Shown: in pieces, positions 1 to 64,000 of the stretch
How positions within the stretch are numbered: the first letter of the stretch is position 1
Layout of the letters: the number at the start of each line of letters is the position of its first letter
NCBI GenBank assembly: GCA_963749495.1
Contig: CAVVMW010000021.1
Location: forward strand, 32,001 to 96,000
Direction: 5' to 3'
Origin: an uncultured bacterium
GTDB taxonomy: Bacteria; Verrucomicrobiota; Verrucomicrobiia; Limisphaerales; UBA8199
DNA: 64,000 bases
Made by a program: the position numbers and the translations under genes
The notes under the pieces: model-generated
Told to the model about the DNA's origin: nothing
Database searches by the model: none
What the model saw: the letters and a program-made list of their open reading frames with translations, nothing else

Positions 1-2699
1 TGAGGGCGTGGTCCGGGACGACCAGGAAGCCGTGTCCGGCCGGTTTGAGCGCAAAGTCACCCACCAGGTAGGCCGGTTCCAACTCATGGAACATCGTGAA
101 GGGCGCGGCCTTGATGGTGAGGACGTTTTCGCCGGCGCGCGCCACAGAGGCCAGGTCGAGCTTGCCGAACGATTTGTCGAGCCACCAGGCGCCGGGTTTG
201 GCCGTCACGGGCCGGCCGTTGCAGGCGATGGTGTAGAGGTCCGGGCGCTCGACGATGATGGCCAGGCCGAGGGGCGGCGCGTCCTGGAGTTGGAACCGGT
301 AGCTGGCCTCGAAACCGCTGCCTGGGGGGAAGGTCTTCGAAATCAGGCTCGTCTTTGAACTGGACGGCGCTGTCCCAGGGATCACGTTCCATTCCGTTTT
401 TCTGCCAGGCGAACTGGTTGGCTTGGTAGAAGTAGAGGTTGCTCCGGGTCTCACCGCCGGCGGTGACGTCCACGTAATCCAGCGTGAGGACGTTGTTGGC
501 GAGGCGGCGGATTTCGGGCGCGCCCGCAGCCTCGATGACCGCGGCGATTTGCGCTGTTGGCCGGGCGCGGGGCAGCGGTTTGCGTGAGAGGAAGAGCAAC
601 AGGCTGCCGGAGGGGGGCAGGTTGAAGCCGGCCTGGAGGCCGGGAGCGCCCGCTGTGACGGGGTATGGCTGGGCCTCGCCGGTGTAAAGGTTCCAGGCCT
701 GGACGCCCTTGAGGCCGGAGTGGATCGTTCCGGTCGAGGGCGATTCGATGCTCGAGTTCACCAGGAACAGGATCTCGCCGTCCTCGATCCGGCGGCGGTG
801 ATGGAAGAGGATGCCGCGGTCGCCGGGTGCGCGGTCGATAGCGAAGCCGGGCGTGCTGAGTTCGTTGGGCAAGGCGGCGGCCTGGATTCTCCGCCAGCGG
901 GCCGACTTTGCCAGTGCGGGGCCTGCCGGTGAGGGGCCGCCATCGAGCCTGTCCGGCGGCTCTCCGCAGCAGAGCACGGCGCCGCCCGCTTGCTCGAACC
1001 CGGCCAACAGTTGGGCGGTCTTCGAATCCAGATTCTCGGTCCCGGCCGGCAGGACCACTGTCCGGTAATGGCGCTGGCCGACTTTCAACCCGGCAGCGTC
1101 CACCGAGCCATTGCGGGCCAGCACGTCCTCGCAGCCGATGTCGTACTCGACCTGCGCGGCCTCCAGGGCCATGACCAATTTGAAGAAGCCCTGGCCCAGT
1201 TCGTCGAGCTTGGCTCCCGCGCCCTGGTACATCCAGGCGGTGGTGGTGGGCTCCAGGACCAGGACCTCGTTGACCTGCTCGCCCTGGGAAAGGGCCGCCG
1301 AGAGCCGCGCCAAATACTGGGCCGAGACATGATAGGCCTCCCACCAGGGCTCGTGATACGAGAAGGACTGCGGGTGGTCCCGCTTGCGGGCGCCGCGAAT
1401 GGTGACGTAGGAAAGATGCTGGTTGAGGGTGTTGACGCCCAGCACCTCCAGCCAGTCGCCAATGCGTTTCATGTCCTCGAAGCGCAGGTCCCAGCCCCCG
1501 GCGCCATAGACCTCGCACAAGGTCCGCTCCCGGCCCAGTTGGTTGGCGATGCTGGACAGTTCGCGGACCATCCGGGCATTGCCGAATTGGGCGTGGGTGT
1601 TCTCGGCGTATTGGTTCATGAGGCAATCGATGGCCGGGCGTTGGTGCCAGGCATACATGGACATGTTGTCGGGCACCGCCCCGCAGTTGGGCCATTCGTG
1701 GTCCCAGTAATGGCCCGTCCAGGCCAGGTGGTTGGTCGCGCAGTAATCGTGGTAGGGCTTGGACCAATGCGCGATGAACTGCTCGTTGAGGACCGCGTAG
1801 TAGTTGTGGCGGACCTTCCGCCAGTCGCCCACGGGATGGGCCAGGCTGGGCAGGTGCTCGATAAGGCTGTAGCCCCACCGCTTCTGGAACTCAGCGGCCA
1901 GGACCTCGCTCCAGGCAAAACTGCCCGCCGGCCTGATGTTCGGCTCATCGGTGAAGACCCCCGGGATGCGGCGTCCGAACTGGGCTCCGACTTCGCGCCG
2001 ATAGGCCTCCAGGGTCACCTCAAGGAATTTCTCCGTGACGCCGGGCGAGAGCAGGTTCACGTAGCACCGGTTGCCGTGCCAGGGCGAGTTGCCGGCGCGG
2101 ACCTCCGTGGCGGCCAGGTAGCGTCCGTCGGGCAGGGCTTCCCCCGCCTTGACCTTGCCGCTCACGTCCTCAGACCGGTCCCCCTCCAACAGATAAACGC
2201 CAACCAGGTTGTCGGACCAGGCGGGGGCCTTCTTGGCCTCGCGGAAGACCAGGCCGCGCCCGCGCGATTCCGGCATTTGCTCCGGCACCCAGCCGCCGGC
2301 GAATCCCGAGGGGTACGAGTTCTCATCGTAAATCCAAACGTTCATGTCCAACCGCTCCGCCTCGTCCAGCGCCGCTTTCCATAGCCGGAACCAATCTGCC
2401 GACAGATACGGCGTCATCAACCCGGGCCGCGGGTGTACCCACACCTGCTTGACCTTCTGGCCCGCCAGGTCCCGCAGCGTCTGGCGCACCTGCTCCTCCG
2501 TCAGCAGGTCGTTCCACACCCAGAGCGGCCCAGTGCTGTATTGGCGCGGCGGGTCCCGGAAGAGGGCCTTGACCTTGGTGGAATCAATCGCGCCGCAGTG
2601 CCGCGCCGCGCCCAAAGCCCCGGCGACAACCACAACGGTGAGGAGGCGGTTAAACCACCGATTCGCAACGCACAATCCGAACGTAGGGCGAGATTTCAT
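1..2699 (-). CDS. Secreted glycoside hydrolase, GH106 (alpha-L-rhamnosidase)-like; +1 frameshift near 347; continues past window start
   Basis: Signal peptide, then PLWVWN..HPRPGL..WIYDENSYPSGFAGG and FTDEP motifs typical of GH106-like enzymes. After FKDE an extra C (GAG C CTG) shifts the frame; the shifted frame reads LISKTFPPGSGFEASYRF...WWLDKSFGK...HELEPAYLVGDF and stays open to position 1. Confidence 0.75.
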
Positions 2700-2799
2700 T
2701 GCTGTATGACTTGGGGCGATTCTGCCAGAGGAACCTTGTGGTGATCAAGCCGGTTCCGTCACCGCGTAGCGGGCTGGGCGTACGACACAATTCTTCGGG

Positions 2800-3145
2800 G
2801 ACACGATGGAACCGGCGGTGCCTGCTCTGGACGCCAACCGCGTCGCTCATACCAGCCCAGGGCATACGCCCTGGGTAGAACCGCCAATAATCATCTGGAG
2901 CGCTGAAAGCGCGATTCATCCTTGGTCCGGCCCTGCGCCACAACAGGAGCAATCCGCCTCGATCCCATACATAAGGGAACCTATTCGATTGGATTTGGCC
3001 GAACGAACTCCGGGAACTCTATGAGGCAGGCCGTTGGTCTGCAACAGAATGGAGCATGTGCGGTGGACCCAGGGCGGCGGCCCGCCTGCGCTGCGCTCCG
3101 GCGGGCCTTGCCCTGGGCTGGTGTGATTCAGGCCTTCGGCCTGAG
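2800..3145. repeat. Degenerate REP-like palindrome cluster
   Basis: AGCCCAGGGCATACGCCCTGGG, GCGCTGAAAGCGC and GCCCTGGGCT..AGGCCTTCGGCCT palindromes in an intergenic gap. Confidence 0.45.
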
Positions 3146-3246
3146 CGCCAGTGTGCCAACCCCGGGCCTGGCATCAGGGGGAGGACCAAGCGGTGGATAT
3201 CCAGCCCCGGCATCGCTCCGGTCACGTCCCGGTGCTGCCGGCCTCT

Positions 3247-4062
3247 TCACCACGGTCCGGGGCCCAGTTCGGCAGGGCGGTAATAGACCGTCCAGGCCTC
3301 GTCGGCGGAGCCAATATTGATGAAGGATTTGAGCTTGGCAAAGTTGAAGCGGCGCCACTCGACATGGGCGTCTTCGTAAAGAAAATTGGCGCCAATGGGG
3401 ACGTTGCCGATGCCGTGGTGGTTTGAGGTGGGGACGGTAATGTTGGCGCCGTTAACCGTGTCGCTGTCGAGCCAAGTGCCGCTCAGGGATTGCATCTTGT
3501 CAATGACGATGGGCGCCCGGCGGTAGCCCTCGCCGAGCCGTTTGCGGCTGTGCCAGCCCTCCAAGCCGTTGGAGTTGTAAGTCCACCCGGACTTGACGTT
3601 CCGGAACGGCAGATAGACGTAGCCGATCAAGTTGGAATTGACCACGCTCGAACTTTCGAACAACCGGTGCCATTCGTCAGTGGGGCAATAGATGACATCG
3701 TTGATCGTGCGCTGGCCGGTGGTGGCGGCGTTGCCGGGACGGTTGCGGTAAAGATAAACCGGGTAGAAAACGTTATTGAAACTATCAGCCATCCAGGACA
3801 AATCCTGGGCGCCCGTCCCCGTGTTGTCCGGAAAGGAATTCCCGTTATCGTTGGAATAGAGCGAGATGGCCACACCCCATTGCTTGAGGTTGCTGGCGCA
3901 CTGGGCGCGGACGGCCTTCTCCTTGGCCTTGCTCAAGGCAGGCAGCAGCATCGCCGCCAGGATGGCGATGATGGCGATGACCACCAACAGTTCGATGAGT
4001 GTAAAGCCGGCTGCCTTGGCGAAGGGGCGCCGCACAGAGATGCTCCTCTCCAGGTTCTTCAT
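3247..4062 (-). CDS. Prepilin-type N-terminal cleavage/methylation domain protein (DUF1559-like)
   Basis: [37 protein letters not shown]-terminal [15 protein letters not shown] (H-X9-DG-like). Confidence 0.9.
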
Positions 4063-4134
4063 GATGCGAGGCACCATAACGGATCGCCCGGCCGATGGCA
4101 ACCGTTATGTGATGCCTCAGTGAAGGCGGAGAGC

Positions 4135-4265
4135 GGAACCGGAAGGGCATCGCCCGACGCAACGCGTTTTGGACTGCGGCAGTCCTCTGCCGCTTTTTGG
4201 ACCCTGGCGACACAAAAGCGCCAGAGGACTGGCGCAGTCCAAAACCTCCGGGCTTGGGTTCATGG
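4135..4265. repeat. REP/MITE-like palindrome family A (TTTTGGACTGCGGCAGTCCTCTG...CAGAGGACTGGCGCAGTCCAAAA)
   Basis: Long imperfect hairpin 4166-4245. Near-identical inverted copy, including flanks, at 62964-63100; further copies at 6594-6673 and 25375-25399. Confidence 0.85.
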
Positions 4266-4391
4266 CGAAGAATGTGCTTGCCCTGTCGCTCCCGCCTCCA
4301 CTGAGGCCGTACTGCGCCCCGCAAAAAGAGGTTGAATCGGGCTGCGCTTTGGCCTAAAACACGACAAAGCAATGCAGCACATCAGGAAGTT

Positions 4392-5903
4392 ATGAAAAAC
4401 CTCACACGCCGAGACTTTCTCAAGACGGCCGCCCTTGGCGCCGCCGCCATTAGCATGGACGCCCTGACCTGGAGCCGGGCGGCCGGGGCCAACAGCGATA
4501 TCCGTGTCGCCCAGATCGGCTTTCACGGCCAGGGGGAGAGCCATATCAGCAGCTTGACCAAGCTCAAAGGGGTGCGCCTGGTGGCCCTGTGCAACGTGGA
4601 CCGGCACGTGCTCCAGAACAAGGCCCAGAGGCTGGGAGGCGGCATTGCGACCTACACGGACCTGCGCCAGTTGCTCGACAGCAAAGAGGTGGATGCCGTT
4701 TCGATAGCGGTGCCCAATCACTGGCATGCCTTGGCTACGGTGTGGGCCTGCCAGGCCGGCAAGGATGTGTATGTCGAGAAGCCTGCCTGCCACAACCTCT
4801 TCGAGGGCCGCAAGATGGTCGAGGCGGCCCGCAAATACAAACGCATCGTCCAGTGCGGCACCCAGTGCCGCTCCTCGGCCGGGCTGCGCGAGGCGGTGCA
4901 ATACGTCCAGCAGGGCCGCCTGGGCAAGGTGGTCCTGGCGCGCGGCTTCTGCTACAAGACGCGCAAGAGTATCGGCCTGGTGGACGGCCCCCAGCCAGTG
5001 CCCGATTACATCGATTATGAATTGTGGTGCGGCCCAGCCCCGCACGAACCGCCCCGGCGCAAGACCGGTTTCGGCACCGTCCACTATGACTGGCACTGGT
5101 TCTGGAATTACGGCAACGGCGACTACGGCAACCAGGGACCGCACCAGGTGGACATCTGCCGCTGGTTCCTGGGCGAGCAGGCCATCGCCCCGTTCGCCAT
5201 GGCCGTGGGCGGGCGCCTGGGCTACAAGGATTCGGCCGAGACCCCCAACACGCTGGTCGTCTATCAGGGCTACAAGACGCCCATGATCTTCGAGGTGCGC
5301 GGCCTGCCGCAGAACAAAGAGTCCCAGGAAAAGGGCTGGAAGATGGACCAGTTCAAGGGCGTGTCCGTGGGCAACGTCATCGAGTGCGAGCACGGCTACG
5401 TGGTCATCCCGAGCTATACCGAAGCGATCATTTACGGCCTGGACGGCAAGGAGATCACACGCTTCAGCGGCAGGAGGAAGAAGGACGCCGCCCAGGAGGG
5501 GAGCACGCCCACGGGCCTCTCGGCGGAGTCCGGGGGCCACCACGGCAACTGGGTCTCCGCGATTCGCACCCGCAGGAGCAAGGACCTCCACGCCGAAATC
5601 CTCGAAGGCCACCTCTCGGCCGGCCTGGTCCATACGGGCAATATCTCTTACCGGCTCGGGGCCAGGAAGCAACCGGCGGAGATTAAGGAGGCCTTGCAGG
5701 CCGACAAGCCTTTGGCGGAGGCCTTCGACCGGATGGCAGGCCATCTCGAGGCCAACGGCGTGGACATCACCCAGGACAACGTCCAATTGGGCCTGCCGCT
5801 CAAGTTCGACCCCAAGCGCGAACGGTTCGTGGACAACGCCCAGGCCAGCCAACTCGTCTCGCGGCAATACTGCAAGCCCTTCGTGGTGCCGGAGAAAGTG
5901 TAG
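4392..5903 (+). CDS. Gfo/Idh/MocA family oxidoreductase with Tat signal
   Basis: TRRDFLK twin-arginine leader; PNHWH, KDVYVEKP, QCGTQ.RS and W..F..YG.GD.GN.G.H motifs. Confidence 0.92.
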   Translation: MKNLTRRDFLKTAALGAAAISMDALTWSRAAGANSDIRVAQIGFHGQGESHISSLTKLKGVRLVALCNVDRHVLQNKAQRLGGGIATYTDLRQLLDSKEVDAVSIAVPNHWHALATVWACQAGKDVYVEKPACHNLFEGRKMVEAARKYKRIVQCGTQCRSSAGLREAVQYVQQGRLGKVVLARGFCYKTRKSIGLVDGPQPVPDYIDYELWCGPAPHEPPRRKTGFGTVHYDWHWFWNYGNGDYGNQGPHQVDICRWFLGEQAIAPFAMAVGGRLGYKDSAETPNTLVVYQGYKTPMIFEVRGLPQNKESQEKGWKMDQFKGVSVGNVIECEHGYVVIPSYTEAIIYGLDGKEITRFSGRRKKDAAQEGSTPTGLSAESGGHHGNWVSAIRTRRSKDLHAEILEGHLSAGLVHTGNISYRLGARKQPAEIKEALQADKPLAEAFDRMAGHLEANGVDITQDNVQLGLPLKFDPKRERFVDNAQASQLVSRQYCKPFVVPEKV

Positions 5904-5924
5904 TGTTGGGGTGAGGGGCGGCCG

Positions 5925-6066
5925 TACTGCACCGGACTTTGAGTGACTTCGGTATCTTTGTCGCAGCCTTTGTCGGAGCCTTTGTCGAGTTCAGCCGGAT
6001 TTCGACAAAGGTTTCGACAAAGGCTGCGACAAAGGTCGTGAAAGTCATTCAAAGTCCGGTGCAGTA
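5925..6066. mobile_element. MITE-like element: ~25-bp TIRs ending in TA around a 12-mer palindromic core (family B)
   Basis: TACTGCACCGGACTTTGAGTGACTT ... AAGTCATTCAAAGTCCGGTGCAGTA; core (CCTTTGTCG)n...(CGACAAAGG)n. Confidence 0.75.
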
Positions 6067-6102
6067 GGGCTCTGCCGGGGACTCCGTCTCTGCCTTCACC
6101 GG

Positions 6103-6420
6103 TTACGGCAGGGGAGCCGGGGCGGGGGCTTGCCTGAGTTGGACCCAAAAGCGGCTGCCTTTGCCAGGTTCAGACTCCACGCCGACACTGCCGCCCATGC
6201 GTTCGGCAGCCCTCTTGGTGATGGCCAGGCCCATGCCGGTGCCGGGATAGGCCTCGATGGGATGGAGCCGCTGGAACAGGCCGAAGAGCTTGCCCAAGTG
6301 ACGGTGCTCGATGCCGATGCCGTTGTCTTCGACCCAGAGGCGGACAAAGCCCTCGTGCTGCTCCGTCCGCAGGCGGATTCGGGGCTCAGTCCCTGAGCGG
6401 ACGAACTTGCAGGCGTTAGT
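6103..6420 (-). pseudogene. Orphan C-terminal HATPase_c fragment of a sensor histidine kinase
   Basis: TNACKF..WVEDNGIGI..LFGLFQRLH..YPGTGMGLAI..MGG.VGVES.PGKGSRF (N, G1, F, G2 boxes). No start codon or HisKA domain upstream. Confidence 0.8.
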
Positions 6421-6593
6421 CCGGAATGTTGTGTCTTGCAGCGACCAGCCACAGGCTGCGGTACGGTTAAGCCATGGTGGCCGGTCTTTCCATGGGGTGA
6501 TTGACCCAAAAACGCGCCTGCCGACACTGCGCCCGGGAGTGCGCCCATCCCCGGGCTAGCGCGAAATGTGCGCGGTGCCGCGAGGCCCGCAAG

Positions 6594-6673
6594 GTTTTGG
6601 ACTGCGCCAGTCCTCGGGCGCTTTTTGGACCCTGCGGACGCGAAAGCGCCAGAGGACTGGCGCAGTCCAAAAC
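6594..6673. repeat. REP/MITE-like palindrome family A copy (preceded by a partial family C end at ~6522-6556)
   Basis: GTTTTGGACTGCGCCAGTCCTC...GAGGACTGGCGCAGTCCAAAAC. Confidence 0.8.
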
Positions 6674-6817
6674 GCTTCGCGAGTTCGGACGCGCGCTCCT
6701 ATCGCTCGGTTCGGTCGCGCTCGACAAAGATGAGATGCGCCCTGGGGCGCCCGCCGCCAGCGGCGGCTTGCGCCGGAGCGGCGGAAGGTCCAAGCTCAGG
6801 CAGAAAGGCCAACCAGA

Positions 6818-8017
6818 GTGAAGACTCTCATAGCGGACAAGTTTCCGGAAGCCCATCTGGACCGTCTGGCCAGGCTGGGTTGTGAAGTGACCTATAATCC
6901 CGGGGTCAAAGCGGAGGAGTTGCCCAGGCTCATAGGGCCGCACAAGATCCTGCTGGTGCGCAGCAAAGAGGTCAGGGCCGAAACGCTCCGGGCCTCCGAG
7001 CAACTGGCGCTGGTGCTGCGGGCCGGGGCGGGGGTGAACACGATCGATGTGAAGGCGGCCAGCGCGCGGGGGATCTTTGTCAGCAATTGCCCGGGAAAGA
7101 ACTCGGTGGCGGTGGCAGAACTGGTGTTCGGGCTGTTGCTGGCCCTGGACCGGCGCATCCCGGACAACGTCGCGGCCCTGCGCGCCGGCAAGTGGAACAA
7201 GAAGGAGTTTTCAAAGGCGGACGGCCTGTTGGGCAAGACGCTCGGGGTGGTGGGGGTCGGGCAGATTGGGCGCGAGGTGCTCCACCGCGCGCGGGCGTTC
7301 GGGCTGCACACGCTGGCGTGGTCGCGCTCGCTGACCCCGGAGCGGGCGCAGGAGCTCGGCGTGGAGCGGTGCGGGGAGGTGGACGAGGTCTTCCGGCGGG
7401 CGGACATCGTGTCCCTGCACCTGGCGCTCAAGCCGGAGACGCGCAAACTGGTCGATGCGCGCCTCCTGGCCCTCATGAAGCCCAGGGCGATCCTCATCAA
7501 CACTTCTCGGGGCGAAGTGGTGGACCAGGCGGCCTTGGGTGAGGCGCTCCGGGCGGGCAAGCTCCGCGCCGGTTTGGACGTGTTCGACCCGGAGCCGGCC
7601 GAGGGGACGGGTGATTTCAAGGAGCCGATCCTGGCGCTGCCCAATCTCTATGGCACACACCACATCGGGGCCTCGACCGAGCAGGCGCAGGAGGCCATCG
7701 CGGAGGAGGCCCTGCGCGTCATCCAGGCCTTCGTCAAGACCGGCGTGGTCCTCAACTGCGTGAACCTGGCCTCGCGCACGCCCGCTCGCTGTCAGCTCGT
7801 CATCCGTCACTATGACCGCGTCGGGGTGCTCGCGTTCGTCATGGACCAGGTCCGGCGCGCCGGGATCAATATCGAGGAGGTGCAGAACGTCATCTTCGAG
7901 GGCGCCGCTGCTGCCAGTTGCCGCATCCAGTTGGGCGCCGAGCCGGGGCCTGAGTTGCTCGATGCTATCCGGACCGGCAGCGCGGACATCCTGGGAGTGG
8001 AATTGCTGAGGATTTGA
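6818..8017 (+). CDS. serA: D-3-phosphoglycerate dehydrogenase-like 2-hydroxyacid dehydrogenase with C-terminal ACT domain
   Basis: RAGAGVNTID, N..AVAE, G.G.IG, INTSRGEVVD, HIGASTEQAQ; ACT-like tail HYDRVGVLA. Confidence 0.8.
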   Translation: MKTLIADKFPEAHLDRLARLGCEVTYNPGVKAEELPRLIGPHKILLVRSKEVRAETLRASEQLALVLRAGAGVNTIDVKAASARGIFVSNCPGKNSVAVAELVFGLLLALDRRIPDNVAALRAGKWNKKEFSKADGLLGKTLGVVGVGQIGREVLHRARAFGLHTLAWSRSLTPERAQELGVERCGEVDEVFRRADIVSLHLALKPETRKLVDARLLALMKPRAILINTSRGEVVDQAALGEALRAGKLRAGLDVFDPEPAEGTGDFKEPILALPNLYGTHHIGASTEQAQEAIAEEALRVIQAFVKTGVVLNCVNLASRTPARCQLVIRHYDRVGVLAFVMDQVRRAGINIEEVQNVIFEGAAAASCRIQLGAEPGPELLDAIRTGSADILGVELLRI

Positions 8018-8024
8018 ATCAGGC

Positions 8025-8552
8025 ATGAGACGCAAAGTCACTCTGGAGACGCTCCGGCAGTTCATGCGGGAGCTGGCCGAGGCGGCGCGCAGTCCGGGCA
8101 AGATCTATCTGACGGGCGGCGCCACCGCCTTGCTGCTGGGCTTTCGCGACCAGACCATTGACATCGATCTCAAGCTGGACCCCGAGCCCGAGGGCGCCTT
8201 CGAGGCCATTGCCGTGCTCAAACAACGCCTCCACCTCAACGTGGAGCTGGCCTCGCCGGATGATTTCATACCTTGTCCCGGCGACTGGCGGGAGCGCAGC
8301 CGGCACATCGCTTCCTTTGGGCGCGTGCAGTTCTTCCATTACGATTTTTCCCTCCAGGCGCTGGCCAAATTGGAACGGGGCCATGCCCAGGACCTGGAAG
8401 ATGTGGCCAGCCTGGTGCGCGGCGGCTATGTCAGCCCCGAGGAGCTGAGGCGCCGGTTCGCCCAGATCGAGCCCGGCCTGCTGCGCTACCCCGCCATCGA
8501 CCCCCAACAGTTCAGGCACAGGGTGGAGGATTTCCTGACCCACTGCTCATGA
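8025..8552 (+). CDS. DUF6036-like nucleotidyltransferase (AbiEii-like fold)
   Basis: IYLTGGATALLLG.R..TIDIDL, KLERG...D..D motifs. Confidence 0.75.
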   Translation: MRRKVTLETLRQFMRELAEAARSPGKIYLTGGATALLLGFRDQTIDIDLKLDPEPEGAFEAIAVLKQRLHLNVELASPDDFIPCPGDWRERSRHIASFGRVQFFHYDFSLQALAKLERGHAQDLEDVASLVRGGYVSPEELRRRFAQIEPGLLRYPAIDPQQFRHRVEDFLTHCS

Positions 8553-8854
8553 CCACAGGGCCTCGTGAAAACTCGTTGCCCGGCCAGGACCTGGTCCGGC
8601 GCGGCATCGCCGACCTCCGGGCGGGTCGGCAGACCGATCTCTCGCTGCTCGTGCTCATTGCCGCCCCGCGGCTCCGTCGCCTGGGTATCCACGTCCCGGA
8701 GCGGCCCTTCACTCGGCCATACGAGCACCAGCTCTACGCCCGCCTGGACCGGCGCCTCGGCCCGGCGGCGCACTCCTATTACAACAGCCTCATCCGGCGC
8801 GTCGTCAGTTACGCCCGCGCCCTCGAGCGGGAACAAGCCCAAGCGCGGCATTGA
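8549..8854 (+). CDS. Small hypothetical protein translationally coupled to the nucleotidyltransferase
   Basis: ATGA overlap at 8549-8552; 101-aa MTTGPRENSLPG..LVLIAAPRLRRLG..AHSYYNSLIRRVVSYARALE. Confidence 0.75.
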   Translation: MTTGPRENSLPGQDLVRRGIADLRAGRQTDLSLLVLIAAPRLRRLGIHVPERPFTRPYEHQLYARLDRRLGPAAHSYYNSLIRRVVSYARALEREQAQARH

Positions 8855-8861
8855 CTCAGGC

Positions 8862-8971
8862 GGAGTGCGCCCGTCCTCGGGCGCAGCGACGTGCGCAGCC
8901 AGGGCAGCGGTCAAATACTCCGGCGCGCCTGCCCGCTCCGTCGCTGCTGCGCCCGGGGACGGGCGCACTCC
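8862..8971. repeat. REP/MITE-like palindrome family C (GGAGTGCGCCCGTCCCCGGGCGCAGC...GCTGCGCCCGGGGACGGGCGCACTCC)
   Basis: Hairpin with copies at 33921-34030 and 42672-42781; here flanked by a 35-bp direct repeat. Confidence 0.85.
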
Positions 8972-9076
8972 GGGGAGCGGGAACAACCCCCAGCGCGGCA
9001 TTGACTCAGCCGGGCGGAGGATGTAACAACGGGGCCGACGCGCGCGCCGGCGATGGCGCGCAGGCCGATGGCAATC

Positions 9077-10363
9077 ATGAGCACTTCACATTGGACCAGC
9101 CGCAGCCGAGTTCAGGCCGCGCTCAACCATCAACAGCCCGACTGTGTCCCGATGGATTTCAGCGGCACGGCGGTGACGGGCATCCATGTCTCGGCGGTGA
9201 CGCGGTTGCGGCGCCGGTTGCTGGGCGAGCCGGACTACCGGGTGCGGGTGATCGAGCCTTACCAGATGCTGGGCGAACTGGATGACCGGCTGCGCGCCGC
9301 GCTGGGCATCGATGTGATTGGGGTAACCCCGCGCAAGTCCATGTTCGGCACCGAGTCCAAGGACTGGAAGCCCTTCACGCTCTTCGACGGCACCGAGTGC
9401 TTGGTGCCGGGCCAATTCAACGTCACCCGCGCCGAGGACGGCGGCTGGCTCATCTACCCGGAGGGCGACACCAGCGCGCCGCCCCGGGGCCACATGCCGC
9501 AGGGCGGTTATTTCTGCGACACGATCGTTTACCAGGAACCGATCGACGAGGCAAAGCTCGACCCGCAGGACAACCTCGAGGAGTTCGGCCTGCTGAGCGA
9601 GGCCGACCTGGCCTACTTCCGCGACAAAAAGCAGTGGGTGCAGGCCCGCCCCGATTACGGCTGCATCCTGACCATCCCCGGCGCAGGTTTCGGCGACATT
9701 GCCCAGGTCCCTGCCCCCTGGCTCAAGCGTCCCAAGGGCATCCGCGACATCTCGGAGTGGTATGTCTCGACCAAGACGCGCCGCGATTATGTGTACGCCG
9801 TCTTCGAGCGCCAGTGCGCCATTGCCCTCGAAAACACCAAGACCCTCATCGACCTGTTCGGCGGCCTCGTCCAAGCGGCCTGGATTACCGGCACCGATTT
9901 CGGCACGCAGCGCGGGCCGTTCATCTCCTGCCAGGCCTACCGCGACCTGTTCAAGCCGTTTCACAAGCAGATGGCCCAGCTCATCCATCGCCGCTCCAAC
10001 TGGAAGGTCTTCATTCATTCCTGCGGCTCGGTCTTCGCGCTCATCCCCGACTTCATCGAGGCCGGCTTCGACATCCTCAACCCGGTCCAATGCTCCGCCG
10101 CCGAGATGGACGCCGCCCGGCTCAAGCGCGAGTTCGGCAAGGACATCGTGTTTTGGGGCGGGGGCGTGGACACGCAGCAGACGATGCCCTTCGGCACGCC
10201 GGAGCAGGTTTATCGCCAGGTGCGCGAGCGAATCGGGCTCTTCAATGCAGGCGGCGGTTTTGTTTTCAACTCCGTCCACAATCTCCAGGGCAACACCCCG
10301 CTGGAGAACCTCGAGGCACTCTTCCGGGCGGTGCGGGAGGAAAAGCTAAAGGCTAAAGGCTAA
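9077..10363 (+). CDS. Uroporphyrinogen decarboxylase (URO-D)/MtaA-CmuA methyltransferase family protein
   Basis: R.RV..ALNHQQPD.VP.D, GTDFGTQ, HSCG, GFDILNPVQ, FWGGGVDTQ, GGGFVF..VHN.Q. Confidence 0.9.
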   Translation: MSTSHWTSRSRVQAALNHQQPDCVPMDFSGTAVTGIHVSAVTRLRRRLLGEPDYRVRVIEPYQMLGELDDRLRAALGIDVIGVTPRKSMFGTESKDWKPFTLFDGTECLVPGQFNVTRAEDGGWLIYPEGDTSAPPRGHMPQGGYFCDTIVYQEPIDEAKLDPQDNLEEFGLLSEADLAYFRDKKQWVQARPDYGCILTIPGAGFGDIAQVPAPWLKRPKGIRDISEWYVSTKTRRDYVYAVFERQCAIALENTKTLIDLFGGLVQAAWITGTDFGTQRGPFISCQAYRDLFKPFHKQMAQLIHRRSNWKVFIHSCGSVFALIPDFIEAGFDILNPVQCSAAEMDAARLKREFGKDIVFWGGGVDTQQTMPFGTPEQVYRQVRERIGLFNAGGGFVFNSVHNLQGNTPLENLEALFRAVREEKLKAKG

Positions 10364-10445
10364 AGGCTAAAGTGCGGAAGGGAGGGCGGACCTCAAAGGG
10401 GTATTCTCAATCGTCCCTTTCCGCACTCTAGCCTTTAGCCTTTTT
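10342..10445. terminator. Bidirectional hairpin built from (GGCTAAA)n/(TTTAGCC)n heptamer arrays between convergent genes
   Basis: GGCTAAAGGCTAAAGTGCGGAAGGGA pairs with TCCCTTTCCGCACTCTAGCCTTTAGCC, followed by a T run. Confidence 0.6.
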
Positions 10446-10784
10446 GTCAATTGTTGTGAAAATGGCGATCAACTGGTGGGTCTCGTCGAGGAGATCGGCC
10501 ATCCTGGGTGCGGGGACGCAACCGCTATCAACGAGCAGTTCGAGCCAATACTCGGTTTCATCGATTTCCTTGAGGCAGTGGCCGATCTTGGAAATGAATT
10601 CGCTCTTGGATCGGGCGCGCGCTGCCTCGCGATAGTTGGCGCCTACCGAAGTTGCGGAGCGCAGGACCTGTTTACCGAGCACCTGCGCCACCGTATCATT
10701 CTTTGGCAGCTTTGAATACATCCGAATGACTCGGAGCGCGAAGGCCTTCGTTCTCGGTTTCAGTTCCTGTGGTTGGTCATTCAT
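10428..10784 (-). CDS. Four-helix-bundle protein (TIGR02436/23S-IVS-protein/bAvd-like family)
   Basis: RTK.FALRVI....LP.....QVLGKQVLRSATSVGANYREA.RARS..EF.SK....LKE.DET.YWLELL. Confidence 0.92.
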   Translation of the reverse strand: MNDQPQELKPRTKAFALRVIRMYSKLPKNDTVAQVLGKQVLRSATSVGANYREAARARSKSEFISKIGHCLKEIDETEYWLELLVDSGCVPAPRMADLLDETHQLIAIFTTIDKKAKG

Positions 10785-10879
10785 AGGCAGGAATGCTAAG
10801 GGTAGGAGGCGAGAAAGCCAACTCCGGAGGCTGACAGCTAAAGGCCCGCGTGCCTGTCAGGTGCCGCACCGCGCTCCGC

Positions 10880-10907
10880 CACTTTAGCCTTTAGCCTTTA
10901 GCCTTTT
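10880..10907. repeat. (TTTAGCC)n heptamer array, inverted relative to 10342-10374
   Basis: CACTTTAGCCTTTAGCCTTTAGCCTTT; contains the stop codon of the upstream minus-strand gene. Confidence 0.8.
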
Positions 10908-12265
10908 CCCCAGACGCCTTCCGGGCCGAAGAGATGGTCCAGGGCCGTTTCGAGGGTGCCGGTGCGCATGGCGAGGTCCAGGGCGGTGAAGCGGCGGCGC
11001 AGGAAGCAGGCCTGCCAATAGGTCCGGCGCAGCCGCGGGCGGGTGATGCCGATCTGCTCCGGTTGGACGGGCGCGCCGGCGGCCTCGAGCATGGCCCTCA
11101 GCTCGGCCAGGGGCAGCAGTTGCTCGCGCAGGCGCCGGCTCAGTTGGGGCCAGGCGCCGCGCAGCGTTTCCAGTTGCTGGCGCAGCCCGGCGCGGTCCAC
11201 GGCCTTGGCACGGGTCTCAACAAGGGCGACCTCCCTGGCCTCGCCCGGTTCGAAGGCTTGAATGACCTGTTTTTCGAGGGCGGGCGGGTCGGGCCATTGG
11301 GCGCAGCAACGGTCCACGTCCAGGCGTTCCAGCGGCAGGGCCAGGAGGTATTCATAGAGGGCGGTGACGGCGAGTGTGCCGATGCCGACCTTGAACCCGT
11401 GCCAGGGGATCTTGCCCTGGTGGGTATGATGCTCCATGTCCCATTGATGGCTGAACTGGTGTTCGGCGCCCGAGGCAACGCGGCTCGATCGAGCCCAGAC
11501 CATGGCCAGCCCGCCCAGCATCAGGCCCTCGGTCAGACGCCGAAGCGCCTCCAGGTCGCCGGTGCGCACGCCCGCCGGGTCGGCCAGGACCTCGCGCAGG
11601 CGGCCCTGGATGATGTCCCAGGCGCCCTGGTTGATGGGCTCGGTCCCCACGGCATCGGCCAGCATCCAATCGGCCCCGGCAGGGACCTTGGCGATGAGAT
11701 CGGCGTAGCCCGCCGCATTCAACTCCGCAGGCGCACCAGCGATCACATCCAGGTCGGCCACGACCGCCACCGGGGCAGGGCAGGGGAAGGTCTGCTTCGA
11801 GCCGTTGTGAGTGATCGAAGCCCCGTAGGCGGTATAGCCATCCATGGAAGCCGCGGTCCCCACGACCATGTAGCGTCGGCCCAGGCGATGCGACGCCAGC
11901 TTGGTCAGGTCGTTAATGGTGCCGGAGCCGACAGCCACCGGGCCGGCCCCTGGATGGGCGCGCAAGACCTCCTCGACCGCGACCACGAACCGATCCTCGG
12001 CATAGAGGTGCGGGTCCTTGAAGATGAACGGCGGCTCCACGGCATGCCCTACGCTCGAAAATGCCTCGACCACCGCGCGGCCCGCCGCCGCAAACGTCTG
12101 CTCGTCCGCAATCACCAGCGCCGGTTTGTTCCCAAACGCAAGGACGAAGAGAACCGGCGTCTGCCCCAACACGCCGCGGTCCAGCTCCAGCCAAAGGGTC
12201 TCCTGGGTCGCCCGGAGGGCGCGGTGCATGTGTGCTCTCAAATCGTCTTGCACGGTATCGCTCAT
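10898..12265 (-). CDS. sn-glycerol-1-phosphate dehydrogenase (AraM/EgsA family)
   Basis: AVGSGTINDLTK, TAASMDGYT, AGYADL.AK..A.ADW, SR.ASGAEHQFSH, HG.KVG. Confidence 0.88.
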   Translation of the reverse strand: MSDTVQDDLRAHMHRALRATQETLWLELDRGVLGQTPVLFVLAFGNKPALVIADEQTFAAAGRAVVEAFSSVGHAVEPPFIFKDPHLYAEDRFVVAVEEVLRAHPGAGPVAVGSGTINDLTKLASHRLGRRYMVVGTAASMDGYTAYGASITHNGSKQTFPCPAPVAVVADLDVIAGAPAELNAAGYADLIAKVPAGADWMLADAVGTEPINQGAWDIIQGRLREVLADPAGVRTGDLEALRRLTEGLMLGGLAMVWARSSRVASGAEHQFSHQWDMEHHTHQGKIPWHGFKVGIGTLAVTALYEYLLALPLERLDVDRCCAQWPDPPALEKQVIQAFEPGEAREVALVETRAKAVDRAGLRQQLETLRGAWPQLSRRLREQLLPLAELRAMLEAAGAPVQPEQIGITRPRLRRTYWQACFLRRRFTALDLAMRTGTLETALDHLFGPEGVWGKG

Positions 12266-12442
12266 CGCCCTGAAGTTACGAGACAAAGCGCCGCCTTGCA
12301 ATGGAACAAAGGACACCGGGATGAGGGAAGGCGCATTTCCCGGCGCAAATGGTTCGGCGTCTATCCGGCCAACAAGATCGCATTTGGCGGACTTGCCTGG
12401 CGTGGCGGGAACGATTCAGGATATCCGCAGAGTTGTATGCCG

Positions 12443-12694
12443 ATGAGCGCGATTCAGACACCTGACGCTGCCAGCGCATTGGCGCGCTTCGTTGAGCGTG
12501 ACCCATTACGATTGGGGGGCGTCCCCGTGTTCCGGGGAACGCGAGTGCCGGTCAAGAGCCTGTTTGATCACCTGCGCGCTGGCGATTCCTTGGAGGCCTT
12601 TCTTGACGACTTCCCCGGCGTAACGCGCGAGCAGGCCCAGGCTGTGATTGACTTGGCCGGCCACCAACTGCTCGGAGAGGCCCCTGGGCAGTGA
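12443..12694 (+). CDS. DUF433 family antitoxin
   Basis: DP..LGG.PVFRGTRVPV..L.D.L..G.SL..FL.DFP.VTREQ. Confidence 0.9.
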   Translation: MSAIQTPDAASALARFVERDPLRLGGVPVFRGTRVPVKSLFDHLRAGDSLEAFLDDFPGVTREQAQAVIDLAGHQLLGEAPGQ

Positions 12695-13053
12695 GGGTGC
12701 TGCTGGATCACTGCATGCCCCGGCGCTTTCGGCGCCTACTCGGGGGCCACGATGTGCGGACAGCATACGAGATGGGGTGGGCCTCGCTGAGCAACGGCGC
12801 ACTGCTTGCCCAAGCCCGGGGACCTTTTGACGTTTTCGTCACGGTCGATCAGAACGTCCAGTTTCAGCAGAATCTTCTAGCGCTGCCGCTGCCAGTGGTG
12901 GTCATCGTTGCGCCAGACAACCGTTTTGAAACCCTGGCACCATACGCCCCGAGCCTTCTCCGCACCTTGGCGGAACCCTTGGCGCGTGAGTTGATTCGCA
13001 TCGAGTCGCCTGGGCGGGTCGTCCGGCTGCCACCTCGGCCTCCTGGACCCTGA
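12691..13053 (+). CDS. DUF5615/VapC45-like PIN toxin
   Basis: MRVLLDHC.P, W..L.NG.LL, FDVFVT.DQN..FQQN; GTGA overlap with the DUF433 gene. Confidence 0.88.
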   Translation: MRVLLDHCMPRRFRRLLGGHDVRTAYEMGWASLSNGALLAQARGPFDVFVTVDQNVQFQQNLLALPLPVVVIVAPDNRFETLAPYAPSLLRTLAEPLARELIRIESPGRVVRLPPRPPGP

Positions 13054-13104
13054 ACTTCAACCTGCGCTCTGTTCACTCAATTCCCCCTGCCCGTGACGTG
13101 GGGG

Positions 13105-15599
13105 TTACTGCCCCGGCGCGACGACTTCGAAGGGGATGGCGGGCAGGGTGCCGATGGGGAAACGGCGGCGGTTGGCGGGGGCCTTTTTGCCGGCTGCGGG
13201 CTGGGCATTCTCGGCAAAGGCATTGACGATGAGATTGCCGGCCAGGCCGGGTTTGGCCTTGGCTGCGTCGCAGGCCAGGACCAGTTCCGAGTCCTGATCT
13301 GCGGAGACCACGTCACGGAGGACAATCCCGTCCGGAGGTTGGCTCAGCTCGAACTGGGCCTTGCCAAAGAAGGCCGCGAGAGCGCGGGAAAGCGGGACAC
13401 GCACGCTGCCGCCGGCGGGGAGTCGGACCAGGTCGGGTCTTTGGAATGTGGCCCTGGGCCGTGGGCGGCCAATGACCGCGGCCTGGAGTTCCTGGGCCGG
13501 GACCAGGTGGTGGTAGGCGAAGGCCTGCATCATATCGTCTGCGGGCACGGCCGGGCGGATGACCCTGCGGCCAGCGATGGTGGCCCGCCCTTGGATGGAG
13601 AGGGTGAACGGTTCATCGCTGGGCATTGGCGGGGCGGTGAGCGTGAGGCGGATCTGGTCCTGGCCGGCGGGCACACGGGCGCCACTCAGGGCGAACCCGG
13701 CGGGGGCGTCCTTGAGGGCGAGGGTGATTTCGTTGGTAAACCCGTCTTTGCGCAGCGCATAGACTGTGATCGGGATAGTCGCGCCGGCGCGGAGCGTCAG
13801 GCTGGAGGGGACGACCCGCAGCGCGAAATCGGGCTGGGGATCGCTCAGGCGCAGGCGATACGTGTAGTCCGGGCCGCCTTTGTGCTGGGCGTCGCCCAGA
13901 TGGAGGAAGTAGGTCCCGTCGGCCGGCAGAACGGCCGTTAGATACGAATCGGCGTGGTGCGTGCTGAGGCCCGAACCTTTGTCCTCGAAATCGTCATTGA
14001 AGGCAAGCTGGCGCCCGGTGGCATCGGTCAGCTTGAGCACTGAATCGAGCGGCGAGTCGAGCCGCCGCGCGCAGACTTCGGCCACGACCTGCTCACCGGC
14101 GTGTCCATCGAAGTGGAACAGGTCCCAGTCGCCCGGCGGGTCGATGCGCCCATTGACGATGATGGGGAGGGTGAGCGGTTGGGCGCTCTGCGGGGTGTTG
14201 TTGGGCTCGAGTTCCCGGGTCTCGGGCAAGGTGTCTGCCGCGAACGGAACGAGATTGGAAACCCACTCGCCGTTGCGCACCGAGAGCCAGTGAGTCCCCG
14301 GCTCGTTGAATGAGACGCTGAGCTTGCCGGCAGGCAAGTTCCATCCGGTGACTTCGATGCTGGTCTGGGCGCCGGCCGGGCCACCGAGCGGGAAGATGCC
14401 CGTCACAAAGGGCAACTCGCCGATGGCGATGCGATAGACAAAATCCTCGCGTCCGCGGTAGAGGGCGTCCTTGATGGCGATGGCATACTCGCCGTCCTTG
14501 GGGACTTTGTAGAACAGGACCGGGTCGGGGTGGAAGCGATAGTTATCTTCGTAGGCCAACTCCTTGCCGTGGGAATCGTAGAGCGTCAAGGCGGCCTGGA
14601 ACCACCCGGGCACGGCGTCGGCCAGGTAAGGGATCAACTCCCGCGCGCTGACGGCGATGACCAACTGCTGGCCTGCACGAGCGTGAAAGCGGTAGCGGTC
14701 GACTTGGCCCGGCAGGATTTGGCCGTTGATGACCGCCGGGAGGGTCACGGGCATATCGACCGGCGGTGTGTCGGGGCGTCCGTTGTTGCCTCGGGCCGGC
14801 CTCGGCAAGGGCGGCTGGGCGGGCTCAGGCCGTTTCTGCCGCAACTCGGGGAGCAGGCCCACGCGGAAGAGCAGGGGATTGGAGAGCCCGGTTGCGGTGC
14901 GCAGGCGCAACTCCCGAGTGCCCGGCTCAGCCTCCGCCGCAACGGCAACTTCGAGGCTGACTGTCTCAGCGATCGCGGGATTAGCCGAGCGCCGCTGGAA
15001 GGCAGCCAGTTTCTTGAGGATCTCCTGCACCATTTGCCGGTCCTCGGCGGTCCAGGTGACGTTGGTCGAGCCTGGCTTCTCGGCGGCGTCGGGGCGCTTG
15101 TTGTCCAAAGCGCGCGCGCGCTTGTCCCGCAGTTCTTTGAGTTTCTCTCGCAGGTCGTTGGCCTGTTTGGGGGTCAGCGGCTTCTCCTGCCGGAGGAGGG
15201 TGGCGCGCAGGCTGGCCCGGAGAAATTGGCGTTGGTTGCCCCGTCGAGGAACTGGCCGCCGACGGTCACTTGGAAGGTGGCGCCCTGGCGTCCGCCGGCG
15301 GGATAGACATAGCCGATGTGGGGCGGTGCCGGCTGGCCGTGGGCGGCAAGGCACAGAGCGAGGCAACAGAGAGCGGCGCCAAGGCCGCGCAAGACCACAA
15401 ACGGAGGACCTTTGTCGAAACCTTTGTCGAAACCTTTGTCGAAACCTTTGTCGAAACCTTTGTCGCAGCCTTTGTCGAAACCTTTGTCGGATCGGCCATT
15501 TTTCGACAAAGGCTGCGACAAAGGTGCCGACAAAGGTCCGGACTTGGACCCCCGGCGGCCATCTTTCAACCCTCCGCGCTGAGGCGGATGGGCCCTCAT
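13105..15599 (-). CDS. Secreted PPC-domain (pre-peptidase C-terminal) repeat protein of the DUF1553/DUF1501 cassette; -1 frameshift near 15212
   Basis: Start coupled to the DUF1501 stop (ATGA). Signal peptide then P.IGYVYPAGG.QG; TCC GGG CCA GC CTG lacks one base; downstream frame has LPAVING.I....VD.YRF, E.EPNN and RRL.SPLD repeats. Confidence 0.8.
15408..15538. repeat. Family B 12-mer palindromic core (CCTTTGTCGAAA)n...(CGACAAAGG)n inside the 5' end of the PPC gene
   Basis: Seven tandem 12-mers followed by three inverted units; translates as PLSAPLSQPLSK...DKGFDKGCDKGF. Confidence 0.85.
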
Positions 15600-16939
15600 G
15601 TAATCTCAGCCAATGCCCCGCCGCTGGGCAGGCCCTCGCCGGGAGCGGGGATGGCAGTAACGGCAAGGCCCTGCGGATGGGGCAGCCTGGCTGTGGCGCT
15701 GATGCCCAGCAGTTCGTAGATGCTGTGGATCAGATCGCAGGGATAAACCGGGCGGTCTTTGACTTCTTCGCCTCGAGCGTCGGAGGCCCCGACGAGCTGT
15801 CCGCCCTTGAAACCGCCGCCGGCGACGACGGCGCTGAAGACCTGGCCATAATGACCGCGGCCGCCGTTCCAGGGCTCCTCCCATTGAATCCGTGGGGTGC
15901 GGCCGAACTCGCCGATGACCCAGACGATGGTGCTGTCGAGCAGGCCGCGCTCGGCCAGGTCCTGGAGCAGGGTTGCCAGGCCCTTGTCCAGCTCGGGCAG
16001 TTTGCGGCGCATGGCCGGGAAATTCTGTTTGTGGGTGTCCCAGCCGCCGTTGTTGATAGTCACGCAGGGGACGCCACGTTCGACCAATCGGCGAGCAACC
16101 AGGCAGGATTGGCCGAAGGTGGTCCGGCCGTACTGGTCGCGGAGGGTGTCTTTTTCCTGGGATAGCTCGAACACCTTGCCGGCATCGCCGAGGATGAGGT
16201 CATAGGCCTCGTTCTCGCACTGGGCCAGGGCGTTGAGCCGGGGGTCGCCTTTCATGGCGTGTTCGAGGGTGTTGAGGTTGTGCAGGAGTTGGCGGCGGTT
16301 GCGCTGGCGCTCATCGGAGATGCCCGGCGCCGCGACGCCCTCGACCATGAAGCGGCTCTGGGCAGGGTCGCCGCCCGTGGCAAACGGCTTGTAGCGCGTC
16401 CCCAGGAAACCGGCCTCGGAAAACCGCCCCTGCGGCTGGGTCAGGACGACATAGGGCGGGATCAGGCCCCGATAGCCGGCGTCATAGCCCTTGAACAGCG
16501 AGACCACGGCGCCTACCGAGGGAAAGACGTCGCGCCCGCCGGACATCCGGCCAGTCTGGACGGTATAGGAGGCGGTCTCATGGGCGTTCACACCGTGGGT
16601 CATGCTGCGGATGATGGAGAATTTGTCGGCCTGTTTGGCCAGCAACGGCAGCAACTCGCAAATTCGTGTGCCGGCCACGGTGGCAGCAATCGGCTTATTG
16701 AGCGGGCCGCAGTAATCGTAGCCGGCCTCGGGTTTTGGATCAAAGGTGTCCAGGTGGGGAGGGCCGCCCCCCAACCAGAGCTGGATGACGGCCTTGGCCT
16801 TGGCCGGAGTGGCTGCCAGGACGCGCAGGCCCAGCTTGTCCCACAGCACCGCCCCTGCCACCCCCAAAAACCCAAGCCGCAGGGCCTCCCGCCTCGAGAT
16901 GTCAGGCAAAACCATCCTTGAACTCAACTCGATGCGCAT
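15596..16939 (-). CDS. DUF1501 domain protein (Tat-exported)
   Basis: SRREALRLG, VI.LWL.GGP.HLDTFDPKP, YG.T.FGQSCL.ARRLVE.GV, GWDTH, GEFGRTP. Confidence 0.93.
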   Translation of the reverse strand: MRIELSSRMVLPDISRREALRLGFLGVAGAVLWDKLGLRVLAATPAKAKAVIQLWLGGGPPHLDTFDPKPEAGYDYCGPLNKPIAATVAGTRICELLPLLAKQADKFSIIRSMTHGVNAHETASYTVQTGRMSGGRDVFPSVGAVVSLFKGYDAGYRGLIPPYVVLTQPQGRFSEAGFLGTRYKPFATGGDPAQSRFMVEGVAAPGISDERQRNRRQLLHNLNTLEHAMKGDPRLNALAQCENEAYDLILGDAGKVFELSQEKDTLRDQYGRTTFGQSCLVARRLVERGVPCVTINNGGWDTHKQNFPAMRRKLPELDKGLATLLQDLAERGLLDSTIVWVIGEFGRTPRIQWEEPWNGGRGHYGQVFSAVVAGGGFKGGQLVGASDARGEEVKDRPVYPCDLIHSIYELLGISATARLPHPQGLAVTAIPAPGEGLPSGGALAEIT

Positions 16940-17000
16940 ATCAGGACACTGCTAATTGCAGTTATTCAGACGCTTGCCCAAGAGCGAATGTTACAGCAGG

Positions 17001-17421
17001 ATCATGGAAGAAAGAATCATCAGAAACAGAATCATTTTTGGCAGAACAGAGAGATGCATTGGGCCTGGGATTCATGATGGGTTTGCTTTTCCGAGGTCTT
17101 GCTCCTTACCGTGAAAATGTCCGGAATTCAATTCGCGCATGGTTCAGATTCACCCACTGGAGAAACGGGAGCCTGGTGTGCGCCAGGAACCGGCGTTGGT
17201 GTTGCGCCGCACGATCATGGAAGAAAGAATCATCAGAAACAGAATCATTTTTGGCAGAACGGAGAGATGCATCGGGCCTGGGATTCATGATGGGTTTGCT
17301 TTTCCGAGGTCTTGCTCCTTACCGTGAAAGTGTCCGGAATTCAATTCGCGCATGGTTCAGATTCACCCACTGGAGAAACGGGAGCCTGGTGTGCGCCAGG
17401 AACCGGCGTTGGTGTTGCGCC
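17001..17421. repeat. 213-bp tandem duplication of the GxxExxY gene 3' end and downstream flank
   Basis: 17001-17208 vs 17214-17421, with three transition mismatches seen. Confidence 0.9.
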
Positions 17422-18122
17422 ATCTGCTCGATGCTCTTGGTAACTGCTGTGAGCCTGAACGCCGTGTCCCCAATTACCAGCCCAATCTTCTGCCTGCCGA
17501 GCAAACGAACCCCGTCCCATAGTTCCACTTCACCGGGCTCTGCATTCGGACCATTGAGCAAATGGTTCATCGCCTCGCGGTAGGGGCTTATCTCGAGGAA
17601 TGCCCCCCAGTCCTCCAATAGCTCGATGAGCTTCCTCCTGAACGTGCCGCTTGCCACGTCGAGCTCACGCCATTCATCGTCCACAATGCAAAACCTCCTC
17701 CTCTGGGCCGCGTCCAGGGTAGTCGATACAAACTCCCATTCGACGCTCGGTGGGCGAAGATTGAGCAGTTTTCCATGCCTCAAACCGGCCATCAGGAGGT
17801 AATTGAGCGCCTGTGCGCGGTGGGCTGGGCTGATGGCCTCCGCTGTCTTCACCTCAACCATCATCCCATGCGCGAAGACAAGGTCCATGTAGTAGTCCTT
17901 TCGAAAGGACTCATGCGTAAGACGAATCCGGACCTCCTTCTCAATTGGTGCAATGCCTGATTCGGTGCATCGCCCTGCGATAGCCCCCTTGTACAACTCC
18001 TCATCCAAGAGCCTGCCAAATTCGTTGTGGACCGCGAAAACGGCCCCCATGACTCGCTTGTCCATTGCATGGAACTCCTCCTGGCCAAAGGCCCGTATTT
18101 CCGTGGCAACTTCGATCGGCAT
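17319..18122 (-). CDS. GxxExxY family PD-(D/E)XK nuclease-like protein, long form with a degenerate second copy of the domain
   Basis: VHNEFGRLLDEELY, Y.MDLV...MMVEVK, H.AQALNYL..AGL..G.LLN; second half WGAFLEISPY..H.RRFL.HT.L....WVN. Confidence 0.85.
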   Translation of the reverse strand: MPIEVATEIRAFGQEEFHAMDKRVMGAVFAVHNEFGRLLDEELYKGAIAGRCTESGIAPIEKEVRIRLTHESFRKDYYMDLVFAHGMMVEVKTAEAISPAHRAQALNYLLMAGLRHGKLLNLRPPSVEWEFVSTTLDAAQRRRFCIVDDEWRELDVASGTFRRKLIELLEDWGAFLEISPYREAMNHLLNGPNAEPGEVELWDGVRLLGRQKIGLVIGDTAFRLTAVTKSIEQMAQHQRRFLAHTRLPFLQWVNLNHARIEFRTLSR

Positions 18123-18226
18123 GAGTGGCAGAATGATGGAAGATGTCAGCAGAATCCAGCCTTCATGGTTCTGCCAATAATGATTCTGTTTTGTCAGGAA
18201 CCTCTCATCAATGATTCTGCCCGGGG

Positions 18227-19810
18227 TCAGTGGCGGTAGAGGAACTCGGGGGTGTTGATCAGGGCCCAGGCCAGGTCAATGGCGCCCTCGCGGCCTGTGG
18301 CGCCGCTGGACTGGGCGTATTGGGTCGCGGCGTCCAGTTCCTGGCCGGTCGGCAGGCGCGAGAGGATGAGCAGGTAAAGGCGGTTGACGACCTGGCGGGG
18401 GTTCTCGGCGGATTGGAGGAAGGCGCGCAGTTTTGGGCCCTGTTCAAGTTTGCGCTGGAGGTGGCTGGAGTTGAGCAGGTGCAGGCATTGGGCGGCGGTG
18501 GCGCGGTTGTTGCGCTCCGATTCCAGGCCGGTGTCGCGCGCCGGGCGGCCGAACAGTTCGAGGAAGGAGCTGGTGATGCTGGCGTCGGCCAAGGCGATCG
18601 AGCGCTGGTCCTCGGGAACGAAGGTGAAAGGCTCGGGAATGGGGCTGGAGTAATCTTCAGTGGTGCCCGTAATCTGGTCCAGGGCATCGATGAGGACTTC
18701 GGCTTCGAGGCGGCGCAGGGGGTAGCAGGCGAAGTTGGCCTCGGCTTCCGGCTGCCTGGCCTGGGGTATGGAGGAGAGTTGGTAGGTCGTTGAGTTGAGG
18801 ATGAGCCGGAAGAGGCGCTTGAGGTCGTAATGGGCGGCGATGAGTTCGCGCTCGAGCAGGGCGAGCAATTCCGGGTTGCTGGGGGGATTGTCGGGCCGGA
18901 AGTCGTCCGGCTCATGGACGATACCCCGGCCCAGCAGCCAGGACCAGACCCGGTTGGCGATGTTGGCGGTGAACCAGGGATTGGCGGGATGGATGAGCCA
19001 GTCTGCAAAGACCTCGCGCGGGTCTCGCCCGGGCGTCAAGGCAGCCGGCAGGCCGTCGGGAAACACGGCAGCCGGGGGCGGATTGGTCGAGGTCTTTTGC
19101 GGATCGAAGATGACGATTTCTTCTTTCCACTCGGCGGTGCATTTGTAGCCGACCTGGGAAAAGAAGGCGGCCATGCCGGTCCAGCGCGCGTTGGACCAGG
19201 CGGCGGGCCGCACGCCCATGAAGGTGAGCGCCACGGCCTGGGCGATGGCCGGGGGCTCCTTGCTTTGGAGGGCGCGGTAGAAATTGACCTGGGGCGCGCG
19301 GAAGTTGCTGCCGCTGGCGGTGAGCAGTTCGCGCGCGAATTGGTCGTAGGGCAGGTTCTGCCGCAGGCCCTCGCGAATCCAGCGGTGATAGGCCTGGACG
19401 GCGTTGGGCCAGAGGTTGATGGGGAACTCCGACTTAACCCGGAGCAGGTCGCTCCATTTCATGGCCCAGTAGTCCGCAAATTCATCCCGCGCCAGGAGCC
19501 GTTCGATCAGGGCGCTGCGTTTGTTGGGGCTCGAGTCCGCCAGGAAGGTCCGTGCCTCCTGCGGCGTCGGCAGCGTCCCGATCACGTCCAGCCAGGCGCG
19601 CCGCGCGAAGACCGCATCCGAGCAGACATGGGCGGGCTTGAGGCCCAGTTGCTCGAGCCGCCGGAAGACCAGTTCATCAACCTGGTTCCGGGGCGTTGGC
19701 GGTCCGGGCTGCTCAAACGGGCCCACTGCAGGCGCGGGCGCGGCCCCCTGGGCCGCCGCGTTCAGCAAGGCCAGCGCCCAGATTAAGGCAAATGTCGGAG
19801 ATGGGTTCAT
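18227..19810 (-). CDS. DUF1549/DUF1553 domain protein
   Basis: SDAVF.RR.WLD.IGTLPT, KR..LI..LL, N.WF..N.ANRVW..L.GRGIV.EPDD, RRL.AEVL.DA, DL.WAL.N..EF. Confidence 0.92.
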   Translation of the reverse strand: MNPSPTFALIWALALLNAAAQGAAPAPAVGPFEQPGPPTPRNQVDELVFRRLEQLGLKPAHVCSDAVFARRAWLDVIGTLPTPQEARTFLADSSPNKRSALIERLLARDEFADYWAMKWSDLLRVKSEFPINLWPNAVQAYHRWIREGLRQNLPYDQFARELLTASGSNFRAPQVNFYRALQSKEPPAIAQAVALTFMGVRPAAWSNARWTGMAAFFSQVGYKCTAEWKEEIVIFDPQKTSTNPPPAAVFPDGLPAALTPGRDPREVFADWLIHPANPWFTANIANRVWSWLLGRGIVHEPDDFRPDNPPSNPELLALLERELIAAHYDLKRLFRLILNSTTYQLSSIPQARQPEAEANFACYPLRRLEAEVLIDALDQITGTTEDYSSPIPEPFTFVPEDQRSIALADASITSSFLELFGRPARDTGLESERNNRATAAQCLHLLNSSHLQRKLEQGPKLRAFLQSAENPRQVVNRLYLLILSRLPTGQELDAATQYAQSSGATGREGAIDLAWALINTPEFLYRH

Positions 19811-19885
19811 GGAGTCGGACGGGCCGGACACGTGAGACAACCGCGAATGAATGACGCCTTCGGCGTCGTGGCAATGACGCGCGGG

Positions 19886-20146
19886 CTACTGTTTCCCGGG
19901 CAATTCCTGCGGCTCGGCCTGCGGCTCGGCGGCGCCCGGCGGGCCGGCCCTGCGGCCGCGCCAGGCCATGATGAGCATCGCCACCCCGAAGACCAGCAGC
20001 ACCCCTCCCCACCGCAGGTTGACATTGATGTCGAGCGAGCGTTTGTAGAGCTCGGTGTCCGAGCCGCTCACCAGGCCGAAGATGAAGAGCATCGCGCCGA
20101 TGAGCGTAAACATGAGGCCGATTGGCCAGCGAATATCCAGACCCAT
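19886..20146 (-). CDS. Small two-TM membrane protein accompanying the symporter
   Basis: MGLDIRWPIG.MF...G..L..FG....INVNL.WG..LLVFG..M. Confidence 0.8.
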   Translation of the reverse strand: MGLDIRWPIGLMFTLIGAMLFIFGLVSGSDTELYKRSLDINVNLRWGGVLLVFGVAMLIMAWRGRRAGPPGAAEPQAEPQELPGKQ

Positions 20147-20168
20147 ATAGTTGGTTCTTTCTGTAGCT

Positions 20169-22187
20169 CTAGCGGAAAATGATGTTGAGCACCAGGCACG
20201 CGGCCAGAAGGGCCACGCCCAGCGTCGCCGGGCGCAGGTACCAGGCCCGCTCTTCGTCCCTGAGCTTGGGCGTGAGCGAATAGACCAGGCCCTTGAGTTC
20301 CTCGTTGCTCTTGGTCCGCCGGGTCACGAGCGAGATGACCACGGTCAGGCCAAAGCAAACGATGAATGCGAAGCTGGCCAGCCAGAAATTCTGGGCCATC
20401 TCGCTCGGGAAGGTCTGGAGCAGGCCGACGTAACCGCCCTTGACGCCCGGCGTATTGCCGGCGGCCAGAGTCAGCGAGTGGAAGATGGCCGAGGCGCTGA
20501 TGCCGCCAAACAGGCCGAGGAAGGCCCCGGTCCCGGTGCAGCGTGCCCAGAACATGCCCAAAAGGAACGTGGCGAAGAGGGGCGCGTTCACGAAGCCGAA
20601 AACGAGCTGGATGATGTCCATGGCATTGTTGTACTGCTTGGCGAAATAGGCGCAGGCAATGCTCAGCAAAATTCCCACGACCGTGACCGCCTGGCCCATC
20701 CAGAAGTAGTGCTGGTCGCTCTTGTTCCGGCCAATGTAGGCCTGGTACAAATCGTAGGTCCACACGGTGTTGAAGGCGGTGACGTTGCCCGCCATGCCGG
20801 ACATGAACGAGGCCAGCAGCGCCGTCAAGGCCAGGCCCAGCAGGCCCGTCGGGCAGTATTTCTTGACCAGGGAATAGATGACGCTGTCATAGTCATGATC
20901 GGTAATCGTGCTGCTGAAGGCGGCCAGGAACTCCGAGCGCAGGGCATTGTCTTGACCGGTCTGGGTCTTGTCGATCGGCTTGTCGGCGTAGGTCTGGACC
21001 ACTTCCGCCAGCCTGGCCTGGTCGAAGCCCAGGAGCTTCTTGGGCTTGCCGGTCTTTGCGTTGATCCCATTTTGGGCGGCGCTGACTTGCTCGATGATCT
21101 GCGGCAGGGCGGCCCGGACATCGCCCTTGGGCGCGGCCTTGATGGCCATCACGGCCGCCGTTACGGCTTTGGCCTCCAGCGCCGGCGGCGGGATGCGGTA
21201 ATGTTTGGAGGGGATGGCGGTCAGCGCCACGGCGATCATGCCCGGCAGGATGACCAGGGCCGGGAAGAGCATCTTGGGCACCGCGGCGATCAGGGGCGTC
21301 TGGCGGGCGGCGCGCATGTTCCGGGCGGCCATGGCCCGCTGGACCACCAGGAAGTTCGTGCACCAGTAGCCGAACGAAAGCACAAAGCCCAGCCCGAAGA
21401 CCATCGCAAAAATATCCACGCCCATCGGGTTGGCCGTGGGCCCGCCCAGCAGCGGCTGCCAGGCGCTGGTCCAACCGTTGGGCCCGTAGGAGGTGCCGGC
21501 ATCCTTGAGGTGCAGCGCCGCCGGGTCCACCGACACCCCGCTCAACACCTTGGTCATCGCGTCCCAGCCCCCGATGTCCTGCAACCCCAGATAGACCACC
21601 GGCGCGAAGCCGAGCACGATCATGAAAAATTGCAGCACCTCGGTGTAAATCGCCGAGGTCAGCCCCCCCTTGAGCACATAGACCAGCACCACCGCCGAGC
21701 AGATCCAGAGCGCCACGTGGTAGTTCCAGCCCAGGAGCTGGTTCAGGAGCTTGGCCAGCGCGTTCATCGAGATGCCCGAGGCGAAAACCGTCATCACGGC
21801 AAAGGCAATCGAGTTGAGCGCCCGCACCCGCTCGTCGAACCGCATCTTCAAATACTCCGGCACCGACCGCGCCCGCGACCCATAGTAAAACGGCATCATG
21901 AAGATCGCCAGGAACACCATCGCCGGGATGGCGCCGACCCAGTAGAAATGGCAGGTGGCGATCCCGTACTTGGCGCCGCTGGCCGCCATGCCCACCAACT
22001 CGAGCGCCCCCAGATTGGCCGAGATGAACGCCAGCCCCGTCACCCACGCCGGAATGGACCGCCCGGACGTCAGAAAGTCCGAAGAACTCTTCAGATAGCG
22101 TCTCAGGGCAAACCCGATGCCGATAACGAAGATTACGTAAATGGCGAGGATAGCGTAATCCAGGAAGCCGAGTTGGGCGTTTTGCAT
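20169..22187 (-). CDS. Sodium:solute symporter family protein
   Basis: DF..SGRS.P.W..GLAF.SANLGA.E, SVPEYL..RF, GGL...IY..V.QF, YWCTN...VQRA.AA, GL.GL...AL.A.FMS. Confidence 0.93.
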   Translation of the reverse strand: MQNAQLGFLDYAILAIYVIFVIGIGFALRRYLKSSSDFLTSGRSIPAWVTGLAFISANLGALELVGMAASGAKYGIATCHFYWVGAIPAMVFLAIFMMPFYYGSRARSVPEYLKMRFDERVRALNSIAFAVMTVFASGISMNALAKLLNQLLGWNYHVALWICSAVVLVYVLKGGLTSAIYTEVLQFFMIVLGFAPVVYLGLQDIGGWDAMTKVLSGVSVDPAALHLKDAGTSYGPNGWTSAWQPLLGGPTANPMGVDIFAMVFGLGFVLSFGYWCTNFLVVQRAMAARNMRAARQTPLIAAVPKMLFPALVILPGMIAVALTAIPSKHYRIPPPALEAKAVTAAVMAIKAAPKGDVRAALPQIIEQVSAAQNGINAKTGKPKKLLGFDQARLAEVVQTYADKPIDKTQTGQDNALRSEFLAAFSSTITDHDYDSVIYSLVKKYCPTGLLGLALTALLASFMSGMAGNVTAFNTVWTYDLYQAYIGRNKSDQHYFWMGQAVTVVGILLSIACAYFAKQYNNAMDIIQLVFGFVNAPLFATFLLGMFWARCTGTGAFLGLFGGISASAIFHSLTLAAGNTPGVKGGYVGLLQTFPSEMAQNFWLASFAFIVCFGLTVVISLVTRRTKSNEELKGLVYSLTPKLRDEERAWYLRPATLGVALLAACLVLNIIFR

Positions 22188-22261
22188 AAGTTCTGGTATG
22201 CGAATTGCAAGTGGTTTAGAGATTTTTAAGAAGTATGTCAACGCGACAAAAGGGCAGACTG

Positions 22262-22492
22262 CGAATGACGAATGACGAATGACGAATGACGAATGCGTCG
22301 GCTATCGGCTATTGTCTATCGGCTATCTGGCGCGAATGACGAATGACGAATGACGAATGCGTCGGCTATCGGCTATTGTCTATCGGCTATCTGGCGCGAA
22401 TGACGAATGACGAATGACGAATGACGAATGACGAACGCAGAGGGCCTTCTTCCCATGATTTTGCCACCCATGATTTTGCCTTCCCTGATTTT
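22262..22492. repeat. Higher-order heptamer array [(GAATGAC)n-(TCGGCTA)-block]x2-(GAATGAC)n plus a 15-nt-period ATGATTTTGCC triplet
   Basis: Read directly in the divergent intergenic region. Confidence 0.9.
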
Positions 22493-22515
22493 GCGCCGGG
22501 GGCTAATTTCAGCGG

Positions 22516-24297
22516 ATGCGAACACTCGCTTCACTGCTGCTGGTTTGCCTGGCCGCCGGTTGTGCCAGGATGTCTCCCTCGACCGGCCGGGACGCGGCCG
22601 GCGCCGACGCCGCCTTCACACAGTTGGCCGAGGAGTATCTCTCCGGCTACCTCGCCTGGCGTCCGCAGACCGGCACGGCGCTCGGGTTTCACCAGTATGA
22701 TGGGAAGCTCACCGATTACAGCCCCATCTCGCTCCAGACCGAATTGGCCCGGCTCAAATCGTTCGACTCGAGGCTGGCGGGGCTGAACACCAGCCGGCTG
22801 GGCCCGCGCGCCTTTCACGATTACCGCATCCTGCGCGCGGCCATCCAGCGGGAAATCTTCAGCTTCGACCGGATGCGGGTCTTTTGGCAAAACCCGATGA
22901 CCTACGCCGGCGCCCTGGACGTGAGCGTCTATATCAAGCGCGACTTTGCGCCGCTCCAGGAGCGGGTCGGCTCGATCCTGGGCCTTCTGGACCAGGCGCC
23001 GGCGCTCTTCGGGGCGGCGCGGGCCAACTTGGCCGACTCGCTGCCGCGCCCGCAAATCGAGACCGCCATCGAACAGGCGGAGGGCGCCGCGGAGTTCCTG
23101 GCCAAAGACCTGGTCCAGGCACTCAAGGACGTGAAAAACCCCGGGCTCATGGAGCAATTCAACGCGTCCAACCAGCGCGCCATCCAGGCCCTGCGCGACT
23201 ACGCCGCCTGGCTCAAGGAGCAGAAGCTGCCCAAGGCCAACGACCGCTACGCCCTGGGCCGCGAGAAATACATGGAACTGCTCCAATACGGCGAGTTAGT
23301 GAGTGCCTCGCCGGAGCGATTGCTGGAGATCGGCCTGCGCGAGTTGCGCCGCCAGCAGGAGGTCTTTGCCAGCGCCGCCCGGCAGATCGATCCGGCCCGC
23401 AAGCCCACGGAGGTGTTCCAGGCCATCCAACGCGACCATCCCACCGAGCAGAGCCTCATTGCCGACACGGCGCGAGACCTCGAGAGCATCCGCCGGTTCC
23501 TGGTCCAGCGCCGCCTGATCACCCTGCCTTCACAAGTCCGCCCGCAAGTGGCCGAGACCCCGCAGTTCCTGCGCGCCACCAGCTTCGCCTCGATGGACAC
23601 GCCCGGCCCGTTCGAGACCCGGGCCACCGAGGCCTACTATTACGTCACGCCCGTGGAACCCGATTGGACGCCTGCCCAGAAAGACGAATGGCTCACTGCC
23701 TTCAACTACTACACCACCAACGTGGTCTCCATCCACGAGGTCTATCCGGGCCACTATGTCCAGTTCCTCTGCCTGAAGGCCTCGCCGGCCGGCAAGGTCG
23801 AGAAGATCTTCTCCAGCTATGCCTTTGTCGAGGGCTGGGCCCATTACGCCGAGCAAATGATGCTCGATGAAGGCTTCGGCCGGGGCGGCGCCGCAATCGC
23901 CCAACGCGAGGACTTGGTCCGCGCGGCCAAATACCGCATGGCCCAGGCCGACGAAGCCCTCCTGCGCGTCTGCCGGCTCTGCGTCTCCATCCAAATGCAC
24001 TGCCAGGGCATGACCGTGGACCAGGCCGCCCAATTCTTCCAGGACAATTGCTATTACCAGCCAAAACCCTCGCGCGCCGAGGCCGTGCGCGGCACCTTCG
24101 ACCCCGAATACCTCTATTACACGCTGGGCAAGATGGAACTGCTCAAGCTGCGCGACGACTGCCGCAAACAGGAGGGCGCGGGCTTCACGCTCCAAAAATT
24201 CCACGACGAACTCCTGCGCCACGGCGCGCCCCCGGTCCGCTTGCTGAGGGAAATCATGCTCAAAGACAGAGCCGCGTGGGACCAGGCCATCGAATAG
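22516..24297 (+). CDS. DUF885 family lipoprotein (putative metallopeptidase)
   Basis: Lipobox LAAGC; HEVYPGHYVQ, FVEGWAHYAEQMM and Y..YT.GK..L..LR motifs. Confidence 0.92.
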   Translation: MRTLASLLLVCLAAGCARMSPSTGRDAAGADAAFTQLAEEYLSGYLAWRPQTGTALGFHQYDGKLTDYSPISLQTELARLKSFDSRLAGLNTSRLGPRAFHDYRILRAAIQREIFSFDRMRVFWQNPMTYAGALDVSVYIKRDFAPLQERVGSILGLLDQAPALFGAARANLADSLPRPQIETAIEQAEGAAEFLAKDLVQALKDVKNPGLMEQFNASNQRAIQALRDYAAWLKEQKLPKANDRYALGREKYMELLQYGELVSASPERLLEIGLRELRRQQEVFASAARQIDPARKPTEVFQAIQRDHPTEQSLIADTARDLESIRRFLVQRRLITLPSQVRPQVAETPQFLRATSFASMDTPGPFETRATEAYYYVTPVEPDWTPAQKDEWLTAFNYYTTNVVSIHEVYPGHYVQFLCLKASPAGKVEKIFSSYAFVEGWAHYAEQMMLDEGFGRGGAAIAQREDLVRAAKYRMAQADEALLRVCRLCVSIQMHCQGMTVDQAAQFFQDNCYYQPKPSRAEAVRGTFDPEYLYYTLGKMELLKLRDDCRKQEGAGFTLQKFHDELLRHGAPPVRLLREIMLKDRAAWDQAIE

Positions 24298-24401
24298 TGC
24301 GGAGTGCGGAGTGCGGAATGCGGAATCCTTCGGAGGAAGGGAGACGGAGGGTGGAGGGCGGAATGACGAATGACGAATGACGAATGACGAATGACGAATG
24401 A
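24297..24401. repeat. Composite heptamer element copy A (partial), upstream of lexA
   Basis: (GCGGAGT)n-GAATCCTTCGGAGGAAGGGAGACGG..-(GAATGAC)n; direct repeat of 30345-30435 and reverse complement of 28690-28775. Confidence 0.85.
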
Positions 24402-24423
24402 GCCCGCAGTCAGTAGTCAGTAG

Positions 24424-24570
24424 CTAGAGCCTGTCCCCAAAGCCCCGCGAGTGGGGGACCTTTGTCGCAGCCTTTGTCGAAACCTTTGTCGGATTGGCCC
24501 TTTTTCGACAAAGGCGCCGACAAAGGCTGCGACAAAGGTTCGGAACCAGGGCTTTTGGGACAGGCTCCAG
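24424..24570. mobile_element. MITE-like element: family B core with different, IS-like TIRs
   Basis: CTAGAGCCTGTCCCCAAAGCCC ... GGGCTTTTGGGACAGGCTCCAG around (CCTTTGTCG)n/(CGACAAAGG)n. Confidence 0.75.
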
Positions 24571-24619
24571 CCACTGACTCCCTCGGTTTTTTTATTGTTG
24601 ACAAGCGCGGCCTTCATAT

Positions 24620-24633
24620 TGGACACTTGTTCA
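24620..24633. promoter_or_regulatory. Candidate LexA operator (TGGACACTTGTTCA) just before the lexA start; TTGACA at 24598-24603
   Basis: Near-perfect palindrome TGAACA-N2-TGTTCA with one mismatch, containing GAAC/GTTC-type half-sites. Confidence 0.45.
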
Positions 24634-24635
24634 GT

Positions 24636-25268
24636 ATGAAGGAACTGACGAAGAGACAACGCCAGGTCCTGGAGTTCATCCAGGACCGCCAGGATGCAGC
24701 GGGCCTCGTTCCGACCTACCGCGAGATAGCCGCGCATTTCGGTTTCAACAGTCCGAACGCAGTGCTGGCGCACGTCAAGGCCCTGCAGAGCAAGGGGTTT
24801 TTGAAAAACCAGCCGGGCCGCGCCCGGACTTTCCAGGTGATGAATCCCAGCGCGCCGAGGCACCGGTTGCGGCCGCGCATCCTCTCGGTGCCCATCTACG
24901 GCACCATCCCTGCCGGTGTCCCGATCGAGGCCGTCCAGGAAGACGAGGGGTGCGTGCTGATCGACGTGGAGACGCTGGGGATTCGGCCGAGCGCCCGCAC
25001 CTTTGGCTTGAAGGTCCGGGGCGATTCCATGCTCGGCAAGAACATCGTGGACGGCGACATCGCCATCATCGAGCATGGCCTGGCGCCGCGTCCCGGCGAC
25101 GTGGTGGCCGCGCTCATCAACGGGCAGGTCACGCTCAAGACTTTTGTCGTGCAGCGGGGCAAGGCATTTTTGCGCGCGGAAAATCCCCGCTATTCGAACC
25201 TGGTCCCCCAGGAAGAACTGCAAGTCCAGGGCGTTATGGTGGCCCTGGTGCGCAGGCGGAAAGGCTAA
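24636..25268 (+). CDS. lexA: SOS repressor LexA
   Basis: LTKRQ..VL.FI, PT.REIA..FG..SPNAV..H..AL..KG.L, G.IPAG.P (Ala-Gly cleavage site), V.GDSM (Ser), TLK (Lys). Confidence 0.95.
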   Translation: MKELTKRQRQVLEFIQDRQDAAGLVPTYREIAAHFGFNSPNAVLAHVKALQSKGFLKNQPGRARTFQVMNPSAPRHRLRPRILSVPIYGTIPAGVPIEAVQEDEGCVLIDVETLGIRPSARTFGLKVRGDSMLGKNIVDGDIAIIEHGLAPRPGDVVAALINGQVTLKTFVVQRGKAFLRAENPRYSNLVPQEELQVQGVMVALVRRRKG

Positions 25269-25486
25269 AGGCTGAAGGCTAAAGGCTAAAGGTGAGGGAC
25301 GAATGACAAATGACAAATGACAAATGACGAATGACGAATGACGAAGGGGGGCCGAGCAGGGAAGGGCGCGAAGCGTTTTGGACTGGCGCAGTCCAAAACC
25401 TGGCGGCCTGGATACCGAGTGCCGACGGGCGCCGCCTCGTCTCCGCTTCGTCATTCGTCATTTGTCATTCGTCATTCGTCATTCGA
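25261..25486. repeat. (GGCTAAA)n at the lexA stop, then inverted (GAATGAC)n...(GTCATTC)n arrays enclosing a collapsed family A palindrome
   Basis: 25299-25344 vs 25447-25486 are inverted; GTTTTGGACTGGCGCAGTCCAAAAC at 25375-25399. Confidence 0.85.
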
Positions 25487-25518
25487 CCCTCGTCTCTCGA
25501 CCCTCGGCCCTCTTCGCC

Positions 25519-28500
25519 ATGACGGAATCTCGACAGCGGGCCAGAGCGATCGTGCATCTGGATGCGGATGCGTTTTTCGCCTCGGTAGAGCAGGCGGCGG
25601 ACGCGCGGCTGCGCGGCAGGCCCGTGGCTGTGGGGGGCGACAAGCGCGGCATCATTGCCTCGGCCTCCTACGAGGCGCGCAAGTTTGGCATTTACACGCC
25701 CATGCCCACCGCCCTGGCGCGCCGGCTCTGCCCCAGGCTGGTGCTCCTGCCGGGCGACTTCGACAAGTATGAGCTCTTTTCGCGGCTGATGTTTTCGTAT
25801 GCCTACGATTTCACGCCGGACGTGGAGATCGGCTCGATTGACGAGGGATATTTCGATTTGACGGGGTCGCGGCGGCCGGCGCTGAGCATTGCCGAGACGA
25901 TCCGGCAGGCGATCCGGCAGGCGCTCCGGCTGTCGGTCAGCGAGGGCATCGCTGCCAACAAACTGGTCAGCCAGATCGCCTCGAAGCTGAACAAACCCGC
26001 GGCGTTTCAATTCGTGCCGGGCGGGCAGGAGGGGCAATTTTTGGCGCCGCTGGCCAACCAATGGCTGCCGGGAATCGGCCCCCGGACGGCGGCGCAGTTG
26101 AATGCGGCCGGCCTGGCGCGCATCGGCCAGGTCGCCTGCACGCCGCTGGACCTGCTGGGGTTGCTGGTGGGCAACCAGGCGCCGCAGTTGCACCGCTTTG
26201 CCTTGGGCCAGGATGAGCGGCCGGTCATCCCGGCGCGCGCCCCGGCCAAGTCCTACGGCCAACAGGAGACCTTTGCGGCGGACACCACCGACCAAGAGTT
26301 CCTGGAGGCGGCCTTGCAGCGGATGGCGGACCACCTCATGGCCAAAGTGCGCGCGGACGGCAAGAGCATCCGCACCCTCACGGTCAAGGTCCGCTACAAC
26401 GACATGGACGAGGAGCAGGCGAGCGAGAGCCTGGCCGAGCCCACGGACCTGGAAACCGAAATCTATACCCGCGTCATCCTGCTCCTGCGCCGGGCCTGGA
26501 AACGCCGGGTCAGCCTCCGCCTGGTCTCGCTCAAGCTGGACAATGTCTATGACGGCCCTTTCCGGAGCGGGCTGGCCCTGGACACCGCCGCCCGCCGCCA
26601 CGACGCCCAGCAGCGCCTGGCCGGCGCAGTCGATCAGTTACGCGAAAAATATGGCCGCAGCGCCCTCCTCCGGGGACACGACTTCGTCTTAGCCGAGTCA
26701 GTCCACAGTCCAGAGTCCACAGTCCACAGTCCACAGTCCGGAAGCCGGAACGCGGAGGACGGAAGACGGAGGACGGAAGACGGAGGGCGGAAGACGGAAT
26801 GCGGACTCCGGACTCGGGAATTTGAGATCTCGGATCTGAAATCTGATATCCGGACTGTGGACTGTGGACTGTGGACTGTGGACCGTGGACTGACTCTGGA
26901 CTGTGGACTACCCCTGAACGTCCACAGTTATTATTCGTTTCTGGATTCCACGCTTTCGATCCGGGCGGTGGTGGATTGGGCCAAACGGCACGAGCTGCCG
27001 GCCATTGCGCTGACCGACCGCAACAACCTGCACGGGGCGGTGGAGTTTGCCCAGGCAGCCGCCGAGGCGGGGATTAAGGCGATTATCGGGGCTGAACTCG
27101 CCTGGCAGGGGCGGCGCGTCTGCCTCTACGTCCAGGACCAGACGGGCTACCGCAATCTCTGCGGCATCTTGAGCGCCAAGACAGCGCGAGGTGGCGAAGA
27201 GGACTCGCCGGGAACGATTGGAGGCCAATACAAGAGACAAAAAGGACAACAGGGACGCCAGGATGCCGACTCAGCGGCAGCCCGGGAGATGAAGATGGAT
27301 TTTCAGGGCAATGTCCGCGCTCCGTTGCGGGCTCCCGCAATTTTCGATTCGCCGGAGCACACCGCCGGTCTGCTGGCGGTGAGCCCCTGTGCCGAACTGG
27401 CCCGGTTTTTTCCCGGCCGGTTCTACCTGGCGGTCGAGAATCCCGATGCCCTGGGCGGGAGGACCGTTCCCCTGCCTTGCGTGCCCTGGTTGCCGGTCCA
27501 TTACGAGCAGCCTGCCGACCGCTGGAAGTACGACGTGGTGCAAAGCATCCGCACGCTGACCCTGCTCCGGCAGCAGCATCCCCAAAAGCGGCTGGGAGGC
27601 GAATATCATTTCCGGTCCGGCGCGGAGCTGCAGCGGCTCTTCGGCGCCCGGCCGGAATGGCTCCAACACAGCCATGAGATTGCCGACCGCTGCCAGTTCG
27701 CCTTCCGCCTGGGCAAACCGCAGTTCCCCGCCTACGCCCCGGCGGACGGCTCGACACCGGCCGCCTTTCTGCGCCGGTTGGCGCTGGAAGGGCTGCAACG
27801 CCGTTACCCCACCGAGCACGCCCGCCTCAAACCCCAGCTCGAAGAGGAGCTGCTCATCATCACCGAGGTCGGCTACGAGGAATACTTCCTGGTCATGTGG
27901 GACATCCTGCAGGAATGCCTGCGGCGCGCCATCCACTGGATCACGCGCGGCAGCGCCGCCGATTCCCTCGTCTGCTATTGCCTGGGCATCAGCGACGTTT
28001 GCCCCATCCGCTTCGATCTCTACTTCCGCCGTTTCCTCAACAAAGAGCGCATGGCGCTCAGCAAGCTGCCCGACATCGATGTGGATTTCGCGCACGACCG
28101 CAAGGACGACGTGCTCGATCTGATCTTCGAAAAATACGGTCCGGCGCACGCGGCCATTGTGGGCGGCTTCTCCACGTTTCAATCGCGCAGCGCCTTTGCC
28201 GAAGCGGCCAAAGTGCTGGGGGTCTCCGAATTCCAGGTCCGCCGCATCACCGAGCGGCTGCCGCATTTCTCGCGCGCCTCCGAGCTGGCCCAAGCCGCCG
28301 CCGCCACCCTCGAGTGCCGCGATTTGCCGCTGGACCAGGAGCCCTACGCCAGCGCGCTGCGGATGGCGCGATTTCTCGACGGCTTTCCCCGCTACCCCAA
28401 GATGCACCCGTGCGGGCTGGTGCTCTCGCGCCAGGCCATGTCCGAAATCACCCCCTGCTTCGTCTCCGCCAAGGGCTATCCCACCACGCACTTCGACATG

Positions 28501-30423
28501 GACTCGGTCGAGGCCGTGGGGTTGATCAAGATGGACATCCTCGCCCAGGGCGGCCTGGCGGTCATGCGCGATGTGTTGGCCGAAGTTAGTCCAGAGTCCA
28601 GAGTCCAGAGTCCACAGTCCGGATATCAGATTTCAGATCCGAGATCTCAAATTCCAGAGTCCGGAGTCCGCACTCCGCATTCGCCATTCGTCATTCGTCA
28701 TTCGTCATTCCCCCCTCCGCCATCCGTCTCCCTTCCTCCGAAGGACTCCGCATTCCGCACTCCGCACTCCGCATTGGCGGACCCGGAGGTCTGGGAGATG
28801 ATCGCCGGGGGCCACGCCCGCGCGGTGCATCACATCGAGAGCCCGGCCATGGTATCGCTCTGCAAAATGTGCGGCGTGCGGGACATTGACACGCTCATCG
28901 CCATCGTCTCGGTGATTCGCCCCGGCGCGGCCAACGAGAGCAAGAAGATGGAATTTGCGCGGCGCTACCAGGGCCTGACCCCGGTGCGCTATGCGCATCC
29001 GTCGCTGGAGCCGTGCCTGCGCAGCACTTACGGCCTGGTGGTCTATGAAGAGCATATCCTGCAGATCTGCGAGGCCTTCGCCGGCCTGCCGCCGGGCCGG
29101 GCGGACGTCCTGCGCCGGGCGCTGGGCAAAGAGAAGGAGGGCCTGATTGCGCAGATCCAGGGTGAGTTCGCCCAGTGCGCCCGGCGGCGCGGCCGCACCG
29201 AGGCCCAGATTACGGAGGTGTGGGGGCTGGTGGCCGGTTTTCGAGGCTATGCCTTCTGCAAGGCGCACAGCACCGCTTACGGCGTCGAGGCCTATCAATC
29301 GGCCTGGCTCAAGCGGTATTACCCGGCCCAGTTCATGGCCGCGGTCCTCACCAACGGCAAAGGCTTTTATGACCCGCTGGTCTATGTGCTCGAATGCCAT
29401 CGGCTGGGCATTTCGCTGCTGCCGCCCTCGGTCAACGACCCCGGCCCGCAATTCAGGGTGCGCGAGGGCAAGATCCGCGTGCCGCTCCTGCGGGTCAAAG
29501 GGCTGACCGGCCGCACTTCTGAAACCATCCTGGCCGAGCGCGACCGCGACCGGTTTTCGTCGCTGCCCGATTTCCTGCTCCGCGTCCAGCCGCTCCCGCA
29601 AGAGATGGAGGCGCTCATCCGGGTGGGGGCCTTCGATGAGTTCGGCAAATCCCGCACGACGCAGGTACCTGGGAATTCAAATCGCTCTGTGCGCAGTCCA
29701 GAGTCAGTCCACAGTCCACAGTCCACAGTCCAGAGTCCACAGTCCACAGTCCAGAGTCCACAGTCCACAGTCCAGAGTCCACAGTCCGGATATCAGATTT
29801 CAGATCCGAGATCTCAAATTCCAGAGTCCGGAGTCCGCACTCTGCATTCGTCATTCGTCATTCGTCATTCGTCATTCCGCCCTCCACCCCCCGCCAGCCT
29901 CTGGCTGTTCCCACCGGGAAACCTCGACCATTTGCCTTCCGTCCCGCTGTCGGAACCCAATCGGCTGCAACGGCTGCGCTGGGAGGAAGAGTTGCTGGGC
30001 TTCCCCGCGAGCGGCCATCCGCTGGAGTTGTTTCCCGATGTGGCCTGGGACACCTATTGTCCCGTCTGCCGGCTCGGCCAGCACGTGGGCCAGCAGGTGG
30101 TCACTTGCGGCCTGGTCATCGAGCAGCGCCTCTTTCACCAGACCACCGGCGAGCCGATGAAGTTCCTGACCCTGGCCGATTGGACCGGCATGGTGGAGAC
30201 CGAACTCTTCGCCCGCACCTACCGCTCCTACGGCCTGAACACGATCCGCTACCGCGTCCTGGAAATCTCGGCCACAGTCGAGCCGTTTGAAAACGGGCGC
30301 GGCTATACCCTGCGCGTGCTCCGGGCGGGCAAGGCGAGGGGGAGGGAATGCGGAGTGCGGAGTGCGGAGTGCGGAGTGCGGAATCCTTCGGAAGGAGGGA
30401 GACGGGGAACGAATGACGAATGA
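25519..30423 (+). CDS. Fused Y-family DNA polymerase IV (DinB) + C-family DnaE2-like DNA polymerase alpha subunit
   Basis: N-terminal HLDADAFFASVEQ, ASYEARKFG, SIDEGY and little-finger domain; then PHP (HSYYSFLDS, ALTDRNNLHG), RGSAA.SLV.Y.LGI, PDIDVDF, HPCG, KMDIL, YEE.I.Q, YAFCKAHS and OB fold. Confidence 0.9.
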   Translation: MTESRQRARAIVHLDADAFFASVEQAADARLRGRPVAVGGDKRGIIASASYEARKFGIYTPMPTALARRLCPRLVLLPGDFDKYELFSRLMFSYAYDFTPDVEIGSIDEGYFDLTGSRRPALSIAETIRQAIRQALRLSVSEGIAANKLVSQIASKLNKPAAFQFVPGGQEGQFLAPLANQWLPGIGPRTAAQLNAAGLARIGQVACTPLDLLGLLVGNQAPQLHRFALGQDERPVIPARAPAKSYGQQETFAADTTDQEFLEAALQRMADHLMAKVRADGKSIRTLTVKVRYNDMDEEQASESLAEPTDLETEIYTRVILLLRRAWKRRVSLRLVSLKLDNVYDGPFRSGLALDTAARRHDAQQRLAGAVDQLREKYGRSALLRGHDFVLAESVHSPESTVHSPQSGSRNAEDGRRRTEDGGRKTECGLRTREFEISDLKSDIRTVDCGLWTVDRGLTLDCGLPLNVHSYYSFLDSTLSIRAVVDWAKRHELPAIALTDRNNLHGAVEFAQAAAEAGIKAIIGAELAWQGRRVCLYVQDQTGYRNLCGILSAKTARGGEEDSPGTIGGQYKRQKGQQGRQDADSAAAREMKMDFQGNVRAPLRAPAIFDSPEHTAGLLAVSPCAELARFFPGRFYLAVENPDALGGRTVPLPCVPWLPVHYEQPADRWKYDVVQSIRTLTLLRQQHPQKRLGGEYHFRSGAELQRLFGARPEWLQHSHEIADRCQFAFRLGKPQFPAYAPADGSTPAAFLRRLALEGLQRRYPTEHARLKPQLEEELLIITEVGYEEYFLVMWDILQECLRRAIHWITRGSAADSLVCYCLGISDVCPIRFDLYFRRFLNKERMALSKLPDIDVDFAHDRKDDVLDLIFEKYGPAHAAIVGGFSTFQSRSAFAEAAKVLGVSEFQVRRITERLPHFSRASELAQAAAATLECRDLPLDQEPYASALRMARFLDGFPRYPKMHPCGLVLSRQAMSEITPCFVSAKGYPTTHFDMDSVEAVGLIKMDILAQGGLAVMRDVLAEVSPESRVQSPQSGYQISDPRSQIPESGVRTPHSPFVIRHSSFPPPPSVSLPPKDSAFRTPHSALADPEVWEMIAGGHARAVHHIESPAMVSLCKMCGVRDIDTLIAIVSVIRPGAANESKKMEFARRYQGLTPVRYAHPSLEPCLRSTYGLVVYEEHILQICEAFAGLPPGRADVLRRALGKEKEGLIAQIQGEFAQCARRRGRTEAQITEVWGLVAGFRGYAFCKAHSTAYGVEAYQSAWLKRYYPAQFMAAVLTNGKGFYDPLVYVLECHRLGISLLPPSVNDPGPQFRVREGKIRVPLLRVKGLTGRTSETILAERDRDRFSSLPDFLLRVQPLPQEMEALIRVGAFDEFGKSRTTQVPGNSNRSVRSPESVHSPQSTVQSPQSTVQSPQSTVQSPQSGYQISDPRSQIPESGVRTLHSSFVIRHSSFRPPPPASLWLFPPGNLDHLPSVPLSEPNRLQRLRWEEELLGFPASGHPLELFPDVAWDTYCPVCRLGQHVGQQVVTCGLVIEQRLFHQTTGEPMKFLTLADWTGMVETELFARTYRSYGLNTIRYRVLEISATVEPFENGRGYTLRVLRAGKARGRECGVRSAECGVRNPSEGGRRGTNDE
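26695..26910. repeat. Composite heptamer element copy B: in-frame insert at the DinB/DnaE linker forming a 48-bp hairpin
   Basis: Arms 26695-26742 and 26849-26896 with two mismatches. Confidence 0.9.
28588..28775. repeat. Composite heptamer element copy C, in-frame inside the DnaE core
   Basis: 17 consecutive 7-nt units from 28591, drifting from CCAGAGT to CGTCATT, between MRDVLAE and DPEVWEMI. Confidence 0.9.
29695..29892. repeat. Composite heptamer element copy D, in-frame between the HhH and OB regions
   Basis: Direct repeat of copy C with a longer CCACAGT/CCAGAGT tract. Confidence 0.9.
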
Positions 30424-30525
30424 CGAATGACGAATGCGGGGTGCAGACTCCGGACTCTGGAATTTGAGATCCGGGATCTGAAATCTGATATCCGGACTGT
30501 GGACTGTGGACTGTGGACTGTGGAC
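30345..30525. repeat. Composite heptamer element copy E, spanning the polymerase stop codon
   Basis: Reverse complement of copy C; supplies the ...ECGVRSAECGVRNPSEGGRRGTNDE* tail. Confidence 0.9.
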
Positions 30526-30599
30526 CGCCCCGCCGTCCGACTTTCGGCTTGCGCAGCGCCGGATTAACGGCTTTGCTATCGCGCCATCAGGCACAACTT

Positions 30600-31742
30600 A
30601 TGAAACAGCTCAACGTCGGACTCATCGGCTGCGGCTTCATGGGCCGCACGCACTCCAACGCCTATCGCAAAGTCAATAACTTCTTCGACCTCGAATACCA
30701 TCCCGTCCTCAAAGCGGTCTGCGATATCGAGGAGCCCAAGGTCAAGGCCTTTGCGGCCCGGTGGGGCTACGAATCCCACGAAACCGATTGGCGCAAGCTG
30801 GTCACACGCCCGGACATCAACCTGGTGGACATCCCGGCCCCGAACGACCTGCACAAGGACATCGCGATCGCGGCGGCCAAGGCCGGCAAGATGATCCTGT
30901 GCGAGAAACCGCTGGCCAGGAACGGCCCCGAGGCCCTGAAAATGGTCGAGGCGGTCGAAAAGGCCGGCGTGCCCAACTTCGTCTCGTTCAATTACAGGCG
31001 CATCCCCGCCGTGACGCTGGCCAAGCAACTTATCGATGAGGGCCGGCTGGGGCGCATCTTCCATTACCGGGCGAAGTTCCTGCAGGACTGGACGATCTCG
31101 AAAGACCTCCCACAGGGAGGCACGGCGCTTTGGCGGCTGGATGTCAAGGTGGCCGGGAGCGGCGTGACGGGCGATTTGCTGGCGCATTGCATCGATACGG
31201 CCCTGTGGCTCAACGGCCCCATCGAGAAGGTCAACGCGATGACCGAGACCTTCATCAAGGAACGGATGCACACGCTGACAGGCAAGGTGGAGAAGGTGGG
31301 CATCGATGATGCCTGCGCGTTCCTGGCCCGGTTCAAGAACGGCTCGCTCGCCACCTTCGAAGCCACCCGCTACGCCCGAGGCCACAAGGCCCTCTACACC
31401 TTCGAGATCAACGGCGAGCACGCCTCCATCTTCTGGGACCTCCACGACCTCCACCGCCTCCAGTATTTCGACCACCGCGACGAGGGCCGCGTCCGGGGCT
31501 GGCGCAACATTCATGTCACCGATGGCGACCATCCCTACATGGGCAAGTGGTGGGTGCCCGGGCTGCAAATCGGCTACGAGCACAGTTTCGTACACCAGGT
31601 CGCCGACTTCCTCGAGGGCCTAGCCACGGGCAAACCCGCCAGCCCCACCTTCCGCGAGGCGCTCCAAACTCAATACGTCTGCGACGCCGTCCTCAAGTCC
31701 GCCAAGACCGCCCGGTGGGAGAAGGTCAAAAGCAGTCAATAG
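30600..31742 (+). CDS. Gfo/Idh/MocA family oxidoreductase
   Basis: VGLIG.GFMG..HS, CEKPLA, FNYRR.PA, GSG..GDL.AH.ID. Confidence 0.93.
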
Positions 31743-31848
31743 TTCAATAGTTCGATATTTCGATGTTTTGAGTAGCCAAAACCGGCCGTATCGGTTATCC
31801 TCGTGCGGTTCACGAGTCTGAGTCTGACTCGATTCGATTGCAGGATGC

Positions 31849-32733
<885 letters not shown>

Positions 32734-32766
32734 GCGGGGACGTCTCGGAGACGCCAGAGCGGCGCC

Positions 32767-32964
32767 TTTTTGCCCCGAAGGGGCTGCCGACAATAGCCCG
32801 GCGTTTCAACGCCGGGTGAGCGGAGCCAAGGAGCGGGTCCGTCCCGAAGGGACGGCTGAAAGCGAGGAGTGTTCTCAGTCGTCCCTTCGGGACGAGGGGT
32901 CCCTTTTGTGGCCTCCCCGGCGTTGAAACGCCGGGCTATTGTCAGATGTCCCTCCGGGACAAAA
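32767..32964. repeat. REP-like nested palindrome between convergent genes
   Basis: GACAATAGCCCGGCGTTTCAACGCCGGG ... CCCGGCGTTGAAACGCCGGGCTATTGTC, with inner CGTCCCGAAGGGACG / CGTCCCTTCGGGACG. Confidence 0.85.
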
Positions 32965-33058
32965 CTCCCGAGGTGCAGGCCCACCGCTTTTAATCGCACC
33001 CCGGCAGAGCGCGGACGTGGCCCCCGGCCCGATAGCGTGCGGAGGCGAGGCACATCCC

Positions 33059-33844
33059 TCAGCCTGACGCCGGCGCCCCTTGCGTGACCCAGCCGACGAT
33101 GAGGTCTGCCGCCGCGCGGGAGGCGGTGCTCAACACGGTGTGGTCGGCGCGCAGGATTCTGAATTCCCGCAGCGCCGGGCATTGGCGCTTGAGCCATGGG
33201 CGGACCAGGGGCCAAGGGACGATCGGGTCCAGCCAACCGGTGATGGCATAGACGGGCACCTTGGCGCGGCAGGCCAGCGGGGCGGGGTCGCTGGCGGCCA
33301 GCAAGTGCAGGCGGTGCTTGGCAGCCTGGCGGTCTTCATCCGTCCGGCGGGCGATGAACTCGTTGATGGCCGCCAGCACTTCGGGCTCGTGACGGAAACG
33401 AAAACGGGCCAGGTGCGCATAGCCGAAGAGGATTGCCGTCACCAGCCCCAGTGAAATGCTCCCGGTGAGCCATTCGGCCAAGCGGACCCCCCGGCCGATC
33501 GGGTGCCGGACAAATCCCCCGGCCAGGATAACGCCCTGTGCCTGGAAGCGCTCGCGTGCCAGCAGGTGCCACACCACCTGGGAGCTGAATGACTCGCCCA
33601 GCAGCCACCCGCCCACAATCCCCTGGCCTGCCAGGGCACGCTCCACCCCCGCCGCGTAATCCTCCAACGACCACGTCACCGTTCGCGGATAGGTAATCTC
33701 GACAAACCGCACCCGTCCGGTCACGGCCTTGCGGAACCCGCCAATCAGCGTCCAGTCCCCGTGCAAGCCCGGCAGATATACCAGCGTGGGCAGGGCCTCC
33801 CCACCGTGGACCCGGACCTCGATTTCTTCGTCTCTTATCGCCAT
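33059..33844 (-). CDS. Alpha/beta hydrolase
   Basis: LVYLPGLHG, nucleophile elbow GESFS, G..D.IVP, terminal ADH. Confidence 0.82.
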   Translation of the reverse strand: MAIRDEEIEVRVHGGEALPTLVYLPGLHGDWTLIGGFRKAVTGRVRFVEITYPRTVTWSLEDYAAGVERALAGQGIVGGWLLGESFSSQVVWHLLARERFQAQGVILAGGFVRHPIGRGVRLAEWLTGSISLGLVTAILFGYAHLARFRFRHEPEVLAAINEFIARRTDEDRQAAKHRLHLLAASDPAPLACRAKVPVYAITGWLDPIVPWPLVRPWLKRQCPALREFRILRADHTVLSTASRAAADLIVGWVTQGAPASG

Positions 33845-33897
33845 GGTCAGAGGACGAGAAATTGAAAATTGAAAATTGTGGCCAGTGGTCCTTGACC

Positions 33898-34071
33898 GGG
33901 CGCATCCTGACACTGCCCCCGGAGTGCGCCCGTCCCCGGGCGCGGCAGCGACGGAGCGGGCAGGCGCGCCGGAGTGTTCCACCGCTGCCGTGGCTTCGGA
34001 CGTTGCTGCGCCCGGGGACGGGCGCACTCCGCTCCGGGCCCCCGCGGTGGGGGCAGTGTCGAGATGCGCCC
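33898..34071. mobile_element. 174-bp MITE (family C core) with 22-bp TIRs and a 9-bp target duplication TCCTTGACC
   Basis: TIRs GGGCGCATCCTGACACTGCCCC / GGGGCAGTGTCGAGATGCGCCC; TSD at 33889-33897 and 34072-34080; nested between inverted (AAATTGA)n and (CAATTTT)n arrays. Confidence 0.85.
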
Positions 34072-34122
34072 TCCTTGACCGGTTGCTGCAATTGGCAATT
34101 GGCAATTTTCAATTTTCAATTT

Positions 34123-36345
34123 TCAATCCCCCTTCATCGGGATGCTCTTCGGCGCCGGTTGGCCCGGGTTGCGTCCAACTGTGGTGCGAACGACGGCTCC
34201 TTGTGTGAGCACCATCCCCTCCAGCCGCCTGTGGTCGACCTTGCCCGTGCCCAGGAGCGGCAATTGGGCGAGCACCTCCAGCCGGCGCGGCACGGCCAGG
34301 TTGCCCAGGCCGCGGGCGCGGAGGGCCTCTCGAATCTGCGGCACAGTCAGCCTCGACTCGTTTGTGACCGCAATCAACTGCTCCCCGTGGTCCTGGTCCG
34401 GCCCGGCGATGACCGCCACCGCGCACCGCAGACCGTATTGGGGAAAGGCCCCGGCCAGGGCCTCCTCGACGGCCGTCAGGCTCACCATCTCACCCCCGAT
34501 CTTGGCAAAGCGCTTGAGCCGCCCCAGGATGTGAACAAATCCTTCCGGACACACCCGCACAATATCGCCCGTGTCGTACCACCCGCCCAGGGCCTGGAAT
34601 GCCGCGTTGGCCTCCGGGTTCAAATAGCCCCGCATCACGTTCGGCCCGCGGACGAACAATCGCCCGACCGCTCCGCCTTGACTCTCTCCCAGTCCTTCGA
34701 CCGGCTCCAACCGGTACTCGATGCCCGGCAGGAATTGCCCCGTCGAGCCCGCGCGCGGGCGCATTGGCAGATCGACGCTCAGGGCGGGGCTGCACTCGGT
34801 GACGCCGTAGCCTTGGAGGATGCGGATGCCGAAGCGGCGCGCCCAGAGCGCGGCGGTGCTCTCCTGGAGCTTTTCGGCGCCGGCAAATGTGTAGCGCACG
34901 GTGCGGAAATCATAGGCGTGCGCCTTGCGCCCGTAGCCGGCCAGGAATGTGTTGGTGCTGAGCAGAACCGTGCAATTGAAATTGTACACTGCCGAGGGCA
35001 CCACGCGGTAGTGCAGCGGCGAGATGTAGAGAAACACGAACACTCCGCGCACCAGCGGCAAAAACAGGCCGATGTTCAAGCCGAAACAGTGGAACAATGG
35101 CAGGGCATTGAACAGCCGGTCGGTTTCCATCAAATCGATGACCGAGACCACCTGCCGCAGATTGGAGAGCAGATTGCGATGGGTCAGTTCCACGCCTTTG
35201 GGCTCGCCTTCCGAGCCGCTGGTGAACAGGACCACCGCGGTGTCCTGGGCGGCAGGCCAGCGCGGAGCGATTGGCCAACGCAGGACGCGCCGGGCCAGCG
35301 CGCCCAGCTTGCGCGCCCAACCGATGGCGGCCCGCTCGTCTTCCAGGAAGACCCACTGGATGCCGGCCGCTTCGAACGGCGCAAGGTCCAGGCCCAGGCG
35401 CTCGACGAATCCCCTGGCCGTGATGACCCGCCTCAGCCCAGCCAGGCGCGCGCAGCCCAGCAGCACCCCCGCCCCGCCCGAGTAATTGAGGACTGCCGGG
35501 ACCTTGTTCGCCGCCCACAGGGCCAGCAGCACCACCGGCATCGCGTTCACGTTGGGGAGCAGCACACCCACCCGCGGCCCCGCCGACTGGGGCCATTGCC
35601 GCCACCGGGCCGCCAGCAAGTCCGCCCCAACCAGCAGCCGCCGGCAGGTCAATTGCTGGAGCGAGACGTCCTGCACCGCCACCCGGCCCGGCCATTGCCG
35701 CGCCGACTCGGCAATCGCCGCCGGCAGCGTCGCCGGGCCAAGCTCCTGCTCGGTCTCGAATTGCTGCCTCACCATCTGGTCCCGCAGCCAATCGGTCAGC
35801 CGCGTCCTGCCCTCGGCCGCGCTGACGTGGTCGAGCCTGGGCGGCGCCAGCACCGGGCTGAAATGGACCGAGAGTCGCGGAAACCATCGCTTGGAATCCG
35901 GGTTCCGGGAGAACGGCAGCCGCCGCGCGCCGCGCAGGTAGGCCGTAATCACCTTGGGCCGGGTCTTGAAGATGAGAAAACCGGTGCCGTCAAAGAGCTT
36001 CATCAGCGAGCCCGTACAGGAAAGCCGCCCCTCGGGGAAGAGCACCAGCCGGCCCCCGCCTTGCAGGTACTCGGCCACGTGCTTGATCGGGTAGGGCGAA
36101 GCCATGTCCAGCGGAAAGGTGCGGCGGTTGACCATGAGACGCTTGTGCAGCCAACTCACCTCCGCCGCCGTGCTCGAGGTCACGAAGCGCCAATCCTCCT
36201 CCAGGCACACCCCGATCAGCAGCCAATCCCACCAGGAAACATGGTTGGGCAGCAGCAGGGCCGGCCCCGGCGTCCTGAGCACCGCCTCGTTCTCGGCGCG
36301 AAAACCGTAGAGCAATCGGAGCAGCCCGCGAACGAGCCATCTCAT
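34123..36345 (-). CDS. aas: Aas-like bifunctional acyltransferase / AMP-dependent acyl-ACP synthetase
   Basis: PNHVSWWD and FPEG (PlsC domain); FTSGSEG.PKGV, GYG.TE.SP, WYDTGD, GR.KRFAKIGGEMVSL. Confidence 0.88.
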   Translation of the reverse strand: MRWLVRGLLRLLYGFRAENEAVLRTPGPALLLPNHVSWWDWLLIGVCLEEDWRFVTSSTAAEVSWLHKRLMVNRRTFPLDMASPYPIKHVAEYLQGGGRLVLFPEGRLSCTGSLMKLFDGTGFLIFKTRPKVITAYLRGARRLPFSRNPDSKRWFPRLSVHFSPVLAPPRLDHVSAAEGRTRLTDWLRDQMVRQQFETEQELGPATLPAAIAESARQWPGRVAVQDVSLQQLTCRRLLVGADLLAARWRQWPQSAGPRVGVLLPNVNAMPVVLLALWAANKVPAVLNYSGGAGVLLGCARLAGLRRVITARGFVERLGLDLAPFEAAGIQWVFLEDERAAIGWARKLGALARRVLRWPIAPRWPAAQDTAVVLFTSGSEGEPKGVELTHRNLLSNLRQVVSVIDLMETDRLFNALPLFHCFGLNIGLFLPLVRGVFVFLYISPLHYRVVPSAVYNFNCTVLLSTNTFLAGYGRKAHAYDFRTVRYTFAGAEKLQESTAALWARRFGIRILQGYGVTECSPALSVDLPMRPRAGSTGQFLPGIEYRLEPVEGLGESQGGAVGRLFVRGPNVMRGYLNPEANAAFQALGGWYDTGDIVRVCPEGFVHILGRLKRFAKIGGEMVSLTAVEEALAGAFPQYGLRCAVAVIAGPDQDHGEQLIAVTNESRLTVPQIREALRARGLGNLAVPRRLEVLAQLPLLGTGKVDHRRLEGMVLTQGAVVRTTVGRNPGQPAPKSIPMKGD

Positions 36346-36628
36346 TGGGCACCGCCTTCCACAAGCCTTCCGGGGATCTGCCTCATACCGCGTTCCGAGC
36401 GCATGCGCAGGGGCAGGGTGCCGAGGGCCGAGTGTCGAGGGTCGTGGTCATGATGGCTTAGGTCTCACTTGCCAACCGGTGCCCGTTGTCCGCAATTTGC
36501 CTCAGCCTTATGATCTCATTGTTGACATGTCAACAGGTTTAGAGGGCCAGGGGCAGGACCCTGATTCGCTCATTCGGGAAATAATAAAATTGCCTTGCAG
36601 GATTATGCAGCAAGATTGATACTGAAGC

Positions 36629-37165
36629 GTGGCTTTTTCTTTTTTTCACCGGTGGTTCAGTCGCGCAGACACATGCGCTCTGGAAGTCAGACCGAACGAG
36701 TGCGGGCCTGACGGCGCGGAGGCGCAGTTTCTGAGAGGCTTGAAGTTCGCCAGCGGGCAGGGCGGGGCCCGGGATTTGGCCCAGGCGGCGCATTACTACG
36801 CACAGGCGGCCGAGCAGAACCATAGTTTGGCGCAATTGAATCTCGCGACGCTCTACGGACAGGGCCAGGGAGTGGCGCGGGACCAAGCGAAATCGCGGAT
36901 GTGGCTGACCAAAGCGGCGAAGATGGGCAACGCTGCCGCGCAATACAGGCTGGGCGTCCAGCAACACCTGGTTTGTCGCGGGGGCTCCAGCGGAGCGGCA
37001 GCCGAAGGCCGGATTGAGGCGTTGAAGTGGGTGCGCCTGTCCGCCGGCCAGGGTTGCCCCGGCGCCGAGGGCGCCTGCGAGTTTGTCGCGCTAGGCATGA
37101 CGCGGCAGGAGGTGGCCGAGGGCGCGCGGCGTGCGGCCGCGTTTGTGGCCGGGCCCGGCGTGTAG
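36629..37165 (+). CDS. Sel1-like repeat protein
   Basis: AEAQF..G......G...D...A...Y..AAEQ....AQ.NL..LY..G.GV.RD...S..W..KAA..G. Confidence 0.85.
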   Translation: MAFSFFHRWFSRADTCALEVRPNECGPDGAEAQFLRGLKFASGQGGARDLAQAAHYYAQAAEQNHSLAQLNLATLYGQGQGVARDQAKSRMWLTKAAKMGNAAAQYRLGVQQHLVCRGGSSGAAAEGRIEALKWVRLSAGQGCPGAEGACEFVALGMTRQEVAEGARRAAAFVAGPGV

Positions 37166-37209
37166 CTTGAGCGCCAGGGTTCCCTCCGGGAGAATTCTGA
37201 GAGATCCTC

Positions 37210-37815
37210 ATGAACCCAAGATTATATATCGGCAACCTCTCCGCCGGCGTGACCCAGGCCGACCTGCGGCTCTTGTTTTCGCAGGCAGGAGCCGTCACTG
37301 AAGTCACATTGATGCTCGATCCAGCCACTCACCAGTCGCGCGGATTCGGCTTTGTCACAATGGCCACGCCCGAGTTGGCGGCTGCGGCCCTCCGGGATTT
37401 CCACTGCTACAGCCTTGGGGGGCGCTATATTACCGTGACCGAGGCCCGTCCCCCGCAAGAGCCGAAAGGCATGATGAGCGAGGGTTTTGATCAGAAGACC
37501 TCAACGCCCTTCCGGCCCGGCGTTCAGCAGGGCAAGAGCCATCGAACGCTCGACCGGCTTCCCACGCCGTCGCGGTCGAGGCCGGTGAATCGGAGGGCCC
37601 CTGGTGGCACGGCCCCCCTGGCTGGGCGCCCGGCGATTGACCAGCCATCTCTCCTGCTCATGGCCGCAAGCACGAGGACCAGGCCGGGGACGCCGATTCC
37701 AATGCCAAAACCGCCCCTCCTCTCCAGTGGGTTATGGGACCGCGGCGAAAAACCGAAAAACCGATTTGGGGCTTGCAATCGCTCCGAAAACCGGCACATT
37801 CAGGCTGTCTCTTGA
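37210..37815 (+). CDS. RRM RNA-binding protein with C-terminal extension
   Basis: RNP2 LYIGNL, RNP1 SRGFGFVTM, V.EARP. Confidence 0.85.
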   Translation: MNPRLYIGNLSAGVTQADLRLLFSQAGAVTEVTLMLDPATHQSRGFGFVTMATPELAAAALRDFHCYSLGGRYITVTEARPPQEPKGMMSEGFDQKTSTPFRPGVQQGKSHRTLDRLPTPSRSRPVNRRAPGGTAPLAGRPAIDQPSLLLMAASTRTRPGTPIPMPKPPLLSSGLWDRGEKPKNRFGACNRSENRHIQAVS

Positions 37816-37826
37816 TACGTTTTTCA

Positions 37827-37901
37827 CTTCCATGACATGGAAATCTTCAGGTGAACCCGGTTCAATGATGATTTGAGACCCGACCCGCGGGAACAGTATG
37901 G
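37827..37901 (+). ncRNA. Candidate structured cis-regulatory leader upstream of an RRM gene (copy 1)
   Basis: CTTCCA..ACATGG-AAATCTTCAGGTGAAC.ccg.GTTCA.TGATGATTTGA.ACCCG.....CGGGAACAGT.TGG shared with 39593-39667; differences fall mostly in loops. Confidence 0.6.
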
Positions 37902-37937
37902 CGAGCGCAGAACTGTCCGGGACAGTGTACAAAATCC

Positions 37938-38258
37938 ATGAGCACCAAGTTATTCGTCGGCAACCTCGACTTCAAAGTCACTGAAAACGACCTGCACGAC
38001 GCCTTTGCGGCGCACGGCACCGTCGTCGAGGCCAATCTGGTGACCGACCGGGCCACCGGCCGGCCGCGCGGGTTCGCCTTCGTCACAATGAGTTCGCCCG
38101 AGGAGGCGCAAAAGGCCATCGAGGCCTTGAATGGCAAGGAGTTGGGCGGGCGGGCGTTGAACGTCAATGTCGCCCGGCCTCGCGAAGAGCGTCCCGGCGG
38201 CGGTGGCGGCGGTGGCGGCCGGCGTGGATACGGTGGTGGCCATCGCGACCGTTACTGA
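37938..38258 (+). CDS. RRM RNA-binding protein with glycine-rich tail
   Basis: [38 protein letters not shown]. Confidence 0.95.
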
Positions 38259-38280
38259 TTTCAAGACTCATTTCCGGCCG

Positions 38281-38312
38281 GGGGTGCGGCCGCAGCGCGC
38301 CCCACTTTTTTT
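38281..38312 (+). terminator. Intrinsic terminator
   Basis: GGGGTGCG-loop-CGCGCCCC followed by ACTTTTTTT. Confidence 0.7.
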
Positions 38313-38383
38313 GACGCCTCCCTTTTCGGCTGGTTTGCGAGGTGTTGTTTGCGGTGGGAACCGGTCACAGTTGATCGCACCTT

Positions 38384-38599
38384 ATGAAAGAAGCACCTGT
38401 CGAAGTCGAAGGGATAGTCCATACCGTTTTGCCTGGAACGATGTTCCGGGTCGAACTGGACAATAAGCACCTCGTGCTGGCCACGATCTGCGGGAAAATG
38501 CGCAAACGCTGGGTCCGTCTGACCGTTGGAGACCGCGTCAAAATGGAGATGTCCCCCTACGATTTGGACAAAGCCCGCATCGTTTGGCGGCTGAGGTGA
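38384..38599 (+). CDS. infA: Translation initiation factor IF-1
   Basis: EVEG.V...[21 protein letters not shown]...R...GDRV..E.SPYDL.K.RI..R. Confidence 0.95.
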
Positions 38600-38647
38600 C
38601 TCCAGGTTGATGTGCCCGTCTGTGTGAAACAGATTATATTGCCGACG

Positions 38648-39043
38648 ATGTACATGCCCAAGCGCAATCTACGGCAGGAGTACCGCCTGAAGCAACGAGA
38701 CCAGATCGAGGCGTCTCCGTTGATGGCGGCGAGATTCCCGCGGCTGAAGGCCTTGAAGGTGACCCTGGAGTATTTCGACGCCACGGGAACCATCAAGAAC
38801 GGGCAGATGAAGTGCAAGCTGAATGTGGAGCACGCAAAATCGGCGGTGTGGTTCGCTTGCCCGGGAGTGGAATGCACGGGGGGTGATTTTGACTTGACCG
38901 GGGCGCTGGCCAAAGCTGTCGCCGGGCGGCTCAAGGTGGCGAGCGGCGAACTGCGGTGCCAGGGGACGCGAAAGCGGGGCGACCACGAGCGTGTGCCCTG
39001 CCAGACGCTGCTGCGCTACAAGCTGAGTTTGAATTATGACTGA
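38648..39043 (+). CDS. Basic hypothetical protein with four spaced cysteines (possible Zn site)
   Basis: CPGVECTGGDFDL ... RCQG ... PCQT; overlaps the rpsU start by 8 nt. Confidence 0.75.
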   Translation: MYMPKRNLRQEYRLKQRDQIEASPLMAARFPRLKALKVTLEYFDATGTIKNGQMKCKLNVEHAKSAVWFACPGVECTGGDFDLTGALAKAVAGRLKVASGELRCQGTRKRGDHERVPCQTLLRYKLSLNYD

Positions 39044-39233
39044 AGTGAAACTGAAGAAGGGTGAACCGGTGGAGAGGGCCATCCGCCGGCTCAAAAAGAA
39101 GCTGGATCGCGAGCAGACGTTGCAGAAGTTCCGCCAACGCCGGCGGTTCGAAAAGCCCAGCGCCAAAAAGCGGCGCAAGGAAAAGGCGGCGCGTTTCGCC
39201 GCGATGCTCAAGGCCCGTTACGCGGATTACTGA
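39036..39233 (+). CDS. rpsU: 30S ribosomal protein S21
   Basis: V..KKGE.VERA.RRLKKK..RE..L......RRFEKPS.K.RRK. Confidence 0.9.
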   Translation: MTEVKLKKGEPVERAIRRLKKKLDREQTLQKFRQRRRFEKPSAKKRRKEKAARFAAMLKARYADY

Positions 39234-39409
39234 ACGCCGGAGGGCGAATAGACCGGAGAAAACGGAGATGAGGGAGGTGCTTTCTCTGTTCTCTCGGTTT
39301 TCTCCAACGTGGCGGTTTGTCTTCCACATGGAGGAGCGCCTTGCGCGTCAAAGGGCGGGGAGGCGCAAGGGATGTCTAACGGCTTTGGAGGGATTTCAGG
39401 CGCGGCGGG

Positions 39410-39507
39410 CAGGGCCCTTGACAAAGTCGCTCGGCGCGCCTGTGAACCAGGGGCGCCAGCGTAGCGCAGGTTTGGAAACCTGCGCTACGACTTTCTCAAC
39501 AGCCCTG
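39410..39507. mobile_element. Short MITE-like element with IS-like TIRs carrying a GTAG-type REP hairpin
   Basis: CAGGGCCCTTGACAAAGTCG ... CGACTTTCTCAACAGCCCTG; inner GTAGCGCAGGTTTGGAAACCTGCGCTAC. Confidence 0.65.
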
Positions 39508-39592
39508 GACGCGGCGGCAGATTTTGCGAAATACTTGTTGCTATTTGGCGGCAAGGGTTTATTTTTACGGGCGTCTAAGAGATAGCTTGTCG

Positions 39593-39667
39593 CTTCCAGC
39601 ACATGGTAAATCTTCAGGTGAACCTTGTTCAGTGATGATTTGAAACCCGAAGTTCGGGAACAGTTTG
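39593..39667 (+). ncRNA. Candidate structured cis-regulatory leader upstream of an RRM gene (copy 2)
   Basis: Same motif as 37827-37901, at a similar distance from the start codon. Confidence 0.6.
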
Positions 39668-39705
39668 GACAGAACAGGTGAACACCAAGGACATTGAAAC
39701 ATCAC

Positions 39706-40014
39706 ATGAACACAAAGTTATTCGTAGGGAACCTTTCGTTTGACACGACCGAAAACGATTTGCAGGACGCCTTCGCAGCCCATGGGACAGTGACGGAGGC
39801 CAACCTGATGATGGACCGCTCCACCGGCCGGCCGCGCGGGTTTGCTTTCATCACTATGGGAACCCCGGAAGAGGCGCAGAAGGCGGTTGACGCGCTGAAC
39901 GGGACGATGCTGGGCGGCCGCAACCTGACCGTGAACGAAGCGCGGCCGCGGGAAGAAGGCGGCGCCCGTGGAAACCGTTCCGGCGAGCGGCGTGAGTTCA
40001 GCCGGCGCTATTAA
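39706..40014 (+). CDS. RRM RNA-binding protein
   Basis: [36 protein letters not shown]. Confidence 0.95.
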
Positions 40015-40026
40015 GCCAACGATCAC

Positions 40027-40512
40027 TCAAACCAGGCGTGGGACCGATGTCCCGCGCCTTTTTAATCGTGGGGGTGCCTCGCGGCGGCTCATTCGGCTGC
40101 GCATCGAGACAATGGCGTTGAGCGCGCGCGAGACGGGGCAATTTGCCTTGGCCTGCAGCACCGCGTCCACAAAGTCGCACTCCGCCGCCCGGGGCACTGC
40201 GGCGACCACATCCAGATCAATCCGCGTGATCGCCCATCCGGCGGCGGTGTTTTCCGTCGTGACCGTCGCGGTCGTGTCAATCTGGCGCGGGCTGTAGCCA
40301 GCCTCCGCGAGTTCATGGGCCAGGGTCAACGAGAAGCTGCCGGCGTGTGCAGCCGCAATCAGCTCTGAGGGATTGGTGCCGCGTCCCCTGCGGTCGCCGC
40401 CCGTCGCGTGGAGGGCTATATTCAGGGCGGCACTCGGTGTGCTGACGGTGCCCTTGCCACGCTGCCCCGTCCCGCACCAACGGACGGAGGCCTGCCGGGC
40501 ATATGTTTTCAT
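40027..40512 (-). CDS. OsmC family peroxiredoxin-like protein
   Basis: W.G....GKG.VST.S, GTNP.ELIAAAHA, AKANCPVSRAL; the first Cys appears as Ser (HAGSF). Confidence 0.85.
   Translation of the reverse strand: MKTYARQASVRWCGTGQRGKGTVSTPSAALNIALHATGGDRRGRGTNPSELIAAAHAGSFSLTLAHELAEAGYSPRQIDTTATVTTENTAAGWAITRIDLDVVAAVPRAAECDFVDAVLQAKANCPVSRALNAIVSMRSRMSRREAPPRLKRRGTSVPRLV
40034..40063 (+). terminator. Intrinsic terminator overlapping the end of the convergent OsmC gene
   Basis: AGGCGTGGGAC-CGAT-GTCCCGCGCCT followed by TTTT. Confidence 0.7.
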
Positions 40513-40647
40513 CACAGCCTTATTGTGGACTGGCGCGCAGGTTCACGCCAATACTTAGAAACTGCAAGGGCGATAGCTTTAGGCTATGACCGGAATGCCA
40601 ACAAAGTATTGGCCGGCATCGAACCGGACGGGCATAATGCAAGGATA

Positions 40648-42609
40648 GTGAAAGCTCGACTCAAAACGGTCCTGTTAACCAGCGTCTGCCGCCCTCTGGG
40701 GCCGGCCTATGGCGACGCCCCTTCGGTCGGCTATGAACTCCTTTACGGGCAAGTGAGCTCGAGCCAAGGGCTCTTCAGCCCGCGCACGTTCAACATCCAC
40801 TTTTCCCTCGAGTACATCGCCGAGAACCTCGATGCGCCCACGGTGGTCTTGCAGTATCCATCCAGGAGCGAGCTCATCCGCGAGCTCAAGAAGGGATACG
40901 ATTACGTCGGCGTCTCCTTCCTGCTGGCGGTCATGCACCGGATGAAGGAGACCGTCGCGTTGATCCGCCAATACGCGCCCAACAGCAAGGTCGTCCTGGG
41001 CGGCTACGGCACGGCGCTCAAAGATGACGCGCTCAAACCGTACGCGGACTACATCTGCCGCGAGGAAGGCGTGGGCTTCTTCCGCCGGCTGTTGGGGGAA
41101 CCCGAGATCTCCATGCCCTACAAGCACCCGCTGCTGGTGAGCTGGCTCAAGGTGTTTGGGTGGCAGGTCTCGGGCACCGGCAAAATCCTCGCCGGGCTGG
41201 GATGCCCCAATGGCTGTGATTTTTGCTGCACTTCCCACTTTTTCTCGCGCAAACACATCCGCCTGTTGCCGGAGGGCAAGGACATCTACGCCGTCGCGGA
41301 ACGCTACCTGGACCTCGACCCGGAGCTGGTCCTGCTCATCATCGACAAGGATTTCCTGCTCAACAAGAAGCGGGCGATGGAGTTCCGTGACTGTGTGATG
41401 AAAGGCGGCAGAACACTCTCCATTTTCGCCTTCTCCAGTGTCAAGGCCATCAGCCAATACACGGTCGAGGAGATCCTCGAGATGGGCATTGACGGCTTCT
41501 GGATTGGATACGAGGGAACACGCTCCGGTTACGCCAAGCAGCAGGGCCGGCCCATTGCGGACATCATCACGGAGTTCCGCCAGCACGGCATCTCGGTTCT
41601 GACCTCGATGATCCTCGGGTTCGATTACCAGACCCCGGAAGTGGTGGCCCAGGAGTTTGACCAGTTGATGGAGCTCAAACCCGACCTGGCGCAGTTCCTC
41701 ATCTATGGGCCGGTTCCCGGCACGCCTTTTCACGAACGGGCGATCAAAGAGAACCTGCTCCAGGACGTGTACGTCAAAGACCCGGAGCTCATGTACCGGC
41801 GCGGGGACGGATTCGCCACGATGTGCAAACACCCAACATTGTCGGCCGAGGAAATCGAGCGACTGCAGCGCTGGTGTTTTGATGAGGATTTCCAGCGGCT
41901 CGGCCCGAGCATTTTCCGCACGATGGAAACGCGGCTGCTCGGCTACCGGAAGCTCAAGGACTCACCGAATCCCCTGTTGCGCCAGAAGGCGCAGTTTTAC
42001 GCCGAGGAGTTGAGGGGGGCGTACCCGGCGTTTCTCGCCTGCCTGCTGCTGGGCCCGAACGCGGCGGTGCGGCGCCGGATCGGCGATTTGGAGCGGGGCA
42101 TCCACGCAGAGCTGGGCGCTCCAATGCTCCGCGAGCGGGTCATGTCCGCGCTGGGGGTGGCGGCGGCCATGTGGACCGGTGTGACGCTGAAGCTGGACCT
42201 GTTTCAGCACCCAAAGCTGATGCGAACCACCTACCGGCTGCCGAGCCGGCGCTGGGCCGGGTTCGAACGTTGGGAGGAACTCCGCCGCAAGGCCCCGAGT
42301 CCCGGGCTTTCCGTCCAGGTCAATTTGCAGCACGCCAAGGCACAGGTGTGGTTGCGGGTGGAGGGCGCCCCTTCCGGCGCTGAAGCGGCGACGCTGGGCC
42401 AGCGCATCCGTGATTCCTTGACGCGCAGCAAGAGCCGCCTGGTCCTGGACCTGAAGAAACTCCAGTGGGACAAAGTGGAGGACCTGCGCCCGCTGCGTGA
42501 GAAGCTCTCGGACTATCGCTCGCGCATCCGGCTCATCCTGCCGAAAGTGGCGGCCGCTCATCCCGAGGTCATCCTGTTGGCCAGCATGTTCGAGCACTAC
42601 AAAGGTTAG
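40648..42609 (+). CDS. B12-binding radical SAM protein with C-terminal extension
   Basis: VGVSF..VVLGGYG (cobalamin-binding domain), GCPNGCDFC (CxxxCxxC), IG.E, S.ILGFD, P.PGTP. Confidence 0.9.
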   Translation: MKARLKTVLLTSVCRPLGPAYGDAPSVGYELLYGQVSSSQGLFSPRTFNIHFSLEYIAENLDAPTVVLQYPSRSELIRELKKGYDYVGVSFLLAVMHRMKETVALIRQYAPNSKVVLGGYGTALKDDALKPYADYICREEGVGFFRRLLGEPEISMPYKHPLLVSWLKVFGWQVSGTGKILAGLGCPNGCDFCCTSHFFSRKHIRLLPEGKDIYAVAERYLDLDPELVLLIIDKDFLLNKKRAMEFRDCVMKGGRTLSIFAFSSVKAISQYTVEEILEMGIDGFWIGYEGTRSGYAKQQGRPIADIITEFRQHGISVLTSMILGFDYQTPEVVAQEFDQLMELKPDLAQFLIYGPVPGTPFHERAIKENLLQDVYVKDPELMYRRGDGFATMCKHPTLSAEEIERLQRWCFDEDFQRLGPSIFRTMETRLLGYRKLKDSPNPLLRQKAQFYAEELRGAYPAFLACLLLGPNAAVRRRIGDLERGIHAELGAPMLRERVMSALGVAAAMWTGVTLKLDLFQHPKLMRTTYRLPSRRWAGFERWEELRRKAPSPGLSVQVNLQHAKAQVWLRVEGAPSGAEAATLGQRIRDSLTRSKSRLVLDLKKLQWDKVEDLRPLREKLSDYRSRIRLILPKVAAAHPEVILLASMFEHYKG

Positions 42610-42649
42610 TCCCGGCAAACAAATCCCGCGGGTTTTCCAGCGGTCATTC

Positions 42650-42810
42650 GGTGTATCCCGACACTGCCCCCGGAGTGCGCCCGTCCCCGGGCGCAGCAGC
42701 GACGGAACGGGCAGGCGCGCCGGAGTACCTGACCGCTGCCCTGGCTGCGGAGGTCGCTGCGCCCGAGGATGGGCGCACTCCGCTCTCGCCGCAGCCGGTG
42801 GGGATACGCC
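42650..42810. repeat. Family C palindrome with degenerate TIRs
   Basis: GGTGTATCCCGACACTGCCCCCGGAGTGCGCCCG ... GGGCGCACTCCG..GGGGATACGCC. Confidence 0.75.
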
Positions 42811-42868
42811 AAAGGGGTCATTGCGTGGTTGCCAAGGCCAGGGAAGCTGTTACACTGCCGCCCACGTT

Positions 42869-43762
42869 ATGGAACTGCGTCACCTGCGGTATTTCGTGGC
42901 GGTGGCGGAAGACCTGAATTTCACCAAAGCCGCCGCAAGACTGCATTTAGCCCAACCCTCGCTCACGCGCCAGGTCCATAATCTGGAAGAGGAGATTGGG
43001 GTGCGGTTGCTGACCCGCGCCAAAGGCCGGGTGGCCTTGACCCAGGAAGGCCTCTCGTTCCTGGTTGATGCCCGGCACATCCTGGCCCTGGCTCAGGAAA
43101 GCGTGGCGGCGGTGCAGCGTCTGAGCCGGGGGGAAACCGGCCAGTTGAACATCGCGTATTTGTCCAATTTTGATTTCCAGTCGCTGCCCGAGACGCTGGG
43201 GACTTTCCGGCAGGCCTTCCCGCACGTTGCGCTGAACCTGTTCGACATGACTCCGGCGGAACAGTTTCGCGCCCTCGAAGCGCGGAAGATCGATGTCGGC
43301 TTCGTCGGGCTGCGGCCCCCGGCAACCGCCGGCGGCCTGCAGTGGGAAAGTATCGCCCGGCACAGAACCGTCGTTGTCCTGCCGGCAAGACATCCGCTGG
43401 CCGGCAAGCGCCGGGTGAAGCTTGCCGAACTGGAAACGATGTTCTTTGTGGGCATGTCCGAGAAGACGCACCCGGGGTTTCGCGACTGGCTCAACGGAAC
43501 CTGCCAGCAGGCAGGCTTTACGCCGCGGGTCCTCCAGGACGCCGAGTTGGAGTCGGCCTTGATGACCTTCGTGGCCGAAGGCCTGGGTGTCACGCTGGCC
43601 CGCGAGCACATCAGAAAACTGCCCCACCCCGGAGTGGCCTTCCGTCCGTTGGTCCCTCCGGTCGAGAGTGATTATTGTATTGCCTGGAACCGCAATAACG
43701 ATTTGCGGGCCTTGCAGCAGTTCATCGAGATCATCAAGGGCCTCGCCGCACACGGCTGCTGA
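42869..43762 (+). CDS. LysR family transcriptional regulator
   Basis: MELRHLRYFVAVAE.LNFT.AA.RLH.AQP.L.RQ...LE.E.G..L. Confidence 0.95.
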   Translation: MELRHLRYFVAVAEDLNFTKAAARLHLAQPSLTRQVHNLEEEIGVRLLTRAKGRVALTQEGLSFLVDARHILALAQESVAAVQRLSRGETGQLNIAYLSNFDFQSLPETLGTFRQAFPHVALNLFDMTPAEQFRALEARKIDVGFVGLRPPATAGGLQWESIARHRTVVVLPARHPLAGKRRVKLAELETMFFVGMSEKTHPGFRDWLNGTCQQAGFTPRVLQDAELESALMTFVAEGLGVTLAREHIRKLPHPGVAFRPLVPPVESDYCIAWNRNNDLRALQQFIEIIKGLAAHGC

Positions 43763-43789
43763 GCCTATAGGCCGCTCGCATCAAAAACG

Positions 43790-43885
43790 CCGCGAGTGGG
43801 GGGACCTTCGTCGCAGCCTCTGTCGGCGCCTTTGTCGGATTGGCCATTTCTCGACAAAGGTACCGACAAAGGCTGCGACAAAGGC
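43790..43885. repeat. Family B 12-mer palindromic core
   Basis: CCGCGAGTGGGGGGACC.TCGTCGCAGCC...CGACAAAGG x3; the same leader as the 24445 copy. Confidence 0.8.
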
Positions 43886-43936
43886 CCGGATTCGGGCTTG
43901 CAAGCGGAGGTCCCGGTTCGGTTATACTGGGGACAG

Positions 43937-45814
43937 ATGCGGCAGCACCCAGTCAACCGGAAATTCGGGGCGGGGACATTCTTCCGGCCCTGGCCTGCTT
44001 TCCCGGTCGGGGCCCTCGTTCTCCTGGTTGGTTCGTTTCTTTATGTTTGGCTGCGGGTAGAGCCGCTCCTGGAGTATCACAGTTGCGGGCCGTACTTCTA
44101 CCGGCAACGGGTTTTCATGGAGACGTTCCTCGGTCGTCCAGGAGGCCTGGCCAGTTATGCCGGGGTGTTTTTGGCGCAGTTGAACTGCCTGAACTGCCTG
44201 GGCGCGCTGGTTTTCGTCCTGTCCGGGTGCGTGGTCTTGCTGGCAGCCCTCTTTTGTCTGGCTCGCATCAGCGGCAGGGCGCCGGGCTTTGCCGCCCTGG
44301 TTCCCCTGTTTGTGCTGCTGCTGCTGCGCAACCGCTATGGTTGCCCGGTGCCTGCCCTGAGCGTCGGCCTTGTCCTGGCGCTGGCCGCCTCCGCCGCACA
44401 CGTCTCGTTGCCCTGGCGGCGCCCTTGGTTGTCGACGGCAGTCAGCGGATTGGTTTCCGGTCTCCTTTTCTTTTTGGCCGGGCTTTGGTCCGCCCTGCTC
44501 TTTGCGGTCTTGTGTTGCTTGTTTGTGTTCTTCCAAATGCGGAACTGGCCTGCGGGGTTGGGATGCCTGGTTCTGGCGTTGGCGGCGCCCCTGGTGGCTG
44601 TCGGAACGGGAAACCTCGAAATTGCAGGACTGGTCAATCCCTGGCCGGAAGGAGTCGATTGGGTCCTTGCAGCCGCTCTCTACGCCTCGGTGCCCGTTGC
44701 GGGAGCAGTTCTGGCTTTGCTCCCGGGGCCTGCCACAACCCCAACTGCCAACCCGCAGCCGGTTTCGCCAGAGACGACCACGCCCGGCCCCAGCCTCGGC
44801 CGCTGGGTCCAGACCGTGCAACCCGGCCCGGCCGTGGTTGTCCTGGCGTTTCTGCTCGGGTGGGCCGCCGTATGGCTGACGTTCGATAGCCGCCAGAAGC
44901 TCCTGGCCGAAATCGACTACGACGCCAGTTGCGGGCAATACGAAGCGGTCCTTGCGGCGGCCAGGCAGGTCAAGGCGATGAATCATCCCGCCAAGATCCG
45001 CCTGCACCTGGCCCTCTATCACACCGGGCGGCTGGCAGAGGAGCTGTTTTCGTTTCACAACATGATTGACGACGCGCCGATGGAAGGAACCGGCGAGGAC
45101 TGGCGCGCGCAAAGCCAGGTCCTCTTCGAACTCGGTTTGGTCAACGATGCCGAGCACATGGCGTACCAGGCCCTTGAGATGGAGGGCGAGCGTCCGGATC
45201 TATTGCGTTTGTTGGCCCGCATCAACCTGCTGAAAAACCAACCCCAGGCGGCGCAGGTCTTCCTGAACGTGCTGAGCCTGATACCGTTCCAGGGTGAACG
45301 CGCCAACGAGGCCTGGCCCACGATGGACCCGCACCTGGCCGCGGCCGAGGTCGCCTTCCTGGCCCGGATGCGGGCGCAAATGTTGACCAACGAGGTGCCG
45401 CACGAGGGTCTGCCTGTGGGACCCCTGCTCGATGTCCTGCTCGCATCGAATCCCACAAACCGACTGGCCTTCGAGTACCTCATGGCCTACTACCTGATGG
45501 ACCTGGATTTGAAGAAAGTGGTCCAGCGCCTCCGGTTGCTCGACAACTTCAGTTACGCCCGAATCCCCCGGCCATACGAGGAGGCCCTGCTCCTCTATCA
45601 GCAAGTCGCGGGAGTTCGGGCCGAATTGAAAGGCCGCACGATCCGCCCCGAAACCGCCGAGCGATTCCGCCAGTTCAAAGAGGCAGTCAGGCAGTTGAAG
45701 GGAGGAGCCGAAGGCCAGGCGGCCATGGCCGCCAACTTCGGTGACACCTATTGGTATTATTATGCCGCCAGGAGCGTCGAACGAGCGGCCGAAGGTCAAG
45801 CCTCAGCACCATGA
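43937..45814 (+). CDS. DUF6057-like polytopic membrane protein with helical C-terminal domain
   Basis: PGGLA.Y...FL.Q, about 9 TM segments, G.L.E.LF, A.HMA, N..AFEYLMA..L...DL, IP..YEEA.L, TYWYY. Confidence 0.75.
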   Translation: MRQHPVNRKFGAGTFFRPWPAFPVGALVLLVGSFLYVWLRVEPLLEYHSCGPYFYRQRVFMETFLGRPGGLASYAGVFLAQLNCLNCLGALVFVLSGCVVLLAALFCLARISGRAPGFAALVPLFVLLLLRNRYGCPVPALSVGLVLALAASAAHVSLPWRRPWLSTAVSGLVSGLLFFLAGLWSALLFAVLCCLFVFFQMRNWPAGLGCLVLALAAPLVAVGTGNLEIAGLVNPWPEGVDWVLAAALYASVPVAGAVLALLPGPATTPTANPQPVSPETTTPGPSLGRWVQTVQPGPAVVVLAFLLGWAAVWLTFDSRQKLLAEIDYDASCGQYEAVLAAARQVKAMNHPAKIRLHLALYHTGRLAEELFSFHNMIDDAPMEGTGEDWRAQSQVLFELGLVNDAEHMAYQALEMEGERPDLLRLLARINLLKNQPQAAQVFLNVLSLIPFQGERANEAWPTMDPHLAAAEVAFLARMRAQMLTNEVPHEGLPVGPLLDVLLASNPTNRLAFEYLMAYYLMDLDLKKVVQRLRLLDNFSYARIPRPYEEALLLYQQVAGVRAELKGRTIRPETAERFRQFKEAVRQLKGGAEGQAAMAANFGDTYWYYYAARSVERAAEGQASAP

Positions 45815-47346
45815 TGACCCGAGCCTGGATATTTATCGCCTCTCTTGCAACTTCGCCGCTCCGCGCCTGCTGGCTGCTGGCCGCCGCTTGTCTGGCTGGC
45901 AGCCCACTCGAACCGCGGGCAGCCGAACTGCCGCGGCTGTTCCCCGACTACATTGGCGTCACTCTCCCGCCCAACATTGCGCCTTTGAACTTCAGAATCC
46001 AGGAACCTGCCGCCTCCTACCGGGTTGAGTTGCGCTCCACCAAAGGACCTCCCGTTGCCGTCTCCAGCCCAAACCCCGCGATTCGGATTCCGCCCAGGGC
46101 CTGGGCGGGCCTCTTGCGCGCCAACCCCGGCCAGCCTCTCTACTGGGACATCTCCGCGCAAAGGGCCTCGTCCGGTTGGACCCGGTTCGCCACGGTGACC
46201 AACTATATTGCACGGGAGGAAATCGATGGCTGGCTGGCTTACCGTCTGCACAAGCCGATCTTCAATTTCTACGTGCATCTCGGCATCTATCAGCGAAACC
46301 TGGAGTCCTTCGACCAAAAACCCATCCTCGAAAAGGAAAAGCCTGATCAAGGCTGCCTCAACTGCCACACCCCGTTGAACCGAAGCCCGAATACCTTCGC
46401 CTTCAACATCCGCGCCTACGGTGGCAAGAACCCGATGATATTGGTCATCTCCAACCAGGCCACCCGCGTGGACAAGACAATGGGCTACCTGGCCTGGCAC
46501 CCGAGCGGCCGGCTGCTCGCCTTCTCGGTCAACAAGCTTTCCCAGTTCTTTCATACCCGCGGTGAAACCCGCGAAGTCTATGATGCCAACTCGGATCTGG
46601 GCATTTACCGCGTCGATTCCAATATCGTCGTCTTCCCGCCCGCCATCGCCGCGCCCGACAGGAACGAGACCTGGCCCGCCTGGTCGCCCGATGGACGCTA
46701 CCTCTATTTCAGCAGTGCTGCCCCCCAGCCACGCGAAAGACTCCGCCAAATTCGCTACGACCTGATGCGGGTCAGCTTCGACATCCAAAACGGCCAATGG
46801 GGCCAGCCCGAAGTGATGATTTCCGCCGCGGAAACCGGGCTCAGCGTCTGCCAGCCCAAGATCTCCCCGGATGGCCGTTTTCTGCTCGTTACCCTGTGCC
46901 AGTATGGCAATTTCCCCATCCACCAGTCCAACAGCGATCTCTATGTGATGGACCTATCCGCCCGCAAACTCCGCCGGCTCGAAATCAATAGCGACCAGGC
47001 CGACACTTGGCATTCCTGGTCCAGCAACAGCCGCTGGGTCGTTTTCAGCAGCAAACGCATCGATGGCCTCTTGGCCCGGCCCCATTTCAGTTACGTGGAC
47101 GAACAGGGCGAGTTTCACAAGCCCTTTGTGCTGCCACAGGAAGATCCCACTTTCTATGGCTTCTGCCTCAACACGTTCAATGTGCCTGAACTGATGCAGG
47201 GGCCCGTGACCATCAACGCGCGCAACCTCGCCAGGGCGATTGTCGCACCCCGCAAAGTCCTAACCCCACAGGGCCCTGCCGGGCCTTCCTCGCCCGGTTC
47301 GCAGCCTGGCCAGGACCAATCCGGCTACCGGCAGATCCGGGAATAG
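45811..47346 (+). CDS. Secreted TolB-like/PD40 repeat beta-propeller protein with a CxxCH motif
   Basis: FPDY..VT.PPNIAPLNF, CLNCH, WHPSG, ET.PAWSPDG, SPDGRF, WSSN.RW.VFSSKR.DG; ATGA overlap with the upstream gene. Confidence 0.85.
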   Translation: MMTRAWIFIASLATSPLRACWLLAAACLAGSPLEPRAAELPRLFPDYIGVTLPPNIAPLNFRIQEPAASYRVELRSTKGPPVAVSSPNPAIRIPPRAWAGLLRANPGQPLYWDISAQRASSGWTRFATVTNYIAREEIDGWLAYRLHKPIFNFYVHLGIYQRNLESFDQKPILEKEKPDQGCLNCHTPLNRSPNTFAFNIRAYGGKNPMILVISNQATRVDKTMGYLAWHPSGRLLAFSVNKLSQFFHTRGETREVYDANSDLGIYRVDSNIVVFPPAIAAPDRNETWPAWSPDGRYLYFSSAAPQPRERLRQIRYDLMRVSFDIQNGQWGQPEVMISAAETGLSVCQPKISPDGRFLLVTLCQYGNFPIHQSNSDLYVMDLSARKLRRLEINSDQADTWHSWSSNSRWVVFSSKRIDGLLARPHFSYVDEQGEFHKPFVLPQEDPTFYGFCLNTFNVPELMQGPVTINARNLARAIVAPRKVLTPQGPAGPSSPGSQPGQDQSGYRQIRE

Positions 47347-47494
47347 GCGCCAGAAGGAAAACGCACGGATATGCTCTTCCAGCGGCTCTCGCCAGAGAGC
47401 CCATGGGGTGCAAATTCATTCCGAGCCGCAACGCATGTGTGCTCCAACTTGTTTCCATGTTCAATGGACAGTGCGGACACCATTATCTCCTTGG

Positions 47495-48802
47495 TTAGGA
47501 AAGCTTCAACTCCTCATCGAGCTTACGACGTGCGATGCTCTTGCTCTTCCCCACCGCCCGTTCTTCGAGAACACCATCCTTGATCAGTGCTTTCACCCAG
47601 TCATCGAGTTGGCCCTTTCGGACCTGAAGCGTTTTGGCCAGCTCTTGCAGTTTCGTTGGCTTCTCCAGCGATTCCAGGATCAGAGGCTTAACCGCGTCGT
47701 AAACGGTTGCTGGCGGAGCCGTCTGAGGAACGAATGCCGGCGTATTGGCGATTTCCGGCTTCGGCTCGGGCTGAGTCGCCAGGGATGCCCTCGGCTCGCT
47801 GGGCGTTGCAGCCGCAACCGACATCGGCTCTTCCAAAGCCTCTGGCGACTCGGGTTGACTGCCGGTTGCCTTTTGCAGGACGTCACGCAAACTGCCTGCC
47901 AGCGCGTCGGCCGGAAGCGGCTTCGCGCCCAGCTTCAGCAACTCCGCATTTCCTCTAGGGACAGCCGCGCCGGTTCTGACAAAGATCGTACGTCTTCGTC
48001 TGCGCTGCAACTCCTCCTCAGCACCCGCCCAAGTTCCGCCAGACTGGTAATCAGAACTGACGACCACGGCGAAATCAGAAAGAGCGTAAATGTATTTATT
48101 CCGCCCCATCGCGTTGCCGACGTTGAATCCGGCTTCTGGATTGTACGGCGAAACCAGGACCAGTTGCCCGCCCCGAATTCCTTCCCGGTATTTTCCGGAA
48201 ACCGCCGCCCGTAAGAGACTGTCGGCCATGACCCCAATAACCTTCCCGCCGGCGGAGAAGGCCCCGTGCATCGCGGTCTCATCAACGCCTCGGGCGGCCC
48301 CCGAAATCAACTGCATCCCGCACTGTGCGGCAGAACGGCCCAAGGCCCGTGCGAATTCCTGGCCGTCGGCATCGATGTGGCGCGACCCGACCACCGCAAG
48401 CCCCCCTTGAGAAAGGAGTGTGCCCTCACCCACTCCGTACAGAATCGGCGGCGCATCGCCTCGCAGATGAAGCTTGAGTCTTTGGGGGTAATTCTCGTCG
48501 CCGCGGCACACTACCCAAAGCCCTTTGTTGGTCCACTTCTCGATGGCCATCGCCATCGCCACCCCACGCGCCAGAAGGGTCTTCAGCCGCTCCGCCGGTA
48601 CCGGCGTGAACGCATCATTGAGCACCTCGGCTTTGTCGGCCTTCAGAAGATCAGATGGCCACATTTTCTTGCGGAACAGCCATGTCGCCAACTCATCGTA
48701 TTCCTTGATACTCAGCGGTCCCACCGCTCTCTCGTCGGCGGGACCAAAACGCCCGCACATCAGCAAGATCGCCTTGGCATTATCGGTTATCTGATCGATC
48801 AT
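47495..48802 (-). CDS. DprA/Smf-domain protein with C-terminal wHTH (RqlI-like)
   Basis: YP..L......PP.LY..G, AVVGSR, ISG.ARGVD, AM.RN.YIY.LSD, GGTW.GA; AAGGAG RBS overlaps the helicase stop. Confidence 0.88.
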   Translation of the reverse strand: MIDQITDNAKAILLMCGRFGPADERAVGPLSIKEYDELATWLFRKKMWPSDLLKADKAEVLNDAFTPVPAERLKTLLARGVAMAMAIEKWTNKGLWVVCRGDENYPQRLKLHLRGDAPPILYGVGEGTLLSQGGLAVVGSRHIDADGQEFARALGRSAAQCGMQLISGAARGVDETAMHGAFSAGGKVIGVMADSLLRAAVSGKYREGIRGGQLVLVSPYNPEAGFNVGNAMGRNKYIYALSDFAVVVSSDYQSGGTWAGAEEELQRRRRRTIFVRTGAAVPRGNAELLKLGAKPLPADALAGSLRDVLQKATGSQPESPEALEEPMSVAAATPSEPRASLATQPEPKPEIANTPAFVPQTAPPATVYDAVKPLILESLEKPTKLQELAKTLQVRKGQLDDWVKALIKDGVLEERAVGKSKSIARRKLDEELKLS

Positions 48803-48813
48803 AAGATTGCTCC

Positions 48814-50931
48814 TTAATCCGCTCGGGGAGAGTTGAGTGCCAGTGCCATTGGAATCACCGCCGGGCATCCCGCCCGACGCAGCAGCGCCGCCGCCACGGT
48901 GAACGTCCACCGCGAGTCCACCATGTCGTCCACCAGCAACACCGGCCCGCTAGGCATGAGGCCTTGCTCAACCGCAAATGCCCCATCTAGGTTTTTGACC
49001 TGCTTATAGCTGTTTTGCATCGTCTTTTGCTGTCGATTTTGTCGGACCTTGCGCAAGACCGCGGCGTACGGCACGCCCAGCTTGGCTGCCAGCCGCCTGG
49101 CAAAGTCGGGAACGAGGTGCGGATGCGTCAGGGACGGAATGCATGTCACCCAGACGGGTCTCGGGACCGGGTTCCACTGTCCGATCATCTGAATGCAGCC
49201 GTCCACGATCTCATCAGCAAACCTCTGCCCACCGTATTTGCCTTCACGGACCAACTGCCCCCACCCGGCATCGCCCCAGAGCGAAAGCGCGCGCCCTTCC
49301 TCCGCCAGCAAGGCGGCCTCGATCGTTGATCCCGGAAACCGATAGTGCTCGAATAGGTCTTTGGCAGGCCACCGCTTCCGAGGCTCCAGAGACTGGTAGC
49401 TTCGCCTCAAGTAGATTCCTGCCTGGTTCGCGAGATGCGCGTCGGCCGTTTTGGCTACCAGGTCTTTCCCGAGGCAGTTTGCACATTTGCCGCACTCGCT
49501 GGCGCTTGGATCGTCCAGCGCCCGGCCGAGGTATTTCATGAGGCACTCCTGGGTCCGCATGTATTCGATCATCACTTGCTGCTCAGCGTGCCGCAGAGCG
49601 CAGAGCCGCCGGATCTTCTCCTGATCCATTTGGTAAGCCACGGGTGTGGCGTTCCACTTCGAGCCTATTTTGGCGACTGGCGACGGTGTCTCCACTGCAA
49701 GCAGCTTGAGCGTTTTCTGAATTTCGCCGGCCGATAGATTGATCTCCTTCTGGAGCATTGGAACCGAGAGTCCGTCCTCTGCCGCGTTCAGCGCACGCAG
49801 CACATCTTCGACGTGGGCCTGCGGCGGAAAGGCCGCCCGGATGAAATAGTCTGTGATGTCTCTGTCCTCCTCACCGCCCAGTAAAATCCCGTAGGCGTGC
49901 TCCCCTGCGCGCCCAGCACGCCCCACCTGCTGGTAGTAATGCACTACGGAACCGGGGCGCTGAAAGTGGATCACGAACCCCAGGTCTGGTTTGTCAAAAC
50001 CCATGCCCAACGCCACCGTCGCCACTAGCGCCTTGACCTCGTTTCGCAGCAGTCGCTGCTCGAGTTCCTCCCGTCTCCGACTATTCGTACCGTTCGGGTC
50101 CGGGTTCTCCATCGTGTCCACCTGGGAATGGTAGGCCTCAACGTTGTGGCCATTGAGTTTCAGCCATTCGGTCACGCGCTCGGCATCTCTGACCGTCAGC
50201 GTGTAAATGATTCCGCTCCCCGGCAAGCTATTGAGGTGTTCTGCCAGCCACGCCATGCGCGCGGGCGGGCTTGGCAGCCAGATGTTCTGTAGGGCCAGGC
50301 TTTCGCGGATGAGTGGGCCGCGCACCAACGTCACGTTACCCAGTTGAGAAGCTACATCCTCCACCACACGATCGTTTGCAGTGGCGGTTGTCGCCAGGAC
50401 CGGAATGTTGTGAGGCAAGGCCTGTAACACCCGCACGATGCGCCGATAATCCGGCCTGAAATCGTGGCCCCAGTCCGAGATGCAGTGTGCTTCATCCACT
50501 ACGAAAAGTCCGATGCGATTGGCCACCTGTTGCAGCACCCGCTGGCGAAAGTCCTCATTCGCTAGTCGCTCGGGCGAGATGAGCAGAACATCCACTTCAT
50601 CCCTCGCGAGGCAGGCTTCCACCGCAGCCCAATCCGTCATGTTGGTCGAGTTAATCGTTGTCGCTCTCACTCCAATCCGAACCGCTGCCTCAACTTGGTT
50701 CCGCATAAGGGACAACAACGGCGAGATGAGCAGCGTCAAGCCCCGCCCCTGGTTTCGCAGTAGGCGCGTTCCGAGGAAGTAAACCATGCTCTTTCCCCAC
50801 CCGGTCTTTTGTACCACTAGCTGCCGCCGGCCCTGGATCACGCCCTGGATGCATTCCCATTGTCCACTTCTAAAGTCTGCCTGCTGCTGCCCGAGTGCCG
50901 TTCGCAAATAATTTAATGCTTGGTTCCTCAT
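48814..50931 (-). CDS. RecQ-like helicase with C-terminal phosphoribosyltransferase domain (RqlH-like)
   Basis: TGWGKS, DEAHCISDWGHDFRPDY, ATVALGMGFDKPD, YYQQVGRAGR, C..CANC; PRTase VLLVDD.VDS.WT. Confidence 0.92.
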   Translation of the reverse strand: MRNQALNYLRTALGQQQADFRSGQWECIQGVIQGRRQLVVQKTGWGKSMVYFLGTRLLRNQGRGLTLLISPLLSLMRNQVEAAVRIGVRATTINSTNMTDWAAVEACLARDEVDVLLISPERLANEDFRQRVLQQVANRIGLFVVDEAHCISDWGHDFRPDYRRIVRVLQALPHNIPVLATTATANDRVVEDVASQLGNVTLVRGPLIRESLALQNIWLPSPPARMAWLAEHLNSLPGSGIIYTLTVRDAERVTEWLKLNGHNVEAYHSQVDTMENPDPNGTNSRRREELEQRLLRNEVKALVATVALGMGFDKPDLGFVIHFQRPGSVVHYYQQVGRAGRAGEHAYGILLGGEEDRDITDYFIRAAFPPQAHVEDVLRALNAAEDGLSVPMLQKEINLSAGEIQKTLKLLAVETPSPVAKIGSKWNATPVAYQMDQEKIRRLCALRHAEQQVMIEYMRTQECLMKYLGRALDDPSASECGKCANCLGKDLVAKTADAHLANQAGIYLRRSYQSLEPRKRWPAKDLFEHYRFPGSTIEAALLAEEGRALSLWGDAGWGQLVREGKYGGQRFADEIVDGCIQMIGQWNPVPRPVWVTCIPSLTHPHLVPDFARRLAAKLGVPYAAVLRKVRQNRQQKTMQNSYKQVKNLDGAFAVEQGLMPSGPVLLVDDMVDSRWTFTVAAALLRRAGCPAVIPMALALNSPRAD

Positions 50932-51313
50932 AGCGATTCATCCCACCACGATCGGCCCCTTCTTGAGCCTAGCCCGCAAGTCCGTTTCCGTAACGTCAAC
51001 TGATAAGAAATTGGTTTTTTGTCGGGCCGCCGGTTATTGACGCTGCGCGGGTGAGGGAGCATTGGTCTTCGGTCGCACTCACTATGGACGGATCATCCCG
51101 GAGGAGGACCAGGGTGTCAAGCTCCAAGCTTGCCGGTTTCTTGACGGTTTTTGCCCAACCCGGGGGCCTCGGCGAGGGTTGGCGGGGGCCGGGAGATGGC
51201 GGCGGTTGGGAATTGCACGGGAGCCAACCAGGCTCTGCGCTGCCCCAAGCGGGAAGATGCCGTCGCCAGGCAAGAAGACTGCCTTGGAGGCTGTCGCTTG
51301 TTGAGCGGCTTCG

Positions 51314-51558
51314 TTACTTCAGCCAGCCGATTTTGATCTCCTTCTCCACCGCTCTGAAGGCCGGGTCGCCGGTGACCAGTTCCGCGTTCCTCTGCTTGGC
51401 CAGCGCCGCGGCGAAGCAGTGGGCGCAGGACATATTGTGCGTGGCTTTGAGGATGGCCGCTTGTTTGGCGAGCGCCAGGTCGTTGCTCACGCCGATGATC
51501 TCGATGGGCAGCGAGGCGATCTCCCGGGCCTTTTCCTCGGCGGCCTGCTGAGACACCG
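51314..51558 (-). pseudogene. C-terminal fragment of a VapC/PIN-domain toxin
   Basis: LA.QAA.LKA...MS.A.CFAAALA......LVTGD..F..VE; the N-terminal D motif is missing and the conserved S.AD reads SCAH. Confidence 0.7.
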
Positions 51559-51714
51559 AAGGAGTGCAGGTGTGCGCAAAACCGGCTGGGGCGGGTGCTC
51601 GAAGGGGCGGTAAGGGCATGCGCCCACGCGGCCATTGCCTGCCCGGCAGCATCGGAGGCTTTGGAGCGGTTTATTCTTGTAAAAAAGGAGTGCGTATCCT
51701 ATTGTTCAATCTTA

Positions 51715-52866
51715 ATGCTAATCCAGCGCCATCAATACCGGCAGGAGGTTGAGGCCTCTTTGCAGCAGTTCCGCGTCACCGCGCTGCTCGGTCCCAGGCA
51801 GTGCGGCAAGACCACGCTCGCGCGCCAATTCGTCACTGTTGCCGACAACTATTTCGACCTAGAGGACCCCTTGGATCTGGCCCGGCTGGAAGCCCCTCGG
51901 CAGGTGCTGAGCCGGCTCTCCGGGCTGGTGGTCATGGATGAGATCCAGCACCGCCCGGATCTTTTCCCGCTGCTGCGCGTTCTGGCCGACCGGGCAGGTT
52001 TGCCGGCACGGTTCCTGGTTCTGGGCAGCGCCTCGCCCAACCTGGTGAAGGGAGTATCCGAGTCCCTGGCCGGGCGGGTGGGTTTCGTGGACATGAGCGG
52101 GTTCGACGCCACCGAGGTGGGCTTCGACAAGTTCGACACGCTCTGGCTCCGGGGCGGGTTTCCTGAGTCGTTCTTGAGCGAGTCCGATGCCGGGAGCTTT
52201 CTATGGCGCCTGCAGTTTGTCCGCACTTTCCTGACGCGCGACATCCCGCAGCTCGGCATCACCATTCCTTCGGAGCAACTGCGGCGGTTCTGGCTCATGC
52301 TCGCCCACTATCATGGCCAGACCTGGAACGCCTCCGAGCTCGCCCGCTCGCTGGGTGTTAATTACAAGACCGCCCAAGGCTACCTCGATATCCTGACCGG
52401 GGCCTTCATGGTCCGGCAACTGCTGCCGTGGGTGGAAAACCTGGGCAAGCGCGTGCGCAAAGCTCCCAAGATTTACCTGCGTGACAGCGGGGTTTTTCAC
52501 ACCCTGATGAACCTCCGCACGCTCCCCGAACTCCAGGCCCATCCCAAGCTGGGAGCTTCCTGGGAAGGACTGGCCTTGGAACACGTGCTGCGGATCTTGA
52601 AAGTAGCCTCGGATGAAGCTTTCTCCTGGGCCACTCATGCCGGAGCCGAATTGGACTTGCTGGTCTTGCGCGGCGGGAAACGGCTCGGCTTCGAGTTCAA
52701 ATACGGAGATGCCCCGCGCACCACCAGGTCCATGCACGTGGCCTTGCACGATCTGCAACTGGCCCGGCTGTTCGTGGTCTATCCCGGGGATAAGAACTTC
52801 GCGTTGGACGACCGCATCGAAGCCGTGGCGGTGACGAACCTCGAACGCTTGGCCCTTCCAGATTAA
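51715..52866 (+). CDS. AAA_14 ATPase with DUF4143 C-terminal domain
   Basis: GPRQCGKTTL, DEIQ, LGSAS, ESLAGR, RGGFP, K.PK.Y.RDSG, GASWEG, E.DL....E.K. Confidence 0.92.
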   Translation: MLIQRHQYRQEVEASLQQFRVTALLGPRQCGKTTLARQFVTVADNYFDLEDPLDLARLEAPRQVLSRLSGLVVMDEIQHRPDLFPLLRVLADRAGLPARFLVLGSASPNLVKGVSESLAGRVGFVDMSGFDATEVGFDKFDTLWLRGGFPESFLSESDAGSFLWRLQFVRTFLTRDIPQLGITIPSEQLRRFWLMLAHYHGQTWNASELARSLGVNYKTAQGYLDILTGAFMVRQLLPWVENLGKRVRKAPKIYLRDSGVFHTLMNLRTLPELQAHPKLGASWEGLALEHVLRILKVASDEAFSWATHAGAELDLLVLRGGKRLGFEFKYGDAPRTTRSMHVALHDLQLARLFVVYPGDKNFALDDRIEAVAVTNLERLALPD

Positions 52867-52920
52867 TTCTGCCAACCCCCAGAATGATCCCCGTCCCCTC
52901 CGGGATGTGCCCAACCCGCC

Positions 52921-52963
52921 GGCACTCCGCATTCCGCATTCCGCACTCCGCACTCCGCACTCG
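52921..52963. repeat. (CCGCACT/CCGCATT)n heptamer array
   Basis: Same unit as in composite elements A, C and E. Confidence 0.8.
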
Positions 52964-53052
52964 GAAGCCCTTGCTCCGGGCGGTTTTTCTGGTATTGTTT
53001 TGTGCCCGGGCGAGTTGCCCCGGGCGGCAGGCGAGGCCAGCGGAGGCGGAGT

Positions 53053-53216
53053 ACCAGCCGGACCCCTCACCCCAACCCTCTCCCCTTCGGAAGGGGAGAG
53101 GGCGGAGCGTCGGCAGCGGCATGAGGAAGCGGACACACCCGGAAATTGCAGGGACTGCGCACGCTTCTCCCTCTCCCCTCGGAGGGGAGAGGGCCGGGGT
53201 GAGGGGTCCAGCCGGT
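53053..53216. repeat. REP-like palindrome (CCCCTCACCCCAACCCTCTCCCC...GGGGAGAGGGCCGGGGTGAGGGG)
   Basis: Outer inverted repeat enclosing two CTCTCCCC-GGGGAGAG hairpins. Confidence 0.8.
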
Positions 53217-53265
53217 GCTCTGTTCCGGCCTTCGCTGACCGATCGCAGATTTTGTTAAAATTCTG

Positions 53266-53293
53266 TTGCACCGGGGGGGGCATTTGATATATT
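53266..53293 (+). promoter_or_regulatory. Putative sigma70 promoter of the S10 operon
   Basis: TTGCAC-N16-TATATT with TG extension and GC-rich discriminator CCGCGCTCC. Confidence 0.65.
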
Positions 53294-53370
53294 CCGCGCT
53301 CCGTTTCCCTTTTTCGGGGAGCGCGAGCTTAACAGGAACCATTTATAATTTATAGACAATTGTTCTTTGT

Positions 53371-53679
53371 ATGACTGGACAACGCATTCGCATTCGACTG
53401 AAGGCCTATGACCACCGGGTCATCAACCAGTCCGCCCGCGACATCGCGGACACGGTGAAGCGCACCGGGGCGCGTGTGGCCGGGCCGATCCCGCTGCCGA
53501 CCCGCATCGAGCGGTTCACCGTCCAACGCTCCCCCCACGCGGACAAGAAATCCCAGGAGACCTTCGAACAGCGCACTCACAAGCGGCTGATCAATATTAT
53601 CGAGCCGACCGCCAAAACGGTCGATGAACTCAAGAAACTGAACCTGCCCGCCGGGGTGGACATCACGATCAAGATTTAG
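53371..53679 (+). CDS. rpsJ: 30S ribosomal protein S10
   Basis: [34 protein letters not shown]. Confidence 0.98.
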
Positions 53680-53727
53680 GGGCCTGGCGGCGGCGCCGCC
53701 GTTTCACGATTTTAATCTCACTTTGTT

Positions 53728-54429
53728 ATGCCAGTCGGACTTTTAGGAAAGAAGCTGGGCCAGACCCGCGTCTATAACGCCAAGGGCGTGATCACCCCGG
53801 TGACCATCGTCCTGGTGGGCCCCAATCGCGTTCTCCAGTGCAAGACCGCCGAATCGGACGGCTACAGCGCCGTCCAACTGGGCTTCAGCGACCAAAAGGA
53901 GCAGCGGCTGACCCAGCCGCTGCTGGGCCACATCAAGAAATTCGCCCCCAACGGCCCCGCGGTCAGGCGCATCCGGGAATTCCGCGATTTCTCGAAAGAG
54001 GTCAAACCGGGCGACGTTGTGGGGGCCAACCTGTTTGCCCCCGGCGACTATGTGGACGCCATCGGCATCACCAAAGGGCGGGGTTTCGAGGGGGTGGTGG
54101 GCCGGCATGGCTTTCGCGGCGGCGATTCGACGCACGGGGCCAAGGGGTGGCACCGCCGCGCCGGGGCCATCGGCCAGCGCCTGTTCCCGGGCACCGTCAT
54201 GCGCGGCATGAAGATGCCCGGCCACATGGGCCAGGTCCGCCGCACCACCCAGAACCTCCAGGTCGTTCAAGTCAAGGAGGCCGACAACCTGCTGCTCATC
54301 CGGGGGGCCATTCCGGGGTCAAACGGCGATTATGTGGTGATTCGCGAGTCCAAGAAACGGCCCAAGGGCTGGAAACGGCATGCCGAGCGTCCGGAAAACA
54401 TCAAGAAGGCCGAAGGCAAGAAGAAGTGA
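53728..54429 (+). CDS. rplC: 50S ribosomal protein L3
   Basis: GLLGKKLG.T, DGY.AVQLG, KGRGF.G, GMKMPGHMG. Confidence 0.98.
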   Translation: MPVGLLGKKLGQTRVYNAKGVITPVTIVLVGPNRVLQCKTAESDGYSAVQLGFSDQKEQRLTQPLLGHIKKFAPNGPAVRRIREFRDFSKEVKPGDVVGANLFAPGDYVDAIGITKGRGFEGVVGRHGFRGGDSTHGAKGWHRRAGAIGQRLFPGTVMRGMKMPGHMGQVRRTTQNLQVVQVKEADNLLLIRGAIPGSNGDYVVIRESKKRPKGWKRHAERPENIKKAEGKKK

Positions 54430-54446
54430 TTTGACCTCCTCGAACT

Positions 54447-55079
54447 ATGAAGCTGACGATTAAAGACACCAAAGGGAACAGCCAGGGTGAATTGGAGGTC
54501 ACATTCCCCTTGGTCGAAGGCGGCAAGGGGACGCAGGCCGTTCACGACGTGGTGGTGGCCTACCAGGCCGCCCAGCGGATGGGCACCGCCAGCACCAAGA
54601 CCATGGGCGAGGTCGCCGGCACCGGCAAGAAGCCCTGGCGCCAGAAGGGGACGGGACGGGCCCGAGCCGGGTCGTTCGCATCGCCCCTGTGGCGGGGCGG
54701 CGGCGTGGTTTTCGGGCCTAAACCGCGCGATTTTGGCAAGAAAGTCTCGAGGCAGACTCGCCAACTGGCCCTGCGCAAGGCCCTTTCCGAGCGCCTGAAG
54801 GCGGGCGATATCCTCGTCCTGGACGACCTCAAGCTGGCCTCGCCCCGGACCAAGGAATTCATCGGGGTCCTTTCCGCCCTCGACCTCCAGGGCAGCGCCC
54901 TCATCGTCTCGCAGGCGACGGACAAGAACCTCACGCTGGCTTCCCGCAACGTCCCGAACGTGGCCCTGGCCACCGGCGATTCGCTCAACACCTACGACGT
55001 GTTGCGTCCGGACAAACTCGTATTCACCCGCAGCGCCTTCGAGCAGGTCCAGGCCCGCTTGAACAAGGACAAGGAATGA
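54447..55079 (+). CDS. rplD: 50S ribosomal protein L4
   Basis: [30 protein letters not shown]. Confidence 0.98.
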
Positions 55080-55080
55080 C

Positions 55081-55362
55081 ATGAACCCTTTCGACATCGT
55101 CAGGACGGTGCGTTTGACCGAAAAAGGCACACGCCAGGGGGCCGACTTCAACCAGTACACCGTGATGGCCGACCCCCGGGCCAACAAGTTCCAGATCCGG
55201 CAGGCCGTGCAGGAACTCTTCAAAGTCAAGGTGGTCAGGGTCAACACCATGAACGTCCGGGGCAAACACCGGCGCCAGCGCACCAAACAGGCCGGCCAGG
55301 CCCCGGGCTGGAAGAAGGCCATCGTGACGCTCAAGGAAGGCGACAAGATCGTCCTGACCTGA
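55081..55362 (+). CDS. rplW: 50S ribosomal protein L23
   Basis: TEK, ANK..I..AV..LF.VKV..VNT.N, WKKAIVTL. Confidence 0.97.
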   Translation: MNPFDIVRTVRLTEKGTRQGADFNQYTVMADPRANKFQIRQAVQELFKVKVVRVNTMNVRGKHRRQRTKQAGQAPGWKKAIVTLKEGDKIVLT

Positions 55363-55381
55363 TCTTTTTTGAAAAAGGCTA

Positions 55382-55409
55382 TTGCATTAGTAAATTGCTT
55401 TGATATATT
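55382..55409 (+). promoter_or_regulatory. Putative internal promoter upstream of rplB, resembling the rpsJ promoter
   Basis: TTGCAT-N16-TATATT, then GCGCCCTCCGTTTCCC. Confidence 0.6.
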
Positions 55410-55535
55410 GCGCCCTCCGTTTCCCGCAAGGGTGCGGACAGCACAACCTGCGGAACCGATAACTGACCACCCATCCGGGGGCAGGAATGATGGCTCCGCA
55501 CTCCAAGTAGCTGACTTGGGACACGCGATTGATTT

Positions 55536-56390
55536 ATGCCAGTGAAGACATTCAGACCGCTGACGCCGTCAACACGTTATGTAACGTTCGCGGACTACAG
55601 CGACATCACCAAGGCGAGGCCGGAGAAGGGCCTGGTCCAGACCCGTGTTCGCACGGGCGGGCGCAACGTCTACGGTCGTGTGACCGCGCGCGGCATCGGT
55701 GGCGGCCATAAACAGAAGATCCGGCTGGTGGACTTCAAGCGGAGGAAGCACGGGGTGGAGGCCGTAGTTAAGGCCATCGAGTACGACCCGCGCCGCACCG
55801 CCCGCCTGGCCTTGCTGGAATACCAGGACGGCGAAAAGACTTACATCGTCGCCCCCAACGGTCTGAAGGTGGGAGCCAAGGTCATGAGCGGGCCCAGTGC
55901 CCCGCCGGAACTGGGCAATTGCCTGCCGTTGCGCACCGTGCCGGTGGGCCTGCCCATTCACAATGTCGAAATGATCCCCGGCCGGGGCGCCCAGATGGTG
56001 CGCACCGCAGGCGGGGCCGCCACCCTGATGTCCCGCGGCGAGGGCTACGCGCAGATTCGGCTCCCCTCCGGCGAGATTCGCAGGGTCCATGAGAACTGCT
56101 GCGCCACCATTGGCCAGGTCGGCAACACCGAGCACGAGAACGTCGTCCTGGGCAAGGCCGGCCGTTCCCGGCATCGGGGCATCCGGCCCATCAACCGCGG
56201 CGTCTCGCGCAACCCGGTGGACCACCCCAACGGCGGCGGGGCCGGCAAATCCAAGTCTGGCGGCGGCTGGCAGCAGTTGACCTCCCCCTGGGGATTGCTG
56301 GCCAAAGGCTACCGCACCCGCAACAAGAAGAAATCCTCCAACCGCTTCATCCTGGTCCGCCGCGACGGCCGGCCCATGAAGCACGCATGA
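55536..56390 (+). CDS. rplB: 50S ribosomal protein L2
   Basis: GGRN..G, IEYDP.R.A, RLPSGE.R, NPVDHP.GGG. Confidence 0.98.
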
Positions 56391-56409
56391 TTCCACACTC
56401 TTAACTCCC

Positions 56410-56691
56410 ATGGGACGCTCAATTAAAAAAGGTCCGTTTGTGGACTTTCACTTGCTGGAGAAGATCCAGAAGGCCAAGGACGCCAAGTCCAAGGCCCCGA
56501 TCAAGACCTGGTCGCGGCGCTCGACGATCACCCCCGATTTCGTGGGCCTGACCTTCAGCGTACACAACGGCAAGGTCTTTAACCCGGTGTTTGTGACCGA
56601 GAACATGGTGGGCCACCGGCTGGGCGAGTTCTCCTTCACGCGCACCTTCAAGAAACACGGCGCCCACACGGCCAAGGCCGAGGCCAAGTAA
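56410..56691 (+). CDS. rpsS: 30S ribosomal protein S19
   Basis: [27 protein letters not shown]. Confidence 0.98.
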
Positions 56692-56696
56692 CCCGT

Positions 56697-57050
56697 ATGG
56701 AAGTCCACTCGATTACCCGGAACGTGCGGATGTCCCCGCAAAAGATGCGCGAGGTGGTGCGGCAGATCCAGGGCATGCCCGCCGCCCGCGCCCAGGCGGT
56801 GCTGGCCATGGTGCCCCGCAAAGGGGCGCGCGTGGTGGCCAAGACCCTCAAGTCCGCCATCGCCAATGCCGAGGACCTCAAGACCCACAAAACCGAATAC
56901 AACGGCCTGAAGACCGACCAGCTCCGCATCAAGGAGGCCGTCGCCCAGACCGCCAGCATCACGCGCCGCTTTACTCCGAAGGCCCGCGGCTCCGCCGGCC
57001 CGATCCTCAAACGCAACTGCCACGTCCGCATCACCTTGTCAGACGATTAA
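56697..57050 (+). CDS. rplV: 50S ribosomal protein L22
   Basis: R.SPQK.R.V, SA.ANA, PKARG....I.KR..H. Confidence 0.97.
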   Translation: MEVHSITRNVRMSPQKMREVVRQIQGMPAARAQAVLAMVPRKGARVVAKTLKSAIANAEDLKTHKTEYNGLKTDQLRIKEAVAQTASITRRFTPKARGSAGPILKRNCHVRITLSDD

Positions 57051-57060
57051 TTGAACCGGT

Positions 57061-57784
57061 ATGGGCCAGAAAACCAATCCTATTGGGCTGCGCATCGCCG
57101 TCACTCATGACTGGCGCTCCAAGTGGTATGCGGGCAAGAAGGAGTTCGGCAAGCTGCTCACCGAGGACCGCGACATCCGCGAGTTGCTCAAGAAACGGCT
57201 CGAATCGGCCTCCGTGCCCCAAATCCTCATCGAGCGCGCCGCCAACCGCTGCCGCATCACCATCCTAACCGCCCGCCCCGGCATCGTCATCGGACGCAAA
57301 GGGGCCGAGATCGATAAGCTCAAGGAGGAACTGAGCCGGATGACCGGCAAAGAGATTTACGTGGACATCATCGAGGTCAAGACGCCCGAGATCGAGGCCC
57401 AGTTGGTCGCCGAGAACGTCGCCCTCCAGCTCGAGCGCCGCGTCTCGTTCCGCCGCGCGATGAAGAAGGCCATCCAAACCGCCAAGGACTTCGGCGCCGA
57501 GGGGATCAAGATCCGGTGCGCCTGCCGGTTTGGGCGGGGCTGAACTGGCCCGCGTCGAGCAATACCATTGGGGCCGCGTCCCCCTGCACACCCTGCGCGC
57601 CGACATTAACTACGGGTTTGCCGAGGCCAATACGGTGTATGGCAAACTGGGCATCAAGTGCTGGATCTGCAAAGGCGAAACCCGAAACGACAAGGCCCAG
57701 CCGGAGAGGGCCCTCAAGCCGCAGCCCCCGCCCCCGGTCCCCGTGGCGCCGCCGCCGCCGGCCCCTGAACCGGTTGCCCCGTAA
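57061..57784 (+). CDS. rpsC: 30S ribosomal protein S3 (apparent +1 frameshift near 57528, likely an assembly error)
   Basis: MGQK.NP.G.R ... GIKI.C; CGG TTT GGG has an extra T; the next frame reads LGGAELAR.E....[28 protein letters not shown]. Confidence 0.95.
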
Positions 57785-57819
57785 ACCGCCCCTGGATTTT
57801 GCATTAGAAAGACCTTGTT

Positions 57820-58239
57820 ATGCCCCTCCAGCCCGAGAGAGTGAAGTATCGCAAGATGCACCGTGGCAGCCGTGCCGGCCTGGCCTGGCGCGGCCACACG
57901 GTCGCCTTCGGCGAATACGGTTTGATGGCCATGGAACGGTGCTGGCTTGACACCAAGCAGATCGAGGCCGCCCGCGTGGCGGTGGCCCGCCAGATGAAGC
58001 GCCACGGCAAGATGTGGATACGGGTTTTTCCGCAAAAGTCCTTCACCAAAAAGCCGCTGGAGACCCGCATGGGCAAGGGCAAAGGCCCCCTGGAATCCTG
58101 GGTGGCTGTCATCAGGCCCGCCAATATCCTCTTCGAGGTGGACGGCGTGACCGAGGCCGTGGCGCGCGAGTCGCTCCGCCTGGCCGCCACCAAGCTCCCC
58201 ATCAAGACCAAGTTCATCTCCCGTCACCGGGTCGGTTAG
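57820..58239 (+). CDS. rplP: 50S ribosomal protein L16
   Basis: P.R.KYRK.HRG, QIEAAR, KP.E.RMGKGKG. Confidence 0.98.
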
Positions 58240-58258
58240 ACCCCTGTTGCCGCCGCTC

Positions 58259-58465
58259 ATGAAAAAGACCCAACGAAAAGAGATTCAGGAAAAGACCCTG
58301 GCCGAGGCGCTGGCGGACGACCGGAACTTGCGCCAGGAGAGGTTCAACCTGCGTTTGCAGCAGGCCAGCGCGCAGCTCGAGAAGCCCGCCCGCCTGCACA
58401 TCCTGCGCCGCAATATCGCCCGTATCCAAACCCACATCTCGAAGCTCCGCAACAAACCGGCTTAG
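58259..58465 (+). CDS. rpmC: 50S ribosomal protein L29
   Basis: E.FNLR.Q....QLE.P......RR.IAR..T; position in the operon. Confidence 0.93.
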
Positions 58466-58472
58466 CCTCTCT

Positions 58473-58796
58473 ATGGTCGACACTCCTTCCACCACGCCCG
58501 CCCCCGCTCCGGCCCCGGCCCCCGCCCGCGGCAAGCGCAAGGAACGCGTCGGCGAGGTGATCTCCAACCGCATGGCCAAGACCATCATCGTCCGCGTCGA
58601 GCGCCGTTTCCCCCACCCCAAGTTCAAGAAGGTCATCACCGGCTATAAGAAGTTCTGCGCCCACGACGAGACGGGCCAGGCCAAGGTGGGCGACCGGGTG
58701 CGCATCGAGGAGACCCGGCCGCTCTCCAAGACCAAACGCTGGCGCCTGGTGGCGGTCGAGCACCGGAGCCCCGGTGTCACCCCGGTCACCGCTTGA
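58473..58796 (+). CDS. rpsQ: 30S ribosomal protein S17
   Basis: G.V.S..M.KT..V.VER...HP...[20 protein letters not shown]. Confidence 0.97.
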
Positions 58797-58854
58797 TCCC
58801 TATGTCCCAGCCGTCCCAATGAACTGATCGCCCGGCCATCCGGCGCTTCGATTT

Positions 58855-59220
58855 ATGTTACAGATACGTTCCATCCTCGATGTGGCTGACAACACCGGCG
58901 CCAAGCGCGCGGCAGCCATCGGTGTCCTCGGCCGCAACCAGCGCTACGCCCGTATTGGCGACATCATCAAGGCGCACATCAAGGAGGCCGCCCCCGACGG
59001 CACGGTCAAGAAAGGCGAGGTTGTGGACGCTGTGGTGGTGCGCACCCGCCAGACCATCCGGCGCAACGACGGCTCGTGCCTGCGTTTCGACAGCAACGCC
59101 ATCGTCATCATCGACAAGGAATTGAACCCGCGCGGCACCCGCATCTTCGGGCCCGTGGCGCGCGAGTTGCGCGACAAGAAGTTCATGAAAATCGTCTCCC
59201 TGGCGCCCGAGGTCATCTGA
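58855..59220 (+). CDS. rplN: 50S ribosomal protein L14
   Basis: [32 protein letters not shown]. Confidence 0.98.
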
Positions 59221-59243
59221 TCCACACTGCTCTACCCGTAACC

Positions 59244-59534
59244 ATGCACAGCGCTCACGTCAAAAAGAACGATGAAGTGGTGATCCTGGCCGGCGCCGAC
59301 AAAGGCAAGCGCGGCCGCATCATCGCCGTCCTGGGCAAGAAACAGCGGGTCATCGTCGAGGGTGCCCGGATGATCAAGCGCCACACGCGCAAGAACCCCG
59401 CCAATCCCCAAGGCAAGATCATCGAACGCGAAGGCACCATTCACATCTCCAATGTCATGAAAGCGGAGGCCTACGACGCCCGGGCCGCCAAACGCGCCGC
59501 CGGCCCGCAGGCCGCCCCGGCCCCGACCCAATGA
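59244..59534 (+). CDS. rplX: 50S ribosomal protein L24
   Basis: KK.D.V....G.DKGK.G, V.VEG, E..IH.SNV. Confidence 0.96.
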   Translation: MHSAHVKKNDEVVILAGADKGKRGRIIAVLGKKQRVIVEGARMIKRHTRKNPANPQGKIIEREGTIHISNVMKAEAYDARAAKRAAGPQAAPAPTQ

Positions 59535-60085
59535 AAGCCAGACTTTACGAAAAATACGTCAAGGACGTGATGCCCGCCCTCAAGGACAGGCACCACTACA
59601 CCAACCCGCACCAGGTGCCGCGCCTGAACAAGATCGTCGTCAACATGGGCGTCAGCGCCTCGCTGGAGAAGAGCGCCATTGACGATGCCGCCAAGGACCT
59701 GGCCCTGATCACCGGCCGCAAGGCCGCCGTCAGCCAGTCCCGCCACAGCATCGCCAATTTCAAGCTCCGCCAGGGCCAGCCCATCGGCTGCCACGTCACC
59801 CTCCGCCGCGACGCCATGTACGAGTTCTTCGACCGCCTCATCGCCACCGCCCTGCCTCGCATCCGCGACTTCCGCGGGCTCTCCACCCGCTCCTTCGATG
59901 GCCGGGGCAACTACTCGCTGGGCGTCGCCGACCAGACCATTTTCCCGGAAATCGACCTGGACAAGATCAAGCGCCAGCAGGGCATGGACATTACCATCGT
60001 CACCACCGCCCGCTCGAACGCCGAGGCGCTCGATCTGCTCAAACTCATGGGCATGCCCTTCGCCGAAGCGGCTAAGACCAAGTAA
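59531..60085 (+). CDS. rplE: 50S ribosomal protein L5
   Basis: [41 protein letters not shown]. Confidence 0.98.
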
Positions 60086-60123
60086 GGGCACAACGAAGAG
60101 CCGCACTTTCCTATTCTGATTTT

Positions 60124-60393
60124 ATGGCAAAGATGTCCTGGATTGAACGCAACAAGCGGAAGGCCGCGACAGTGAAGAAGTATGCGGCCATTCGGGCCGA
60201 ATTGAAGGCCAGGCGCGACTACGCGGGCCTGGCCAAGCTGCCGCGCGACGCCAACCCGGTGCGCGTGGTCAACCGCTGTTCCATGACCGGCCGCCGCCAC
60301 GGCTACCTGCGCAAGTTCGGCTGCTCCCGCCTGACTTTCCGCGAGGCCGCCCTGAGCGGCCTCATCCCAGGCATCACCAAGGCCAGTTGGTAA
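60124..60393 (+). CDS. rpsN: 30S ribosomal protein S14 (long form lacking the full Cys4 Zn motif)
   Basis: LP.......R..NRC..TGR..G..RKFG.SR..FRE.A..G.IPG..KASW. Confidence 0.96.
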
Positions 60394-60398
60394 TCCCT

Positions 60399-60785
60399 AT
60401 GAACGACCCGATTTCCGACATGTTGGCCCGCATCCGCAACGCCAACCGCGCGCTGCTGCCCGCCATCGAGCTGCCCCACTCCAGAATGAAGGAGAGCATC
60501 GCCGCCATCCTTAAGAGCGAGGGCTACATCGCAGGCTTCTCGGTCGAAGGCCAGGGGATGCGCCGCATCAAGCTCCTGCTCAAGTACCAGGGCAAGAAAA
60601 GCGTCATCGAGGGCCTCCGCCGGGTCAGCACCCCGGGCCTGCGCCGCTACGTCGGCGCCGCCGACATCCCCCGCGTCCGCGGCGGTCTGGGCGTGGCCGT
60701 TGTCTCGACCTCCGAGGGTTTGATGACCGGCAACCAGGCCCGCAAGAAGAAGCTCGGGGGCGAACTGCTTTGTTACATCTGGTGA
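60399..60785 (+). CDS. rpsH: 30S ribosomal protein S8
   Basis: DPI.DML.RIRNA, R.S.PG.R.Y, GGE.LC..W. Confidence 0.98.
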   Translation: MNDPISDMLARIRNANRALLPAIELPHSRMKESIAAILKSEGYIAGFSVEGQGMRRIKLLLKYQGKKSVIEGLRRVSTPGLRRYVGAADIPRVRGGLGVAVVSTSEGLMTGNQARKKKLGGELLCYIW

Positions 60786-60812
60786 GACCGGAATTCTTTT
60801 CGATTTGATTTT

Positions 60813-61349
60813 ATGTCCCGCATTGGAAAACAACCGATTGCCATCCCGCCCAAGGTGAAAGTCGAGGTCGCCGGCCGGCAGGTCTCCGTCGAGGGGCCCA
60901 AGGGCAAGCTCCGGTGGGAATTGCCCCGGCGCACCAGCCTCAAGGTCCAGGAGGACAAGATCCTCGTCAGCCGGGAAGGCGACGACGCCCAGGCCAAGGC
61001 CCTGCACGGCCTGAGCCGGGCGCTGGTCAACAACATGGTGCGCGGCGTCACCGACGGCTTCGTCAAGAAGCTGGAAATCCAGGGCGTCGGCTTCAAGGCC
61101 GCTGTCCAGGGCAAGAACGTCACCCTCAGCCTGGGCTACTCGCACCCGATCGTCTTTCCCATCCCCGATCAGATCAAGGTGACCGTGGACGAGAATACCA
61201 AGATCACCGTCGAGGGGCCGGACCGGCAGGTGGTCGGCCAGGTCGCCGCCGAATTGCGCAGCTTTTACCCGCCCGAGCCTTACAAGGGCAAGGGCGTGCG
61301 CTATGTCGGTGAACGGGTCATCCGCAAGGAAGGCAAGACTGTCCAATGA
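60813..61349 (+). CDS. rplF: 50S ribosomal protein L6
   Basis: [30 protein letters not shown]. Confidence 0.98.
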
Positions 61350-61711
61350 GAACCGAGAAGAAACAGAAGCTGGCCCGGAAACGCCACTGGCGGGTGCGCC
61401 AGAAGGTCAGCGGCACCAAGGAGCGGCCCCGCATGGCGGTGTGCTTTACGAACAAGAACATCCACGTCCAGTTCATCGATGATGTGGCCAGGGTGACCTT
61501 GGCCTCGGCCTCGACGACCAGCAAGGCGACGCCGGATCGGGACAAACTGGGCGCCAACGCGGCCAGCGCCAAGGTCGTCGGCGCCCTGGCGGCCCAGGTG
61601 GCCCTGGCCAAGGGGATCAAGCAGGTCATCTTCGACCGCGGCGGCGCGCGTTACCACGGCAAGGTCAAGGCCCTGGCGGATGCCGCCCGCGAGGCGGGTC
61701 TGCAGTTTTAA
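61346..61711 (+). CDS. rplR: 50S ribosomal protein L18
   Basis: [27 protein letters not shown]. Confidence 0.98.
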
Positions 61712-61735
61712 TCAACGTTAACCCAGAGAGATATT

Positions 61736-62386
61736 GTGGCTGAAACCAACAAGACTCAGAGCGGCGGCACTCAACGTGGCCCGCGCGGGCCCGGGCGCGG
61801 ACGGCGCTCCCGGCCGGAGCCTGAAATCACGCTGGACGAGCAGAGTGGGCAGGAGTTGATCGAGAAGGTGGTGTTCATCAACCGCTCGGCCAAGGTGGTC
61901 AAGGGCGGGCGGCGGTTCAATTTCAGCGCCCTCATCGTGGTGGGCGACCGGCACGGTCGTGTGGGCGTGGGGCTTGGCAAGGCCGGCGAGGTGGCCGATG
62001 CCATCCGCAAGGGGGGTGACTTGGCCCGCTCGCAAATGGTGGGCGTGTCCCTCAAGGACGCCACCATACCCCATGAAGTGCTCTACCACTATGGCGGGGC
62101 CAAGGTGCTGCTGCGGCCCGCCTCTCCCGGCACCGGCATCATCGCCGGCAAGACCGTCCGCGCCGTCCTGGAGTCCGCCGGCGTCAAAGACGTGCTCAGC
62201 AAATCCCTCGGCTCCAAGAACGCTGCCAACGTCGTCAAGGCCACCCTCCACGCCCTGCTCAGCCTGCGCCTGCGCGAAGACATCTACAAAGGCCGCGGCC
62301 TGGAAATCAAAAAAGTCCCCCCGCCCCAGCCGCCCCAGGCCATGCCCCTGCCAGAGCCGCCCACGCTCCCATCCACACCGGAATAA
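61736..62386 (+). CDS. rpsE: 30S ribosomal protein S5
   Basis: INR..KVVKGGR.F.F.AL.VVGD, PA..GTG.IAG, KS.GS.N..N. Confidence 0.98.
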   Translation: MAETNKTQSGGTQRGPRGPGRGRRSRPEPEITLDEQSGQELIEKVVFINRSAKVVKGGRRFNFSALIVVGDRHGRVGVGLGKAGEVADAIRKGGDLARSQMVGVSLKDATIPHEVLYHYGGAKVLLRPASPGTGIIAGKTVRAVLESAGVKDVLSKSLGSKNAANVVKATLHALLSLRLREDIYKGRGLEIKKVPPPQPPQAMPLPEPPTLPSTPE

Positions 62387-62410
62387 CCCTCGGCCCCAGA
62401 CCAGTTCTCT

Positions 62411-62938
62411 ATGCGATTACACGACCTCAAACCTCGGCCCGGCGCCCGGCACCGGGTCAAACGCCTGGGCCAGGGCGAATCCAGCGGCCACGGCAAGACC
62501 AGCGGGCGCGGCGGCAAAGGCCAGACCGCCCGCTCCGGCAGCTCCATCCGCATCGGGTTCGAAGGCGGCCAAATGCCGTTCATTCGCCGCATCCCCAAGC
62601 GCGGCTTCAACAACGCCCGCCATACCACCCGCTACCTGCCCGTCAATCTCGACGCGCTCAACCGCTTCGAGGAGGGCGCCCGCGTTGACGAGGACGCCCT
62701 GCGCAGCCTCGGCCTGGCCAATGGCCGCAGCGCCGGCATCAAGATCCTCGGCAACGGCGAGGTTACCCGCAAACTGACCGTCAGCGCCCATGCCTTCAGC
62801 GCCTCCGCCCGCGCCAAGATCCAGGCCAAGGGCGGCACCTGCGAGGTCATCGCGCGCAAACACCACGGGGCAGCCGTCCCGCCCGCGCCGTCAGCCGCCC
62901 CTGAACCGCCCAAGACCAAACCGGATCAGAAGGTTTAG
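62411..62938 (+). CDS. rplO: 50S ribosomal protein L15
   Basis: SG.GKTSGRG.KGQ.ARSG, GFEGGQMP..RR.PKRGF.N, KILG.G. Confidence 0.98.
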   Translation: MRLHDLKPRPGARHRVKRLGQGESSGHGKTSGRGGKGQTARSGSSIRIGFEGGQMPFIRRIPKRGFNNARHTTRYLPVNLDALNRFEEGARVDEDALRSLGLANGRSAGIKILGNGEVTRKLTVSAHAFSASARAKIQAKGGTCEVIARKHHGAAVPPAPSAAPEPPKTKPDQKV

Positions 62939-62963
62939 TCCTCCGCATGAGCCGTCCAACTCT

Positions 62964-63100
62964 CCATGAACCGACCCCAAGCCTGGAAGGTTTTGGACTG
63001 CGGCAGTCCTCTGCCGCTTTCGTGTCCCCAGGGTCCAAAAAGCGGCAGCGGACTGCCGCACTCCAAAACGCTTCGCGCCGGGCGACGCCCGTCCGGTCCC
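62964..63100. repeat. REP/MITE-like family A copy between rplO and secY
   Basis: Inverted near-copy of 4135-4265. Confidence 0.85.
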
Positions 63101-63143
63101 CCCGCACTCGCCCCCAGGCCGCGCCCCTAGACCCTACCCGACC

Positions 63144-64000
63144 ATGCTAGCCGCCATTGCCAATACATTCAGTAACTGCTTTAAGATCCCCGAGCTCAAG
63201 TCCAGGATCCTCTTTACCTTGATGGTCCTGGCCATCTGCCGGTTGGAGGCCGCCATCCGCGTTCCGGGCCTGGATGGCCGGACCCTGACCGACTTCTTCA
63301 ACACCAAGGCCGGCCAGGCCGCCGGCAACTCCGTGCTGGGCCTCTATAGCATGTTCACCGGCGGCGCCCTGGAGCATTGCGCCATCGGCGCCCTGGGCAT
63401 CATGCCCTACATCAGCGCCACCATTATCATCCAACTCCTGACTGCGGTCTGGCCGCAGCTCTCCAAGCTGGCCCGCGAAGAAGGCGGGCGCACCAAGCTC
63501 GTCCAATATGGCCGTTACCTGACGGTCGTGCTCTGCTTGGGACAGGGTTTTGTGATGGCCCTGGGCTGGGAGCACCCCGACAGCATCTTCGGGGCGAACA
63601 TCGGGCGGTTGGTGATGTTCAGCGATGCGCACATTTGGTTCTATCGCCTTCAGACCACGCTCATCGTGACCACGGGCACGATGCTGCTGATGTGGTTGGG
63701 CGAGCAGATCACCGACCGCGGCATCGGCAACGGGGTCTCGCTGGTCATCACCATCGGCATCCTGGCCCGGTTGCCTCAGGCCATCATATCCCTCCGGGAC
63801 ATGTTCTTCCCCAAGATCGTCCAGGCGGAGTTCAACCTCGGTCATGCCGCCGCGCTGCTCCTGCTCCTGGTGGGCGTCATTGCCGGGGTCATCGCCATCA
63901 CCCAGGCCCAGCGGAAGGTCCCTGTTCAATACGCCCAGCGGGCGGTCGGGCGCAAGATCTTCCAGGGCACCACCTCGTTCATGCCCCTGCGCGTCAATTA
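63144..64000 (+). CDS. secY: Preprotein translocase subunit SecY (5' part; runs off the window)
   Basis: F.IPELK.RILFTL, ALGIMPYISATII.QLL, WLGEQIT.RGIGNG.SL.I, R..PVQYA.R. Confidence 0.97.
   Translation, partial: MLAAIANTFSNCFKIPELKSRILFTLMVLAICRLEAAIRVPGLDGRTLTDFFNTKAGQAAGNSVLGLYSMFTGGALEHCAIGALGIMPYISATIIIQLLTAVWPQLSKLAREEGGRTKLVQYGRYLTVVLCLGQGFVMALGWEHPDSIFGANIGRLVMFSDAHIWFYRLQTTLIVTTGTMLLMWLGEQITDRGIGNGVSLVITIGILARLPQAIISLRDMFFPKIVQAEFNLGHAAALLLLLVGVIAGVIAITQAQRKVPVQYAQRAVGRKIFQGTTSFMPLRVN

Follow-up and report, generated by a model that had tools for sequence, protein, structure and literature searches.

The cyanobacterial heptamer repeats STRR1-3 were reportedly described by Mazel et al. 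in 1990, and the STRR2 and STRR3 units presumably resemble the units TGTCATT and CCACAGT of the genome considered here. Bacterial heptamer repeats are further represented by the long SSRs of Mrazek et al. 2007, as summarised in PMC4679880, by the TAACTGA repeats of the Beggiatoaceae (PMC4679880) and by the heptanucleotide elements of Geobacter (PMC2700814). In the Beggiatoaceae of PMC4679880, the intragenic copies are described as short and mostly peripheral, and the genes downstream of the repeats are not enriched in repair functions. In contrast, the arrays reported here are long, combine many unit types and sit inside core enzymes, and a gene hotspot was measured for them along with a signal of local copying. 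Five of them, copies A to E, lie in and around a lexA-polymerase cassette in the window, which is the whole stretch of 64,000 nucleotides that was analyzed.

The intragenic GTAG/CGTC REPs of Di Nocera et al. 2013 (PMC3733652) are tagged palindromes of 20-40 bp linked to RAYT transposases. They are biased to the genes of UvrABCD, RecBCD-type enzymes, PolA, error-prone DnaE2 and RNA helicases, and are reported also in the verrucomicrobium Opitutus terrae; both a neutral-loop and a mutator explanation are raised. A repair-gene bias of intragenic repeats is already published for REPs (PMC3733652). Copies A-E share with these elements their in-frame translated state, their occurrence several times per gene and the bias to replication and repair genes. 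They differ in being drifting heptamer arrays of 100-220 nt that have no fixed ends and are closest to their neighbours, and in that the repeat class occupying a given loop changes from genome to genome. None of the five is a 20-40 bp palindrome carrying a GTAG or CGTC tag, and for copies C and D folding is no stronger than in shuffled sequences.

Rickettsia palindromic elements (RPE) are described in PMC10969869 as palindromes of defined length encoding a conserved peptide and dispersed over unrelated genes. The present inserts resemble them as in-frame translated additions of ~50-70 residues to conserved proteins, and copy B is likewise a long hairpin. Unlike RPE, copies A-E vary in length and encode no constant peptide, C and D lack a hairpin form and the spread is local; the defined length and conserved termini of RPE or MITEs are lacking in all five.

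With regard to the host gene, an active PolY and DnaE2 are proposed to form a putative mutasome in Bacteroidetes (Timinskas and Venclovas 2019, PMC6511836). The cassette likewise encodes two apparently active polymerases together, one Y-family and one DnaE-type, without ImuA/ImuB, but as a single polypeptide behind lexA. Term searches of PMC6511836 and PMC12926913 returned no passage on a PolY-DnaE fusion. No paper on the two-polymerase fusion was found; the supplementary target-ORF list of PMC3733652 may name an O. terrae DinB-DnaE fusion.

Layout of the lexA-polymerase cassette

The features described below are located on the + strand unless otherwise indicated. Copy A (24297..24401) begins at the stop codon of a DUF885 gene and is an intergenic composite made of a GGAGTGC block, a spacer and a GAATGAC block. 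An unrelated 12-mer hairpin repeat (24425..24570, no strand assigned), found by BLASTN at ~287 genomic loci, lies upstream of lexA. Directly before the lexA start, a 16-bp operator-like palindrome (24619..24634, no strand assigned) is predicted to be a LexA box because similar palindromes are seen by eye upstream of lexA in most relatives; a scan for the motif GAAC-N4-GTTC returned 24 matches against 22.9 expected and did not contribute to this prediction. The lexA gene (24636..25268) encodes 210 aa, scores above the cut-off of TIGR00498 and has its stop codon inside an AAAGGCT array. It is present at 27 of 33 loci, several of the remaining loci being fragments. Between lexA and the polymerase, an inverted pair of heptamer arrays overlooked by the sequence-only reading is formed by F1 (25260..25345, AAAGGCT then GAATGAC type) as the left arm and F2 (25447..25512, - strand) as the right arm. 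The 100 nt separating the arms contain a REP-like palindrome with ~132 genomic loci.

The polymerase gene (25519..30423) encodes a DinB (Y-family)-PHP-DnaE (C-family) fusion of 1,634 aa. The catalytic motifs of both halves (DADAFF, SIDE, PDIDVD and KMDIL) are intact and conserved over 25 orthologues. Copies B, C and D are carried in this one open frame, as first noticed from the letters of the sequence. Copy B (26695..26910, aa 393-464) occupies the DinB-PHP linker and is a self-complementary heptamer hairpin with one arm per orientation, one of its three sense frames being open. Copy C (28588..28775, aa 1024-1086), the fullest composite, follows the KMDIL motif and takes the place of part of an ancestral loop. 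Copy D (29695..29892, aa 1393-1458), a CCACAGT-type array with a 40-nt core, lies in the HhH-OB linker. It is bracketed by three extra single bases (29664, 29668 and 29898), net in frame, which are probably assembly errors. All three sense frames are free of stops in both C and D. The two copies fall between stretches aligned to Taq Pol III alpha (gaps at residues 628-649 and 949-984), and the loops of the fusion are predicted from the alignments to be flexible and exposed at the surface. A fourth insert that had escaped attention, site X (about 27175..27335, about aa 553-606), is a non-heptamer, in-frame insert in the PHP domain; it is absent from the three same-genus genomes, and a portion is matched at two further places in the genome. 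Copy E (30345..30525), which is inverted relative to C and D as had been noted, was taken for a mere flank. It does in fact encode the last 26 codons and the stop (30421-30423) of the polymerase, the remainder lying downstream of the gene.

All five copies are present in the sequence at the positions first given for them. They are overlapping patches of 105-216 nt, with differing ends and block counts and no fixed length, and are distinguished from each other by many substitutions, block order and orientation. A and E, proposed as direct repeats enclosing lexA and the polymerase, have only limited similarity: A is devoid of the core and matches E with 84% identity over 90 nt, the longest exact stretch being 28 nt. 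The closest relative of A is copy C, in inverted orientation. Exact matches reach 74 nt between C and D (direct) and 47 nt between B and C as well as B and D (inverted). Copy C can be read as 17 in-register heptamers with A at position 5, as proposed, but the tail of C departs from this rule, as do further family units, for example CCGCCCT and CCGTCCT.

A genome-wide heptamer family and its probable local copying

The 11.4-Mb genome contains 1,022 tracts of period 7, far above chance, whereas the neighbouring periods 6 and 8 give 114 and 62. According to our own gene caller, 810 of these are intergenic, 117 gene-terminal and 95 internal, the latter spread over 80 called ORFs. An inverted partner is found inside the tract or up to 1.5 kb away for 329 tracts, and members of the family ordinarily take the form of hairpins. 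Its 7-nt periodicity, dispersed and mainly intergenic placement and frequent inverted pairs are those of the bacterial heptamer tandem repeats of the STRR or long-SSR type. Two unit patterns recur across families, with a reversed control pattern near zero, and are present in low counts in three genomes where no fusion was found (G026, G029 and G038, 82-96% complete).

The bin holding the cassette ranks first in tract density among 1,436 bins of 8 kb, and all four genomic matches of the 40-nt core, allowing 4 mismatches at most, lie in the cassette. The supposed restriction of the composite to this locus is thus upheld for the near-identical composite, which is confined to the cassette, while the heptamer family itself is genome-wide. 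The occurrence of the core in the cassette alone indicates recent local copying. Among 268 long tracts, 18 have their best match within 10 kb, against 1.06 expected; nine are direct and nine inverted, and all five cassette copies are included. A flanking tract is 2.5 times as likely beside genes with an internal tract (36 of 80) as beside other genes (625 of 3,532).

The orientation of the copies in the gene is accounted for by their stop codons: the A/E orientation contains stops in all three frames and the C/D orientation in none. The inverted orientation of C and D is explained in this way and needs no inversion system. The frame is kept in 8 of the 9 valid tracts bridged by a homologue, 4 of 13 rows having been dropped as intergenic or shadow-frame matches. 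In priA of the same genome, the frame changes within a repeat insert; this may be an assembly error, as the assembly contains 20 single-base indels in 218 kb (~1 per 11 kb). A single DNA read run, containing 6% of the sequence words, yielded for the C-D stretch one contig that covered 121 nt and did not reach the extra bases; no RNA run containing the words was listed.

DNA-repair and replication genes account for 12 of 56 annotated targets, compared to 3 of 87 random genes (Fisher p 0.0012), and for 5 of the 15 genes in the samples of relatives. Over 23 genomes, 32 tracts were counted in the fusion gene, 17 in mfd and 1 in the replicative dnaE, which also has variable loops; in 14 of the 23 the fusion is free of tracts. 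Six relatives, four of which were picked for having tracts, display 25 tracts against 0.61 expected, and in G005 the fusion gene contains 5 tracts as opposed to 1 in 199 kb of other DNA. The mfd gene had been picked as a control and proved to be the second most loaded gene. No tract was found in mutS in 17 genomes and uvrB is without added length in 13 of 16, which rules out the view that all repair genes are hotspots. The rpoC, uvrB and carB controls are based on match spans only, without DNA; rpoC spans are uniform except in one genome, and carB, being split in this group, was not used.

Homologue alignment revealed that the inserts are lineage-specific. Anchor-to-anchor loop lengths in 25 orthologues range over 56-185 aa at B, 30-123 at X, 41-158 at C and 68-169 at D, and relatives fill these four loops with other heptamers or REP-like palindromes, several inserts appearing hairpin-like by eye. 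The alignment omitted 8 of 32 fetched loci with an open frame below 1,300 aa (fragments, and the frameshifted orthologue of G003). Since loci with short open frames were left out, the openness of all orthologues is a circular observation and was not used as evidence. Three same-genus genomes, with 84-88% nucleotide identity in the flanks, each have an insert of their own at sites B, C and D; these occupied sites leave no close empty allele. The C insert start is common to G001 and the D insert end resembles that of G003, which suggests, from the comparison of sequences, that the inserts may be remodelled in place. The tracts of relatives are almost only within coding sequence and hardly in flanks, a weak test as the flanks are short.

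Competing explanations and significance

Copies A-E are most simply understood as locally copied, tolerated passengers in permissive loops of the DinB-DnaE fusion rather than as a switch, a reading to which we assign a probability of roughly 0.6. A loop would gain a short heptamer seed, which would grow via 7-nt slippage. Neighbouring arrays would overwrite the loop array in patches, in either orientation, by template switching or gene conversion, and selection would purge only those versions that shift the frame, add stops or hit the folded core. The gene may be a hotspot because it is long, with four to six loops that accept inserts, and probably both dispensable and repressed by LexA, leaving weak selection against extra loop sequence; the same logic could extend to mfd, mutL, recG, uvrA, uvrC, addA, addB and priA. 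This reading is favored by a genome-wide family that is densest at the cassette, where copies are mutually closest, by the different repeat-derived inserts in four loops of the relatives with frame and catalytic motifs kept, and by the precedent of REPs in repair genes and its neutral-loop argument (PMC3733652). It does not obviously explain the preference for repair over other long, dispensable genes, nor the G005 contrast, and the single tract in replicative dnaE despite its variable loops implies that a loop alone is insufficient and that expression or essentiality is needed. The initial suggestion of an ORF-tolerant, locally spreading repeat comparable to RPE is borne out by the local best matches of all five copies, the locus-specific core and the lineage-specific inserts. 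The idea of a single discrete cassette element was abandoned, as ~1,000 tracts make up the family of these copies and relatives carry unrelated repeats in the corresponding loops.

Repair loci could instead receive copies more often, for instance because newly made repair enzymes, chiefly the error-prone polymerase, work close to the gene that encodes them, or because transcription induced by damage opens such loci to template switching. Such an insertion bias seems unlikely, although the least so among the alternatives. The fusion polymerase and mfd are the two most loaded genes, the non-coding cassette flanks are loaded too (A, F1, F2 and E), and the flank enrichment and the tract excess in the six relatives point the same way. 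However, local seeding alone also predicts flank enrichment, the relatives have tracts almost only in coding sequence, mutS and uvrB are spared, and a fusion is neither sufficient (14 of 23 tract-free) nor apparently needed (G026, G029 and G038). A bolder version, in which repair loci and the fused SOS polymerase above all are active repeat sinks where cis-acting, damage-linked copying, possibly by the polymerase itself, rewrites its own loops from neighbouring repeats, is more doubtful still; if true, it would describe an order-wide, self-diversifying mutagenic enzyme and account for the old repair-gene bias of intragenic repeats. The polymerase as sole writer of the repeats is a weak proposition because of the tract-free fusions and the unit patterns in genomes where no fusion was found. 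Improbable as well, and more so than the switch considered below, are non-autonomous mobile elements, whereby the copies would be the end repeats of small selfish cassettes (four-helix-bundle, IVS-type) moved by a dedicated enzyme. A heptamer tract lies 400 bp or less from six of eight four-helix-bundle loci, the Coxiella IVS likewise has heptamer repeats before its ORF (PMC4990558), about a third of all tracts have an inverted partner and the same units recur across families. Yet there are no fixed ends or length, C substitutes for host sequence rather than adding to it and the nearest relatives are local, not dispersed; the origin of the seed could be explained in this manner, but not the local composite.

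An adaptive mutator switch, with 7-nt slippage or inter-copy recombination toggling or altering the polymerase and repair genes under selection for variability, is a reading in which we have little confidence, less than in active sinks. The 7-nt unit is not a multiple of three and lies inside the coding frame in B, C and D, as in phase-variable SSRs, so that a one-unit change shifts the frame; the long exact matches between B, C and D, the priA frame change and the mutator effect speculated for REPs in PMC3733652 also favor it. However, the arrangement of A-E was not seen in the three same-genus genomes, the frame is nearly always kept, the only split same-genus orthologue, that of G003, is interrupted at one base lying outside the inserts and the priA shift may itself be an assembly error. 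Moreover, catalytic motifs would be lost in a C-D deletion, which is not reversible, or turned around in a B-C inversion. A regulatory switch is thus not supported, nor is the earlier suggestion of pairing or recombination sites modulating the polymerase. Control at the RNA level, in which hairpin B and B-C, B-D, C-E or D-E duplexes undergo RNase III-type cleavage or slow down translation, thereby damping the polymerase, appears very improbable. Copy B folds at -132.7 kcal/mol (z -11.95), duplexes are computed (C-E -325, B-D -276, B-C and D-E -249 kcal/mol) and several inserts of relatives look hairpin-like. But C and D alone fold no better than shuffles (z -1.8 and -1.5), hairpins are ordinary for the family and the pairing partners lack conservation; the retained frame and the avoidance of stops imply translation of the inserts rather than their excision, and a side effect on the mRNA is possible without a selected function. 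Least credible of all is an assembly artefact, the reads of one array having been polished into its neighbours. The single-base indels, three of them probably around D, speak for it; the divergence of the copies in substitutions, block order and orientation, the single long open frame and the repeat inserts of independent genomes at the same sites speak against it.

In this genome, a mechanistically different repeat class displays the same repair and replication bias that was noticed, unexplained, in 2013. Since the same loops hold heptamers or REP-like palindromes depending on the genome, the cause is placed in the target genes rather than the element. The inserts map tolerant sites in a two-polymerase fusion, whose gene lends itself as a natural set of test cases: its four loops are homologous, 25 orthologues are at hand, the inserts are independent and a signal of local copying has been measured.

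Heptamer copies of the lexA-polymerase cassette

The five heptamer composites of the sequence-only reading, A (24297-24401), B (26695-26910), C (28588-28775), D (29695-29892) and E (30345-30525), were all found in the window, and copy C contains, as described, 17 drifting heptamers with A at position 5 in each. The cassette comprises lexA (24636-25268) and, downstream of it, the DinB-PHP-DnaE fusion polymerase (25519-30423; 1,634 aa; domains IMS, IMS_C, PHP, DNA_pol3_alpha, finger and HhH), whose catalytic motifs are intact and conserved. Relative to Taq Pol III alpha, copy C lies between residues 628 and 649 and copy D between 949 and 984. Copies A and E, proposed to be direct repeats around the cassette, are similar (84% over 90 nt), but A is closer to the inverted copy C (95% over 96 nt, its best match) and E, besides flanking the cassette, supplies the polymerase with its final 26 codons and its stop. 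Two features had been overlooked: a pair of inverted heptamer arrays in the lexA-polymerase interval and, in the PHP domain, a non-heptamer insert (site X). When folded against shuffled sequences, copy B forms a self-hairpin (-132.7 kcal/mol, z -11.95) and copies C and D fold no better than the shuffles. Upstream of a DUF885 gene, at 22262-22494, GAATGAC and TCGGCTA heptamers make up a 64-nt unit that occurs 2.4 times in succession with zero mismatch and is followed by a 15-nt repeat.

Stops are present in all three frames of the A/E orientation and in none of the C/D orientation; copy B has a single open frame, which is the frame in use. The inverted copies are therefore explained by stop codons alone, with no need for the inversion function earlier suggested as one alternative. 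This pattern argues that the inserts are filtered as protein. Thirteen tracts could be bridged by a homologue; after removal of four false matches, the frame is kept in eight of nine and broken in priA (about 1e-3 by hand under random frames, three of the eight being paralogous kinases with the tract at one and the same site). In priA (G000:C1:8139-10678, in the window's own genome, G000), the frame changes inside an insert of about 240 nt opening with a long GGAGGAC-type array, which may reflect either a fault of the assembly or a genuine OFF allele.

The window displays extra bases at 29664 and 29668 with respect to all three same-genus genomes (G001, G002 and G003), and a further one at 29898. 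Twenty isolated frame-breaking gaps were counted in 218 kb of assembly aligned to G001 and G002 and, among the 10 cases of one additional base, a G preceding TAC accounts for two and a third stands in a GCCTC context, as around copy D. Dropping the three bases leaves the frame open and restores the conserved QYWEF and QLWLF motifs; copy D is thus in frame either way. Judging from these alignments, the three bases are likely an assembly blemish and the frame in which the peptide of copy D is read probably differs from that in the assembly.

Genome-wide distribution and probable local copying

The assembly of G000 (11.37 Mb, 31 contigs, 88% complete) contains 1,022 period-7 tracts totaling 78 kb, compared to 114 for a period of 6 and 62 for a period of 8. 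Using our own dicodon gene caller, which under-calls (7,094 genes, 70% coding), 810 tracts fall between genes, 117 extend over a gene end and 95 are internal to 80 ORFs, with weak coding support on one flank for 53 of the 95. An inverted partner lies within the tract itself or at most 1.5 kb away for 329 of the 1,022, and a tract is found within 400 bp at 6/8 four-helix-bundle loci. One gene of that type (TIGR02436; 10437-10754, minus strand) lies between two AAAGGCT arrays, 10341-10372 and 10882-10906, which are inverted relative to each other. Tracts of period 9 (351) and 12 (323) are likewise abundant, and a separate family of 12-mer hairpin repeats (CTTTGTCG-type; window 5956-6036, 15408-15537, 24458-24538 and 43816-43885) counts about 287 loci in G000. 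A 213-bp tandem duplication (98% match) overlaps the 3' end of a GxxExxY (PD-(D/E)XK-like) gene (16996-17421 and 17319-18122).

Within the window, the full composite had been seen only around the cassette. Genome-wide, this holds for its 40-nt core (26817-26856), whose 3 exact matches, or 4 when up to 4 mismatches are allowed, all lie inside the cassette, copy A being devoid of it; 3 further matches occur elsewhere at 5-6 mismatches, and the heptamer family itself is genome-wide. Away from the cassette, the composite is best matched by a copy at G000:C15:477728-478020, which is intergenic and adjoins a vWA (BatA/BatB-like) orthologue. The 8-kb bin of the cassette ranks first of 1,436 by tract content (1,089 bp; runner-up 818 bp). 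The best match lies within 10 kb for 18 of 268 long tracts (1.06 expected; 9 direct, 9 inverted), including all five copies, as anticipated from the proposed local spread. A flanking tract accompanies 36/80 ORFs with an internal tract versus 625/3,532 other genes above 300 aa (p 2.5e-8). The bias toward the cassette is real and exceeds chance, and the copying is likely local.

Variable loops among relatives

A search of 40 relatives showed that the fusion is common. From 32 loci fetched, 24 with an open frame above 1,300 aa were aligned together with that of the window; anchor-to-anchor lengths span 56-185 aa (site B), 30-123 aa (X), 41-158 aa (C) and 68-169 aa (D). Flank identity to the three same-genus genomes reaches 84-88%, and each carries different inserts at B, C and D, in line with the suggested lineage-specific insertion; judged by eye, these are other heptamer units or REP-palindrome-like sequences. 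The window and G001 share the beginning of the C insert, and the end of the D insert resembles that of G003, so the seeds seem to have been inherited and afterwards remodelled. The alignment indicates that the loops are conserved, and not the repeat element. The fusion of G020 (L042) bears six or seven tracts, of which two occupy sites unused in the window, and G005 (L044, site C) and G037 (L037, site B) show tandem duplications, about 25-35 codons long, within the site named.

In orthologue pairs from about 400 kb of each same-genus genome, loops of variable length number 0.20-0.26 per 1,000 aa; for the polymerase there are 4 in 1,343 aa (G001), 3 in 1,322 (G002) and, for the split G003 gene, 1 in the 1,000 aa compared. 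With an in-gene density of 0-3.1 tracts per 100 kb (1.96 Mb, seven relatives), the polymerase genes of six relatives, four picked because tract-bearing, hold 25 tracts versus 0.61 expected. In an unselected set of 23 genomes with all three genes, that of the window included, tracts number 32 in the fusion (9 genomes), 17 in mfd (7 genomes) and 1 in replicative dnaE (1 genome), counts which overstate significance since the genomes are related. The fusion is insufficient for the repeats and apparently dispensable for their presence. The second most loaded gene of G000, mfd (G000:C6:1044621-1048346, L214; 4 tracts, 489 bp), has two tracts best matched by an array just upstream and about seven length-variable loops across the 23 genomes. 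The acyltransferase/AMP-binding (Aas-like) gene at 34123-36345 has a short loop where its G001 and G002 orthologues carry differing repeat inserts.

Repair genes, explanations and precedents

Annotation of 57 of the 80 tract-bearing ORFs, from the most tract-rich regions, yielded 56 genes (uvrA is split), 12 of which belong to repair or replication (fusion, mfd, mutL, recG, uvrA, ada, uvrC, priA, addA, addB, rdgB and dnaE), versus 3/87 among genes of G001 and G002 drawn at random with weighting by length, with a strict E-value and many genes unnamed (Fisher p 0.0012; 0.013 if every unannotated ORF counts as non-repair). In relatives, 5/15 sampled tract-bearing genes are addB (twice), rdgB, priA and uvrD, four of them same-genus orthologues of G000 targets. 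A blanket repair-gene rule is ruled out: mutS has no tract in 17 genomes, uvrB no added length in 13/16, and the targets are for the most part ordinary enzymes, kinases and transporters. The mutS model matches in pieces in 14/17 genomes, mostly near position 375 (L260-L276), hence a variable segment despite zero heptamer tracts; in G000 its two halves are in different frames. A long uvrA-like region (G000:C24:73907-79062, L222), split by the gene caller into four ORFs of which two have in-frame heptamer inserts, may be a single double-length UvrA interrupted by indels of the assembly.

The best explanation, with a probability of about 0.6, is that of locally patched, frame-filtered repeats kept in permissive loops. 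Heptamer seeds would lengthen there by slippage, arrays may be patched by copying from neighbouring ones in either orientation, and selection would retain in-frame, stop-free versions; the gene, long, multi-loop, probably LexA-repressed and dispensable, would keep most inserts under presumably weak selection. An insertion bias directed at repair loci, possibly in cis, is considered unlikely. A selected slippage or recombination switch is more doubtful, and little credit is given to cassette ends mobilised by an enzyme. Control at the RNA level, in favor of which strong computed duplexes can be cited, is quite improbable, and an artefact hardly credible.

Intragenic REPs are reported in UvrABCD, RecBCD, PolA and DnaE2 genes, including those of Opitutus terrae, and neutral loops are weighed there against a mutator effect (Di Nocera et al. 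2013, PMC3733652); heptamer repeats with an orientation dictated by stops are described (PMC4679880, PMC2700814) and RPEs are summarised in PMC10969869. An active but unfused pair of PolY and DnaE2 is on record (PMC6511836); term searches in the accessible text of PMC6511836 and PMC12926913 returned no mention of the fusion. A search of mostly non-subscription literature found no paper on the fusion or on heptamer arrays concentrated in repair genes. The general kind is already known; the present case adds a hotspot gene that is order-wide and was measured as such, evidence of copying from nearby arrays, and loops in which one repeat class can take the place of another.

Follow-up and report, generated by a model that had tools for sequence, protein, structure and literature searches.

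One uninterrupted open reading frame in the 64-kb stretch of bacterial DNA analysed here (the window) encodes a single-chain polymerase in which a DinB-type Y-family half is followed by a C-family half. We consider it probable, at roughly 70%, that the product is a translesion enzyme made of two covalently fused polymerases and placed under SOS control. The open frame spans 25378 (a TTG) to 30423, and translation from the ATG at 25519 yields 1,634 aa. The N-terminus read from this ATG, MTESRQRARAIVHLDAD, agrees with the N-termini of relatives, which makes 25519 the best start; the database copy (P0002, 1,623 aa) takes as its start a GTG located 11 codons further downstream. The earlier note on this DNA had described one ORF of about 1,634 aa holding both polymerases, and this description is confirmed by the single stop-free frame and by the presence of all four motifs, HLDADAFFA (aa 13–21), SIDEG (aa 106–110), PDIDVD (aa 851–856) and KMDIL (aa 1004–1008). 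Pfam places IMS at aa 14–156 (145.1 bits, gathering cut-off 23.2) and IMS_C at aa 244–343 (73.9 bits, cut-off 20.7) in the Y-family half. PHP (aa 466–565) and DNA_pol3_alpha (aa 750–1009, 218 bits) follow in the C-family half, together with the finger domain (aa 1086–1224) and HHH_6 (aa 1297–1381).

Table 1 Features of the fused polymerase gene and of the lexA region ahead of it (window coordinates).
Feature	Position	Strand	Details
TTGACA, -35-like hexamer of the lexA promoter	24598..24603	+	Read from sequence
Putative LexA operator TTGGACACTTGTTCAG	24619..24634	+	16-bp imperfect palindrome, ends 2 nt before the lexA ATG
lexA (210 aa)	24636..25268	+	NCBIfam TIGR00498, 153.4 bits, cut-off 110.95
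lexA-polymerase spacer	25255..25525	+	Complementary heptamer arrays GACGAAT x6.9 and TTCGTCA x5.6 (TRF); long hairpin
Fused DinB–DnaE2 gene	25519..30423	+	1634 codons + stop, stop-free single ORF
DinB-type Y-family polymerase	25558..26547	+	IMS core aa 14-156 through little finger aa 244-343
RecA-N-terminus-like tail	26605..26688	+	aa 363-390, AQQRLAGAVDQLREKYGRSALLRGHDFV
Variable inter-polymerase linker	26692..26910	+	aa 392-464; low conservation, TRF arrays
PHP domain, N-terminal part	26914..27213	+	aa 466-565, Pfam; metal-ligand positions altered
C-family palm/thumb core	27766..28545	+	aa 750-1009; PDIDVD (D852, D854, D856), KMDIL (D1006)
Repeat-built insert behind KMDIL	28585..28773	+	aa 1023-1085; TRF arrays, low occupancy in relatives
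Fingers and HhH domain	28774..29661	+	aa 1086-1224 and aa 1297-1381, Pfam
Repeat-built insert behind HhH domain	29665..29883	+	aa 1383-1455; TRF, low occupancy in relatives
SLWLF, candidate beta-clamp-binding motif	29896..29910	+	Family consensus QLWLL/QLWLF
C-terminal OB-fold region	29980..30336	+	aa about 1488-1606; aligns to Taq Pol III alpha 984-1091
Repeat-coded C-terminal tail	30337..30423	+	TRF arrays 30345-30382, 30409-30436; low occupancy in relatives

Judged from its sequence, the Y-family half is DinB-like and apparently active, with intact catalytic residues unlike those of ImuB, as the earlier note had held. D15, D108 and E109, taken as catalytic by analogy with Pol IV and Dpo4, and the aromatic pair F19/F20, presumably the steric gate, are invariant in 37/37 aligned relatives. 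Because these relatives are fairly close (50–89% identity), such invariance is a weaker signal of selection than it would be in a deep family. Among the best 120 long database matches, LD.D.FF is retained in 118/120 and S.DE in 120/120, and the corresponding counts among the best 80 related loci are 65/66 and 67/68; the SASYEAR and NK...K motifs are also kept. The half barely passes the NCBIfam Pol IV model NF002677 (257.4 bits against a cut-off of 256) and scores under the cut-offs of the remaining NCBIfam Pol IV models. An assignment to ImuB is ruled out by the retained acidic residues and by the missing ImuB-C domain: neither PF20114 (ImuB-C) nor any other Pfam domain is found between IMS_C and PHP, while PF20114 was detected in the Komagataeibacter ImuB used as a control.

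The C-family core is likewise intact, in agreement with the earlier reading, and its site appears active, all palm aspartates being present. D852, D854, D856 and D1006 are invariant in 37/37 relatives. The fingers are intact as well. PD.D.D occurs in 120/120 and K.D.L in 116/120 of the best 120 long database matches, the four proteins without K.D.L being truncated, and both motifs occur in 80/80 of the best 80 related loci. This half passes the superfamily model TIGR00594 (570.7 bits, cut-off 434.35). We rejected DnaE1 as its class: the DnaE1 model NF004226 is missed (608 bits, cut-off 1002), no tau-binding domain follows the OB region, where family conservation stops at ...LRAGK, and the tree sets the protein apart from E. 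coli DnaE1. In this tree (FastTree, 127 rows, with FastTree support values in place of bootstrap), the smallest clade that holds the window's protein and two cassette DnaE2 comprises 110 rows with a support of 99 and excludes E. coli DnaE1, which groups with long DnaE1-like rows.

The name DnaE2 given by the earlier note stands in part. It is favoured by the tree grouping, by the short architecture and by the degenerate PHP domain, whose N-terminal part carries H-to-N (LNVHS) and H-to-R (TDRNN) replacements at ligand positions when compared with Taq Pol III alpha (2hpi). Against it, the model for canonical DnaE2/ImuC error-prone polymerases, NF004225, is missed at 478.5 bits (cut-off 939), with a match that is split by the inserts, and the fused clade falls in a different sub-clade from the DnaE2 of imuA-imuB-dnaE2 cassettes. 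Of 43 relatives scanned with the same model, 34 are short (<1140 aa) or truncated at the N-terminus, and all 34 miss it as well, the best of them (P0213) reaching 822.6 bits. Since the error-prone polymerase cut-off is missed, we call the C-family half DnaE2 in the broad sense only, and its position outside the cassette sub-clade is compatible with membership in DnaE2B. For P0130, a stand-alone DnaE relative, the relatives in turn bear Acidobacteria or Bryobacteraceae names, and a few of the titles read 'error-prone DNA polymerase'.

The linkage to LexA that had been proposed also stands, as the immediate upstream neighbour is a true lexA whose promoter is overlapped by a conserved LexA-type palindrome, and the fusion gene is probably under LexA control through this putative operator. 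Among the 61 loci with sufficient upstream DNA, 58 carry lexA upstream on the same strand, at a distance of 0–400 nt in 49, with a 2-nt overlap in 1 and at 0.4–3.9 kb in 8; the window's fusion gene begins 250 nt downstream of lexA. The Verrucomicrobia LexA motif, reportedly the subject of a 2016 study by Erill et al., we took to be TGTTC-N4-GAACA. This motif gave nothing near lexA (nine matches in the window against 16.9 expected), and the operator was therefore derived from 60 aligned upstream regions. In relatives, the 16-bp palindrome is placed at -17 to -20 with respect to the start of lexA. Of the 60 upstream regions, 29 contain its exact form, CTG-N10-CAG, compared with 63 of 5,000 random 60-nt windows, and allowing one mismatch adds 13 further regions, the window's own among them. 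Most of the 60 regions also contain TTGAC within the final 80 nt ahead of lexA; a promoter scan of 24250–25650 flagged no sigma-70-like site, TTGACA included. The spacer between the two genes is predicted to fold as RNA at -140.3 kcal/mol (z = -9.3), a stability matched by 0/200 shuffles. This very stable hairpin could hinder co-transcription of lexA and the fusion gene, and a terminator scan flagged no terminator-like site on the + strand of the spacer.

At its end the DinB half carries a putative RecA-N-terminus-like tail, which makes the earlier description of the enzyme as 'self-contained' doubtful, as does a clamp-binding-like QLWL[LF] motif in the C-family half, present in 50 of the 81 relatives that have the OB-start landmark (absent or altered in 31). 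Published PolY-DnaE2-RecA modules show the same pattern (PMC6511836). RecA and the beta clamp are thus likely partners of the fused enzyme. The tail (aa 363–390) is conserved across 41 aligned tails, and hhalign against E. coli RecA returns a sole match, to RecA residues 7–33, with E = 0.011 and a probability of 4%. Pfam searches of the DinB tail and the linker that admitted E values as high as 10 returned neither DUF4113 nor any other family. An AlphaFold2 model of aa 1–564, mediocre overall (mean pLDDT 63.9, 33 sequences) and consulted only on the helix in the tail and on linker disorder, predicts a helix at aa 358–378 and pLDDT below 50 for aa 381–478. When the tail was modelled with E. coli RecA as a stand-in partner, the complex prediction scored 0.58 (best control 0.00), with at least 86% contact agreement between runs and a partner pLDDT of at least 59; this mark is reached by 116/157 solved complexes and by 2/215 mismatched pairs. 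This score may reflect the model's memory of the solved RecA-RecA interface, and the prediction lends weak support to binding of the tail to RecA. The consensus of beta-clamp-binding motifs is QL[SD]LF; the resemblance of QLWL[LF], or SLWLF in the window, to this consensus and its position suggest clamp binding.

Pfam finds no imuA, imuB, recA or further polymerase in the larger ORFs of the 64-kb window, and the absence of imuA noted earlier holds across that stretch. The scan covered 14 ORFs and then 55 of the 76 listed (at least 170 aa, nested ORFs dropped); 12 of the other 21 were already in the first 14, and each of the remaining nine overlaps lexA, the fusion gene or an ORF that was scanned.

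The fusion is a family trait of Verrucomicrobiota and is not peculiar to the source genome. Its DinB part is matched by 1,336 proteins of 898–2,860 aa among 8,000 scored candidates, and IMS, IMS_C, PHP and DNA_pol3_alpha are all present in 120/120 of the best long matches listed. A relative is encoded in 445 of 467 candidate stretches from species-representative genomes, and 69 of 80 loci bear Verrucomicrobiota-lineage names. Both halves are present in 71 of the best 80 loci. The junction is in-frame and stop-free in every one of these (71/71), which upholds the covalent joining that had been claimed; a stop and restart at the junction, named in the earlier note as the observation that would speak against it, was looked for in the same loci and occurs in 0/71. 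Outside the junction, the gene is interrupted by a frameshift or a stop in 8/71. Among the best short database matches, 56/120 stop after the tail and ahead of PHP, and unfused or split relatives may therefore exist; one such DinB-only protein (P0359, 396 aa) is named as if it were a full DNA polymerase IV. The title "fused DNA polymerase IV/DNA polymerase III subunit alpha" has already been given to one NCBI record, and our literature search found no paper describing the fused DinB–DnaE2 polymerase.

We propose that lexA and the fusion gene would form one operon, which LexA probably represses through the 16-bp palindrome overlapping the promoter and abutting the lexA start. Following DNA damage, RecA-stimulated self-cleavage of LexA would lift this repression. 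RecA bound to the tail and the beta clamp bound to QLWL[LF] would then bring the enzyme to a blocked primer end, where the tether would let the two active sites alternate, one inserting opposite the lesion and the other extending. We infer this division of labour between inserter and extender. The fusion is best read as a single-chain form of the PolY-DnaE2-RecA mutasome type, for which other phyla use neighbouring genes, with ImuA and ImuB-C dispensed with.

The DinB half might instead serve mainly as an ImuB-like scaffold that brings DnaE2 to RecA and the clamp, leaving all or nearly all synthesis to the C-family half. Such a role is unlikely, although several observations favour it. Among relatives, those studied in most depth have a Y-family partner devoid of catalytic activity (PMC6511836, PMC12926913); the unfused partner in Desulfosarcina lacks the acidic residues (HINVADF versus HLDADAFF), and the tail and linker are placed exactly where a scaffold would require them. 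However, dead Y-family partners quickly lose their catalytic residues, as the examples compared here illustrate, whereas the fused proteins and loci retain the acidic motifs, the aromatic steric-gate position, SASYEAR and NK...K at the frequencies given above, and the DinB half reaches the Pol IV equivalog cut-off.

Two proteins could also be at work although one chain is made, if the linker were cleaved or if translation restarted within it. In favour, the disordered linker accepts sequences of any kind, its arrays in the window contain in-frame GTG codons, and the database holds many short DinB-only proteins. We nonetheless regard this as very improbable, since an internal start is not conserved (an in-frame ATG falls within the last 30 linker codons in 11/71 loci), the linker has no conserved protease-site motif, the DnaE half starts ...PLNVHS without a Met in aligned relatives, and separation would predict a stop and restart in some lineages, which none of the 71 loci has. 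Scarcely credible, and already contradicted by the present data, is an artefact or decay confined to one genome, with dinB and dnaE2 read through after loss of a stop or through repeat mis-assembly. The window's junction is indeed built from heptamer arrays like those of nearby intergenic DNA, and the stop codon of the gene sits within an (ACGAATG)n array. Yet the junction is in-frame and open in all 71 loci of other species, whose linkers differ in sequence and measure 26–145 aa, the 120 best long matches are all fused, and every repeat-built insert of the ORF preserves the reading frame.

Among published systems, the one that comes closest to the fusion is the PolY-DnaE2B-RecA module, a putative mutasome of Bacteroidetes of the Cellulophaga algicola type (Timinskas and Venclovas, NAR 2019, PMC6511836; NAR 2026, PMC12926913). 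These papers describe PolY operons with dnaE2, often with lexA and without imuA, in which the RecA-NT motif is present, and a Bacteroidetes version with two apparently active polymerases. Both systems combine an apparently active Y-family polymerase with a non-canonical DnaE2, the tail of the fused DinB half being putatively RecA-N-terminus-like too, and both lack imuA and ImuB-C; lexA is often in the operon. The polymerases are separate proteins there and one chain here, and the phylum differs.

The ImuA-ImuB-DnaE2 (ImuC) cassette, for which plasmid copies from Burkholderia contaminans and Komagataeibacter europaeus served as references, resembles the fusion in joining a LexA-linked Y-family protein to a second DnaE-type polymerase, and in the tree the C-family halves of the two share a major clade that excludes E. 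coli DnaE1. In contrast to the apparently active DinB half of the fusion, ImuB is catalytically dead and carries ImuB-C. The cassette genes are separate, and imuA, which is required in the cassette, is absent from the window. Plasmid Do28_1 of Desulfosarcina ovata (L082) carries lexA, DUF72, a Y-family gene and then a DnaE homologue (1,033 aa). Its gene order (lexA ... polY, dnaE-like), the Y-family tail (RLVAAIDCIRRRFG...) and the short DnaE homologue are similar to what we find here, but its polymerases are encoded by two genes 31 nt apart and its Y-family protein is without the catalytic acidic residues; identity to the fused protein is 28% in the Y-family part and 31% in the C-family part. 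Eukaryotic two-step bypass pairs a Y-family inserter with Pol zeta as extender. The analogy is purely functional, two specialised polymerases acting successively on one blocked primer end; the eukaryotic extender belongs to the unrelated B family and works in a multi-subunit complex rather than a fusion.

Retention of a natural fusion by hundreds of species provides independent genetic support for physical cooperation of the two proteins. As a single polypeptide, it offers a handy system for asking which polymerase inserts and which extends during bacterial translesion synthesis, and what part is played by RecA and the clamp. The family also illustrates how ImuA and ImuB-C can become dispensable.

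Heptanucleotide tandem arrays accumulate inside the fusion gene, in the window and in relatives, and the arrays of the window's junction also fill intergenic DNA near the gene. One could picture a contingency locus in which slippage of heptamers heritably and reversibly switches the product between DinB alone, a polymerase truncated ahead of the OB fold and the full two-polymerase enzyme, giving a phase-variable SOS mutasome. The arrays would have invaded the linker and the surface loops repeatedly, and as 7 is not a multiple of 3, adding or removing a single repeat would put the gene out of frame. We think this improbable. Only one broken locus among the relatives (L004) has its break adjoining an array, which leaves slippage unsupported by their frameshifts. 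Under a milder reading, the arrays would be a fast-evolving adjuster of the length of the tether between the active sites. A functional repeat hot spot of this kind would link simple-sequence instability to the control of a mutator enzyme. TRF arrays lie at 28588, 28678 and 28745 in the insert behind KMDIL and at 29705 (CAGTCCA x11.9) and 29845 in the insert behind the HhH domain. The linker is built from CAGTCCA x5.9, CGGAAGA x8.7 and GGACTGT x8.7, and its coding DNA is predicted to fold as a hairpin of -132.7 kcal/mol (z = -11.95).

The fusion gene is a single open frame that, counted from the ATG at 25519, encodes 1634 residues uninterrupted by a stop. The N-terminus read from this ATG, MTESRQRARAIVHLDAD, agrees with those of relatives, e.g. 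MVEPRQRAIVHLDAD. Pfam domains of both the Y-family and the C-family lie in this one ORF, and the four catalytic motifs claimed by the earlier note are all found in the translation. Its observation is correct and its interpretation partly so; there is good support for the fusion structure and for its conservation.

Features of the fusion protein (aa), its relatives and the surrounding window (nucleotide positions)
Feature	Position	Source or detail
Open frame of fusion gene	25378(TTG)..30423	+ strand; ORF listing of the window
IMS	aa 14-156	Pfam
IMS_C	aa 244-343	Pfam
PHP	aa 466-565	Pfam
DNA_pol3_alpha	aa 750-1009	Pfam
Finger domain	aa 1086-1224	Pfam
HHH_6	aa 1297-1381	Pfam
HLDADAFFA	aa 13-21	Y-family motif
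SIDEG	aa 106-110	Y-family motif
PDIDVD	aa 851-856	C-family motif
KMDIL	aa 1004-1008	C-family motif
LD.D.FF		118/120 database proteins; 65/66 loci
S.DE		120/120 database proteins; 67/68 loci
PD.D.D		120/120 database proteins; 80/80 loci
K.D.L		116/120 database proteins; 80/80 loci
Conserved tail AQQRLAGAVDQLREKYGRSALLRGHDF	aa 363-389	alignment of 41 tails
lexA	24636-25268	TIGR00498, 153.4 bits vs cut-off 110.95
Putative LexA operator TTGGACACTTGTTCAG	24619-24634	window copy of 16-bp palindrome
Spacer hairpin, lexA to polymerase (250 nt)	25255-25525	-140.3 kcal/mol, z = -9.3
Spacer hairpin tip GTTTTGGACTGGCGCAGTCCAAAAC	25375-25399	TTGGAC/GTCCAA half-sites
Linker hairpin	26690-26915	-132.7 kcal/mol, z = -11.95
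Heptamer arrays within fusion ORF	26699-30436	10 of 23
Heptamer arrays flanking lexA and fusion gene	24296-24401, 25260-25512, 30494-25	6 of 23
Inverted 12-mer array pairs, ACCTTTGTCGAA / CGACAAAGG..	5956-6036, 15408-15537, 24458-24538	second repeat family
213-bp unit	16996-17421	x2.0, 98% identity
ORF	16918-17583	+ strand
PD-(D/E)XK nuclease family ORF	17319-18122	- strand
64-bp unit	22262-22435	x2.4, 100% identity
DUF1501/DUF1549/DUF1553 genes	15.6-19.8 kb	Planctomycete-type
Ribosomal-protein operon (+) with DprA-family and DEAD/Helicase_C genes (-)	47495-50931, 53728-63000	regions given jointly

A protein database search with the DinB part (subjects of 898-2860 aa, E <= 0.001) returned 1336 matches among 8000 scored candidates. 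The best 120 of these share 70-100% identity with the DinB part, and every one carries IMS, IMS_C, PHP and DNA_pol3_alpha. A relative is encoded in 445 of 467 candidate stretches from species-representative genomes, and our locus comparisons rest on the best 80 of the 445. Verrucomicrobiota-lineage names (Verrucomicrobi*, Limisphaerales, Pedosphaera, Prosthecobacter or Methylacidimicrobium) are attached to 69 loci; the other 11 have unspecific bin names or names from other phyla, where we suspect mis-binning.

A stop and restart at the junction, which the earlier note had named as the mark of two genes, is absent. Nine of the 80 loci end at a contig edge ahead of the DinB part, and in all 71 informative loci the frame continues across the junction without a stop, the inter-polymerase linker being 26-145 aa long (median 35). 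The start of the DnaE half is conserved as ...[IV]PLN[VL]HSYYSFLDSTLS; methionine is absent there in 27 aligned sequences and an in-frame ATG falls within the last 30 linker codons in only 11 of the 71 loci. The fusion is therefore not a pair of genes accidentally read through. The entire fusion span is open in 63 loci. In the other eight (L004, L017, L026, L039, L040, L067, L074 and L078) a frameshift or stop lies away from the junction, reflecting either sequencing error or decay; the break in L067 may instead be a second DinB-like match upstream. Among the best 120 matches to the DinB part shorter than 898 aa, 59 extend into PHP and are truncated fusions, 56 stop between the tail and PHP, and 5 stop ahead of the tail motif; contig ends probably explain most of them. 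P0359, a database protein of 396 aa on 7 contigs, nevertheless bears the name of a complete DNA polymerase IV, so there may be relatives or paralogues that are not fused. Six DinB-only proteins (P0359, P0291, P0312, P0315, P0335 and P0385; ~395-405 aa, 68-77% identity to the DinB half) have C-termini 11-19 residues past the RGHDF tail, and several comprise many member sequences. Either stand-alone paralogues or split forms could account for them.

Across 37 aligned fused proteins, the Y-family residues D15, D17, F19, D108 and E109 and the C-family residues D852, D854, D856 and D1006 are invariant, and the four database proteins without K.D.L are truncated. To judge from these residues, the two active sites appear intact throughout the family; the earlier note had proposed as much for the window's protein. 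The Y-family part narrowly passes the Pol IV equivalog NF002677 (257.4 bits against a cut-off of 256). Pfam detects no ImuB-C-type domain in the fusion protein, and a control scan of the ImuB of an imuA-imuB-dnaE2 cassette does show PF20114. With its acidic residues kept and this domain absent, the Y-family half is ruled out as ImuB and appears unlike that catalytically dead partner.

The fusion protein misses the NCBIfam cut-offs for both DnaE1 (608 against 1002) and error-prone polymerase (478.5 against 939), and passes only that of the C-family superfamily model (570.7 against 434.35). Searching 1.84 billion representative proteins gave 37274 matches, headed by fused proteins; next come stand-alone proteins ~1000-1100 aa long with 35-55% identity. 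Among 43 such proteins scanned, the short ones likewise fall below both cut-offs, their DnaE1-model match stopping near position 1060 of 1146, and true DnaE1-like proteins (1157-1298 aa, >1270 bits) rank lower in the search. Two PHP ligand positions of Taq Pol III alpha are changed in the fusion protein, LHQHT to LNVHS and TDHGN to TDRNN. In a FastTree phylogeny of 127 rows with E. coli DnaE1 as root, the fused clade is nested in a 110-row clade (support 99) that includes two cassette DnaE2 proteins; E. coli DnaE1 itself clusters with the long rows. Cassette DnaE2 and the fusion lie in separate sub-clades. The nearest stand-alone protein, P0130, has relatives in Acidobacteria and Bryobacteraceae, some bearing the JGI name 'error-prone DNA polymerase'. 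On these results the C-family half can be called DnaE2 only broadly; to that extent the earlier assignment holds, and an identity as canonical ImuC is rejected by the error-prone model.

The ORF directly upstream is lexA, and the linkage is maintained: where at least 900 nt of upstream sequence is available (61 loci), 58 have lexA upstream on the same strand, at a gap of 0-400 nt in 49, with a 2-nt overlap of the polymerase start in one and at 0.4-3.9 kb in eight; three have no upstream lexA. The + strand of the spacer separating lexA from the polymerase gene shows no terminator-like site. Common to the 60 regions upstream of lexA are TTGACA and, at -17 to -20 relative to the start codon, a 16-bp palindrome. 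CTG-N10-CAG is exact in 29 of them (63 of 5000 random 60-nt windows) and has one mismatch in another 13; copies both exact and at least 6/8 palindromic are found in 21 of 60, compared with 5 of 5000 random windows. The fusion polymerase would be SOS-induced. A Verrucomicrobia LexA motif, TGTTC-N4-GAACA, gave nothing near lexA. The spacer hairpin tip has half-sites resembling those of the putative operator, though 7 nt apart instead of 4; this may be coincidence. As the earlier note had it, imuA is absent from the larger ORFs scanned in the 64-kb window, as are imuB, recA and any further polymerase gene.

Among published systems, the PolY-DnaE2-RecA module comes closest. According to the available text of PMC6511836 and PMC12926913, Y-family genes there lie in dnaE2 operons, frequently with lexA, imuA is absent throughout genomes with the module, the Y-family protein has a RecA-NT-like tail, and both polymerases are apparently active in Bacteroidetes. 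The same available text mentions no covalent polymerase fusion; in that of PMC12926913 'fusion' is absent and the two uses of 'fused' are irrelevant, and neither word appears in the available part of its supplement. We found no description of the fusion in the literature, and no paper in the literature searched uses 'fused DNA polymerase IV'. The NCBI record of P0364 bears the title 'fused DNA polymerase IV/DNA polymerase III subunit alpha, partial', which shows that the architecture is already known to annotators. The fusion is a single-chain form of the predicted two-polymerase mutasome. On Desulfosarcina ovata plasmid Do28_1 (L082, 1336-7111), lexA, DUF72, a Y-family gene and a DnaE homologue follow one another in an unfused operon: the 1033-aa DnaE homologue starts 31 nt past the Y-family gene, whereas the fusion is one ORF, and the plasmid's Y-family protein has a similar tail but has lost the acidic residues. 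The plasmid is mobilizable; its inactive Y-family gene is annotated only as 'hypothetical' and the short DnaE homologue as Pol III alpha.

The conserved tail lies C-terminal to the little finger, and no Pfam family was detected in it. Aligned with E. coli RecA, its sole hhalign match is weak (E = 0.011, 35% identity, probability 4%) and covers RecA residues 7-33, the segment of the RecA-NT motif of Y-family tails in the available text of PMC6511836. A predicted complex of the tail alignment with E. coli RecA, a stand-in from another host, gave weak support: it scored 0.58 (runs 0.59, 0.57 and 0.58; best of three controls 0.00), with at least 86% contact agreement between runs and partner pLDDT of at least 59; of 157 solved complexes 116 attain that mark, as do 2 of 215 mismatched pairs. 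This score may echo the solved RecA-RecA interface. A mediocre AlphaFold2 model of aa 1-564 (mean pLDDT 63.9) places a helix at aa 358-378, and its pLDDT below 50 for aa 381-478 fits a disordered tether. About 30 residues ahead of the OB region, [QS]L[WA]L[LFM] occurs in 50 of 81 relatives checked, as QLWLL in 41 and as SLWLF in the window protein. We take this position to be that of the DnaE1 internal clamp-binding motif, making it a candidate site. The earlier note had the enzyme self-contained, which it probably is not. RecA and the beta clamp would recruit it, and the two active sites would share one primer end.

The window holds 23 period-7 tandem arrays (score at least 50), and such arrays are concentrated in the fusion gene. 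Those within the fusion ORF occupy the linker, the stretches that follow KMDIL and the HhH domain, and the C-terminal tail, where one of them provides the stop codon; the seven that neither lie in the ORF nor flank lexA and the fusion gene are, from ORF coordinates, intergenic or at gene ends. Complementary pairing is frequent among the arrays, and long, very stable hairpins form in the window's linker and spacer DNA. In the 80 related loci, 39 arrays fall within the fusion gene, a density of 0.11 per kb, against 6 (0.01 per kb) elsewhere; 17 loci have at least one in the gene. These return to the same variable sites with 23 distinct canonical units, indicating that arrays arose many times. 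All repeat inserts preserve the reading frame. A break adjoins an array in only one frameshifted relative, so slippage-driven switching is without support so far.

One 12-mer array pair adjoins the lexA promoter on its upstream side. The 213-bp repeat overlaps two ORFs, and the 64-bp repeat, with (CGAATGA)n arrays inside, occupies the gap between sodium:solute symporter and DUF885 genes. The ribosomal-protein operon comprises L3, L2, L5, L6, S5 and L15, and the DUF1501/DUF1549/DUF1553 genes fit a PVC-group chromosome.
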